DNA from: Mobula hypostoma
Lineage: Eukaryota
Length of the DNA: 64,000 bases
Assembly: GCF_963921235.1 (NCBI RefSeq)
Contig: NC_086097.1
Span: forward strand, 86,926,001 to 86,990,000
Direction of reading: 5' to 3'
The translations under genes and the position numbers were made by a program. This document shows positions 1 to 64,000 of the stretch, piece by piece; position 1 is the first letter of the stretch, and every line of letters starts with the position of its first letter. The notes beneath the pieces were generated by a model that did no database searches, was not told where the DNA came from, and saw only the letters and a program-made list of their open reading frames with translations.

Positions 1-689
1 TCCTTGTTTCAAAACAAAACATATGCATGATTTAATGCATGAGGAACTTGCATTTTTTATGGTAGCCACTGCCCTTTTAAATCCATTGCTACTCCCTTTC
101 TTATTATTTAGTAGCCTTCCTAGCTCTTTGTTTAAAAGGAATTTCAGAATTGTGCTCTCCAAGTTGAAGACAGAGGTGATCCTGCATGAAAATTAGGGAA
201 TATCATGGTATGGACTGAGGGATTTTACATTGCGGCATGCATTTTTTGTTTGCAAGATCCACTTATTTTAAAAGAAGCCACTTGCTTTTTGAGTCAGTGG
301 CAGTTCTGAAAGAGCATCCATCACTCCCAATCTCGCACTCATTCCCACCCCCTGTAATCCATTCCTTATATCAACTATGTCCTTTTGCACACTACCGCCA
401 CCCTCTCTGATAGTGAGACTTGTATCTACCCTCAACAGATGCAGAAAATAAAATATTCTAAGTATTCTAAGTTTGTAAAGAATTAGGGTTAACATGCAGA
501 TTTAGGCAGAATACCCACTAGGTTTTAAGTTAAATCCTTACCTAGATCTGGATGAACCTTCTGCTTACAGCTGAACTTTGAAGAATGACTAAGTTAATAC
601 ATATAAGCTAAAGCAAGGATCAGAAAGGTTGCACCTCACTTTGAACAAAGACAGGCAGTTTGTGATTTGCAACTTGTTTGAGGAAATAT

Positions 690-1217
690 CAGATTTGTAA
701 CTGTGCCTGTTTCATGTGGGCTTTTTGTGTAGGTTTGCAAAAGTTACGCAGATCTGTTTCTTTGAGCCACTATCAGCAAAAAAATGTAGCTGTTTTTCTT
801 TCTGTTTCTTTATATCATACAGTGTGGAAGAGCCAATGTTGTAACACTCGCACAAGCTTTTCACCGATACACCACTGTCCAGTTTTTTCAAGAGTTCAAC
901 CGTATCTTTAATGGATAATGTGCGGTGTTTTCGCTTCACAGCACGAGGTGCATTTCCTTTACTCACTGGGGTCGTGATTGGGGCTGAAAAAGAGTCAATG
1001 ATATTAATAAATGCAGGAAAACAAGCAGGCATCGCCTCTCTGTGCTTACAAGAGTGTGCCAACATATGAACAGATCTAGCACAACCAAAACAATGTGCAG
1101 CAGATTGGTATGGTAGCCTGGGAAATTTGAAATTACAGTTGTGTGAAAAATTTGAAATCAGTGCCAGATTATCGAAGGAACCGGATTACAGGTAGTCGGA
1201 TTAGTGAAGGTCGACTG
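690..1217 (-). mobile_element. Tigger/pogo (CENP-B/Jerky-like) DNA transposon, 5' fragment
   Basis: ORF 712-1065 reads KRKHRTLSIKDTVELLKKLDSGVSVKSLCECYNIGSSTLYDIKKQK, a psq-type HTH. The minus-strand end TA|CAGTCGACC at 1217 looks like a TIR. Confidence 0.8.
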
Positions 1218-2099
1218 TACTGGGTAAATTAATTGGTCATTGTAAATTCCCTCGTGATTAGGTTAGGGTTAAACCGGAGATGTCGGGGGTTGCGGGTCAG
1301 TGCAGCTGGAAGAATTGGAGGGCCTATTCTGTGCAGTACCTCTGAAGAAATAAACAAAAGCATCTCAGGTAGTTTCCATTTGAGAGTCATCTGATTTCTG
1401 TGTGCAACAGCAAGCGTTCAAACTGTTCATCATTCCCAATACAAAGCCCTTGAAATAGTTGAGAACTGAGAGCACTGGACCTAGTTTCTCACTGTGATAA
1501 AGGTTCAAAGGTTCATTTTATTGTCAAAGTATGCACGTACAATACAACTCGGATACCTGTCTTCTCCAGATAGCCATGAAATACAGAAAGACCTTGGAAG
1601 TTGTTGAAAGAAAAGACATCAACTCCCCCCTCTCCCAGCATGAAAAAGAAAGAGAAACAAAACTCGCAAACCCCCAAATTCCCTCACCCCCCCAGCAGAA
1701 AGAAACCAGCAACAATAGCATAAAATCCCCATCCCTCCCCGCAGAAAAACAGCAACAAAAGCAACAAATCCCCAACCCACCCTGCAGAAGAAAATAGCAA
1801 CAATAACAATCCCTGACCCCTCAGTCTCAGAAAAAAAAGCGACAGTAGCATCAAAATTCCCAACCCCTCCCCACATGCAAAAAAAACTAACAGATCACCC
1901 ACCCACTCACAAGAAAGAAAATGCCAAAAATCTGGACGAGACCAATATAAAGTGCAATCCAAAATCATATAAATCTCAGAATATCAAAGACATCTTTCCA
2001 TCAGCAAATGAGGGAACATAATCTCAATCCTTCCATGTAGAGTGGCCACTCAGGGTCTGAACAGTATTTACTGATTTGTGCAGCCGATCACTTAGGTTT

Positions 2100-2770
2100 C
2101 TCGTAATCAGGCATTGTCCGTGGATTACACATTGCATGGTAAATAGGTTAGGTGCAGCTTTTTTTCAAGATAGTGATTACCCCACGGTGGCATGCTGTCA
2201 CGGATGGAGCCCCATCTATTGCACAAGCAAGAATGGTGGTGAGTGAGTGGACTGTCTTTTTCTTCAACAAAATGCTCAACAATCCGAAATATTGACTCCC
2301 CGTTCACATCTGTTTCTAGTCCCTTTGCAAATAACAACTCTTGAACCACACTTTCTTCTTTTATGAAGCAAACGTAAACAAGAAGCAAAGATTCAAAGAT
2401 TTGTTGCCTGGAAAAGTTGATTCATCTAACTGCAAAGCAGATTTTGTTGTCCTAAGTATAGTGCACAATGAGTCGCCCATATTCTCAGACATTTCATCTA
2501 TCCATCCTTGAAAAGAGCTTTTGCTGAGTGGAATCGCTTTAGTAATTCGCTCTGGTGACTTATGCAAAACCGTTCCCAGAACCTCCCTTACTGCTGGAAG
2601 CATCAGTTCTTCTCCAATTGCATGGGGCTTTCCAGATTTAGCAGTGAGCAATTTAATGCTGTAAGAAGCACAGAAACCATAACTGTCTTGTTGTGAAGTG
2701 CTGGCAAACATAATTTGAAGTGTTTTCCATTTCCTAAGCTTTTATGAGTTGACTAAGTTATTGTTTGCTT
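2100..2770 (-). mobile_element. hAT (Charlie/Buster/ZBED5-like) transposase fragment, frameshifted
   Basis: AKSGKPHAIGEELMLPA...ALQLDEST...VQELLFAKGLETDVNGESIF across ORFs 2361-2711 and 2125-2388. Confidence 0.85.
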
Positions 2771-3624
2771 CATCAAAGTTCAAAGTAAATTTATTATCAA
2801 TGTATATTTATGTCACCATTCAACCCTGAGATTTATTTTCTTGTGGGCATTCACAGTAACACAATAGAATCAATGAAAAATTGCACCCAACAGAACGGAC
2901 AACAACCAGTGTGCAAAAGACAACAACTGTGCAAATACAAAAAAAAAGGAAAAAAAAGAATAACAACAATAAAACTTCTAAGGATATACTTTCATCAGTG
3001 AAAACAGGGCTCAGAACGCCATGTGAGCAAGTGCAGTTCCGATATGAAGTACACACCACTGAAGGGAAAGTACAACACAGAAAAATGAAAAAAAGTTATC
3101 ACTATGGAGGAAAGTGTTTACCAATGGAAAAGCACGACTCTCCATGAAAGATAACCCCACGATCTGAACCGACTAGATGTCGACTCAGAAGTGCTGAATG
3201 CCTGGCTCAGGGTTGAAGACCTCTTCCCAGAAACACAGGGATTCTTCATGGCAATACAGGAGCAAGTGAGTAACACAAAAAAAAATCAAAAATACATAAT
3301 CAAAACCGACAAATTCAAGACAATAAATGCAGAAAATGCCAAGAGAAACCAATGGTTGCAGCAGTTTAACTCAATCTAATTTCTTACACGGACACAATCA
3401 AGTGGCTAACATCATTCAACAAATCTTGCTTTAAAACATAAATTCAAAAAGACACCATACTTTATTATAAATACAAGCTTGATCCAGTCTTAGAGTCAGA
3501 GTATACAAAATATTACAACAGATCCTTTATTACAGATAGGAAAATCCATAATAACCGTCTGCAGCGTAACAAGCAAGAACAACTTGCTTAATATATATAA
3601 CGATTCTAACACAGATAACATGTC

Positions 3625-5797
3625 ACACCACTTTTTTAAAAAGGATGTAGGCAAAAGACAGGCAACTGTTGGCCAGTCAACTTAACATCTGTAGTCGGGA
3701 AAATGCTTGAAGCTGTCATTAAGGAAGAAATAACGAAACATTTAGAAAGGAGTGGTTCCATTAGACAGACGCAGCATGGATTCAGAAAGGGCAGGTCCTG
3801 TTTGACAAACTTACTAGAGTTCTTTGAAGACATAATGAGTGCAGTGGCTAGAGGGGAACAGGTTGGTGTCGTATACAGGTTTCCCCCGCCATCCGAAGGT
3901 ACAGCGTTCCTATGAAACGGTTCGTAAGCCGGAATATCGTAAAGCGAAGAAGCAATTACCATTTATTTATATGAGAAAAATTTGTGAGCATTCGCAGACC
4001 CAAAAATAACCAACCAAATCATGCCAAATAACACATAAAACCTAAAATAACAGTAACATGTAGTAAAAGCAGGAATGATATGATAAATACACAGCCTATA
4101 TAAATTAGAAATACTTCCCTACAATGATTGCCTGCATTGTTCTCCGTAGCGAAAATCTCACGCAAGCACTCTTGGCAGAAACATGGCGCAAGTGCCGTCG
4201 GCAGAAAATCTCATGCAAGCGCTCTCCAGTAACCTTCAAGCTATGAAGCTGCAAAATCATACCAAATAACATGTAAAAATACACAGCCGATATAAAGTAA
4301 AAATAATGTTTGTACAGTGTAGTATCACTTACGGGAATCGGGAAGACAGCATCGAGCACATTGACAATGGTGTGTTAGGCTGAGTCATCAGAGGTTGGGG
4401 TGGTGCAGTGGCCCCCACCCTCCGGGCAGCGACCTGATACCGATCCACGAAGCATGCAGGGGTACAGCGGTAGCCGGGACACACCAAGCATATCTTTAAG
4501 AAAAAAGACGAAATAAACAAGCTAATTAATTAGGTGCCGCCCAGCATGTAAATGTCAGCCCAGATCAGAGACGACGCAATCACCTCTGTACTTGGATTTC
4601 CAGAAGGCGTTCGATAAGGTGCCGCACAAGAGAGTTATAAAATAAGATACGGATGCATGGAGTCGGAGGAAGTGCATTGACATTGATATGGATTGGTTAA
4701 CCAATAGAGGGCAGAGAGTTGGTATAAATGGGTGTTTCTCCCCTTGGCAGTCAGTGGTGAATGGGGTGCCACAGGGGTTGGTGCTGGGCTTGCAGCTGTT
4801 TACCATTTACATTGATGATTTGGAAGAGGGGACTGAGTGTAGTGTAGCAAATTTGCTGATGACATTAAACTGAGTGGAAAAGCAAATTGTACAGAGGACG
4901 TGGAAAGTCTGCAGAGGGATATAGATAGGTAAGTGAGTGGGCCAAGGTCTGGCAGATGGAATACAACATTGGTAAACGTGAGATCATCCACTCCACTTTG
5001 GAAAGAATAATAGAAGAGCAGAATATTATTTAAATGGTGAAGGATTGCAGCATGCTATTGTGCAGAGGGACTTGGGAGTGCTTGTTCATGAATCGCAAAA
5101 AGTTGGCTTGCAGGTACAACAGGTTATTAAGAAGGCAAATGGAATGTTGGCCTTCATTGCTAGAGGGATTGAATTCAAGAGCAGGGAGGTCATGTTGCAA
5201 CTATACAGGGTACTGGTGAGGCTGCACCTGGAGTACTGTGTGCAGTTCTGGTCTCCATACTTGAAGAAGGATATACTGGCTTTGGAGGCAGTGCAGAGAA
5301 GGTTCACCAGGTTGATTCCAGTGATGAAGGGGTTAACCTGTGAGCAGAGATTGAGTCGCCTGGGACTATACTCTCTGGAATTCAGAAGAATGAGAGGGGA
5401 TCTTATAGAAACATACAAAATTTTGAAAGGGATAGATAAGATAGTAGGAAAGTTGTTTCCACTGGTAGGTGAGACTAGAACTAGGGGACATTGCCTCAAG
5501 ATTCAGGGGAGAAGATTTAGGACGGAGATGAGGAGAAACTGTTTTTCCCAGAGAGTGGTGAATCTGTGGAATTGTCTACTCAGGGAAGCAGTTGAGGCTT
5601 CTTCACTAAATATATTTAAGATACAGTTAGATAGGTTTCTACATAGTAGGGGAATTAAGGGTTATGGGGAAGAGGCAGGTAGATGGAGTTGAGTTTACGG
5701 ACAGATCAGCCATGATCTTATTGAATGGCGGGGCAGGCTCGATGGGCTGGATGGCCTACTCCTGCTCCTATTTCTTATGTTCTTACGTTCTTATGTT
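3625..5797 (+). mobile_element. CR1 LINE, RT and C-terminal part with 3' tail
   Basis: QHGFRKGRSCLTNLLEFF; GVPQGLVLG; HLEYCVQFWSPY; tail (TTCTTATG)n at 5772-5797. Confidence 0.92.
3876..4588. mobile_element. Non-autonomous Tc1/mariner (Tigger-like) element inserted into the CR1 at a TA
   Basis: TA|CAGG...CTG|TA ends. The CR1 RT frame (V-Y-L-D-F) rejoins across the insertion. Confidence 0.75.
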
Positions 5798-5910
5798 ATA
5801 TACAGAAATCAATAAGTGAAAAACACTAGAAATATGCTAAACTAAAAGAGGAAATTGAAAAACTATGGAACATGAACAGGGTATACATCAACCTAATATT
5901 AATATCTATG

Positions 5911-6060
5911 CCAGCCAGTGGTGTAGAGGGATAAACATTGGACTTTGAGGCAAATGGTCCTGGGTTTGAACCCAGCCATACCCTTGCGCATTTTCCATTT
6001 GTGCTGAGTTGAGCATCGAACTAGTAACTTGGCCTTGTGAAAAGGGAAAACAACAACAAC
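5911..6060 (+). mobile_element. tRNA-derived SINE
   Basis: Box A-like TGGTGTAGAGG, box B-like GGTTTGAACCC, (AAC)n tail, and flanking direct repeat AATA(T/G)TAATATCT. Confidence 0.65.
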
Positions 6061-6634
6061 AATAGTAATATCTGCAGCTGGTATCATCCTAAAGTCACTA
6101 CACAGCGATATTTATGTAAATCTCCAGAGAGCCATAATACAAACCCCACAAGAGTAGTCTGAAAGTTCCTAGAGATCGAGAAATGAATGTGTTTGGCTAC
6201 TCTCATATCTCAGGTTTTACCAGTTTGAACTGAGAAAAAAATAAAAATACAACAACAATAACAATAAATAAGCAGACGTGGACCCCTAGTAAGGAATCCC
6301 TGCTTTAAACAATTACAATTCTGAGTGTGTCCATCATGTTACTTGTAATGGCGATCACAAACCAAAACTAAACAATGCTCATTAGTTAAAAGATGGTTTG
6401 TTGCAGGCACAATGCTAAATAATTATCATTAATATCTGACAAACAAATATATTGTGTTTTTAAAATACCTACACTGTGGCTGGCATAGTATTTTACCTGT
6501 AACTATGAATCTGGATGCATGATAAGTGCAAGCTTCAATTAATTTAATCTTACAAATGAACAGTAGTATTGCAACCGAGCTCCCGATACTCCAATGTGCC
6601 TTTTGTGTACAGGTATAGATATTGTCTTGCACAT

Positions 6635-6933
6635 GCAACACACATAAAAAATGCTGGTAGAACACAGCAGGCCAGGCAGCATCTATTGGAAGAGGTACAG
6701 TCGACGTTTCGGGCTGAGATCCTTCGTCAGGACTAACTGAAAGAAGAGATAGTAAGAGATTCCCCCACCCCCACTTTCAAATCTCCTCTTTCAGTCAGTC
6801 CTGACGAAGGGTCTCCGCCCGAAACATCGTCTGTACCTCTTCCAATAGATGCTGCCTGGCCTGCTGTATTCTACCAGCACTTTTTATGTGTGTTGCTTGA
6901 ATTTCCAGCATCTGCAGATTTCCTCGTGTTTGC
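6635..6933. mobile_element. Non-coding Penelope-derived hairpin mini-element (two inverted 3' ends)
   Basis: Inverted arms matching the ends of the elements at 23102 and 30798. Perfect 14-bp TSD ATTGTCTTGCACAT (6621-6634 / 6934-6947). Confidence 0.85.
6699..6734 (-). ncRNA. Minimal type I hammerhead ribozyme
   Basis: AGTC CTGACGA AGGATCTCAGCCC GAAA C GTC GACT. Stem II is weakened. Confidence 0.65.
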
Positions 6934-7350
6934 ATTGTCTTGCACATATTTTATTTTGAAGTGTGAGCATAACAGTTCTTAGTGTATTCTGATGCACCCA
7001 CTTGTAACAGGCCATATTTTTCTCATAGCAATTGAGTGTAATTGTGGACTGTATTATAGAACACAAACAATTGGTCAAACAGTCCAAGTCTTTAGCTAAT
7101 AGCACACATGAACCTACAGTGTGCATTGAACAGTATTTCCTGAACTAACATATGCAAGTAGTGTTTCTATTCTGTATTTTCATCAATAAAGGGGCAGATG
7201 TGATCCTGAGAACAGAATGGGTTCAAATATAGCAGATATTGATTTTAAAACATAAAGCTTTCTTTAAGATGAAGATGTTTCATAAACATTGGCCCCTCTA
7301 GTGTGTATAACTGGCCCTAGTTCTGGATTATCTAAAATGTACTGTTGATG

Positions 7351-7722
7351 TTGAGGAAACTAATTGTAGTAGCAGAGATGTGGTTTTTGAGGAGGATGCA
7401 AAGAATATCATGGACGAAACGAATATCTAACAAGGATGTCATGAGCAGAGCAAGGACAAAAAGAGAAGTAATGTATGAAATCATGAAAAGACAACGTAAC
7501 TTCATTGGACGTGATTAGGAAAGAGGAGTTAGAATGCACAGTAATTATGGGAAAGATTGAAGGGAAGAAAGCAAGAGGAAGACAAAGACAAATGATGATG
7601 GAGACAGCAGCCAGAGGACTGAAAATGAATACCAATGAATTGATCCACTTGACCTGAAAAAGGAGTGTGCGGGCCATGGCAGTCAAAGCTCAAATTGGGC
7701 ATGGCACCTGATGATGATAATG
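7351..7722 (+). mobile_element. RTE-clade LINE, 5'-truncated
   Basis: ISWTKRISNKDV...IMGKIEGKKARGRQR; (TGA)n tail; TSD ACTGTTGATG (7341-7350 / 7723-7732). Confidence 0.85.
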
Positions 7723-7984
7723 ACTGTTGATGCCATTCTGTTTTATGTTCAAGTTACAAATTTATGTTTGCCATTCAATTAATGTTTTGATGCTCCAACA
7801 TGGCTTCTAGATACACTTAAGCTGGTAGCTACCTATCAGTTGTTGTATTTCGTTAATCCTAATCTTGAGGGTAAAATTACTGCATTGTTACTTAATGAAT
7901 TTCAATTTCTGGCAGTTACCAAGCACAGTTGATTTAGTTACGAAAGCAGAAACTGCTGTTATTGCAAATCTGATACAATAACTA

Positions 7985-8969
7985 CAGCTGATTCTGGTTA
8001 AATGGGCCATTAGTTAATTGGGGCAGCCGCTTATTTGGGACAACTCTTAAAGAACAAAAATGAATCGAGAATATAGCCAGGATTTCCTACATTCATTTGG
8101 GACACTACGCCACTTATTTGGAACAGGAGACTGTTGCTGAACAGTTTCTAACTACCGTCAGTCACGTACACTTGTGTGGCTGTTAGACACTACACTGTAC
8201 TTAGAGCAAACCGTTTTAAAATAACGTCGGTTGCATGTGCTTATGTCAAAAAAAACTGAATTTTGTCACTGATAGTTGATGAGAAATAAGCAGTAAGATA
8301 ATTAGGAATTGTTATGCTCAGTGTGGTTTCAAGCACTTTGACTTGCAGATCTGTGAAATGGCCGGGAGTGAAAATGAAACTATTTCACTAATTCAACAAG
8401 TCAGGAACTACAAATAATCTAAAGGTATTGATAATCATCTTGAATGTCACAATGAAAATGAAGATTTGGAGGATGCAGCCATTTCAGTCACATGCACTTG
8501 TGTGGCCATTAGACACTACACTGTGCTTAGAGCAAACAGTTTTTAATAGAGTCAGTTACATGTGCTGTGTTGTGTTATTTATTTGGACCAACCAACACCA
8601 AATTAAAAAGCAGTGAGTTTTGATTCTACTTCATGCAGCAAGGCAATGAAGGCAGTGCATTATCTTCACTATATGTCTGTGGAGATTTTATTCATTTACA
8701 GTCAATCAAAAAAACACAGCAGTGTAGACTGTATGAATTCCTCCATTGATATCTATTAGGAACTAATACACAGTTTGATAGTATTGGTAGTGTTCCAATT
8801 TGTTCTGTATTCCATTTAGATACATAATTTATTACTCAGTTAAATGGTACTTTGTATTTTTTAAATATATTTTTAACTGTTTCCATAAAACTTTGGCTAA
8901 TTGGGGCAGCCGCTTAATTGGGCCAAAATGTACTGGTCCCAAAGTGTCCTAGTTAATTGGAATGTACTG
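7985..8969. mobile_element. Non-autonomous Tigger/pogo-like DNA transposon
   Basis: TA|CAG...CTG|TA ends, subterminal TAATTGGGGCAGCCGCTTA near both ends, and an internal duplication (about 8157-8225 vs 8484-8550). Confidence 0.7.
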
Positions 8970-11242
8970 TATTTTTTTTGCAGAAGTGGCCACACCTGCT
9001 GTGTTCTTCCAGCATTTTCTTTTTATATTAATATATTTACCTTCCAATTTAAGAGAAATGAAATGAATTCAGATTAGGCCAATGTAATACTGTAGGATAA
9101 AAGCTGAATTGTTTAGATCTCTGATTTATTTCTGAAGAATATTTTTGCAGGCTCAAGATGAACATGAAATTTCTATTTTTTTCATGATTTTCCAGCTTTG
9201 AACGATAGTCCAGGCATACACTTAAGTTTAAGTTAAGCAAGAAAGTTTAAAGACTTCACCTCAGAACAGAAAAACCTAATTATCACATTATGTTCAGCCA
9301 AAAAAGAAGAAAATTCTAGACCAGGGATAAACAAAACTTTTTGAGAGCTGTGCCCAAATTGGTGATAACCTTCTAAAAAATTCTCTCGCATGCTATAGTG
9401 ATTTTTACCAGAGATAATCAACGTTTAATGAATTAGTAATAATAGTTATGGACTTTTTTTTCAGGAAAGACGACAAGTTCTGTTGCTTATTACATGTATT
9501 CATTGTTTTACTATTAAAATATAACAGAAATAAATGAACCATTTTAGAAAACATGCTCAAAATTATTAATATTCATTTCAAAAAACTACTGAAAATATCG
9601 TAATTTCTAAATAGTATTGTCCTGTAACATTTTCTATCCAGATGTTGATGTGTACACCAGATCTGCAAGCATTTCAATATGAATCACCCAATGTCACGTG
9701 CCCTTGCAACCGTCTGGTAGGTGCCAACCTGGTGTGAGAAGTTTCCTGTGAAAATATCTCACTGCTCTCAGGCTGTAAAAAATCATTTGCTGTTTCATTA
9801 GGCAGTTCAGATAATCATTATGTATCTTTTTATTACGGGTGGGATTTAAAAAATTGAGGGGTTCAACTGTATGTTGTGTGGCAACAAAACTTTTACACAT
9901 GCCATAGCTTTGCCACCGTTGTAGACCCTTCAGCATAAAACCAAAGTCTAGAATTTACTCATTAATAACTGATCAGTGATAGTTACAAGAAATGTAATTT
10001 ACAACGAAAATGTAGCATTACTCTTCAAGGATCTCAAACTGAACATGCAATGTGCATGTATCAAAAAAAAACCTGATTAGCTACAATTATATTTTAGAAT
10101 CTTGATTCAGATTAATTTTTCACATGTACATTGAAGTATACAGTGAAATTGAAGTATACAATGACACAGTGAAATGTGTCATTTGTGTTAATAAGCAACA
10201 GGCCCAGGGATATGGTGAGAGCAGTCTGAAAGTGTCATGATACATTTCAGTGTCAACAGAGCACTGAGCAATGTTGAGGACTGAGAAAAAAAAGTTCTAC
10301 AAATGCTGAATAATTCTGGAAACAGTGATGCCTGGATCTCACTTGTTCCATTTGCTGAATTTGTTTACTCATCTTGGTAATCCAAGAAATATGATTTCCA
10401 ACAGAAGCAAATACTCCGTTAAAGTATACAGAACAACTGAAATTTTTGACAAGCTGAAATCAGCGCGAAAGGCCAGTCGTTGGTGACACAGCAAGAGGTT
10501 TAGAAAGAGCTCAAGAGTTTTAGCTTCATTTTGGCAGGCAGAAATCAGCATGAGGCCAATAAAATGAAAGGAGGTGTAAGTGGTTGGCCATTGTTGGAGT
10601 GGGGCTTTGGCTCAACAGGCTTAGGCGAGCACAGGTGGAGGTATTAAGTACGTAAGAAAGTTTCCAGTAAGCTTTTTCTTCTCTAAGTACATAGCTAGTG
10701 CACAGAGAATGGGTCCAAAAGTAATCGTATATTCCCTGTGTGAGATATGGAAATTTCAGATACCTTCGTTCTCCCTGATAGTTACATCTGCACAAAGTGC
10801 ATCGAGCTGCATCTCCTTAGAGACCATGTTAAAGAATTGGAGCTACAGTCTTCGGCTTATATGGGAAAATGAGGAGGTGATAGATAGGAGCTGCAGGGAG
10901 GTAGTCACCGCTAAGTTGCAAGAGGTATCCTGGGTGACTGTCAGGAGAGGGAAAGGGAATAGGCAGCCAGTGCAGAATACCCCGTGGCTATTCCACTCAA
11001 TAAAAAGTGTACCGCTTTGGATACTGTTGTGGTGAGGGGGGTGGAGAAATGACCTGCTGGGGGAAGCCACAATGACTGGGTCTCTGACACTGAGCCTGGC
11101 TCTGTGGCTCAGAAGGGAAGGGGGGAGGAGTGCTGTTAGCGATCGGGAATTCCATAATTAGAGGAGCAGAAAGCAGATTCCTTGGATGTGAAAGAGACAT
11201 TCAAATGGTATGTTGCTTCTCAGGTGCTAGGGTCAAGGATGT

Positions 11243-11477
11243 TGTGGTAAACCATATATATATATGTTGTAACTGGGTTACCTGTCTGGACACGCCCCTC
11301 TGCTGACTGATCCAGTGGCTCCTCCCACAGACCCTGAATAAAGGCGATTGCGCCATTGCTCCTCCTCTCAGTCCAGGGGCAGATACTCATCATGGTGGAG
11401 GTCTCATTTTACTGCTAATAAAAACCTTTCAGTATTAACTCTACTTCCAGTCTTTTGGAGTTATTGATAGAGCATCA
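11243..11477 (+). repeat. 5' LTR
   Basis: Direct repeat of 15447-15679 with about 15 differences by eye; AATAAA at 11417. Confidence 0.97.
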
Positions 11478-11502
11478 ATATTTTTAGCAGTAATTTTAAA
11501 GC

Positions 11503-14500
11503 ATGGAACACGTCCTGAGACCCGACAAGTTAGACCCCGACTCACAAACACCTGAAGCTGGAAATGCTTTTGAACTCTGGCTGGCCTGCTTCGAATCATA
11601 CCTAGAGGAGATTAAAGCGACCGAGTCCACTGCGAACCGCAGAGTTCTACTCTCCATGGTCAGTCCACAGGTCTACTCGATGATCAGAGACGAGACGAGC
11701 TACAACGGCGTGATGAGCGCCCTCAAAAGACAATACCTGCGGCCGGTAAACACCGTCTATGCGCACCATCGCTTAGCGACGCAGCAGCGACGGCCCAGGG
11801 AGTCAAGCGCTGAGTTTGTCCGAGCCCTACAGACACTTGTGCAGACCTGCAACTGCCGAGAACTGACAGCCGAACCCCATATGGAGCTCCTAGTGAGAGA
11901 CGCCTTCGTCACGGGGACCAGGTCAGTGTATGTGCGCCAGCGGCTGCTGGAACGAGCTGATCTTACCTTACATTCGGTGATTGAGCTGGCCGACATGCTA
12001 GAGGCTGCTCTGTACAACTCTGAGGCTCTCCAGGCACGCGATCCCCCGATGGCCTTGTGGGCGCCGCAGACCCCGCAACCCGCCGGTGAATCGACCATGG
12101 CTGCTGCCAGTCGCGAGTCCGTGAAGTGCTACTTCTGCAGACTCAAGAAGCATCCCCGGAAATGCTGCCCGGCCTGAGAAGCTACCTGCTCCAGCTGTGG
12201 AAAAAAGGGCCACTTTGCCAAGCCCTGTAAGTCCAAACCGCGAGTGGGATCAAGTAGCGCCACGTGTGAGACATGGAAGTCGCCATCTTGCCTGCCGCCA
12301 TCTTCCCTGCACACCACCACCACATGGGAGACATGGGGGCGGCCATCTTGGTCGGCGCCCCCTCCCACCGCCTACAACCAACGGGTGCTCACGCGGCACC
12401 CCACCGTGCCAGACCAAGACAGCGACTCAACCCTGGCCTCCGTGACCCTCGACCAAAGCGCTCCCCACCAGCTCACAAGGTCAGTGATGGACATCCTGGT
12501 GGAGGGGCGCAGGACAAGCTGCCCGTTTGACACAGGCAGCACGGAGAGTTTTATCCACCCGGACATGGTGCAGCATTGCGGACTCGCGATACGGCCGGTA
12601 AGTCAGAGGGTTGCCATGGCTTCCGGGTCGCATACAACAGACATCCGGGGAGGTTGTGTAGCGGCGCTAGTGGTGCAGGACACAGAATATCGGGACTTTA
12701 CGTTACTGGTCTTGCCTCAACTGTGTGCCCCTGTGCTATTGGGGCTCGACTTCCAGAGCCACCCGAAAAGCATGACAATGGAGTATGACAGCCCCCCCCC
12801 AGTTACTGTTGTAAATCCTCAGTTTTGTAGAAATACGTCACATACCCCGCTACTGACCACCCACACACACCGACCCCCACATCCCACCCAACACCATACC
12901 AACAGCCGCACTACCGACACCACTTGTGGCCTCTCCACCCTCAAGATCCCTCCCCCACCGCTGTCCGCCAACCTGACCCCCGACTGTAAACCTGTGGCAA
13001 CTAAAAGCAGGAGGTACAGCGTGGGGGACAGAGCCTTCATTAAGATGGAGGTGCAGCGGCTGCTCAGGGAGGGGGTCATTGAGGCAAGCACAAGTCCTTG
13101 GAGGGTGCAGGTGGTGGTTGTTCGGAACGGGGAGAAAAATAGGATGGTCGTGGACTATAGCCATACCATCAATAGGTTCACGCAGCTCGACGCGTACCCT
13201 CTACCCCGCATCGCGGATATGGTCAATCAGATAACACAGTACAAGGTGTACTCGACCATAGACCTAAAATCCGCGTACCATCAGCTCCCCAACCGCCAGG
13301 AGGACCGCCCTTACACTGCCTTCGAGACAGATGGCAGGCTTTATCACTTCCTGCGTGTCCCCTTCAGTGTCACGAATGGTGTATCTGTCTTCCAGAGGGA
13401 AATGGACCAGATGGTGGACCAGTGCCAACTGAAGGCCACATTCCCATATCTGGATAACATCACCAACTGCGGTCACGACCGGCAGGATCATGGCAACAAC
13501 GTCCAAAAATTTTTCCAAGTGGCCAAAGCTTTCAACCTCACCTATAACAAGGACAAGTGCGTGTTCGGGACCACCCAACTTGCTATCCTTGGGTGTGTCA
13601 TGGAGGACAGAGTCATTGGCCCTGACCCCGACCGTATGCGCCCTCTGTTGGAACACTCTCAGAGCCCTCAAAAGGTGCCTGGGCTTCTTTTCATATTACG
13701 CCCAATGGGTCTCTAACTACACATACAAGGCTCGCTCCCGGTCAAGTCCACCACATTCCCCCTCTCAGCCGAGGCCCGCGTGGCCTTCAGCTGCATTAAA
13801 GAGGAATTTGCCAAGGCAGCAATACATGCAGTGGATGAGGCCATTCCCTTCCAAGTAGTGAGTGACGCCTCCGACTTCGTGCTGGCTGCTACTCTCAACC
13901 AGGCGGGAAGACCGCTGGCGTTCTTCTCCCGTACCCTTCAAGGCCCTGAAATTCGGCACTCCACTGTGGAGAAAGAGGCCTAGGCCATAGTGGAAGCTAT
14001 TAAGCACTGGAGGCACTATCTCGCTGGCAAAAAGTTCACCCTGCTGACTGAACAGCGCTCAGTTGCATTCATGTTTAATAACCAACAGCGGGGCAAAATT
14101 AAAAATGATAAAATTCTGAGGTGGAGAATCGAACTCTCCACCTTCAACTATGACGTCATGCACAGGCCTGGGAAACTCAATGAGCCCTCCGATGCCCTAT
14201 CCCGGGGAACGTGCGCCAGCGCGCAGATCGACCGGCTATACACCCTACATGTAGATCTTCGCCACCCGGGGGTCAACCAGCTTTTCCACTTCGTGAAAGC
14301 CCGGAACCTGCCTTACTCCCTTGAGAAGATCAGGACGATGACCAGGGACTGCCAAGTCTGCGCAGAGTGCAAACCGCACTTCTACTGACCTGAAAAGGCA
14401 CCACTCATCAAGGCCACCCGCCCCTTTGAGCGACTGAGTGTTGACTTTAAGGGCCCCCTTCCCTCCATCGACCGCAACGTGTACTTTCTTAACGTTATCG

Positions 14501-15341
14501 ATGAGTACTCGCGGTTCCCCTTTGCCATCCCCTGCCCCGACACCACTACCACGTCAGTTATAAAAGCCCTGTGCAAGCTCTTCACTCTGTTCGGATACCC
14601 ATGCTATATCCACAGTGACAGAGGGTCCTCGTTTATGAGTGACGAGCTGCGCCAATATCTACTGGCTAGGGGAATTGCAACTGGTAGGACCACAAGCTAT
14701 AATCCCCGGGGGAATGGACAGGTGGAGAAGGAGAATGTCATGGTGTGGAAAGCCACACTCTTAGCCCTCAGGTCAAAGGGACTGCCGGTCTCCCGCTGGC
14801 AGGAGGTCCTTCCCGAGGCACTCCACTCCATCCGCTCCCTGTTATGCACGTCCAGCAATGCCACCCCTCATGAGCGGCTCTTTTCTTTTCCCAGAAAGTC
14901 GACCACTGGGACCTCTCTACCAACATGGCTGACGTCCCCGGGGCCAGTGCTGCTCCGGAAACATGCGAGGAGCAATAAATATTCCCCGATGATCGAGAGG
15001 GTTCACTTACTTCATGCGAACCCCCAGTATGCCTATGTGGTTTTGCCTGATGGGCGGGAGGACACGGTTTCTTTTCGTGACCTGGTGCCCGCAGGAGCAC
15101 CGGGCCCCTACCCTGAACACTCCGTGGTGACTATTGACCCCGTACCCACCGATGTATGTACCCACGAGACACCGCGCACTCCAAGCCCTACATAGACACC
15201 ACACGACACTCCCATACCGGGCGCGACGCACACGCACGAGGGATTACCGACGCCTAACGTGCTGACACCTGAAGTCAGGCCGGAGCCAGCACAACCGCCA
15301 TCGCCAGTGCAATCACCACCGGTGCTACGTAGATCACAGTG
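11503..15341 (+). pseudogene. Disrupted single-frame gag-pol
   Basis: gag CYFC..H..CPA*EATCSSCGKKGH (stop at 12175); PR FDTGS; RT IDLKSAYHQ and YLDN; RH SDAS..EKEA; IN VDF / HSDRG / GQVEKEN. Frameshifts near 13650-13740 and several stops. Confidence 0.93.
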
Positions 15342-15446
15342 ACGGACTCTTCTGCCTGATAGACTTGACCTGTAAATATACTTGTTTTAAATATTGTCAG
15401 TCACTTCACCCTGCGGGACTCTTTTTAACAAAAAGGGAGGGGTGAG

Positions 15447-15679
15447 TGTGGTAAACCACATATATATGTTGTAACTGGGTTACCTGTCTGGACACGCCCC
15501 TCTGCTGACTGTTCCTGTGGCTCCTCCCACAGATCCCTGAATAAAGGCGATTGCGCCATTGCTCCTCCCTCAGTCCAAGGGCAGATACTCAGCACGGTGG
15601 AGGTCACATTTTACTGCTAATAAAAGTCTTTCAGTATTTACTCTACTTCCAGTCTTTTGGAGTTATTGATGATGCATCA
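15447..15679 (+). repeat. 3' LTR
   Basis: Preceded by the PPT and followed by TSD GATGT. Confidence 0.97.
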
Positions 15680-16420
15680 GATGTATTGGATCGGGTTCAT
15701 GGCATTGTAAAGGGGGAGGGTGAACAACCAGAAGTCACGGTGCATATATCGACATAGGTAGGAAATGGAGAAGGACCCGAAGAGAGAATATAAGGAGTCA
15801 GGCAGAGAGCTGAAAAGCAGGACCTCCAGGTAGTAATCTCTGGATTTCTGCCTGTGCCTTGTACTAGTGACGGTAAGAATAGGATATTTTGGCAATTAAA
15901 TGTGTTGCTGAGGAATTGGCGCGGAGAGCAGGGTTTCTGATTTCTGGATTATTGGGATCTCTTCTGGGGAAAGTATGACCTGTACAAAAAGGATGGGTTA
16001 CCACTGAACCTGAGGGAGACTTTGGGTTGGGGTTACTAGAGCTGCTGGGGAGAGTTTAAACAAATTTGGCAGGGGGTTGGGAACCAGAGTGGTAGGGCTG
16101 AAGGTGGGACAGTTGGTATACAAGTAGATGCAGTGTGTGGTGAGATTGTGAGGAAGGAAAGGCAGATGATAGAGCAAAATTGCAGCCAGTGGGGCAAATT
16201 AAGGTGAAAATGAAAAAGGGAGATAAATACAGGACTGAAGGTGTTATATTTGAATGCATGTAGCATATGGAATAAGGTAGATGATCCTGTGGCACAGTTA
16301 CAGTTTGGCTGGTATGATGCTATGGGCATCACTGAGTCGTGGCTGAAAGATCATAGTTGAGAGCTTGACCTCCAAGGATCAACCGTATCAAAAGAACCAG
16401 CAGGAAGGCAGAGAGGATAT

Positions 16421-16540
16421 CAAAGTTGCTGGTGAACGCAGCAGGCCAGGAAGCATCTCTAGGGAGAGGTACAGTCGACGTTTCGGGCCGAGACCCTTCG
16501 TCAGGACCTTTCCAGCATCTGCAGAATTCCTCTTGTTTGC
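16421..16540. mobile_element. Penelope terminal fragment with hammerhead (16473-16508, minus)
   Basis: Same terminal sequence as the other copies, a short inverted tail, and direct repeat GAGGATAT on both sides. Confidence 0.8.
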
Positions 16541-17433
16541 GAGGATATGATAGGTCTGGTGGTAAAAAAATGAAATTAAATACTCAGAAAGAAGTGACAT
16601 AGAATTGGAAAATGTAGAATTCTTGTGGGTAGAGTTAAGAAACTGCAAGGGTATAAAGACCCTGATGGGAGTTATATGCTGGCTTCAGAAGAGTAGCTGG
16701 GATGTGGGCTGCAAATTACAATGGGAAATAGAAAAGGCATGCAAAAAAGGCAATGTTGTGATTCTCATGGCAGAACAGGGAACATAGTTGCAATTCTGTA
16801 ACAGGGTCAGCCATGATGGAGCGGCAGAGCAGACTTGATGGGCCAGATAGTCTGATTCTGCTCATATGTCTTATGGTCTAATTTCCTAAACTGGTACATG
16901 GCTATCTTTAGATTGATAGTGTGATTTTGGATGCAATCAGTAAATTAAGATATCAACCGTGGCATCAACTGAATTTGTCATTGAAACAGCCAAGCCATTA
17001 AAAATTACTATTTCAGTGTGGATCAGTTAAAGAAATAGGACAGATGGAAAATGAGCAAAGAAAGAGCATATAATAAATAGGATGCAAAGGAAAGAAGTTT
17101 CTGTTTCCTCATTTTAGTACTTGTCTGCAAATCTATTTCAACCTTTTGGAATCTTGTGCAGTGACCCTCTGAACATTAGAATTGTGTTAAATCTGTATTT
17201 TTTCACATAACTTTGAATTCTATGACTTTCACTTCCTCAGGTTAACCAAAGAAAAAAACATACAAGCAACAAAAACAACTTAATATGTTAGAATTCTTCA
17301 TTTTTCCCGAGTTATATTTTATTCTGTGCTTTTTATTTTTATGTATTGAAAGATGGAAACTAGCGTATGGAAGCACTTTCTTCAAAAAAAAACATGCACA
17401 CACATACAACTGAATTGTTGAATCAGTCCTTCC

Positions 17434-17648
17434 CCATTGCAGTTAGATCACCTGGGATTTTTATTAACAAATAGTGCCTGTTTAACATTAGCTTTCTCAT
17501 TTGGCCTGTTAACTTCCATCTCTGGGTAGACCTTGTCTAGATAACACTTGAACGATGTACAGTTCAGCTTCTTTCTCAACTCTAAATGTTCACTGATGTC
17601 ACCATAACTTAGTTTCCTCAATTCTGGTCTCAAGGATAAGAATTGTTC
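17434..17648 (-). pseudogene. GALNT11: GALNT11-like pseudo-exon (end of catalytic domain / linker)
   Basis: tttcag|EQFLSLRPELRKLSYGDISEHLELRKKLNCTSFKCYLDKVYPEM...FVNKNPR*S, then frameshifted LQWGR. Matches recalled GALNT11 [44 protein letters not shown]...RPKVLQRGR. The expected donor is absent. Confidence 0.9.
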
Positions 17649-18770
17649 CTGAAATACACAAAATAATTCTATGTTTCGATGTAAGTATCAGCAAATTGAT
17701 TAAAAAATGACTCAGGTAAACACTTACCTTCATATTTCTTCCCCGACTGAAGCTGAAACAAGATTTACCAACATTACTTCACCACAACAGTGACTGAGAG
17801 CTTGGAGCAAGAATATTATAAATTACCTATAAATATAATATTTATGTTATTATTCCTGGCTCATAGTAAATCTCAGATTCAGTTTATAATTTTTCCTTTA
17901 ACGTATAAAATTAAGAATTTGGCACATCTGACTTGCTTTCACCCGAAGGAAGCTACTTCACATCACACTGGTTACGAGAACTATGGTAACTAATTCACAC
18001 TTGATCACTTGTTCAACCAATATGCTCAGAATCTTAACTCGTGTGTATACTACATTGAAAAAATTCTAAGGTTAAGCAAACATGAAACAGCTATAAATAA
18101 TTTTGAAACAAATAAAAATTTATAGTTCTGTACTTCAAAGCAATTGTGAGTTTATCTTCCATCTACAGCAAAATAATTGAAACCAAATTGAAAATTCAGC
18201 TTTGAAGCCTCAAGGCATTTGAAAGTGGACTGAACAAAGTGGAAATAAAGATACAGATGGAATGCTCTAAATGGTTCAGAAAAAAAAAGTTACTGCCTCA
18301 TTTGTCTGAGTTTGCATTAGTTACAACAAAGCCTTTTCTTTCTAAAGTTAACTGATCTCATCTATGTAGCAAGGGTAATGACAACGAACCAATATTTTGC
18401 CCCTGCCAAAAGGTCACATCTGCATTCAAGGTGAGTACCCGGAGTAATTGTATCATCAATGTTAGTCTCACTAGAGCCAAGGAAAACTTTGGGAGTAATG
18501 GATTATCCTCCTATTCACAGTTCTAAAAAGAAAAAAGGAGTGGTCTCGAATTTGTATTATTTAAAATCATGCTGAAATCTCTGTGCTGCCCTCACTCTGG
18601 TACAAAATTTCTGGCACTCACTGTGGAAACTTTGAAGCTTGCTGTAAGAAATATCCTGTCTCCCCCACATTGAGACATGATGTAGCCTTTTTGGTACAAA
18701 CACAATCAGATTCACCACGACATTGCTGGAATGGAGGACTTCAGTTCTGGAGGGCTAATGAGTAGACTGT

Positions 18771-18907
18771 AAACAACAGGAATTCTGCAGATGCTGGAAA
18801 TTCAAGCAACACACATCAAAGTTGCTGGTGAACGCAGCAGGCCAGGCAGCATCTCTAGGAAGAGGTACAGTCGACGTTTCAGGCCGAGACCCTTCGTCAG
18901 GACTAAC
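18771..18907 (-). mobile_element. Penelope 3' terminal fragment
   Basis: Terminal sequence of the family; TSD TGAGTA(G/C)ACTGT (18759-18770 / 18908-18919). Confidence 0.8.
18869..18904 (-). ncRNA. Minimal hammerhead ribozyme, intact
   Basis: AGTC CTGACGA AGG GTCTCGG CCT GAAA C GTC GACT. Confidence 0.85.
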
Positions 18908-19584
18908 TGAGTACACTGTGCTTGTTTTTCTTCAAGTAAAAGAAGCTGAAGGGTGACTAGATGGACATACATAAAAACTGAGAGGCATAGACAGGGTAGT
19001 TACAAGCCCTTTCCTGTCGTAATGCATAGGCTTAAAAAGAGAGGAAGGTGTTTTAAAAGAAATCAATTTTTTTTTCTTAAATATGATCTATATGGCAGTG
19101 GCCACTCCGGTGAATGATATCTGTTATCTGTCAGGTAGGGTGCCGTGCACAATCCTAATTTGATGGTGACAGACGTGAGAGCATGGAGGAACATCTGTGA
19201 AACTTCTGAAATACCTGCTTCGCTGCCACTGCTACTGAGGGATCCAGAATCTCCGGAGGGGGAAGGCCCCGAGTCCTCAGTTTTGCTTGTTGCTCGGCGG
19301 CTGGGGCAGGGTCGAAGCGCTCAGCAGAGATGGTGCTCGGTGCTCAGTGTCAGAGGGCCGGTCGGAGGCTCAAAGTTTTCGGACGGACTCAGAGTTGGCT
19401 GTGGTCGGGTGCTTCCAATGCATCGGCAAGTTTGCTGCGCTTGGAGTTCATGGCAGGGAGAGTTTCTCCCTTCTACCGTCTGCATGAGATGATGGGGCTA
19501 TCGGGACTTGAGACTTTTTTTTTACCGTGCCTATGGTCTGCTCTTTATCAAATTATTGCTTTGCACTGTTGTAACTATATAATC

Positions 19585-20686
19585 ATAGTCATACTTTATT
19601 GATCCTGGGGGGAAACTAGTTTTTGTTACAGTTGCACCATAAATAATAAATAGTAATAGAACCATAAATAGTTAAATAGTTATTCGTAAATTATGCCAGT
19701 AAATTATGAAATAAGTCCAGGACCAGCCTATCGGCACAGGGTGTCTGACCCTCCAAGGGAGGAGTTGTAAAGTTTGATGGCCACAGACAGGAATGACTTC
19801 CTATGACGCTCTGTGTTGCATCTCGGTGGAATGAGTCTCTGGCTGAATGTACTCCTGTGCCCACCCAGTACATTATGTAGTGGATGGGAGACATTGACCA
19901 AGATGGCATGCAACTTAGACAACATCCTCTTTTCCGACACCGCCGTGAGAGAGTCCAGTTCCATCCCCACAACATCACTGGCCTTACGGATGCGTTTATT
20001 TATTCTGTTGGTGTCTGCTACCCTCAGCCTGCTGCCCCAGCACACAACAGCAAACATGATAGCACTGGCCATCACAGACTTGTAGAACATCCTCAGCATC
20101 GTCCAGCAGATGTTAAAGGACCTCAGTCTCCTCAGGAAATAGAGACGGCTCTGACCCTTCTTGTAGACAGCCTCAGTGTTCTTAGATCAGTCCAGTTTAT
20201 TGTCAATATGTATCCCCAGGTATCTGTAATCCTCCACCATGTCCACACTGACCCCCTGGATGAAAACAGGCGTCACCGGTACCTTAGCTGTCCTCAGGTC
20301 TACCAGCAGCTCCTTAGTCTTTTTCACATTAAGCTGCAGATAATTCTGCTCACACCATGTGACAAAGTTTCCTACCGTAGCCCTGTACTCAGCCTCATCT
20401 CCCTTGCTGATACATCCAACTATGGCAGAGTCATCAGAGAACTTCTGAAGATGACAAGACTCTGTGTAGTAGTTGAAGTCCAAGGTGTAAATGGTGAAGA
20501 GAAAGGGAGACAAGACAGTCCCCTGTGGAGCCCCAGTGCTGCTGATCACTCTGTCGGACACACAGTGTTGCAAGCACACGTACTGTGGTCTGCCAGTCAG
20601 GTAATCAAGAATCCATGATACCAGGAAAGCATCCACCTGCATCGCTGTCAGCTTCTTCCCCAGCAGAGCAGGGCTGGGGGAAAAGC
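19585..20686 (-). mobile_element. Rex1/Babar-type LINE, 5'-truncated, inserted into another repeat (19082-20845)
   Basis: WILDYLTGRPQYV, GAPQGTVLSPFLFTIYT, KFSDD; 3' tail AATAAAGTATGACTATG. Confidence 0.88.
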
Positions 20687-22379
20687 TACATAATTATATT
20701 ATGTTATAATTATGTAGTTTTGTCAGTTTTAGTCCTGGTTTGTCCTATGTTTTTGTGATATCTTTCTGGAGGAACATTGCATCATTTTTTAATGCATGCA
20801 TTTCTAAATGACAATAAACGTGGACTGAGTGTCCTCATAATCTAAAAAAAAGAAATATCTGATATGCACTGCCTGAGAAGGTGGTGGAATTAGATACAAT
20901 CACCATTTAAGAGGCTTTAAAACAGGCAATTAAAAAGGCAAGGCATGGAAGGATATGAACCTACTGAGGGTAAACGGGAGGGCAGAAAGCTCAGCGTAGA
21001 TATGTTTCTGTGCTAGAATTTGAGCATAAAATGGATTATTCTTACTCCAAACCAGAAACAAAATAAATCCCTGGGAATTTTAAAAAGATGCATTTGAAAT
21101 TTGGACCTGGAAAGCAAAGCAAATCTAAAACCAAAAAAGTTTTGTTGAAGTTTCTAAACTAAGCCATATAAAGGATTCTTTACTTATCAAGAAAGCTTTA
21201 CTCTAGTCTAACCAAAGGTGAAAAATAATCTGTGTTCAACAATGGGTCCAACGTCAAAATTTTAATAATGGGGAAAATTAACTACTCGTTTCTGGTTCGC
21301 TGCAACCCCAGGCCTCATGCTCATTAAACAAGAGATTCCATGGACTGCGATTTTCAACTGTGATCTAATATTTTTCTTGTATTTCTATCTTCATCATAAT
21401 AATATTCTTCACTAAACATCAACCACTAAATAATCTATGGGTGCAATGCAGTGATTCAATAAAGTACAGTTCAACATTATAACCTTACCTCATTCACGCT
21501 TGCCAGACCGTAAAATTTAAAATCATGCCGATCTCCATACATTTATGGAAACATTTTGTTGAAAGGTTTACCCTATAAACCCAATGCTCTGTTATTATCA
21601 GCCACCATTTGGAAAAATACAGAAAACTTCAATTTGCTTATTTAGTAATAATTTAGTACAATCCAATGAGACTTTTTTTTATAACTTATCTTGTTAATAA
21701 GTACTGGGAGATTTTAAAAAAGTATGATAGATTTGAATGAGGATACAGACTCCACTTCCACATCATGCTGGTTGATAATATATAGTTTCTCCTCTTGCAT
21801 GATCCTACTCATTCTAAGCTACCATGATTATCCAACAAATAACCACCCTACCATTCTTAACAATTGCAACATTTAATGTAGCTGACAAAATAATTTGCAG
21901 TGTCAAATAGAGACTAAAACCTAACTGTCTGCGGGCCATAGTATTGAATGTACCAAATGCAGTTTTCATAAATGCTTCACTTGTCATTCACAATTACCTC
22001 CAGATTTCAAGATTGTAACCTTCTCTTGCTGCCTTTATATCATGCCAAACAGTGACTATGTCCACAGGGATATGGCCATAAAGGTCAAAACTGGGGGTTT
22101 GCCAGTAACAACATGTTTCTGTTCCTGAGAACTGGTCGTAATGCATAATATTTTTAAGTTGGAAAAGAACAGTGTAGGGTGGGATTCCAGAAATAACTGT
22201 GATGGGAGAGTGAGCAAGTGTGGGAAGAGTGACCACAAACAGACCTCACAAATTCAGTAAATGAGTTTTTCAGCTCAACCCAGCCTGACTGTTGTGGCTC
22301 AGCAAAGGAGTGTGGGGAGAGAAGAGAGGAGCATGCAGAAATGACTTTCCTAACCAGAATTAGATCTGCTGAAGAAACC

Positions 22380-23087
22380 TCATGGCAAGAATGAGTACAA
22401 GAAAGAAACAGAGTCAGGTGGCATAGTTTAAAGACAAAATCATTCCCTCAGTGTCAACATAATGAAGGAGCTGGTTACTGACTTCAGGAAGTGGGGTGGA
22501 GCACACATCCCTGTCTGCATCAGTGCTGCTGAGCTGTTTGAGAGCTTTAAGTTCCTGAATCTGAATAACATCAACAATTTATCTAGGACCAGCCACAAGG
22601 ATGCTGCAGCCAAGAAGCACACCCACTCCTCTATTTCCTCATTAGGCAAAGAACATTTGTTATGTCCCAGACACCCCTCACCGAATTCTATTGATGCATC
22701 ATAGAAACAGACCTGTCTAGATGAATCACAGTTTGGTTTGGCAACTGTTCTTCTAAAACTGCGAGAGATTGAATAGCTGTGAACACAGCCCAGCCCATCT
22801 CACAAACCAGCCTCCTCTCCAATGACTCAAACTACACTTCCCACTTCCTCACAAAGGCAGATAATGTAATGAAGCTAAAAGGTTTCATCCAACAACTAAT
22901 CAACCTCTCCTGTCACACAGAAGATACAGAAGCTTGAGAGCATGTATCATATTCGTGGACAGCTTCTATCCCACTGCTATCAGGCTCTTGAGCAGACTAA
23001 AAGATGAGCTCTTGATCTCCAAGTCTACCTCATCATGAAACTTGCACCTTATTTGTGAACCTGTATTGTATTTCACTGTAACCGAAA
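22380..23087 (+). mobile_element. Old Rex/L2-type LINE 3' remnant
   Basis: LSVNIMKELVTDFRK...ESFKFL. Confidence 0.6.
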
Positions 23088-23200
23088 CACAATTTTCTAC
23101 ACAAACAACAGGAATTCTGCAGATGCTGGAAATTCAAGCAACATACATCAAAGTTGCTGGTGAATGCAGCAGGCCAACCAGCATCTATAGGAAGAGGCGC

Positions 23201-23236
23201 AGTCGACGTTTCAGGCCGAGACCCTTCGTCAGGACT
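23201..23236 (-). ncRNA. Minimal hammerhead ribozyme, intact
   Basis: AGTC CTGACGA AGG GTCTCGG CCT GAAA C GTC GACT. Confidence 0.85.
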
Positions 23237-23996
23237 AACCGAAGGAAGAGTGAGTAAGGGATTTGAAAGCTGGAGGGGGAGGGGGAGATCCAAAATGATA
23301 GGAGAAGACAGGAGGGGGAGGGATAGAGCCAAGAGCTGGACAGGTGATAGGCAAAAGGGGATACGAGAGGATCATGGGACAGGAGGTCCGGGAAGAAAGA
23401 CAAGGAGGGGGGGTGACCCAGAGGATGGGCAAGAGGTATATTCAGAGGGACAGAGGGAGAAAAAGGAAAGTGAGAGAAAGTATGTGTGCATAAAAATGAG
23501 TAACAGATGGGGTACGAGGGGGAGGTGGGGCCTTAGCGGAAGTTAGAGAAGTCGATGTTCATGCCATCAGGTTGGAGGCTACCCAGACGGAATATAAGGT
23601 GTTGTTCCTCCAACCTGAGTGTGGCTTCATCTTTACAGTAGAGGAGGCCGTGGATAGACATGTCAGAATGGGAATGGGATGTGGAATTAAAATGTGTGGC
23701 CACTGGGAGATCCTGCTTTCTCTGGCGGACAGAGCGTAGATGTTCAGCAAAGCGGTCTCCCAGTCTGCGTGGGGTCTCACCAATATATAAAAGGCCACAT
23801 CGGGAGCACCGGACGCAGTATATCACCCCAGTCGACTCACAGGTGAAGTGATGCCTCACCTGGAAGGACTGTTTGGGGCCCTGAATGGTGGTAAGGGAGG
23901 AAGTGTAAGGGCATGTGTAGCACTTGTTCCGCTTACACGGATAAGTGCCAGGAGGGAGATCAGTGGGGAGGGATGGGGGGGACGAATGGACAAGGG

Positions 23997-24032
23997 AGTC
24001 CTGACGAAGGGTCTCGGCCTGAAACGTCGACT
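23997..24032 (+). ncRNA. Minimal hammerhead ribozyme, intact
   Basis: Identical motif on the plus strand. Confidence 0.85.
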
Positions 24033-24364
24033 GCGCCTCTTCCTATAGATGCTGCTTGGCCTGCTGCGTTCACCAGCAACTTTGATGTATGTTGCCACAA
24101 TTTTCTACAGTCATTTTACTTCAGTGAAATTACACAAGACATGATCTGTCTGGATAGCACAACCAGCTTTCATTGTATCTTGGTACACATGGTAGTAAGA
24201 AACTAATCCAATCCAGATACATGTCCGGAGCACAAACACAAGAGATTCTGTAGTTGCTGGAAATCCAGAATAACAAACACATAAATTCAGCAGGTCAGGT
24301 AGCATCCATGAAGAGGAATAAACTTGACGTTTCAAGGTGAGACCCTTCACAGGCTGACTGAAGC

Positions 24365-27350
24365 CATAAGAATATAAGACCATATGGCCCATGGAATCTG
24401 CTCCACCATTCCATCACGGTTGATTTATTATTCCTCACAACTCCATTCTCCTGCCTGCTCCCCACACCTTTGATGCCCTGACTAATCAAGAACCTACCAA
24501 CCTCTGCTTTAAATCTACTCAATGACTTGGCCTCCATAGCCATCTGTGGCAGTGAATTCCACAGATTCACCATGCTCAGGCTAAAGAAATTTCTCCTCAT
24601 CTCTGTTCTAAATGGATGTGCCCTCTGACTTAGACTCACATCCTATAGGAAGCATCCTCTTTGCATCCACTCTATCTAGACCTCTCAATACTCAACAGGT
24701 TTCAATGAGATCCTCCATCGTTCTTCTAAACTCCACTGAATACTGGCCCAGAGCCATCAAACTCTCCTCATACGTTAAACCTTTCATTCCCAGAATCAGT
24801 TTTGTAAACTTCCCCTGAACCTTCACTAATGCCAGCATATTTTTCATAGATGGGACACAAAACTGCTCATAATGCGCCGTGTGATCTGACCAGTGCCTTA
24901 TAAAGCCTCAACATTACATCCTTGCTTTTATATTCTAGCCCTCTCAAAATGCTAACTTTGCATTTGCCTTCCTTATCACTGTCTCAAACTGCAAGTTAAC
25001 CTTTAGGTAATCCTGCACAAGACCCTTTGTATCTCTGATTTTTGAATTCTTTTCCTGCTTGGAAAATGGCTTACACCTTTATTCCTTCTACCAAAGCATG
25101 ACCATACACTTCCCTAGACTATATTTCATCTGCCACTTTGCCCATTCTCCTATCTGTCTAAGTGCTTCTGCAGACCCTCTGCTTCCTCAACACTACCTGC
25201 CCCACCTCCCCTCACCAATCTTTGTATCATCTGCGAACTTGAAATACAAAACCATCAACTCCATCATCCAAATCATTGGCATGTAATATGAATAGAACAA
25301 GTCCCAAAACCAACCTCTATGGAACACCGCTAGTCGCTGGTTCCCAATCAGAATAGGACCCCTTTCTTTCCACTCTCTGCCTCCTGCTCGTCAGCCAGTC
25401 TTCTGTCCTTGCTAGTACCTTTCCTGCAGTACCATGGGCTCTTATCTTGTTAAGCAGTCTCATGTGCGGTACCTTGTCAAAGGCCTTCTAAAAATCCATG
25501 TAAACAACATTCACTGACACTCCATTGTCTATCCTGCCTATTATTTTCTCAATGATTTCCAACAGATTTGTCAGACAAGATTTCTCCTTAAGGAAACCAT
25601 GCTGATTTTGGCCTACTTTATCATGCACACTCAAGAAGCTTGAAACCTCATCTTTATTAATGGACTACAACATCTCCCAACCACTGAAGTCAGGCTACTT
25701 GGCCTATAATTTCCTTTCTTGTGCCTCCCTCCATTCTTTAAGAGTGGAGTGACATTTGCAATTTTCCAGTCCTACAGAACCTTTCCAGAATCTAGTGATT
25801 CTGAAAGGTCATTACCAGTGTCTCCACAATCTTTTAAGCTATCTCTTTCAGAAACCTGGGGTGTAGCCAATCTGGTCCAGGGGAGTTATCTACCTTCAGA
25901 CATTTTAGCTTCCCAAGCACCATTTCCTTGGTAATAGCAGTTACATTCACTTCTGTCCCCTGATACACCAGAATTTCTATCATACTGCTAATGTCTTCTA
26001 CAGTGAAGACTTTCACAAAATACTTGTTAAGTTTTTCTGCCATTTCTTTGTCCCCAATTACTACCTCTACTGCATCATGTTCCAGCAGTCCAATATCCAC
26101 TCTCACATCACTTTTTCTCAGTATATATTTCGAAAAAAATTGGTATCCTCTGTTATACTATTGGCTATCTTACCTTCATATTTCATCTTTTCTCTCCTGG
26201 TAGTTTTTTTAAGTTGCCTTCTACTGGCTTTAAATCCTTCTCACTCCTTTAACTTCCCACTAATTTTTGTGATATATAAATATGCTCCCACTTTTGCTTT
26301 TATGCGGTCTTTGTCTTCCCTTGTTAGCCATGGTTGCTTCATCTTCCCTTTGTAGGTTAAGGTCCAGACTATGATCTTCTCACTATCCCTGGAAGTTAAG
26401 GTCCAGACTATGATCTTCTTTCAGCCATGACTCAGTGATGCCCATAATGTATACCTGCCGCTCCCTAACTACGGTATAAGATCATCTACCATTATTCCGT
26501 ATACTGATTGAATTCAAATATAACACTTTCAGTTCACTGTTCATCACCCGTTTCGATTTTGCCTCCATGTTGCATAAACCCATCCCACTGACTGGAAGTT
26601 TGCCCTATCATTTGCTTCTCCTTCTTCACACTCTCACTGCACAATGCATTGACTTGAATAGCAATTCCTGCATCCTCAGCCCTATCACTCTGACTCACTG
26701 TCAAGCCCTATCAATCCTCTTGCCAAACTAATTTAAACCCTCCCCAACAGCTCTAGAAAACCTGCCCACAAGGATATTGGTCTCCCTCGGGTTGAGATCT
26801 TACCCATCTGTTTTGCACAGGTCTTAAATTCCCCAGAAGAGATCCCAATGATCCAGAAATCTGACCCTCTGCCTCCTGCACCATTCCTTCAGCCACTCAT
26901 TCATCTGACCAATCATCCTACACCTGGCCTGACTAGCAAGTGGTACTGGGAATAATCCAGAGATTAATAACTTGGAGTTCCTGCTCTTTAGCCTCTCCTT
27001 AGACACACTGCGCAGGACCTCTTCCCTCTTTCTACCTGTCCCATTGGCCCTAATGTGCACCATGACTACTGGCTGCTTACCTTCCCTCTTGAGAATCTTC
27101 TGCAGACACTTTGAGACATCTTGAACCCTGGCACCTGAGAGGTAACCCACCATCCTGGCTTCTCGTTCATCTACACAGAGTCTGCTGTCTTTTCTTCAAA
27201 CTATAAGAGTCTCCTATCACAGACGCTCTGCCTGACTTTATGCCTCCCTGTTGAGCCTCAGAGCCAGCCACAATACCACTAGCCTGGCTGCTGGTGCTGT
27301 GCACGGATGGGCCATACGCCCCAGCACTATCCAAAGGAATGTACTTGTGG
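24365..27350 (-). mobile_element. Degenerate, internally deleted CR1 LINE
   Basis: SGARVQDV esterase (26824-27153); SPGPDWLHPRFLKE; FRTEMRRNFFS; tail near 24365. Confidence 0.85.
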
Positions 27351-27874
27351 CTGAGTGGTCTGCAGCAGGGTAGCAATCCATTCAAATCCATCCCACCAAC
27401 TCTGCAACCACTTGTTCTTGCATACAGTATAGGGGATCTATCATTCATGCAATCATAATCTGGGGTGGATCTGTAAGATCCGGCTCCTTATCAGACACAA
27501 CGTCAATGTTTTTTCTCCTGGCAGTATATCCATAGCTAGCTCTGCATGCTATATGTTTTACTAGATAACTTTGTCTTTGCATTCTTTAGTATTTGCCACA
27601 CCAAAAACAGGAGTTGGATTATTTTTCTTAACTGCTGATTCAAAACCTACTAACCCTATTACAGGCCTGCTGAACACTTTGTATTTATAATAGGCGATTG
27701 GGATGTAGGCTAGCAGCATTTAAATTGAAAAACTCAGCCTTGAGGGTGTCTGTGGTGCATCCTTTAATACATAAATTTCTGCTTATTTGAAAATTCATCT
27801 TTTGATTATGCTTTTAGCTAAACTTCCTCTGTCAGTATCGGATCTCTTGATAGTTATGCAAAGTATTCCCTTTC

Positions 27875-29094
27875 TTTTTTTTTTAATATAATTTTTATTG
27901 AATTTTCAAAAAGAATACATGAAAAAAAGAATCTACCCTCCACCCTCCCCTTAACCCTCCCCCCCCATATATAGTCCTACCTAAAAAGAAAGAAAAAGGA
28001 AAAAAAAAGAAAGAAAAAAAAAGAAAAAAAAGAAAAAGAAAAAAAAGAACCCCCTGGTTATTGGAAGGTTTCCACATGCTCCATGGGATTCAAAATGAAT
28101 TTGGTATAATTATTCGTTACTTTCCCCAAGTGACCAAAGTCTTTATCGGAGCACTTAAATATGCCATCCTATCTTTTGTAAATAAGGGCGCCAAATATTC
28201 AAAAATGTTACATATTTATCTCTTAAATTATAAGTAATTTTTTCAAGTGGAATAGAACTAGCCATCTCTATTAGCAAGGAGACCTTTGTTCCAAAACAGA
28301 CTTATTCCTTTTACAATGGACAATCAACTTTTATATAATTGGTACCAAAAAGGGATTAAATTTATAGGAGATTGTTTTGAACGAGGTATATTGATGTCAT
28401 TCAAACAATTAAAGGTTAAATATAAAATATCTAATAATACTTTCTTTTGTTACTTTCAATTAAGGGCTTACTTAAAAGGTAAGCTGGGTCAAAGAATGTT
28501 TTTGCCAAAACCTAATGAAATTGAAATTTTAATCCAAAAAGGGAAAATTAAAAAATTTATTTCTCGTATGTATAATTTGATTCAAGAACAGACAATTAAA
28601 CAAGGAACCCATAAGTCAAAGCAAAAATGGGAAACAGATCTGAATATTATTATTGATGAAACAAATTGGTCAAGACTTTGTCTTGACAGTATGACAAATA
28701 CAATAAATGTTTGACTTAGATTAGTACAATATAATTTTTTACATCAATTATATATTACACCGCAAAAAATAAATAGATTAAATTCAAATTTTTCTGATAA
28801 ATGTTTTCGGTGTAATCAAGAAATTGGTACTTTTTTACATTCTACTTGGTCTTGTTTTAAAATTCAACCCTTTTGGATAAATTTAAGAATCTTATTGGAA
28901 CAAATTACTGCAATTCAACTTCCACATAACCCTGTATTATTTTTATTAGGTGATATTGAAGGGATAAAACCGAAACGTAAATTGAATAAATATCAGAAAG
29001 AATTTATAAAAATTGCATTGGCAGTAGCTAAGAAGACTATAGCAGTTACTTGGAAATCTGATTCGTATTTAAGTATGGATCGTTGGAATAATGA
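27875..29094 (-). mobile_element. L1-clade LINE with 5' inversion (twin priming)
   Basis: Minus-strand 3' end and A-tail at 27875-28270; plus-strand ORF2 segment (FFCYFQLR, CFRC..EIGTFLHSTWSC) at 28270-29094; 15-bp TSD AAAGTATTCCCTTTC. Confidence 0.9.
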
Positions 29095-29139
29095 AAAGTA
29101 TTCCCTTTCAAAAAGTTATAACTGGATTGACAATTTGTA

Positions 29140-29410
29140 TTTATTTATTTAGAGATGGAATTGGTCCTTCTGGCCAAATGAGCTGCACCACTCAGCAACC
29201 CTTATATTTAACCCTCGCCTAATCATAGGACAATTTACAATAACCAATTAAACTACTGAACAACATGTCTTTGGACTATGGGAGGAAATTGGAGCATCCG
29301 GAGGAAACCCACGCATTCAAGGGGAGGGCATACAAACTCCTTACTGAGGGCGCCAGTATTGAACTCTGAACTCCGACGCCCTGAGCTAAAATAGAGTTGA
29401 GTGTACTGCA
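29140..29410 (-). mobile_element. SINE-like dispersed repeat (related copies near 1220-1350, 40890-41130, 51180-51478, 57440-57720)
   Basis: Shared GGACAATTTACAATAACCAATTAA...GGAGGAAA.TGGAGCA..GAAACCCACG block and (TTTA)n end. Confidence 0.65.
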
Positions 29411-29471
29411 CCATAAGTTGATATTATGGGTCCCTTACACTAGAATTGATGAATATAGAGCTTTTTGATAC

Positions 29472-29613
29472 CTCCTTCTCAATATAAGACAGGCACAGGG
29501 AGTTGTAAGCCATGGCTTCCACTCTGTGTGATGAGTCATACAGATGCCATTTGTGGAAAATATGTCCACGCATGAAAACGAAGATATTTTAGCTGCCCGC
29601 CACGCATCTAAAT
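29472..29613 (-). pseudogene. GALNT11: GALNT11-like pseudo-exon (IWMCGG...GHIF...NSL exon)
   Basis: ttttttgctcag|I*MRGGQL, frameshifted, then HIFHKWHLYDSSHRVEAMAYNSLCLSYI...|gt. Recalled GALNT11 reads [37 protein letters not shown]. Not visible in the ORF track. Confidence 0.85.
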
Positions 29614-29699
29614 CTGAGCAAAAAATTAAAGACTTTTTATAATAAACACATACAGGAGAAAATTCTTTCCATTTAGTTAGATTAATTGTCAGCATTTGA

Positions 29700-30720
29700 A
29701 ATTATGGCATTGTAGCCTGTAGTAAGATTTGGTTGCAGGAGGGGCAGGACCGGCAGTCCAATGTTCTGTGGTTCCTTTGTCTTAGTGTGATATAGTGGGA
29801 GGGATTAAAGGAGGGATGGCATTGCTAGTCAGGGAAAATGTCATGACAGTGCTCCGTCAGGACATATTGGAGAGCTCATCTACTGAGGCTATATGGACGC
29901 AACTGAAGAATATGAGGAGATGACCAAGTTAGTGGGATTAAATTGTAGGCCACTCAATAGTTACCATGATTTAGAGGAGCAAATTTGTAGAGAGATGGCA
30001 GGTTGTTACCAGAAACATAAGGTTGTGGTAGTTGGTGATATTTAGCTTTCCACATATTGATTGGCACTCTCAGATTCTGAAAAGGCTGGATGGCATAGAG
30101 TTTGTCAAATGTATTTCGGAAAGTTTCCTTATAGAGGTCCGACTAGAGGAAGTACAATGCTGGATCTCCTATTAGGGAACAAGACAGAGCAGGTGACAGA
30201 AATTTGTGTAGGGGAACACTTTGGATCTAGTGATCATAATGTCATTAAGTTCAAGATAATTATGGAGAAGAATAGGTCTGATCCTTGGGTTGATTTTCTA
30301 AATTGGACAAAGGCCAGTTTTGATGAAATCAGAAAGGATATGGCAAGTGCAGATTGGGAAAGGTTGTTTTCTGGCAAAAGTGTCCTTGATAAGTGGAAGA
30401 CATTAAAAAGTGAAATTTTGGGAGTACAGTGTTTCTATGTTCCTGTCAGAAAAAAAGTCAAGGATAACAGGTTTAAGGAACCTCGATTTTCAAACTGTAT
30501 TGATGTCGTGGTTAAGAAGATGGAAGTGTACGGCAGGTTTAGGCAGCAAGGAACAAATGAAGTACTTGAGAAGTATACGAAGTGCAACCAAACTCCTAAC
30601 GAAGGAAATTAGGAAGGTTAAAAGAAGTTAAGAGATTGCTCTGGCAGACAAGGTGAAGATGAATCCCAAGTGCTTCGACAAATATATTAAGAATGAAAGG
30701 ACAACAAGGGACAAAATAGA
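29700..30720 (+). mobile_element. CR1 APE-endonuclease fragment
   Basis: PTRGSTMLDLLLGN...EHFGSSDHN. Confidence 0.85.
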
Positions 30721-30860
30721 TTTAGTGCACTTTTGCTGTGTACGTTTTGGAGCTAATAAAATGTGTTACGGGTTTCATTAAACATAAAACACCTCACGCA
30801 ACACACATCAAAGTTGCTGGTGAACGCAGCAGGCCAGGCAGCATCTCTAGGAAGAGGTAC

Positions 30861-30896
30861 AGTCAACGTTTCGGGTTGAGACCCTTCGTCAGGACT
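30861..30896 (-). ncRNA. Minimal hammerhead ribozyme, GUU variant
   Basis: AGTC CTGACGA AGGGTCTCAACCC GAAA C GTT GACT. Confidence 0.75.
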
Positions 30897-33160
30897 AACT
30901 GAAGGAAGAGTTAGCAAGAGATTTGAAAGTGGGAGGGGGAGGTGGAGATCCAAAATGATAGGAGAAGACAGGAGGGGGAGGGATGAAGCCAAGAGCTGGA
31001 CAGGTGATTGGCAAAGGGGATATGAGAGGATCATGGGACAGGAGGCCCAGGGAAAAAGACAAGGAGGGTGGAACCCAGAGGATGGGCAAGGGGTATAGTC
31101 AGAGGGACAGAGGGAGAAAAAGGAGAGTGAGAGAAAGAATGTGTGTATAAAAATAAATAACTGATGGGGTACAAGGGGGAGGTGGGGCATTAGCGGAAGT
31201 TAGAGAAGTCAATGTTCATGCCATCAGGTTGGAGGCAACCCAGACGGAATATAAGGTGTTGTTCCTCCAACCTGAGCGTGGCTTCATCTTTACAGTAGAG
31301 GAGGCCGTGGATAGACATGTCAGAATGGGAATGGGATGTGGAATTAAAATGTGTGGCCACTGGGAGATCCTGCTTTCTCTGGCGGACAGAGCATAGGTGT
31401 TCAGCAAAGCGGTCTCCCAGTCTGCGTCGGGTCTCGCCAATATATAGAAGGCCACATCGGGAGCACTGGACGCAGTATATCACCCCAGCCGACTCACAGG
31501 TGAAGTGTTGCCTCACCTGGAAGGACTGTCTGGGGCCCTGAATGCTGGTAAGGGAGGAAGTGTAAGGGCATGTGTAGCACTTGTTCCGCTTACAAGGATA
31601 AGTGCCAGGAGGGAGACCCGTGGGGAGGGATGGGGGGAACGAATGGATAAGGGAGTCGCGTAGGGAGCGACCCTGCGGAATGCAGAGAGAGGGGGGAGGG
31701 AAAGATGTGCTTAGTTGTGGGATCCCGTTACAGGTGGCAGAAGTTATGGAGAATAATATGTTGGACGCGGAGGCTGGTGGGGTGGTAGCTGAGGACCAGG
31801 GGAACTCTATTCCTAGTGGGGTGGCAGGAGGATGGAGTGAGAGCAGATGTGCGTGAAATGGGGGAGATGCATTTGAGAGCAGAGTTGATGGTGGAGGAAG
31901 GGAAGCCCCTTTCTTTAAAAAATGAGGGCATCTCCCTCGTCCTGGAATGAAAAGCCTCATCCTGAGAGCAGATGCGGCGGAGACGGAGGAATTGCGAGAA
32001 GGGGATGGCACTTTTGCAAGAGACAGGGTGAGAAGAGGAATAGTCTAGATAGCTGTGAGAGTCAGTAGGCTTATAGTAGACATCAGTGGATAAGCTGTCT
32101 CCAGAGATAGAGACAGAAAGATCTAGAAAGGGGAGGGAGGTGTCGGAAATGGACCAGGTAAACTTGAGGGCAGGGTGAAAGTTGGAGGCAAAGTTAATAA
32201 AGTCAATGAGCTCAGCATGTATGCAGGAAGCAGCGCCAATGCAGTCGTCGATGTAGTGAAGGAAAAGTGGGGGACAGATACCAGTATAGGTACGGAACAT
32301 AGATTGCTCCACAAAGCCAACAAAAAGGCAGGCATAGCTAGGACCCATACGGGTGCCCATAGCTACACCTTTAGTTTGGAGGAAGTGGGAGGAGCCAAAG
32401 GAGAAATTATTAAGAGTAAGGACTAATTCCGCTAGACGGAGCAGAGTGGTGGTAGAGGGGAACTGATTAGGTCTGGAATCCTAATCATGCCCTTACACTT
32501 CCTCCCTTACCACCATTCAGGGCCCCAGACAGTCCTTCCAGGTGAGGCATCACTTCACTTGTGAGTCGGCTGGGGTGATATACTGCATCCGGTTCTCCCG
32601 ATGTGGCCTTCTATATATTGGCGAGATCCGAGGCAGACTGGGAGACCGCTTTGCTGAACACCTACGCTCTGTCCGCCAGAGAAAGCAGGATCTCCCAGTG
32701 GCCACACATTTTAATTCCACATCCCATTCCCATTCTGACATGTCTATCCACGGCCTCCTCTACTGTAAAGATGAAGCCACACTCAGGTTGGAGGAACAAC
32801 ACCTTATATTCTGTCTGGGTAGCCTCCAACCTGATGGCATGAACATTGACTTCTCTAACTTCCGCTAATGCCCCACCTCGCCCTCGTACCCCATCTGTTA
32901 CTTATTTTTATACACACATTCCTTCTCTCACTCTTCTTTTTCTCCCTCTGTCCCTCTGACTATACCCCTTGCCCATCCTCTGGGTTCCCCCCCTTTGTCT
33001 TTCTCCCTGGGCCTCCTGTCCCATGATCGTTTCGTATCCCTTTTGCCTATCACCTGTCCAGCTCTTGGCTCCATCCTTCCCCCTCCTGTCTTCTCCTATC
33101 ATTTTGGATCTCCCCTTCCCCCTCCCACTTTCAAATTCCTTACTCACTCTTCCTTCAGTT

Positions 33161-33196
33161 AGTCCTGACGAAGGGTCTCGGCCTGAAACGTCGACT
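33161..33196 (+). ncRNA. Minimal hammerhead ribozyme, intact
   Basis: AGTC CTGACGA AGG GTCTCGG CCT GAAA C GTC GACT. Confidence 0.85.
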
Positions 33197-33439
33197 GCAC
33201 CTCTTCCTACAGATGCTGCCTGGCCTGCTGTGTTCACCAGCAACTTTGATGTGTGTTGCATGAATTTCCAGCATCTGCAGAATTCCTGTTGTTTGCGTTT
33301 ATAAAACACCTCACTTTGTTTTATTTGCAGAAACCTACAACATGGAGGCACCTTCATGAACTCCCACAACTCCTGACAGCCCTGTGATTTAATCTCTGAG
33401 CTAATCAACGGGCTGGAGTGTTTACTGATAATCATTAAA

Positions 33440-34543
33440 CTCTTACTTCAGCCGTCTGAGGTGCCCCCCCGCCACCCCGCTTCAAACATACCGCTGCGCA
33501 ATAAGAAACTAGTAACCTGCCTCAATGACTGTTATCCAGTAGCACAAACATGTAAAGGCTGTGTACTCAGCCCCCTGCTGTACTCATTGTACACCCAAAA
33601 TTGTGTAGCCAAGTTTCCATCAAACTCAATATATAAGTTTGCTGATGACACAACAATTGTAGGCCGTATCTCGGGTAATGATGAGTTTGAGTACAGAGAG
33701 GAAATTAAGAACCTGGTGAAATGGTGTGAAGACAGTAACCTATCCCTCAACGTCAGCAAGATGAAGGAATTGGTTGTTGACTTCAGAAGGAGTAGCGGAC
33801 CACACGACCCAATTTACATCGGTGATGCGCAAGTGGAACAGGTCAAAAGCTTTAAGTTCCTCGGGGTCAATATCACAAATGACCTGACTTGGTCCAACCA
33901 AGCAGAGTTCGCTGCCAAGAAGGCCACCCGGTGCCTTTACTTCCTCAGAAGACTAAAGAAATTTGGCCTGTCCCCTAAAATCCTCACTAATTTTTATAGA
34001 TGCACTGTAGAAAGCATTCTTCTAGGGTGCATCACAACCTGGTATGGAAGTTGTCCTGTCCAGTACCGGAAGAAGCTACAGAAGATCATGAAAACGGCGC
34101 AGCACATCACACAAACCAATCTTCCGTCCGTGGACTCACTTACACCGCACGCTGTCAGAGCAGTGCTACCAGGATAATCAAGGACACGATCCACCCAGCC
34201 AACACACTTTTTGTCCCTCTTCCCTCCGGGAGAAGACTCAGGAGCTTGAAGACTCATACGGCCATATTTGGAAACAGCTTCCTTCCAACTGTGATAAGAC
34301 TGCTGAACGGATCCTGACCCAGATCTGGGCCGTACCCTCCAAATATCCGGACCTGCCTCTCGGTTTTTTTGTACTTCCTTACTTTCCATTTTTCTATTTT
34401 CTATTTATGATTTATAGTTTAAATTTTTAATATTTACTATCAAATTGTAATCCAGGGAGCGGGAAGCGCAGAATCAAATATCGCTGTGATGATTGTATGT
34501 TCTAGAATCAATTGTTTGGCGACAATAAAGTATAAAGTATAAA
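33440..34543 (+). mobile_element. Rex/L2-type LINE, internally deleted RT to 3' end
   Basis: TCLNDCYPVA|GCVLSPLLYSLYT, KFADDTTIVG; tail (AAAGTAT)n. Confidence 0.88.
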
Positions 34544-35149
34544 GATTCAATGATTCAAAGTACATTTATTATCAAAGTATGTATGCAGTGTACAACCCTG
34601 AGATTCGCCTCCCCACAGACAGCCATGAAACAAAGAAACACATAGAATCTGTGCAAAGAACACCTATTGTGCAAAATAAAAGAACAAATCTTGCAAACAG
34701 GAAAAGACAAGTGAAAAACATGGCATATGAAACATCAAACCATAGAGTCATTGAAACGGTCCAGGAATATTTAGTTTAGTTCAGTTCAGTTCAGCTGAAC
34801 ACCTGCAAGCCTTAGGCTCTCATCCTCATTGATTTCAATCTTGCACAACGCCTTAATCGGCAAGATCAGCAAAAATGAAGTTGATCATGGGCTCATGGCG
34901 GAATCCAGGCTTCTCGGTCTCCAGGCTGCACGCTTTGCTCAAAACCTCACTGAACTCCTTCAGAGTCGGCCAACCACCGGGTCACTCAATCAGCACGAAA
35001 ACACACCATCAAAATGTAAATCTCAAGTTCCAATAGCAGCTGAATCATTTGAAGGAAGAAGTAAAAGAAGTAGCTTTGTGAACTGTCTGAAGGACTTTGC
35101 CTTTCGTCACATTGTTTGCTGGTGCCACCTCCTCCTAGGGACCTGCATC

Positions 35150-35795
35150 CTCTGTGATGAAGTGCTTTGAGAGGTTGATGATGAAACATATCAACTCCTG
35201 CCTGAGAAGTGGCTTGGATCTGCTCCAAATTGCCTACCATCTCAACAGGTCAACAGCAGGTGCCATTTCACTGGAACTTTACTCTGCCTTGGAACATCTA
35301 GACAGTGAAGATGCAGACATCACTACAATGAGCTCGGCATTCAATACTATCATCCCCTCAGAACTAATCAATCAGCTATAAGACTTGGGCCTCAATAACT
35401 CCTTGTGCAATTGGATCCTTGACTTCCTCACCCAGTTGCTACAGATTGGCAGCACCATCTCCTACACAATCACCATCAGCAGGGGTGTACCACACGATCG
35501 TGTGCTTAGCTCCCTGCTCTATTCACATTATATCTATGATTGTGTGGCTAAGTATAACCCAGGGCCATATTTAAATTTGCTGATGACATCACTATTGTTG
35601 GCCACATTAAAAGATGTATTGAAGGGAGACTGAAAATCTAGTTGAATTGTGCCATAACAACAATATCTTACTCTAATTATTGACTGCAGGAGGAAGAGGC
35701 AGAGCAGTCCATGATCCAGTCCTCATTAGGAAACTTTAAATTCCTTGACGTTGTCATATCAGAGGATCTATCCTGGGACCAGCACACAAGTGCCG
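35150..35795 (+). mobile_element. Old Rex/L2-type RT fragment
   Basis: MKCFERLMMKHI...SSAFNTIIP...LCNWILDFL. Confidence 0.8.
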
Positions 35796-35856
35796 TCATA
35801 CCCTCTGACCGTGGCTCATAATAAACCAGGCTCATGAGCTAACTCTGGCTAACAGC

Positions 35857-36686
35857 TGTTACGTACCCCGTAACTGGGTTGCCAAACCAGCAGAAATGGA
35901 CCACTTAGTTGGAGTCTGGATTACTGGAACTAAGAAGGTTTTATTAAAGAAATAAACAACACAGTACTCTAATCGTAAGGATATAAATGCAACAGCTTAG
36001 CAATGATAAAACACACATGTACACAGAACTAGGATAATAGGAATCAATCAAGCTCTATCACAGTCTAGGGGTAAAATGATCAATCTCAAGTGACGCAGAG
36101 TTCAGTTCAGCTGAGTACAGTTCACAGTAATCGCTGTTGTGCCATTGGAGAGAGAGAGAGCGAATATGCAAATTTTCGATTCAAACAGACCTTTTATGTT
36201 CCTCGCAGTTAGCTTTCGGGCGAGCCCTTTTAATGTCTTCTGAGGTCACCGACTGTGACCCCTCCATTCCGGATACGATCGTTCTTCCGCTGTGAACCCG
36301 GCACCCAGGCAAGGGCGGACACACACACCAGGTTCTCACCAATCGTACATTTTCACCCTGTGCATCTATGGTCGGTCCTGCGACCAGACCACCAAACTCT
36401 CACCAACTTGTGGGGCACACCGCACTTCCAGGGTCTCGTTATCTCGTGGTCTCGTGGTATCTGTCGTGCCTTAGCGAACCTGTCCCTTTTATCCCCCTGC
36501 TGGGGTATCGCCTGTCCATCAAACTTCAGACAGTTCAGGTTCAAAGCAACCAGTCTGTAAATACTTGGAACTGTGTCTCTTCATTAATCTCTCTCCTCTC
36601 TCATTAACATTTTGAACGCTTCTCTCTTTGTCTCTCTTATCTCTCTCATCAGCATCAATCTTCTGATAACTTGGTTTTTCGTCACA
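35857..36686 (-). mobile_element. Solo LTR
   Basis: TGTTACG...CGTCACA ends, 4-bp TSD CAGC, AATAAA on the minus strand near 35940. Confidence 0.85.
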
Positions 36687-37680
36687 CAGCCGTGTGACTC
36701 AGCATTGCATGGGTAACGGAGAGAAGGCCACCTTCAATAACCAACACATGTCTAGGGTTCGGCCCAACAGGAATATTGGAATGTTCCAATGACGGAACGA
36801 AAGTTGTGATAAATGCTGTGTAAATGTTTCCCCATGCAAAGTTATCATTCGCCAGGAAATAACAGGTTGTACACTGACATAAAATTACAGTGGAAGCACT
36901 GTATATTTGCCAGTATTTCAACTTTAACGACCAGTTAACAGAAAAAAGACCCATTACAGCTAAACCAGTCTAAATGTGCACATAAATGTTGGAGCTCGTT
37001 TCTGAAGTAGTAGGGTGTATTAGTTTACTCATGGTGCTAGACCCACATCACCAGTCATAATTCAAACTTCCCTCAAAGAATGTTATGAACAAACTGGCTA
37101 ACCCAGAAGGATTGGCACGTCCTCCTTGGAACCATTCGTGTGCACAAAGCATTTCTTGCAATAGGGTCTTCCCTGGTGCTCTTCTCCACAACTCCTTCTC
37201 CTCCAACACCTCTCAGCCAAAACACAAAGCTAGATCCCTCAGATACCTGACCCTATCCAGCTCTCTTGAAAGTTCTGTGACATCCCACTGGACAGAATGT
37301 TACAACACGTTACCAAGACAAACCTGATTGGCTGACAAAGCATTCCTTAGTTGGGCAAAAGGCTCCTTATCTCAGCTGAAGCCAAAACACTAACCCATGA
37401 AGCTTAGTGGACAGAACACACTGCATTTGCAGAAAACTGTTAAAATAAAATGCTTAAAAGCATTGCAGTAGAAAATACAATTTTGACCAGAACTTTACAG
37501 AAAGAATGACAGTACCTCTACTTTCTTAGAAGTTTATTAGATTTGATGTGTCATAGTTAACAGACTTGGATAGATGCACAGTGGAGAATAGCACAGAGTA
37601 ATTGATTGCATAAGTGTTCACCCCATTTAATATGACACACCAAATCATCACTGGCGCAGCCAATTGGTTTTAGAAGTCAG

Positions 37681-37987
37681 ATGTAGGCATCCGTTAGTCT
37701 CGTGAGACCATGGATTTGTGCCTTGGAAGGTTTCCAGGGCGCAGGCCTGGGGAAGGTTGTATGGAAGACCAGCAGTTTCCCATGCTGCAAGTCTCCTCTC
37801 TCCATGCCACCGATGATGTCCAAGGGAAGGGCACTGGGGCCAATGCAGCTTGGCACCGGTGTCATCGCAGAGCAATGTATGGTTAAGTGCCATGCTCAAG
37901 GACACAACACGCTGCCTCAGCTGAGGCTCGAACTAGTAACCTTCAGGTCACTAGACCGACACCTTAACCACTTGGCCACATGCCAAC
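37681..37987 (-). mobile_element. tRNA-derived SINE
   Basis: Head GTGGCCAAGTGGTTAAGG...AGTTCGAGCC (box A / box B). Confidence 0.7.
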
Positions 37988-38248
37988 ACATAATTCAACT
38001 CAGAAGTTAAATGGAGACCACCTATGTGCAGTCAAGGTGTTTCAATTGATTATAGTAAAAATACACCTGTATCTGGAAGGTCCAACTGCTGGTGAGTCAG
38101 TATCCTGGCAAAAACTACACCATGGAGTCAAAAGAACACTCCAAGCAGCTCCGCGAAAAGGTTACTGAAAAGCACAAGTCAGGAAATAGATACAAGAACA
38201 TTTCCAAGTTACTGAATATCCCTCAGAGTACAGTTAAGTCAATCATCA

Positions 38249-38648
38249 TGTTGCACGGGGTGACTGAGGAGAATCCAAGTACAGGACACCAGCACGTCGA
38301 CTGAGTTGGGGATGCAGGCATAAACGTGAACGTAGAACAGCAAGCCGGAGGAATTGTGACAAGGAGACGGGATCTACAGGGCCTATCTTGAAACTAGAGC
38401 AGAATTTGGAACTAAACTTAGAACCAACGGTTCTAAGTGGATGAGAGAATGAAATATCACACAAGAATAGACCAACAAACTGGCGACCTGTGTAGTGATG
38501 CCATCGTACTTATTTCACAGTCTCTGATGCAAACCAGGTGTACCGTAATTAAGTAAACTAGAAGCAAATGGAAATCTAATGGCTGTAATTAGGGCATAAC
38601 CAGGGAGAAAGGAGCGTTAAAGGGGAACAACCAAATGGAACCATGACA
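38249..38648. mobile_element. Solo LTR inside the Tc1 ORF
   Basis: TGTTGCA...CCATGACA ends, 5-bp TSD CATCA; the Tc1 frame rejoins across it. Confidence 0.88.
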
Positions 38649-40019
38649 CATCAAGAAATAGAAAGAATATGGCACTGCTGTAAATCTGCTTAGAGCTGAC
38701 CATCCTCAAAAACTCTGTGACTATGCAAGAAGTGGACTAGTGAGGGAAGCTATCAAGAGACTATGACAACCCTGGAAGAGTTACATTCTTCAGTGGTTGA
38801 GATGGGAGAGACTGCACATACAACAACTGTTTCCGGGCCATTCATCAGTGGCAAAGAGAAAGCCACTGTTGAAAAAAACTCCCACCAAGTTTTGGCTAGA
38901 GGGACTTTGAAGTCAGCTGGGAGAAGGTTCTATGGTCTGATGAAACCAAAATTGAGCTTTTTGGCCAACAGACTAAATGCCAAGCCAAAAACCACACATC
39001 ATCAAAAACACACAGTCCTCACCATGAAGCATGGTAGTGGTTGTATCATGCTGTGGGGATGCTTCACTGCAGCAGGCCTGCAAGGCTTGTGAAGGTAGAG
39101 GGTAAACTGAATGTATAAAAATACAGGAAATTCTTGAAGGGAAACCTGCTGCAGTCTGCAAGAAAACTGCAACTTGGGAGAAGATGTGTTTTCTATCAAG
39201 ACAATGACCCCAAGCATTAAGCCAAAACTACACAGGAATGCCTTAAAAACAACAAAGTTAATGCCCATACTTCAATCCAATTGAGAATTTGGAAACAAAG
39301 TCTTTTTCTGTTGATCAGTGTCAAAAAAAGCCAAATTAAATCCACTGTGATTCAATGTTGTAAAACAATAAAACATGAAAACTTCCAAGGGGGGGGTGAA
39401 TACTTTTTATAGGCACTGTATGTACTCTGAACTTTGAAAATTGAAGATGTTAGGACCTTATACCCCTAAAGTGTAGGAGAATGAGCAAAGATTTGATAGA
39501 GATATACAAAGTTATGAGGGGTATAGATAGGGGAAATGCAATCAGGCTCTTTCCTCTGAGGTTGGGTGAGATTAGAGGTAGAGGTCATGAGTTAAAGGTG
39601 AAAGATGAAATGTTTAAGGTCAGCATGAGGGGAAATTTCTCACTCAGAAGGTGGTGGGAGAATGGAATGACCTGCCAATGGAAGTAGTGGATGTGGGTTC
39701 GATTTCTGCATTTAAGAGAAATTTGGATAGGTATATGGATGGGTGGGATATGAAGGGATAGGTCATGGAACAGGTCATTGGGACTAGGCAGAGTAACATT
39801 TTGACATGGACTAGATGGGCAGAAGGGTCTGTTTCTGTGCTGCACTGATTATCTAGTAACTGGTTCTTTAAACTGCTTTGGAAAATTTACGACAGGTGGG
39901 AGAAATAAATGACTCATTGACTTTGTGTCATCAACACATGCTCAATTCATTTTTATTTGCTACTCCTAAGAATTATTATTGATCAGTGTGATGGTGTAGC
40001 AAGATCAGAGGCATAAATT

Positions 40020-40549
40020 CAGTGGCCACTTTATCAGGCACACCTGCTCGTTAATGAAAATATCTAATCATGTAGCAGGAACTCAGTGCGTGCAGACAAG
40101 GTCAGGAGGTTCAGTTATTGTTCAGACCAAACATCAGAATGGAGAAGAAATGTGATTTAAGTGACTTTGACCATGGAATGTTTGTTGGTGCCAAATAAGG
40201 TGGTTTGAGAGTGTTAGAAACTGCTGATCTCCTGGGATTTTCATGCACAACAGTCTCTAGAGTTTAGAGTGAATGGCGTGAAAAACAAAGCACATCCAAT
40301 GAGTGGCAGTTCTATGGGTGAGAATGCCTTGTTAATGGAAGGTCAAAGGAGAATTTCTAGACTGGTTTAAGCTAACAGAAAGGTAGCAATAACTCAAATA
40401 ACGAGGCTTTACATTAGTGGTGTGCAGAAGAACGTAGAACACATCAAAACTTGCAGTCAATTGTCTACAGCTGCAGAAGACCATGAACAAACACTCGGTG
40501 GCAAATTTATTAGGTACAGGAAGTGCCTAATAAAGCAGCCTCTCGGTGT
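40020..40549. mobile_element. Tc1-like MITE
   Basis: CAGTGGCCACTTTAT.AGG.AC at the left end and a degenerate inverted counterpart near 40523-40549. Confidence 0.65.
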
Positions 40550-40712
40550 ATCCTGTGAGGAGAAAATAGACTCTCAATTTATTCAATGCAAGTCATAAAT
40601 GGAGAATAGCCAATAACAATAGTGCTAGCAGTGACCATTCCTGCTAATGAATTAATAATTTTACTAATAGAGATGTTGGCCATAACTCTTGGAGAAAAAG
40701 ATGGAACATGAC

Positions 40713-40829
40713 TCTAAAAGAAATTTCCAAGATTTCCCCTCCCCAAATATCCATGCCACTGTGATATTGTCCAAGTTCATTGAAGTAACCCTGGTTATTG
40801 CAAACAGTCCTCCTGCCATTTTATGTGAG
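40713..40829 (-). pseudogene. GALNT11: GALNT11-like pseudo-exon (MAGGLFA...WGGE.LEISFR, Gal/GalNAc-T motif)
   Basis: ttcctctag|[10 protein letters not shown] [1-nt deletion near 40796] [28 protein letters not shown]|gt. Not in the ORF track. Confidence 0.93.
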
Positions 40830-41256
40830 CTAGAGGAACAAAAACAATCTTTGAAACTGCAATGTTATCCAGATGAATCTATTTTCTATTTATTTATTTT
40901 ATTTAGAGATACAACATGGTAACAGGCCCTACCGGCCCAATGAGCCAGCACCACCCATTTAAACCCATGTGACCAATTAACCTACTAACCCATGCATCTT
41001 TGGAATGTGGAAGGAGACCAGAGAAAACCCATGGGGTTAGAAGGAAAATGCACTAACTTCCTATGGACAGCAGCAGACTAGAACCTGGATCACTGCCATT
41101 ATGCTAACCACTGTGCTATTGAGCCACCCAGAAGGCAAGCATTTTTCTAGTTTCTTTTGATAAGTAGTACCCGCACATTCTATTAAAGCATGCTGCATTC
41201 CTCCAAGTTCATTTCTCCATTGAAAAATCATTGGAATGAAATAACAAGGTAATTAC

Positions 41257-41488
41257 AGGAATAACTCAGTCGCTCTGTTAGGTCAGTTCAGAAATGAAGC
41301 AAGCACAGGATCCCATTTCAAGTGCAGTCCCCAATTAAACTCACCTTTCACTATTGGAGGTGAGCTATATATCAGTACATCAGTATTTATGCTAACAATT
41401 AGTGAGCACACTACAGCGCCATCATTCTTTATTAGAGCCAATAGAGGTTGCAACTTTAAGTGACTGTCAATAAACACCAGTACATCAC
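41257..41488 (-). pseudogene. GALNT11: GALNT11-like pseudo-exon (DxH motif exon)
   Basis: ttttccag|[20 protein letters not shown]...[36 protein letters not shown]|gtaatt. There is an in-frame deletion after DSH and a TGA at 41285-41283. Confidence 0.93.
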
Positions 41489-41784
41489 CTGGAAAATATA
41501 AGAAACTATAGTTCTGAAAACAACGCGTAAGTTAAACAAAGCTAAAAAAAAATTAAATACAATGTCACCAGATAAAGCTAAACCATGACTACCAGAGCAG
41601 ATAGAAATGACTGAATACACTTTGCTGAAAAGTTAGCTACACAAACAGTAATCAACCTATAGATGGATTCCTGTTCTACAGTATTACAGGCAAGAGTAAG
41701 ATGATTTGATGTTCAAGTGAGAAGGGCTAACTACAAGTTATTTCTGAACACTAGAGCCAAAGTGGCCTTCCTGACCATACAAAG

Positions 41785-44440
41785 TAACAACATAGAACAG
41801 TACAGCACAGAAACAGGTCATTTGGCCCATAATGTTATGCCGAACCAGCTAAAAAGCAAATCAACCAACACTCAAACACTAATTCATCCTACATATAATA
41901 TCCATATCTCTTTGTCTCCCTTACATCCATGTGCCAATCTAAATGTCTCTTAAAAGCCTCTAATGTATTTGCCTCCACCACCATACCAGGCAGCACATTC
42001 CAGGCATCCGCCACTCTGAGTCAAAACTTACACCTATCCCCTCTCACCTTCAATGCATGCCCTCTGGTATTAGGCATTTCAACCCTGAGAAACAGATACT
42101 CCCTGTCTACTCTGTTTGCCTCTCATAATCTTATAAACCTCTATCAGATTTCCCCTCGGCCTCTGCCGCTCCAGAGAAAACAAGCCAAGGTTATCCAGAC
42201 TCTCATGATAGCACATGCCCTCTAAACCAGGCAGTGTCCTGGTAAACCTCTTCTGTTCCCTCTCCAAAGCCTCAAAGTCCTTCCTATAGTTGGGCAACCA
42301 TAACTGCATGCAATATTGCAGTTGAGGCCTAAGCAGAGTTTTGATAAAGTTGCAACATAGCTCATTGACTTCTGAACTCAGTATCTCAACTAATAAAAGC
42401 AAGCCTTCCACAAGCTTCCTTAACTTCTTCATCAACCTGTGCAGCCACTTTAAAGGAACTGTGAACTTGGATCCCAAGATCTCTCTGCTCAGCAGCACTG
42501 TTAATGACCTTGCCCTTAACAGTGTACTGTTTCTATATTTGCCCTACCATGGTAATCCACTCATCTACATTTTCATCCAACTCATTTATATATATATATA
42601 TCTATCACAAATAGCAGAAGTCCCAGCACAGGTCCCTGCAGAACTCCACTAATTTCAGACTTCCAGCTTGAATAAGTCCCTTCAACAACTACCTTCTGTC
42701 ATACAGGTACAAGAGAGTTCTGAACTCAAACAGTCAATTCACCACAGACCCCATGCATTTTCATCTTCTGAATTAACTTCCCATGATGGACTTTGTCAAA
42801 CGCCTAACTAAAATCCATATAGACAAAATCTATTGCCCTACCCTCATTAATCTCTCCGGTCACCTTGTCAAAAATCTCAGTCAAGTTAGTAAGACACGAC
42901 CCACTCTTCACAAAGCCATGTTGGCTCTCTCTAATTAGACCATGGATTTTCAAATGCTCATATATCCTATCCCTCCAAATTTTCTCCAGCAATTCCCCTA
43001 CAACTGACAAGAGACTCACCAGTCTATAGTTCCCAGGATTTTCCCTTGTTCCCTCCTTAAGTAGAGCAGCAATATTGGCCACTCGCCAGTCCTCCTGGAC
43101 CTTGCCTGCGGCTAGAGAGGACGTGAGGATACTGGTCAAAGGTCCTTGCCCTTTTCAATAACCTGGGGTAAATTCCATTAGGCCCTGGGGACTTATCCAC
43201 CTTCATGCTCATTAGGAGGCCCAACACTTCCTCCTCCTTGATCTCTAAACGTCCTAATGTATTTATGCAGTCAGCACTGATCTCTTGGTCCTCCATATTG
43301 CTTTTCCTTGGTAAATACTGAAGCAATGTACTCATTAAGAATCTCACTCATACTCTCTGCATCCAAGCAAGTGTCCCCCCGCTCCCTTTTATTCTTGAGT
43401 GGTCCCACCCTCTCCCTAATTATCCTTTTACTCTTGATTTATGTATAGAATGCCTTGGGATTCACCTAGATCCTAATTGCCAAAAATTTTTCATGGCCCC
43501 TCCAGGCTTTCCTAATTCCCTTCTTTAGTTTGTTTCTGGCTTCTTTCTACTCCTCATCTGCTTTGTTTGATGCTAACTTCCAAAACTTTGCATACTTCTT
43601 GACTAAATTCATATCCAAGGTTCTCTTATCTCTCTATCCCCATCCTTCTTTCTGACAACAACATACGTTTCCCATACTCTTGTGCAATTGATCTTTAGGA
43701 ACCCTCCACATGTCTGATGTGGTGTTGCCAGAAAAAAAAGGTGTTTCCAATTAACTCTACTTAGTTCCTGAACTAACGTCCCTGTAATTTGCCCAACTCC
43801 AATTTAAAACTCTTCCACAAGGACCATACCTACCCTGAAAGTTATTGTGTTGTGGTCACTGTTCCTTAACTGTTCATCCACTGTAAGGTCAGTCACCTGG
43901 CCGGGCTTCATTACCCAACACCAGGGCCAGTATGGCTCCTGCCCTGACTGAACCAACTGCACATTGATTTTAGAAACCTTTCTGGATACACTTAACAAAT
44001 TCTATAGTACAATCCCATCAGTGTGAATGCACCCTTTCTTTTCCCGAGTTCTATCCTAATGAACTCAGTCTCTCCATTATGGCTTCCATAAATGCAGTTG
44101 AGATATTGTCCCTAATTAGCAGTGCAACTCAAATGCCTCCCCCCCTCCACACCTCCTTTCCCTCCTCCTCTATCTTTCCCAAAACTTCAAAAGCCTGGTA
44201 CATTAATCACACATTTCTTTGCCTCTCTCAACCAAGTTTCAGTAATGGCCACAACACTGTAGTTCCATGTACTTATCCATGCTCTAAGTTCATCACCCCC
44301 ACCCATAATATTCCTAGCATTAAAAGATACACACTTCAAATTATTCAAGCCATCATACCTGTTATTTCAATTTTGCCTTTCAGCCCTTTCCCTGACATCT
44401 ACCTACACGTTCAATCCTCCCCTTACTGCCTTGGTGCACT
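41785..44440 (-). mobile_element. Degenerate CR1 LINE
   Basis: KSPGPNGIYPRLLK; NYRLVSLLSVVG; QHGF; LQYCMQLW. Confidence 0.88.
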
Positions 44441-44547
44441 GTCCACTTAGGAAAAGGGAAATCTTTCAATGGGCTGCATTTTTAAATAAAAACAGAAGCC
44501 ATCCATACTGGATGTTTCAATAACTCCAAAACAGGAACTCTCCTTTG

Positions 44548-45528
44548 TGTTGCAAGGACGTGGCTAGGAACAGACCCAAGTGCAAGATAGAGACACTGAA
44601 GTACTAGGGACAGGACTAGGGTACAGGGTGAGGGCAAGGACATGGACAAGTAAACCGGGAACCAGGAACAGGACTGGACAAGAGATCTAGGAGCCCGGGC
44701 TTGGACTCCGAGCCAGAGACTGGACAAGGACCCAGTACCTGGGTCTTGCTTCTGGCTCGGACCCCAGAACTAGGCAAGGACGAGGCTTGGCTGGCAGGCA
44801 GAACGAGGCTGGAGTCTTCTGGCTTGAGGCTAGAGGCTGGAAAATTGAGGCGAGGCTTGGCAGGAGGCAGGAGGCTGGAGACTTGACTGGAGGCCAGAGG
44901 CTAGAGGCTCCTCCTGGGCAGGGTGCGGTACTCCTGGGCAGGGCCCGGATCACCACCTGACAGAGGCAAGGGACAGGAAAGGACAGAACCAACCATAGGT
45001 AACGACAATACGGCCTGGCTTACCTGACGGAGGCAAGGGACAGGAAGGGACAGAACCAACTGCAGGTAACAGCAAGACAGCCTGGCTTACCTGGGCGGAG
45101 GCAAGGGACAGGAAGGGAGCTAGGTACAGGGTGGCTCCAGGACAAGCCTGCAGGCGAGACAAGGTGAGAGTTACCAGCAAGACAAGGCAAGGCTTCAGGC
45201 AATGCAAGACAAAACGAGAACTTCGGGTGAGGCGAGAGTTACCGGCAAAACTAGGCAAGGCTTCAGGCAATGCGAGGCGAGAGTTACCAGCAAGGCTTCA
45301 GGTGAGGAAACAGAAGGCAGAGGAAGGGATACAAGGATAAGGACAAGAACAATCCAGCTGCCACGCCTTGGTCTCTGAAGGTATTTATGCAGCCAACCCC
45401 AACAAGCATCAGCTGCCTCAAATAGAGCTCAACAAGAACAGAAACAGGGTAGACAGGAAAACCTGGAGCAAGGATCGATGGACCGGACCGTGAACCGGAA
45501 TACGGACTTCACAGGCCGGACCATGACA
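44548..45528. mobile_element. Solo LTR with internal tandem repeats
   Basis: TGTTGCA...CCATGACA, the same termini as 38249-38648; imperfect TSD TTTG/CTTG; repeats of about 66 bp at 44955-45120. Confidence 0.75.
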
Positions 45529-45719
45529 CTTGGATTGAGTGATAACCTTGATGTTTTCCTTTGACTCAGTATCACAAAGTGATCTTGTCATCGCCACAAT
45601 GGTGCACAATTGGTTTCCATACTTGCCAGTTTACAATGCAACTATACACTAAAAATACTTCCATTTTATAAAGAATTAATTTTCAGAATGTGTGCAATGG
45701 TTCCTGAGGCACTCCATTG

Positions 45720-47200
45720 TCAAGGTCAACCACAGACTTTGTGTCCTAGCTGTCTATGTGATACACAATCCAGTAAGAAAGCCAGGGCAGGAATGCTCCT
45801 CTTGCAGGATGTAGGAAGGCAGGGATACCTCCAGTGTCCCTGATGACTATAACTGGGTGAAGTGCATCCAGCTGTAGCTTTTAACAATCCATGCTAAGTA
45901 ATTGGAGTTGGAACTGGATGAACTCATGATCATTCGGGAGGCTGAAAGGGGGATAGATCGGACATATAGCGAGGTAATTAATCCCAAGGTGCAGGACACA
46001 GGAAATTGGATGACAGTCAGGAAGGGGAAAGGGGTTAACGAGCGAGTGCCGAGTACCCCTGTGGCCATCCCCCTTAACAATAGGTATATTACTTTGGATA
46101 CTGTTGGGGGGATGAGCTAACAGGGGAAAGTCACAGTGGTAGGGTCTCTGACACTGGGTCTGGCTCTGTGACTCAGAAGGGAAGGGGGGAGAAGAGGCGT
46201 GCTGTGGTGATAGGGGATTCATTGTAAGGTGAACAGAAAGGAGGTTCTGAGGGCGAGAACGAGATTTCCGGATGTATGTTGTCTCTGGGTGCCAGGGTCC
46301 AGGATATCTCAGATCAAGTCTGCAGCATTCTTAAGTGGGAAGGTGAACAGCCAGAGGTCATGGTCCATGTAGGTACCAATGACATGGGTCGGACACCTGA
46401 CAAGGCTCTGCAAAGTGAGGTCAGGGAGTTAGGTGCTAAGTTAAAGGGCTGGACCTCCAGGGTTGTGATCTCAGGATTGATGCCCATACCATGTGTAAGT
46501 GAAGCCAGAAATAGGAAGATTATGCAGTTTAACATGTTGCTAAGAATTGGTATAGCTGGGAGGGCATAAGAATTTTGGATCATTGAGCTTTCTTCCAGTG
46601 CAGATGGGACCTTACAGAAGCAAGATACATAAGGTTGTTACAGTAGGTGATTTTAACTGTCCACCTATTGACTGGGATTCCAATTCTGACAAAGGACTAG
46701 ATGGGATAAAGTCTGTCAAATGTGTTCTGGAAGGTTTCCTTCACCAGTATGTAGAAGTCCCAATGAGACAGCGTGTGAAACTTGTTTTGCTATTAGGGAA
46801 GGAGACAGGGCAAGTGACAAAAGTTTGTGCAGGGGAATATTTTGCATCTAGTGACCGGAATGGCAGTAGTTTCAAAGTAATTATACAAAAAGATCTGTCT
46901 GGTCCGTGGGTTGAGCTTCTAAATGGGAGAAGGGCCAATTTTGATGATATCAGGAATGATCTGGCAAATGTGGATAGGGACAGAATGTTTTCTGGCAAAT
47001 GTGTACTTGGTAAGTGGGAGGCCTTCAAATGCAATATTTTGAGAGTACAAAGCTTATATGTGCCTATCTGAATAAAAAATAGAGATATTAAGTGATATTG
47101 AAGAGCTATTCAAGAGATATTGAAGATTGCAAGGGACAAAATTGGTCCTCTGGATGATCAGAGACAAAAGAGATCAGAATGGTAATCCATGTGTAGAACC
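45720..47200 (+). mobile_element. CR1 ORF1 esterase and APE fragment
   Basis: VIGDSL, LGARVQDI, VHVGTND, VGDFNCPPIDW. Confidence 0.85.
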
Positions 47201-47289
47201 AAAAGAGATGTGGCAGAGCATATCACAGATTCACTACTCTCTGGCTAAAAAAAATTCCTCCTTACCTCCGTTCTAAAAGGTCTTATAAA

Positions 47290-47760
47290 GGCTCAGCATT
47301 ATCTCCTTGCTTTTATATTGTTGAGAGGGATGGCTGCAGGTGTGTTCTCCGCTATCTGACGTTCTCTTTTCCCTCTCCTGATAGTCACCTCCTGTAACTC
47401 TAGAGTGACTACCACACTGTAACTCCTGTCTATCACTGCTTCATTTTCCCTCACAAGCTGAAGGTCATCGAGCTGCAGCTCCATTTCCCTAACATGGTCT
47501 CTAAGGAGCTGCACCTTGATGTACCTGGTGCAGATGTGGCCATTGGAGAGGCTGAAAGTCTCCTGGAAATCCCACATCTAACAACCAGAACTGAATACCG
47601 GCTCTGTAGACATACCCACTATTCTCTCAAGATTTAAATAATAAATAAGCAGCGAACTTACTATCTACCTTGCCTCTGCCTGTTGTCGCTGAAGCCTTGT
47701 AGAGCCAAAGCCTTACTGCTCTGCCTCAGACTACTCTGACGATGGCTGCTCCGCTAGTTG
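47290..47760 (-). mobile_element. CR1 5' end / ORF1 N-terminus
   Basis: MWDFQE..HICTRY..QLLRDHVREMELQLDDL, homologous to 10709-11035. Confidence 0.75.
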
Positions 47761-48339
47761 TTACCTCTCTGTTATAGAGTTTTTAAAGCTCTTTGCAGGA
47801 CCTGCGTGGGAACACTTCTGTGGCATCTGTGCAGTACTACAATCAACAACTCATGTTGAAAAAATTCCTGCTTTTTAAAGCTTTTTCCCAGACCTGCGCA
47901 GGAATAGTTATCTTAGCATTTATTGTGCATTTCTTATTTATCTCAATAAGCATGCAATGTTGGTACCGGAATGTGTGGTGACACTTGCGGGCTGCCCCCA
48001 GCACATTGTTTGTTGTTAACAGAAATGACTCATTTCACTGCATGTTTAGATGTACATTAGATAAATAAATGAATTTGAATCTGAAATGTTGGTGAGTATC
48101 CTTCCTGAAATTTGTGAAGATATTCCCAATTTTATTAAATTAAGAGCTCCATAACTAAGTCCTGGTGGAAATGATGCTCATATATTTCAAAGTTAGGACA
48201 GTGTGTGAGAGCACGTAGTGGAGTACCCATGTGCTTCTTGACTTAGTTTCTGATGACAACGTAATGAGTTTGGAAGATGTAGTTGCGCATAGTCACATTA
48301 CAGCCACAGTGAAACAGTGGTGAAGAGAAAGAAAATGTG

Positions 48340-49395
48340 AAGGGTGTGAGTGATGGTGGTGATTGCATTGCCTGTGATGGAAGGCTGTATCCACCACCTT
48401 TTGCAGTGTTTTCATTTCTGGCCATGACACAACCAGTCAGAATACTCTCCGTTGTGCATCTATAGAAACTTGTCAAAGTTTTAGATGACATGTAACATCT
48501 ACGCAAACTTCTAAGCAAGTAGAGGTGCTGTTGTGCCTTCTTTATGATGGTACTTATGTGCTGGCCCCTCTGATATGATAACATCAAGGAATTTAAAGTT
48601 ACTGACCCTCTCCACCTCCAAGTCCCAAATGAGGACTGGCTCATGGACTGCCCACTTTCTTCCTCCTGTAGTCAATAATCAGCTCTTTGGTTTTGCTCTT
48701 GTTGAGTGAGAGGTTGGTGATATGCTACCATTCAATTAGATTTTCAATCTTCTTCCTATATGCCAATTCATCACCATGTTTGATGTGGTCAGCAACAGTG
48801 GTGTAATGGCATAAGCATTAGCCTCACAGTCGTCTCAGGTATAAAATAAGTAGACCTTGTGGTACACCTGTGTTGATGGTGATTCTGGAGAAGTTGTTGT
48901 TGCCAATCAGTACTGACTGGGGTTTTCAGGTGTGGAAATAGAGGATCCAATTGCACAGGGAGGTATCGAGGCCAAGATCCTGGAACTTAGTGTCTAGTTT
49001 TGAATGGATAATACTGTTGAATGCTGAGTTGTAGTCAATGAACACCATCCTGATGTATACATTTTCATTGTTCAGATGTTCCAAGTCTGAGTGAAGAGTC
49101 AATGAAACGGCATCTGCTGTTGACCTATTGTGACAAAAGGCAGATTAGAGTGGATCCAAGTCACTCCTTAGGGAGGAGTTGATTGGCTTCAAGATCAATC
49201 TCTCAAAGCACTTCATCACAGTAAATTTAAGTGCTACTGGAAGATAATCATTGAGGCAGGTTATCAAGTTCTTTTTTGGAACCAATATGATTGAAGTCTG
49301 CTTAAGGATGGATACCTCAGATTGCTGAAGCAAGAGGTTGAAAATGCCCATAAACAATCCAGCCTGTTGATTACCTCAGGCCTTCAGTAATTGGC
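48340..49395 (-). mobile_element. Old Rex/L2-type RT fragment
   Basis: VPKKNLITCLNDYLPVAL..VMKCFERL; KKAQQHLYLLR. Confidence 0.8.
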
Positions 49396-49420
49396 CAGCT
49401 TGAGTAAGCTTGCTTGTGAC

Positions 49421-50762
49421 TAATGTTCCCTCTAATTTTTAGTAGTCAGTGTGCGCAAAAATCTTACTTTGTGCAAATTTTTTTCCTGTGACAAAAACAT
49501 GTGCTCATTGAATGCACACATGGCGCAGTTTATGTAGGTTTACAAAATATTTGACATAAAACTGCACAGAATAACAACAAAATAACATACATATTGAAGT
49601 CACTGTTATTTTTTTCTCTCTCCTGTCTTTAGCATTTACCCATTCTTTGTAAACTCTATCTAGACTAATAAAACTTCCATCCAATTGATTGCTTTTGATT
49701 TCATCAACATATTCAAATGACATTCACCTAAACGGTTTCTCAGCTTGTTTTTCAGTTGATTTATTAGGTTAAAACCTTGCTCACAGTCCGCACTAGATGT
49801 AAGAAAAGTTCCCCCAATGTCCATCAACTGTGCAAGGTCGCAAAACTGTTCATTTTGAAGTACAAATGCCACCATTTGAGCAAAGTTTGAAATCAGTTTG
49901 GATTTAATTTTTTCTTGCATGAAAATTTTGAAATCATTAAACTGTCTAACTGTTACAGTATTTTCAGCTAGAAAATCATGATATTTTAGACATAAGGCAT
50001 TAATTTGTTAATCACCAAATGTGAAGTCACAATCTGCAATTGCGGAGAAATCAAAAGCTGACCATTCTTGTACCTCATCTTCAGGAAACCTTTCTTCTAA
50101 ATGAACACAAAGACTATTTATGAAAGTCAACAGTGAACTTGTATCTACTGTGATGTTTTCTTCACTTTGTTGGCTTAGCAAAACTCTAACTTTGTCACTC
50201 CACAAAACATTGTCTCCCAGATACTGCTTTCTTATCTTGTTAATTTCTGCGCAAAATGAAGTGAATCAATCCGTGTCAGGCCACTCTTTCACAGAATCGT
50301 GCACAGTGCAGCCAGTTCATCAAAGACATCACTTAAAACCTGTAAAGCTACTTTGTATGTGATGTTTATCAACTTCTTGTGACAGTGTTTAGCCACAGGG
50401 TTATTTGACTGATCTCTTTCAATAAAAACTTAGTAAGCTATCTACAGGATTTGAAGCAGATCTTTGTAAACTTTACAATATGAACACTGTCCGCCAAAGA
50501 TGGCTGCCACTGTGATGCAGCTGTACAAACCGGAACAGGAAAGGTGAGGTGACGTAAATTAGTGACGTGCATTGTGGTATTTGAAAAACTGAATAACTAG
50601 TTAACAGAAATATTTAGCTAAAAGGTTATTTTCAATAAGTATAATTATTAATTAGTACATTATTTTAGGTACTAACCTTTTGTGCACACATTCATTTCCT
50701 TTGTGTGCTGGTTGAAAAACGTGTGTGCGCGCACACATGTGCACAGCTTAGAGGGAACATAG
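49421..50762 (-). mobile_element. Internally deleted hAT transposon
   Basis: TIRs ATGTTCCCTCTAA / TTAGAGGGAACAT; 8-bp TSD CTTGTGAC / CTTATAAC (6 of 8 match); dimerisation motif TSSADCEQGFN..NQLKNKLRNRL. Confidence 0.88.
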
Positions 50763-50849
50763 CTTATAACCTAGTTACAACAGTGATAAAGACAGAATGT
50801 GTGGAGAATTAAAATGGCAAGCAACAGAAAGCTCTGGATCATGTCCGTG

Positions 50850-51595
50850 GGCTGATTAAAGTTCTCCGCAAAGTGTTATAAAGAGTAAAACAGAGGCAAG
50901 AGTGGACATTCGACCGCTGGAAAATGAAGTTGGAAAGGTAGTAATGGGGGCCAAAAAATAGCAATAAGTATTTTGCGTTGGTCTTCATTGTGGAAGACAC
51001 TAACAGTATGCTGAAATTCAAGAGTGTAAGGATCAGTCGTGAGTGTAGTTTTTATTACTAAGGAGAAGGTGCTTGGGCAACTGAAATGTCTGAAGTTCGT
51101 TAAGTCACCTGGACCAGATGGAATACACCCCAGGGTTCTGAAAGAGGTAGCTGAAGAGATAGTGGAGGTTTTAGAAATTATTTATTTTTACTTAATGATA
51201 AGGCGCAGAGTATACTGCCCATCCAGCCCTTTGAGCCGAGCAGCCCCAGCAACTCCGACAAGCCTGATTTAACACTGAACTAATCATGGGACAATTTACA
51301 ATGACCAAATTATCTATCTATAACATTGTTGGAGCGTGGGAAGATACTTAAGCACATGGGAAAAACCCATGCATTCCATGGGGAGGATGTACAGACTCCT
51401 TATAGGGGACGCTGGGATTGAACACCAAACTCCGATGCCCTGAGCTGCAATGGTGTTGCACTAATTGCTACACTATCAATCTTTCAAGAATCACTAAATT
51501 CTGGAAATGGGTCCAGAGAACTGGAAAATTGTGAACGCCACTCCACTCTTTAACAAGGGAAGAGGCAGAAGAAAGGAAATTATAGGCCAGTTGTG
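50850..51595 (+). mobile_element. CR1 fragment split by a SINE
   Basis: KSPGPDGIHPRVLKEVAEEIV...GNYRPV. Confidence 0.8.
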
Positions 51596-51599
51596 TAAT

Positions 51600-53300
51600 T
51601 CTTGTGCATTAATGATGTGACTATAGTAAGTGATGCTTGTTTTAAAGAATTCATACTTGTTGCATCACACCCTGAGCCTATAATCATCTAATTTTTTAAA
51701 TACTGTCTTGAGCTTTTGGAGATGTTCCCTGTCATCCTCACCAGTAAGAAAGATGTCATCCAGGTAACACTGAGTTCCTGGGTAGCCTGTTACATCTATC
51801 ATTTCCACTGGAGTTATCGTTTCTCTAGTATAAGTTCTTAATTAGATATCTGCAGGCTTCAGTTCAGTATTTTTGATATGCCATTCAAACTCATTTTCTG
51901 GAATGGATGAAATAGCTGAGCCAGTGTCCAATTCCATTTTAATTCATTTGCTGTTGACTTCTGGTGTAAGTCATATTGCATGTCACTTGTTAGTTTTCAC
52001 ATTGTAAGTCTCAAGGCTAATAAACCTATGTCACCCTCATCATTATCAGATTTTTCAACAACTGCATGTGCAGATTAGTGCTCTTTTTGAAGCTGCAACT
52101 TGATTTTTTTTATACTTTTCTCTTCCCTGTGCAGTTCATTTATTTTTATTTGCCCAACATGCTCTTTGTATGTGTCCTGCTTTGTTGCATTTTCTGCAAG
52201 TTTCACCTTTATATCTGCATTAGTCTGGTGTATGTGACCTCCTGCCATAACAATAACACAATTTGCTCAGCCAGGCAAGTTTCTGTTTCGATGGTGTAAT
52301 TTTGTTCATGCTCACTTTCATTCCTGACTGCAACTAAGTTGTGTCTCTGATTTCTGTTTCCATTGATACAGCAATTTCAACTGCTCTTTTAAATGCAAGT
52401 TGTGCCTCAGTTAGGAACTGTTTTTGAATGCTTTCTATGATGATTCCACAAGCTAATGGATCTCTCAGTACATCATTAAGCCCATCTCTGAAATGACAAT
52501 GCCCAGATCGCTTATTCAATTCAGCTACTTAAGCTGAAATGAACTCCATTCCATTTGATTTCACTTATGAAACCTAAAGCATTCTTCAATCCAATGGTTT
52601 CAGTTCTAAATGTTTCTACATTACATTCACAATATCAGCAAGGATAATTTTGGCTGGTTTGGTTGGAACTGTCAAATTTCTAAGCAAACTCTATGCTTTT
52701 CCACCGATTGCACTCTGTAAAACTGGCACTCTTTTTTCATCAGCAATTCCATTTGCTTTAAAATGCTGATCAATTTGTTCAGTATACATCATCCAGTTAT
52801 CTGCAATCAAACACATCTATCCTTTCAGTGTAACGAGCCATTTCTGTTTTTTTATATTATTATGGTTATCAGCCGGTACTCAGAGTTCATGAACCTATGA
52901 ATTTTGCCTGTTTTCTGCCTTCAAACATTTCTCTCCCCTTGCGATGTGAAACATGCTGCACATTTTTTAAACTTGAATGTCATTCTCCCCCCTTGCGAAG
53001 AAGGAGACATACTAGACTTTAACAAGTAGGTAGTCATCTCAGGTTCATTTTAAAAGTTACTTGTTGCCACTGTTATATTTTATAACTCCAGAAATTAATC
53101 AGAAGGAAAACACGGGAGCCTAGAAAAACGTTTGCTTTGGTTTATCATAGTGAGGCACACACTTATCATGCGGTGACATATTGACGTATACCATTCACCT
53201 ACTTTTGCATATAACCCGTAATGAATTATTTAAACAACAATGAATGCTTAATTAAACAATATATGTACAATATTACTCAAATATTACTGAAGTATTAATT
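51600..53300 (-). mobile_element. Degenerate Mag-like Gypsy: 5' LTR (about 53071-53300), PBS, gag and RT scraps
   Basis: LTR end ..AACA followed by TGGCAAC; RDPLACGI..IQKQFLTEAQLAFKRAVEIA; CYLDDIFLTG near 51750. Confidence 0.75.
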
Positions 53301-53319
53301 CAATTCACATATCAACACA

Positions 53320-54600
53320 ACTGATCGACAGATAACGCAATAGCCACAGCTCTACACACCATCCTTACACATCCGGAGAAGAAGGATACTTATGTGAGAA
53401 TGCTGTTCTTGGGCTACAGTTCAGCATTCAACACCATAATTCCGTCCAGGTCCAACAAGAAGCTCAGGGACCTCAGCCTTCACCCTGCCTTGTGCAGCTG
53501 GATCCTGGGCTTCCCGTCAGATCACCAGCAGGTGGTAAGAGTGGGTTCCCTCACCTCTGCCCCTCTGACCCCCAACACAGGTGCCCCTCAGGGCTGTGTC
53601 TTAAGTCCCCTCCTTTGCTCTCTGTGTATACCCATGACTGTGTTGCCACCCACAGCTCCAATCTGCTAATTAAATTTGCTGATGATACTACATTGATCGG
53701 CCTAATCTCAGATAATAACAAGGCAGCCTACAGAGAAGAAGTCATCACCCTGACACAGTGGTGTCAAGAAAACAACATCTCCCTCAATGTCACAAAAAGA
53801 AAGGAGCTGGTTCTGGACTACAGGAAGAGTGGAGACAAGCCTTTATGACATTAATGGATCCACCGAGATGCAACACAGAGCGTCATAGGAAGTCATTCCA
53901 GCCTGTGGCCATCAAACTTTACAACTCCTCCCTTGGGGGTCAGACACCCTGAGCCAATAGGCTGGTCCTGGACTTATTTCCTGGCATAATTTACATATCA
54001 CTATTTAATTATTTATGGTGCAACTGTAACGAAAACCAATTTTCCCCGGGATCAATAAAGTATGACTATGACTATGACTATGATCTGGGGTTGGGAGGGT
54101 AAACAGCTTTAAATTCCTCAGCACACACATTATGGAGGATCTCACATGGCCTGTACATACCAGTTGTGTGGTGAGAAAAGCACAACAGCGCCTCTTTCAC
54201 CTCAGATGGTTGAAAAAGTTTGGCATGGGGCCCCACATCTTAAGAACTTTCTACAGGGGAACAATTGAGAGCATCCTGACTGGCTGCATCACTACCTGGT
54301 ATGGAAACTGTACTTCCCTCAATCGCAGGACTCTACAGAGAGTGGTGTGGACAGCCCAGCATATCTGTATTTGTGAACTTCCCACTATTCAGGACATGTA
54401 CGTTTGTACAAAGACAGGTGTGTAGGCCCAAAGGATCGTTAGAGACCCAAGTCAACCCAACCACAAACCGTTCCAGCTGCTACCATCTGGGAAACAGTTC
54501 TGCAGCATAAAAGCCAGGACCAACAGGCTTCGAGACAGCTTCTTCCACCAGGCCATCAGACTGATTAATTCACGCGGATACAATTGTATTTCTATATTAT
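53320..54600 (+). mobile_element. Rex/L2-type LINE with a nested Rex1 3' end (about 53857-54082)
   Basis: YSSAFNTIIP, GAPQGCVLSP, KFADDTT; the insert matches 19590-19830. Confidence 0.85.
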
Positions 54601-56002
54601 ATTGACTGTTTTGTAGTACATACCCCGTCATTGTGGCTATCCCTTGAGGTCGAGGATGATGGTCTTCGTTCTGAAGAAGTGGCCCACAGAGCGAAGACGC
54701 CTGTGCATGTATTTGTTTAATGTGTACTTGAGGTTGCACTCCAAGAAGCACACGATACTTCACAAATCAACCAACTGATTCCAACGGCATGGAAACCACG
54801 ACGATTGGAGCTGATGGATTTGTTGCAGCCTTCATCCACCTTCACAGCCGTTGAGTTCGAAGTAGCTTCGTCTGCCTGTTCCACCGTTGAGGTCTTGGAT
54901 GGATTGTACATACTATTTGTTGCAAATTACTATAAAATGCACATTGCACATTTAGACGGAGATGTAAGATAAGGGTTTTTACTCCTCATGTATATGAAGG
55001 ATGTAAGTGATAAAGTCAACTCAATTCAATACATATAGACACTGTACACTTGCTCAACAGGTGTACGACCATGCCAGTGGACAATCACCCACACAACTGC
55101 TTCAGCAACTTTGGGGATTCATACTACATACACTGAGGGGGGTGTTGTGGGGTTGAGAGAGTGCACCCCTCTGGAAATGCCACTGCCATAAGCATGCCAA
55201 CACCACTGCTCAACTGTCTCTGTTTGCGCAGTCCGTATTGAAGCACAGGCATTGACACGAAGTCCGCTGCACATGCCTGATCCATAGTAAGCCCTCGTGC
55301 TCTCACCTATTGTCCACCATGATCCCCCATCCACTTCTCTGCTCCACCACCACTGAGGTGACTGAGGCGGCTGTTCTGAGAGTCAGAGGTGTCAGGTGAT
55401 TGACACTGTAGGTGAAGCTGTAGGGCTCCAGAATTTGAATGTGGTGCAACCCGACATGCACTCCAACCCAGGCGTGTCTTGTCCAACCTTTCTGTAAGTG
55501 ACAGTCAATGAGGAAGTTTTACACAGGTTAATTGACCCAACTGCCTTATGCCCAGGCATGTGCTTTACTTAACCTCTTAAAAGGAATCCTACATCATTGC
55601 ATAACTTACCAACTCTATCTTCCCTCACTCCATCATGTATTCCTCTCTCTTCCTCTTTAGGTCTACGTTACCCACTACAATGGTGTGTTCCACATTTTGG
55701 GCTGTTCAAGGAAGTATCTCTTGACTTATTTGTTGGTTTCATTAAGTGACTCTGGCTTGCAAATTTGGAGATTTCTATTTGATTGGAAATGTTTTTCTTT
55801 CCTACTTAATCAAGGCCTATCATTTATAGAGCCTCTGTCAGGTTATTCCTCAAATACCTGGATTCAAGAACGTGAAAAAGACATTTATGTAGGTATGGGT
55901 AGGAAAGTTTAATGGGTCATAGACCAAATGCAGGCAAATGGTAGACAATCAGGCCAGCATGGATGAGTTGGGCTGATGGGCCTGTTCCCATGTTGTATAA
56001 CC

Positions 56003-57170
56003 CTTTTTTTCTTTCTTTTTCAATCTTTTTATTAGTTTCATAGAATATAAACATAACATAGCAATAATACAAAGTTGTTGGGAATACATTATTATTCTTA
56101 ACATGAGTAATTATAAAACCAAATATATTTAATTGACAGAACTCCCAATTATGTAGGATACCATTGAATAATACAGGGCAAAAAGAAAATATCTAGACAA
56201 AAATCATGAAAAAAGAAAAAAAAATAACAAAACCCCCTCAAAAAAAAAACTAATCTAAACAGAATTAATCAACTAAACTAAAAAAAGACCTGGGCAATTT
56301 TAACAACGTAAAAGTGGAAGAAGAGAAAACCTTAGTGTCGACGACTCCGTTCCTCTCAATCAACACTACAGAGAAGTAAAATAAGTTTGGAAATGGTCAA
56401 ATTACATCATATGAAAATGCTGAATAAATGGTCTCCAAGTTTTTCAAATTTAATGGAAGGGTCATAAACCACACTTCTAATTTGTTCCAAATTTAAACAC
56501 AACATAGTTTGTGAAAACCAGTGAAGTACAGTAGGAGGGTTAATCTCTTTCCAATTCAGCAAAATGGATCTTCTAGCCATTAAAGTAAGAAATACAATCA
56601 TCCGACGAGCTGAAGAGGTTAAATGATTTGAGTCTATCATTGGTAATCCAAAAATAGCGGTAATTGGGTGAGGTTGTAAGTCTGTATTCAAAACCATTGA
56701 AATAATATCAAAAATATGTTTCCAATATTTTTCCAACAAAGGACATGACCAAAACATGTGAGTTAAAGAAGCTATCTCGGAATGACATCTATCACATATA
56801 GGATTAATATAAGAATAATAACGAGATAGTTTATCTTTGGACATATGAGCCCTGTGCACTACTTTAAACTTATCAACACATGTTTAGCACATATAGAGGA
56901 TGAATTAACTAATTGAAGAATTTTTTCCTATTTTTCAGTCGGTATAATAATCTTAAGTTCTCTTTCCCAATCAGTTTTACTTTTATTGGAAACATCAGGA
57001 CATAAATTCATAATTATATTATAAATAACTGCTAGAACACTTTTCTGAGAGAGATTTAGATCTAAAATTTTTTCCAAACTATCCATTGGATATGAGTGTG
57101 GAAAATTAGGAGAAACAGTAATTAAAAAGTTTCTAATCTGTAGGTATCTAAAAAATATAACTCTAAGCAA
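56003..57170 (-). mobile_element. L1-clade LINE 3' end
   Basis: FFRYLQIR; CDRCHSEIASLTHMFWSC; A-rich tail near 56003-56030. Confidence 0.88.
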
Positions 57171-58320
57171 TGAAGATTTCTCATACCCTTTTCTGGTTTC
57201 AAGCTTTTCAAGTCTGACATCAGACTTGTGTATTTTTCATATACGGTTTCAATAATTTGCAATATGTAAATCAGAATAATGCACATGTTCGCACTCTGTC
57301 TTGATAACTAAGCTCCAATAAATACTTAACTCAACTTTCCTGATTTTCTAATTCAATTCCACTAGAAGTGAACCATGGTGCTTTCATATACGTAATTTTG
57401 CTCTTACTAATCGAATTAAAAACACTTGCTTATCTTTATTTATTAATTTATTGAGATACACTGTGAAATAGGCCCTTCTGGCCCTTCGAGCTATGCCGTC
57501 CAGCAACCCCAGATTTAATCTGAGCCAGATCATAGGACAATTTACAATAACCAATTAACCTACAAATTGTTACAACTTTGGACTGTGGGAGGAAACTGGA
57601 GCATCTGGAAGAAACCCACGTGATCAGGTGAAGGATATACAAACTCCTTTCAGGCAGTGGTGGGAATTGAACCTGGGTCGTCTATACTATGAGCCATGGT
57701 GTTATCATGCTGCCCCAGCTTGCTTTATGAGTTCAATAGATTTTATTGTAAAAGGAAAGCCAATACGGTTGCACCCATTTAACTCTGAGGGTTGTTGATA
57801 TTTGTTTGTACTTGGTATGTTACCTAGAGAAAAACATCCTATAAGTGGCCTTTTATATGTTCTACCAGCCTTGAGTTCAGGTCAGAGTAAACAGAAGTAT
57901 AACCTCTATTATTGTTAATATATTTTAAAATGCACTCTGATATATCTCAATGGAGGTTCAAAAAGGGTCAAGATGAAGTTTCATTTTTACATCTTGAGCA
58001 CACAATTGAGTTCCCCAACTCTCAAAATCTACCTTTTCATGTGTGTGTTCTTCTACATATTGTTGCTAAACAAAGATGTGGACTAATTGGATCGAATGGT
58101 CTATTTCTGTAAATGGAATATTCCATGTTTTTCATGTTTGCAAACTCTTAGAGCAGAATCATACAGTAAAACATTAAGTCTTGAGTAATGTTTCCTTGTG
58201 AGTGTTGCAAGTCTTTAGAACTCTTCCAAAGTGGCAGGGGTAGTCTCTGAATATCTTAAGGTGGTGTGACATTTTACCATTATATCAATCTTGACCTCAC
58301 TAAATGAAGAAGCAGGTTTG

Positions 58321-60047
58321 AACATAAAACATAAAACATAGAATAATACAACACATTACAGGCCCTTCGGCCCACAATGTTGTGCAGACCCTCAAACCTT
58401 GCCTCCCATATAACCCCCCACCTTAAATTCCTCCATATACCTGTCTAGTAGTCTCTTAAACTTTGCTAGTGTATCTGCTTCCACCACTGACTCAGGCAGT
58501 GCATTCCATGCACCAACCACTCTCTGAGTAAAAAACCTTCCTCTAATATCTCCCTTGAACTTCCCACTCCCATCTTAAATTTATGTCCTCTTGTACTGAG
58601 CAGTGGTGCACTGAGGAAGAGGCGCTGGCTGTCCACTCTATCTATTCCTCTTAATATCTTGTACACCTCTATCATGTCTCCTCTCAACCTCCTTCTCTCC
58701 AAAGAGTAAAGCCCTAGCTCCCTTAATCTCTGATCATAATCCATACTCTCTAAACCGGGCAGCATCCTGATAAATCTCCTCTGTACCCTTTCCAATGCTT
58801 CCACATCCTTCCTATAGTGAGGTGACCAGAACTGGACACAGTACTCCAAGTGTGGCCTAACCAGAGTTTTACAGAGCTGCATCATTACATCGCGACTCTT
58901 AAACTCTATCCCTCGACTTATGAAAACTAACACCCTGTAAGCTTTCTTAACTACCCTGTCTACCTGTAAGGCAACTTTCAAGGATCTGTGGACATGTAGC
59001 CCCAGATCCCTCTTCTCCTCCACACTACCAAGTATCCTACCACTTACATTGTAATCTGCTTTGGAGTTTGTCCTTCCAAAGTGTACCACCTCACACTTCT
59101 CTGGGTTGAACTCCATCTGCCACTTCTCAGCCCACTTCTGCATCCAATCAATGTCTCTCTGCAATCTTCGACAATCCTCTACACTATCTACAACACCATC
59201 AAAATTTGTGTCGTCTGCAAACTTGCAGACCCACTCTTCTAAGTATTCGTTGAGGACCTCACTATCTTCCACAGCCTCTAGGCACATCTTCCCACCTTTA
59301 TCTCTAATCGTTCCTACCTTCACTCCTGCCATCCTTTTGTTCGTCACATAATTGAAGAATGCCTTGGGGTTTTCCTTTACCCTACTCGCCAAGGCCTTCT
59401 CATGCCCCCTTCTTGCTCTTCTCAGCCCCTTCTTAAGCTCCTTTTTTGCTACTCTATATTCCTTAATAGACCCATCTGATCCTTGCTTCCTACACCTCAT
59501 GTATGCTGCTTTCTTCCACCTGACTAGATTTTCCACCTCACTTGTCACCCATGGTACCTTCACCCTACCATTCTTTATCTTCCTCACCAGGACAAATTTA
59601 TCCCTAATATCCTGCAAGAGATCCCTAAACATTGACCACATGTCCGTAGTACATTTTCCTTCAAAAACATCATCCCAATTCACATCCGCAAGTTCTAGCC
59701 TTATAACCTCATAATTTGCCCTTCCCCAGTTAAAAATTTTCCTGTCCTCTCTGACTCTATCCTTTTCCATGATAATGCAAAAGGTCAGGGAGCAGTGGTC
59801 ACTGTCTCCCAGATGCTCACCCACTGAGAGATCTGTGACCTGACCTGATTCGTTACCTAATACTAGATCTAGTATGGCATTCCCTCTAGTCAGCCTATCA
59901 ACATACTGTGACAGGAATCCGTCCTGGACACACTTAACAAACTCTGCCCCATCTAAACCCTTGGAACTAATCAGGTACCAATCAATATTAGGGAAGTTAA
60001 AGTCACCCATGATAACAACCCTTTTATTTTTTGCACCTTTCCAAAAG
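58321..60047 (-). mobile_element. CR1 LINE with in-frame internal deletion (514-aa ORF 58466-60010)
   Basis: GDFNFPNIDW, DSDH, ...LNEYL|EEWVCKFADD...; tail (ATGTTTT)n at 58321-58345. Confidence 0.92.
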
Positions 60048-62629
60048 GATTATAACACAGGAGGAATCCATGTTAGAATCCATCTTTGGTTCATCAGAGA
60101 TGGGCTTAATTGTCAAATGCACTTCAGGAAAAACTTGTCCATATGCAAGGTCATTCCCTAACAATAGAGAAACATCATTCATGGGTAAACTGGGTTGTGG
60201 TCCTACTTTAGCAGGTCCTGAAACTAACTCTGATCTTAAAATTTCTCTATACAGATATACTGGCATAAGGGCACTCCCAACACCTCGTATATAGTTTATC
60301 TCACCAGAGTTAGACTCATTACTAAATCCTAGAACACTGCCTAACATAAGTGACTGAGAAGCTCCAGTATCCTTAAGAATTTTTATTGGCACTGGAGTGG
60401 ACTCCTCTTTCAAGGATACAAATTCCTTGATTATAAAATGATCATATGCATTCTTAACTTGGTCAGACCCAGGCAAAGCTTCATTTGAATTTCTTGAACC
60501 CTGTGGATTTACAGGTGTTTCAATATGCTGCACACAGGTATCTGGGACTGCCTCCTTCTCCTTTTTCTTCAGTCGGAAACTGTTAGCGATTACATGACCA
60601 GGTTTCCTGCAATAATTACAAATAGGATCAAAAGGTCTTTCCTTCACTTGTTTCCCTTCCTCCTGACCTTTCTCACTAACTTCTGCTTTGATTTCTGGTC
60701 TACCCTGACTATCCATGCTAGTTTTTTTTCTTAAAAGTTCTACCCGGAGGAAATTTACTCTTATGGATTAAAGCATACTCATCAGCTAATTTAGCAGATT
60801 CCTGCAATGTAGCAGTGTCCCTCTCATTCAAGTATGTCCTTATGTCAACAGGGACGCACCTTTTAAATTCCTCCATTTAAATCAACTCTTTCAAGGTATC
60901 ATACTCCCCATTCACATTTTTAGAGGTAACCCATCGCTCAAAACACACAGATTTATCGTAAGTAAATTCCACATGAGTTTGGTCCATAGATTACTTCAAA
61001 TTTCTAAATCTGTCTCTATAAGCTTACGGAACCAGTTCATATGCTTTCAGTATATGTTGCTTCACAATATCATAATCAAGTGCTTGTTCAGCAGTTAAAG
61101 CTGTATAAACTTGTTGTGCTTTACCTTTAATTACGCTTCGTAACAGCACTGGCCATTTCTCTTTCAGCCACTCTGAAATCTGAGCAACTGTCTCAAAATT
61201 CTGGTAGTATTTATCATCTTCTGCCTCATTAAATGGAGGAGTGAATTTAATTTCCTGACTAGCAACAAATGGTTTCCTAGAATCAGAGGACTGATTCTCA
61301 GAACTTAACCACTCTATCACTAGCTCAAATTCCCTCTTTTTATCTGCTTCTCTAGCTTTGAATTCCCTTTGTTTATTTGCAGCTTCTAACTGACTTTGTT
61401 CCAAGTCAGCTTCTAATTGTTTTTGTTTTAACTCAGCTTCTACTCTAAGCTTCTCTAATGCTACCTGTTCCATGAGTAACTGGAACGCTTTTTTACTTAC
61501 AAGGAACTTATCTAACTCCACTTCATCAAAAGCTTCCAAATTTGTATAGTGTTCAGCGATTCTCCTCTGAATTACTGTCTTAGTTGTAACTGTCGATATT
61601 CCTTTAAAGTCCAACCTTCTAGCAATCTCTTATACATCACCCTTTTTCGCCTTCGCTAATACCACCGGGGCTGGTGATGCCAGAAAGCCGTCAATATCCA
61701 TTGCTGCTGATTACCACACACAAACCAATCAAACAAAACAAATCGAATATATCCCCTTTACCAATCAGATCGATAATTAAACAAGCAATTAAGCTCAAAA
61801 TCAGAATGGAACAGGATGAGCCCCCACTTTTGTCACGTGTCCAGCAACAATGGATATGAAATTGAGTCAGATTTTATAAACTTTCAACGATATTTATTAA
61901 CCTCTACTCAAAAACATAGAAAAGTTAAAAATTAGCTTAGCCGGAAGTTAACCGTTATGCGGCTATATTGAACAAACAGCTGAACTTAGAAATAGGTCTT
62001 AAAGTGGTAAATTCAAACACAGTCTTAAAACAGTCAGTTGAAAAGTCCTAGTGATTTTTACAGTCTTTAAGTAGAGACTTTACCCCAGCAACAATTACTC
62101 CGAAGAAAATGACAAATCTGCCGATCACAGTCCAATGATGCCTTGTTGAAGCAATCACAAAGAAATAAAGGAACTGACCTTTTCTCTCAGGCGGGTGGAC
62201 ACTGCACAAACCGTCCTGACCTTGCAGGGGTTTAACTCAAACGTGCCTGCTACAATTTCTCGGACGATTCCAATTCCAAACAGTCGATCACTTCCAAAAC
62301 ACTGAACGTTGTTAACTTTACCCAACCCTTTGCATTCCCGTACAATGGTAAGGTCTTCACTCTCCAATACTAGACTGCAAAAGTAAAACAAATGTGCAAC
62401 AAACAAAAACTGGCAGCGATTAGCGAAACTGCCGGCAACAACGTGTTTGCACCTTAAAATAGAAAGTAAAAAACTGCGTCACACTTTGGCGGGCTTCCTT
62501 AAATACAGTAGGGAACATGCCATCATGTGACATAACATCACCCCACGGTCATGAGACAATTACATCATCCCACTCATAAGACCATTACATCATTCCACTG
62601 TCCCGTGATCAAACTGTGGGCACGTAACA
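60048..62629 (-). mobile_element. Gmr1-like Gypsy, 3'-truncated: LTR 61831-62629, tRNA-Pro-like PBS, SCAN-type gag, zinc knuckle, protease
   Basis: PBS TGGGGGCTCATCC (61826-61814); PPFNEAEDDKY..FE..A...W..EKW...GKAQQVY..DYDIVK..ILKAYELVP; CNYCRKPGH; DTGASQS..LLLGNDL. Confidence 0.88.
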
Positions 62630-62769
62630 CTTGCAGCATGATTTGTTTTAAGGGGTGTCTCATCCCCTTCAAAAGTTCTTCTGATTCAGATGTGCAGTTG
62701 GTATAATGAGCACCAGATGGCAGTATTTACCTTCTGCTGGCAGAACTACCCGAATGTAGTTTTTTAAAT

Positions 62770-62920
62770 GCTTCGCACACAAAATGCAGGAGGAAATCAA
62801 CAAGTCTCAGGGGAACAAACAGTTGACATTTTGGCTGATACCCTTCATCAGGACTGGGAATGAAGAGGGCAGAAACCAGAATTAGAAAGTGGAAGGAGGC
62901 AAAGGAGTAGGGAGGGAGTT
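62770..62920 (-). mobile_element. Old Penelope terminal remnant with a dead hammerhead (62821-62855)
   Basis: AGTC CTGATGA AGGGTATCAGCC AAAA TGTC AACT (GAAA changed to AAAA). Confidence 0.6.
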
Positions 62921-63514
62921 TCAATTACAAATCACTTTTCATCTTTTGTCCTTTACTACCTATGGCCCCAAGTTAATCTTGTAGCTATTTTCCTTTACAA
63001 TAGTCTTTTCATTAGAAAAACATACTTTCCATTTATGCTATTGTATCCCGTCACAAATGTAAATTTTTCTATCGAGTCCTTCTTATCACCTCTATTCCAA
63101 TGAAGAAAGATCCAGTTTTTTTTAGATTGTTGTTGTTCATAGTTCCTCATACCAGATGGCATCCTAGTGAATATACATTGTGCCTTCTCCATCTCTGTCT
63201 CACAGTATGAGGCTCAAAATAATTTGTTATGCTCTGGCTATATTATCAATTCATTGCACCTCTTCAGTCGTGTTGTTTTGTTTTATGTTCAAGTTGTAAT
63301 TTGTACATTTCACTGATAAATTCAGTATTTTTTCTGCCTTGTTGCCTTTGAGAAAGCTGTTTCTTGGTGAAAAGCAGCAGGTAAACCCAAAATACTGTCA
63401 GGTAGGGAGAATTAATTTTATGGTCCAATGCTGGTGATGGAATGGTGATGTGTGTTGGGATGGTCTTGGTGATCGATACTTTCTGTAGCTATTTCTACAA
63501 ACAAAGATATTCAA

Positions 63515-64000
63515 AGTTCTAAGTAAATTTATTATCAAAGTATAAACATGTCACCATATACTACCCTGAGATCAGTCTTGCAGGCATTCACAGTAAATAG
63601 AAAGAAACACAATAGAATCAGTGAAAAACCTCACACGACAGAAACAGAAAATCAACCGATGTACAAAAGACAACAAACTGTGCAAATATAAGAATAAATA
63701 AATGAGCAATAAATATTGAGAATATCAGTTGCAGAGTCATTAAAATTGAGTCCAGAGTTATGGAATCAGTTCGGTGTTGAGGTGTGTGAGGTTCAAAAAC
63801 GTTATGGTTGGGGGGTAATTGCTGTTCCTGAACCTAGTGGTGTGGGATTTGAGGCTCCTGTGCCTTCTTCCTGATGGCAGAGGTGAGAAGAGAGCTTGGC
63901 CTGGATAGTGGCATCTTTGATGATGGACGCTCCATTCCTGCAACACCGCTCTTTGTAAATGTGCTCAGTGATGGGGAGGGCCTCACCTGTAATGGACTGG
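63515..64000 (-). mobile_element. Rex/L2-type LINE 3' end
   Basis: LFSPLPSGRRHRSLKSHTTRFRNSNYP; 3' UTR resembles 2775-2960 and 34545-34740. Confidence 0.7.

Follow-up and report, generated by a model that had tools for sequence, protein, structure and literature searches.

Minimal hammerhead motifs in truncated Penelope-like element insertions of Mobula hypostoma: features of a predicted dimer ribozyme in a cartilaginous-fish family

Minimal hammerhead ribozymes of Penelope-like elements (PLEs) share the consensus (>80%) CUGANGA-H-G...C-GAAA-palindrome-UH, a short stem I, a loopless helix III and a position in the pLTR (Cervera & de la Peña 2014, PMC4209133). That work already described solo copies that are truncated, as well as pairs on opposite strands 100-700 bp apart; in it, a schistosome motif showed no cleavage as a monomer and only weak cleavage as a dimer or trimer. 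The dimer view of minimal hammerheads is also reported in a review (PMC6765202), which cites Lünse et al. 2017. In PAc, a Poseidon element of Anolis carolinensis (Frangieh et al. 2024, PMC11167929), the motif was cut only in the presence of the element protein, uncut RNA served as the insertion template, and the tail is defined by two reverse transcription start sites; core mutants left in vitro insertion unchanged, and none of the RNA reads had an end at the cut site. Furthermore, type I hammerheads derived from the pLTR of PLEs occur in non-LTR retrozymes, which form tandem arrays with a hammerhead in each unit and have been reported in one chondrichthyan (bioRxiv 10.64898/2026.07.22.740005). 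The in vivo function of PLE hammerheads is still considered an open question (PMC8557442).

Here, a 64-kb stretch of Mobula hypostoma DNA (contig NC_086097.1; in the following, the window) was analyzed, for which an earlier note had described a 36-nt motif as a minimal, dimer-type hammerhead at every Penelope end. Exact copies of the 36-mer were found at 18869(-), 23201(-), 23997(+) and 33161(+), as compared to 0.00 in 100 shuffles, and near matches at 16473(-) with 2 mismatches and at 6699(-) with 3. When up to 12 mismatches were allowed in an ungapped scan, eight places in the window came up, every one within 4 mismatches; they include 6797(+) and 30861(-) with 4 mismatches each. Decayed copies at 24288-24348(-) and 62820-62855(-) were added by blastn. 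The window contains eight intact motif copies, four of them identical, and two decayed ones (Table 1), and the exact, mismatch and blastn searches bore out all coordinates that had been assigned to the identical, variant and decayed copies.

Table 1. Motif copies and Penelope-like element insertions in the 64-kb window (window coordinates).
Feature	Position	Strand	Remarks
Minimal hammerhead, intact, G10.1-U11.1	23201..23236	-	predicted cut after C at 23205; 30 bits
Minimal hammerhead, intact, within inverted piece	23997..24032	+	predicted cut after C at 24028; 26.4 bits
Minimal hammerhead, 4 differences (C11.1, loop II, C17>T)	30861..30896	-	32.2 bits
Minimal hammerhead, intact	33161..33196	+	predicted cut after C at 33192; 30 bits
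Decayed motif copy, older subfamily, 2-nt deletion in core	24288..24363	-	missed by model R1
Decayed motif copy, older subfamily, flanks differ	62820..62856	-	17.1 bits
Insertion A	23102..24095	.	head-to-head PLE pieces, 14-bp target-site duplication
Insertion A, - piece	24000-23102	-	5'-truncated, endonuclease region to tailed end
Insertion A, inverted piece	23997-24095	+	99 nt, tail-less, begins at stem I; 4-nt junction overlap
PLE ORF C-terminal remnant	23536..24000	-	CX4CX2C linker and GIY-YIG endonuclease; PF01541, E 5.4e-5
Insertion B	30798..33295	.	head-to-head pieces, 14-bp target-site duplication
Insertion B, - piece	32485-30798	-	RT C-terminal part, stop and frameshift, GIY-YIG, pLTR, tail-less end
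Insertion B, + piece	32486-33295	+	GIY-YIG part, pLTR, tailed end
36-nt 'tail'	33260..33295	+	each inverted insertion has a tail at one end only
Insertion C	6635..6932	.	two short inverted pLTR ends, 14-bp target-site duplication
Insertion C motifs	6699-6734, 6797-6832	-, +	palindrome of the latter lost (ACAT)
Insertion D	16419..16539	-	motif 16473-16508 (canonical G10.1-C11.1) begins at stem I; ~8-bp duplication
Insertion D, inverted tail piece	16509-16539		31 nt; precedes motif, carries no motif
Insertion E	18771..18910	-	140-nt motif and tail, motif 18869-18904; 12-bp duplication, 1 mismatch

Stem I (AGTC/GACT), CTGACGA, GAAA, the ACGT palindrome and the GTC site are read directly from the sequence, as had been proposed. 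In hammerhead numbering, stem I AGUC is followed by C3-U4-G5-A6-C7-G8-A9, an extra A, stem II GGGU/GCC(U/C) with a 4-nt loop, G12-A13-A14, A15.1-C15.2-G16.2-U16.1, C17 and the second stem I strand GACU. Stem II had been assigned as AGG/CCT, a pairing that fits the four copies with T before GAAA, only those, and at a worse energy. In the identical copies, stems I and II together fold with -6.0 kcal/mol in the GGGU register and with -4.6 kcal/mol in the AGG/CCU register, and in copy 16473 the corresponding values are -7.9 and -3.9 kcal/mol. By folding, the better register has an extra A after A9 and then the 4-bp stem GGGU/GCC(U/C). The extra base that separates positions 9 and 10.1 is an A in all eight window copies, and the closing pair G10.1-C11.1 of four copies is replaced by a G-U wobble in the four identical ones. 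The ACGU palindrome is present in seven of the eight copies, and there is no helix III loop. A search with the Rfam models gave no match at the gathering threshold, and none of these models finds the motif; three chance matches, none a hammerhead, were obtained in a search up to E 10 over 23100-24150.

The window motif contains the core CUGANGA ... GAAA ... UH and agrees with the published PLE motifs in the full consensus, the short stem I, the loopless helix III and the pLTR position. Some motifs listed in PMC4209133 likewise have a G-U pair that closes stem II, and in comparison to the motifs of that work only the stem sequences are particular to the window family. Thus, as far as sequence can tell, the motif has every feature of PLE minimal hammerheads that can be checked, and cleavage is predicted. 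The minimal hammerhead of the Acropora digitifera Neptune element (PMC4209133 supplement) has the same core, a 4-bp stem II with a tetraloop, ACGU and C17, and it matches the motif of the largest family among the endonuclease relatives that we fetched (see below); it differs from the window motif by a stem I of 3 bp, by other stem letters and by its position ~97 nt past the ORF end, as compared to 292 nt in the window family. No cartilaginous fish is present among the motifs inspected in Fig. S3 and Table S1 of PMC4209133, although its other supplement or that of the bioRxiv study could list one, and a literature search for hammerhead ribozymes of shark Penelope elements returned no such report.

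Relatives of the element were collected by their endonuclease alone. The resulting 92 loci comprise the best 80 of 410 confirmed in metagenome contigs and 12 loci from genome contigs; 20 of them have less than 250 nt downstream, leaving 72 testable loci. A strict match, for which the descriptor required stems I and II and did not require the palindrome, was present in sense orientation within 900 nt in 24 of the 72 loci and in antisense orientation in none (shuffles, 0.0). Many of the 48 loci without a strict match are one or two changes away from the core, and some lack the region. Since the 92 loci form clusters of 81, 6, 3, 1 and 1, they represent about five independent families. Among the 24 strict matches, the palindrome at 15.2/16.2 is perfect in 17 (16 ACGU, 1 AUAU), has an AUGU wobble in five and is broken in two, and the change of the helix III palindrome from ACGU to AUAU is confined to one family (L010). 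Thus, self-complementarity at 15.2/16.2 is kept across families, in agreement with the prediction of the dimer model.

For covariation analysis, 11 motifs were picked by hand, three of the eight window copies and eight of the 92 loci. In this alignment 96% of the cells are paired and seven of nine pairs change on both sides, as compared to at most 40% for slid structures and to 0/500 shuffles. Stems I and II are supported by this covariation, which is partly circular because the rows were picked with a descriptor requiring both stems. All aligned families have retained ten core positions and the NUH triplet. A covariance model (R1) built from 10 motifs from outside the window ranks the eight window copies first with 26-33 bits, finds the 62820 copy and misses the one near 24325; on 49 kb of unrelated loci its maximum is 10.8 bits. 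One extra match in the window at 1337-1371(+) with 18.7 bits was rejected, as it has neither the GAAA box nor stem II. The earlier assignment as a minimal type I hammerhead of PLEs is upheld by the fit to the published consensus, the model from distant relatives, covariation and the sense position near the endonuclease.

Some further observations were made in the course of these searches. Scans of DNA with a 20-mer of the tail gave one viral and eight prokaryote matches, which were taken as chance and of which none has the motif, and none of 54 candidates was confirmed when viral contigs were scanned at the protein level. L090-L101 are eukaryote-type PLE copies in contigs of bacterial MAGs, probably host DNA carried into the bins. 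A Stegostoma protein model (P0013) continues across the pLTR to a C-terminal MKGLRPKRQ, similar to a translated hammerhead core, which hints at the motif in sharks.

Judged by its sequence, the carrier of the motif is a GIY-YIG PLE, of which five truncated insertions, grouped from the self-comparison of the window and from end sequences, hold the eight intact motifs. Element copies are 93-94% alike over 780-870 nt in the window self-comparison. The reverse transcriptase (RT) precedes a C-terminal GIY-YIG endonuclease in one ORF, which is truncated and broken in the window; GIY-YIG scores above the Pfam cut-off in two of three ORF pieces (insertions A and B). A 250-aa RT piece, with no Pfam match of its own, matches RT plus GIY-YIG proteins, with 66-74% identity to ray and shark proteins, its best named relatives, and 48-59% identity to other proteins, among them many unnamed and cnidarian ones with about 50-58%. 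The linker CKRNKCYTC fits CX2-5CxxC of Neptune and Nematis; such a linker between RT and endonuclease is a Neptune trait common to Nematis (PMC8557442). Together with the indirect link via the Acropora Neptune motif, it suggests a Neptune-type element.

The motif lies in the pLTR, sense to the ORF, 292 nt beyond the ORF stop in the 33161 copy, and at a distance from the element end of 63 nt where the tail is lacking and of 99 nt where it is present. With respect to the claim of a motif at every Penelope end, this holds for the 3' (pLTR) ends, both of the three protein-coding remnants detected by tblastn and of all short pieces detected by blastn, with the 31-nt tail piece at 16509-16539 as an exception. 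No element 5' end is present in the 64-kb window and no full-length element of the window family was found, so that the 5' motif and the ORF start are inferred. An inverted 5'-truncated copy, a tail at one end and a target-site duplication were seen in 3/3 large or paired insertions; all of these are standard for PLEs (PMC8557442; PMC3846280). All three two-motif insertions are inverted, and there is no same-sense two-motif insertion in the window. Unlike the units of non-LTR retrozymes, the window motifs are not overlapped by any tandem array. The window copies are likely dead insertion products, which our model predicts not to cut.

Other repeats in the window include an LTR retrotransposon at 11243-15679 (+) with LTRs at 11243-11477 and 15447-15679 (93% identical) and gag-like, protease, RT and integrase pieces in Ty3/Gypsy order in several frames. 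LINE remnants are located at 58466-60767 (-), with endonuclease and RT in a 527-aa frame, and at 33377-34177 (+), with a C-terminal RT piece. Further old interspersed repeat families, 65-85% alike, were seen at 10739-11240, 45824-47583, 15805-16379, 26385-27220, 29138-30456, 50877-51589, 57441-57672 and other places.

Concerning the mechanism, we consider it quite likely that the intact tandems of this family form a slow, conditional and probably protein-assisted dimer ribozyme, that insertions are made from uncut RNA with two start sites and on two target strands, and that the window copies are inert. The best fold of the monomer is a rod with G5-A6-C7-G8 over C15.2-G16.2-U16.1-C17 and -10.0 kcal/mol. 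A lone motif, devoid of helix III, would fold as this rod and cover the cleavage triplet. In an intact element, a partial tandem would place one motif before and one after the ORF; the two same-sense motifs would swap their stem I strands and pair ACGU with ACGU, and each core would cut its partner after GUC. Such an arrangement is found in the relative L010, which is full-length and has a 936-codon open frame between two same-sense motifs 3,152 nt apart, the geometry needed by a cis dimer. As a separate observation, the rod as an 'off' fold is possible when N7 is C or U in G5-A6-N7-G8, as in 33161-33196 and like copies.

These considerations modify the earlier proposal that two same-sense copies pair through ACGU. 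From the geometry of the sequence, this pairing alone is insufficient, as the stem I strands must be exchanged too. The wording that self-cleavage takes place only in such pairs also leaves aside the protein-dependent cleavage of PAc (PMC11167929). Same-sense pairing within an insertion does not apply to the window, where each two-motif insertion is inverted and its transcript would carry the motif together with an antisense motif, the two being predicted to base-pair. By folding, 32.9 of 36 nt of the sense motif are buried in the antisense copy in insertion C and 35.9 of 36 nt in insertion A. Paired copies facing in opposite directions likely cannot form the two-copy complex predicted for cutting. 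Five intact same-sense copies are located on the - strand, the nearest pair 2.4 kb apart, and a chance dimer may form in read-through RNA of this strand.

The energy of the active dimer of the identical copies is -9.5 kcal/mol, as compared to -18.2 kcal/mol for a rod-type dimer and -28.3 kcal/mol for the MFE dimer, tertiary contacts being uncounted. Folding z-scores of motif and tail (+0.18 to -1.25) are not significant, so that folding energy gives no support. Since the active dimer is not the form preferred by nearest-neighbour energies, the case for the dimer step comes from covariation and analogy. The same energies could be taken to speak for a monomer chaperoned by protein, in which the RT-endonuclease would bind the pLTR RNA, open the rod and hold a two-bp helix III with no need for a partner. 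This would fit the protein requirement of PAc cleavage, which endonuclease mutants did not stop (PMC11167929). However, a single strand cannot close the loopless pairs A15.1-U16.1 and 15.2-16.2, self-complementarity persists from family to family, and within the scope of the tests in PMC11167929 the protein may instead bring two RNAs together. A chaperoned monomer appears unlikely to us.

By analogy to published PLE work, cutting by the proposed dimer would likely be slow and likely depend on the element's own protein. Slow, conditional cutting would leave most RNA uncut, fitting window copies that extend 67 nt (tail-less) or 103 nt (tailed) beyond the predicted cut. Since the motif is located 63-99 nt inside the 3' end, the RNA template was uncut at the motif. 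Reverse transcription would start downstream of the uncut motif, likely at two start sites, giving the tailed and the tail-less end of a single head-to-head insertion. In PAc, the motif is likewise upstream of two RT starts with the tail between them, uncut RNA is likewise the template and both target strands are extended (PMC11167929). PAc differs in belonging to the Poseidon clade and in an ORF that starts in stem II; the window element has the CX4CX2C linker, and the first Met of L010 is ~130 nt beyond the cut site, unlike in PAc. A short inverted repeat (33211-33218 / 33273-33280) links the post-motif region with the tail; its fold z-score is not significant. Several contig joints go back between these two segments, which may be part of an RT start structure.

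Furthermore, the 5' junctions were inspected as a possible record of cleavage. Three of the eight window copies start within 10 nt of C3, and six of 24 inverted pieces of relatives start at -11 to -3, a clustering with p about 0.017 in a post hoc scan (17 values between -100 and +60). Two pieces of relatives start at +28 and +29 (L081, L062), the cut site being +28. None of the eight window copies starts at the cut site, and among the places listed for the public-run contigs of the window family there is no pile at this position. At 33161-2 there are long loose ends with low agreement, similar to those at the true tail end; they are confounded with an older subfamily (see below). We regard it as a rather doubtful idea that cDNAs end preferentially just 5' of stem I, with a smaller class ending exactly at the cut site by run-off from cleaved RNA. 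The ends at the edge of stem I would then arise where RT stops at the folded motif of uncut RNA, or from a transcript 5' end or splice junction. If true, tens of thousands of young copies bounded by duplications would make in vivo cleavage by PLE hammerheads measurable from DNA alone. At 33140-33162, stem I is bordered on its 5' side by a pyrimidine tract followed by AG. An intron of D. virilis Penelope ends at helix I (PMC4209133), and by this likeness a 3' splice site may lie at the stem I edge of the window family. Pyrimidines are abundant throughout the 3' region, however, and among the contig joints listed none ended at this edge.

The clustering of junctions just upstream of stem I, in both the window and the inverted pieces of relatives, would also be expected if the motif were kept mainly as a structural signal for protein binding, RT pausing or stopping or 5' processing, with cutting being incidental. 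In line with this, all eight window copies derive from RNA uncut at the motif, neither an effect of core mutants on PAc insertion in vitro nor RNA ends at the PAc cut site were seen (PMC11167929), and 32 of 74 copies of the coral-like relatives have the core change U4 to C with the rest intact (L016, L018, L024, L092-L096, L099, L100 and others); U4C is mentioned in PMC3088659. A pure structure, however, would not need the ten core positions and the NUH triplet that are kept in all aligned families, and cleavage has been shown for other PLE motifs (PMC4209133; PMC11167929). We judge a mainly structural role very unlikely.

Conservation was also assessed on the level of subfamilies. In the coral-like relative family, 33 of 740 core positions are changed as compared to 221 of 1258 upstream positions, the latter also including truncation flanks; subfamilies differ immediately outside the stems, with U4 as the sole differing position inside. 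For the window family, contigs of the public runs X19, X21, X1 and X4 were aligned to 32960-33330 (24541, 15566, 9406 and 6809 contigs, respectively). All 24 matching public runs listed are contig sets, with no RNA among them and thus no view of RNA ends, and for the aligned runs no position was listed at which many molecules start or stop; these data do not speak to expression or cleavage. Likeness starts at 33161-2 in 446 and 158 contigs of X19 and in 295 contigs of X21, and stops at 33196-7 in 137 and 425 contigs of X19 and in 102 and 313 contigs of X21, with coherent but different sequence beyond 33196-7. An older subfamily shares the motif but not the flanks, and its likeness ends at the edges of stem I. 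In the public-run contigs, the variable places within the motif among those listed are 11.1, C17 and the final base of stem I. C at 11.1 (33184) makes up 21-29% of the contig depth in X1 and X4 and 59-76% in X19 and X21; the four identical window copies, which have U11.1, come from three insertions. In some lineages, a young subfamily in which G-U closes stem II appears to have spread.

Among six young window copies, with the two gapped copies of insertion C left out, changes amount to 1/72 in the core, 5/144 in the rest of the motif and 15/318 downstream, and most of them fall at CpG sites. Thus, the core shows no clear advantage over the flanks in this set, as is to be expected of dead copies. 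As young dead copies decay neutrally, the contrast between core and flanks, on which the earlier note would have let its proposal fall, is a weak test among such copies; the contrast appears between subfamilies instead. The same counts bear on a use by the host, in which the window copies would cut a read-through transcript as chance dimers. Such a use could be suspected from four copies that are intact and identical and from the five same-sense copies on the - strand. However, the identity reflects youth, given the 93-94% likeness of the element copies at large, and the core shows no clear excess of conservation. Moreover, the ORFs are truncated and broken, there are thousands of like contigs per run, and antisense partners bury the motif in folding. 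Host use is highly improbable in our view.

Overall, our analysis adds a family of cartilaginous-fish elements to a motif class known since 2014. Two-site, two-strand priming gains tidy support at the genomic level from the three head-to-head insertions with tailed and tail-less ends. Mapping 5' junctions relative to the cut site and the edge of stem I, in so abundant and young a family with clean target-site duplications, could make the in vivo function of PLE hammerheads testable.
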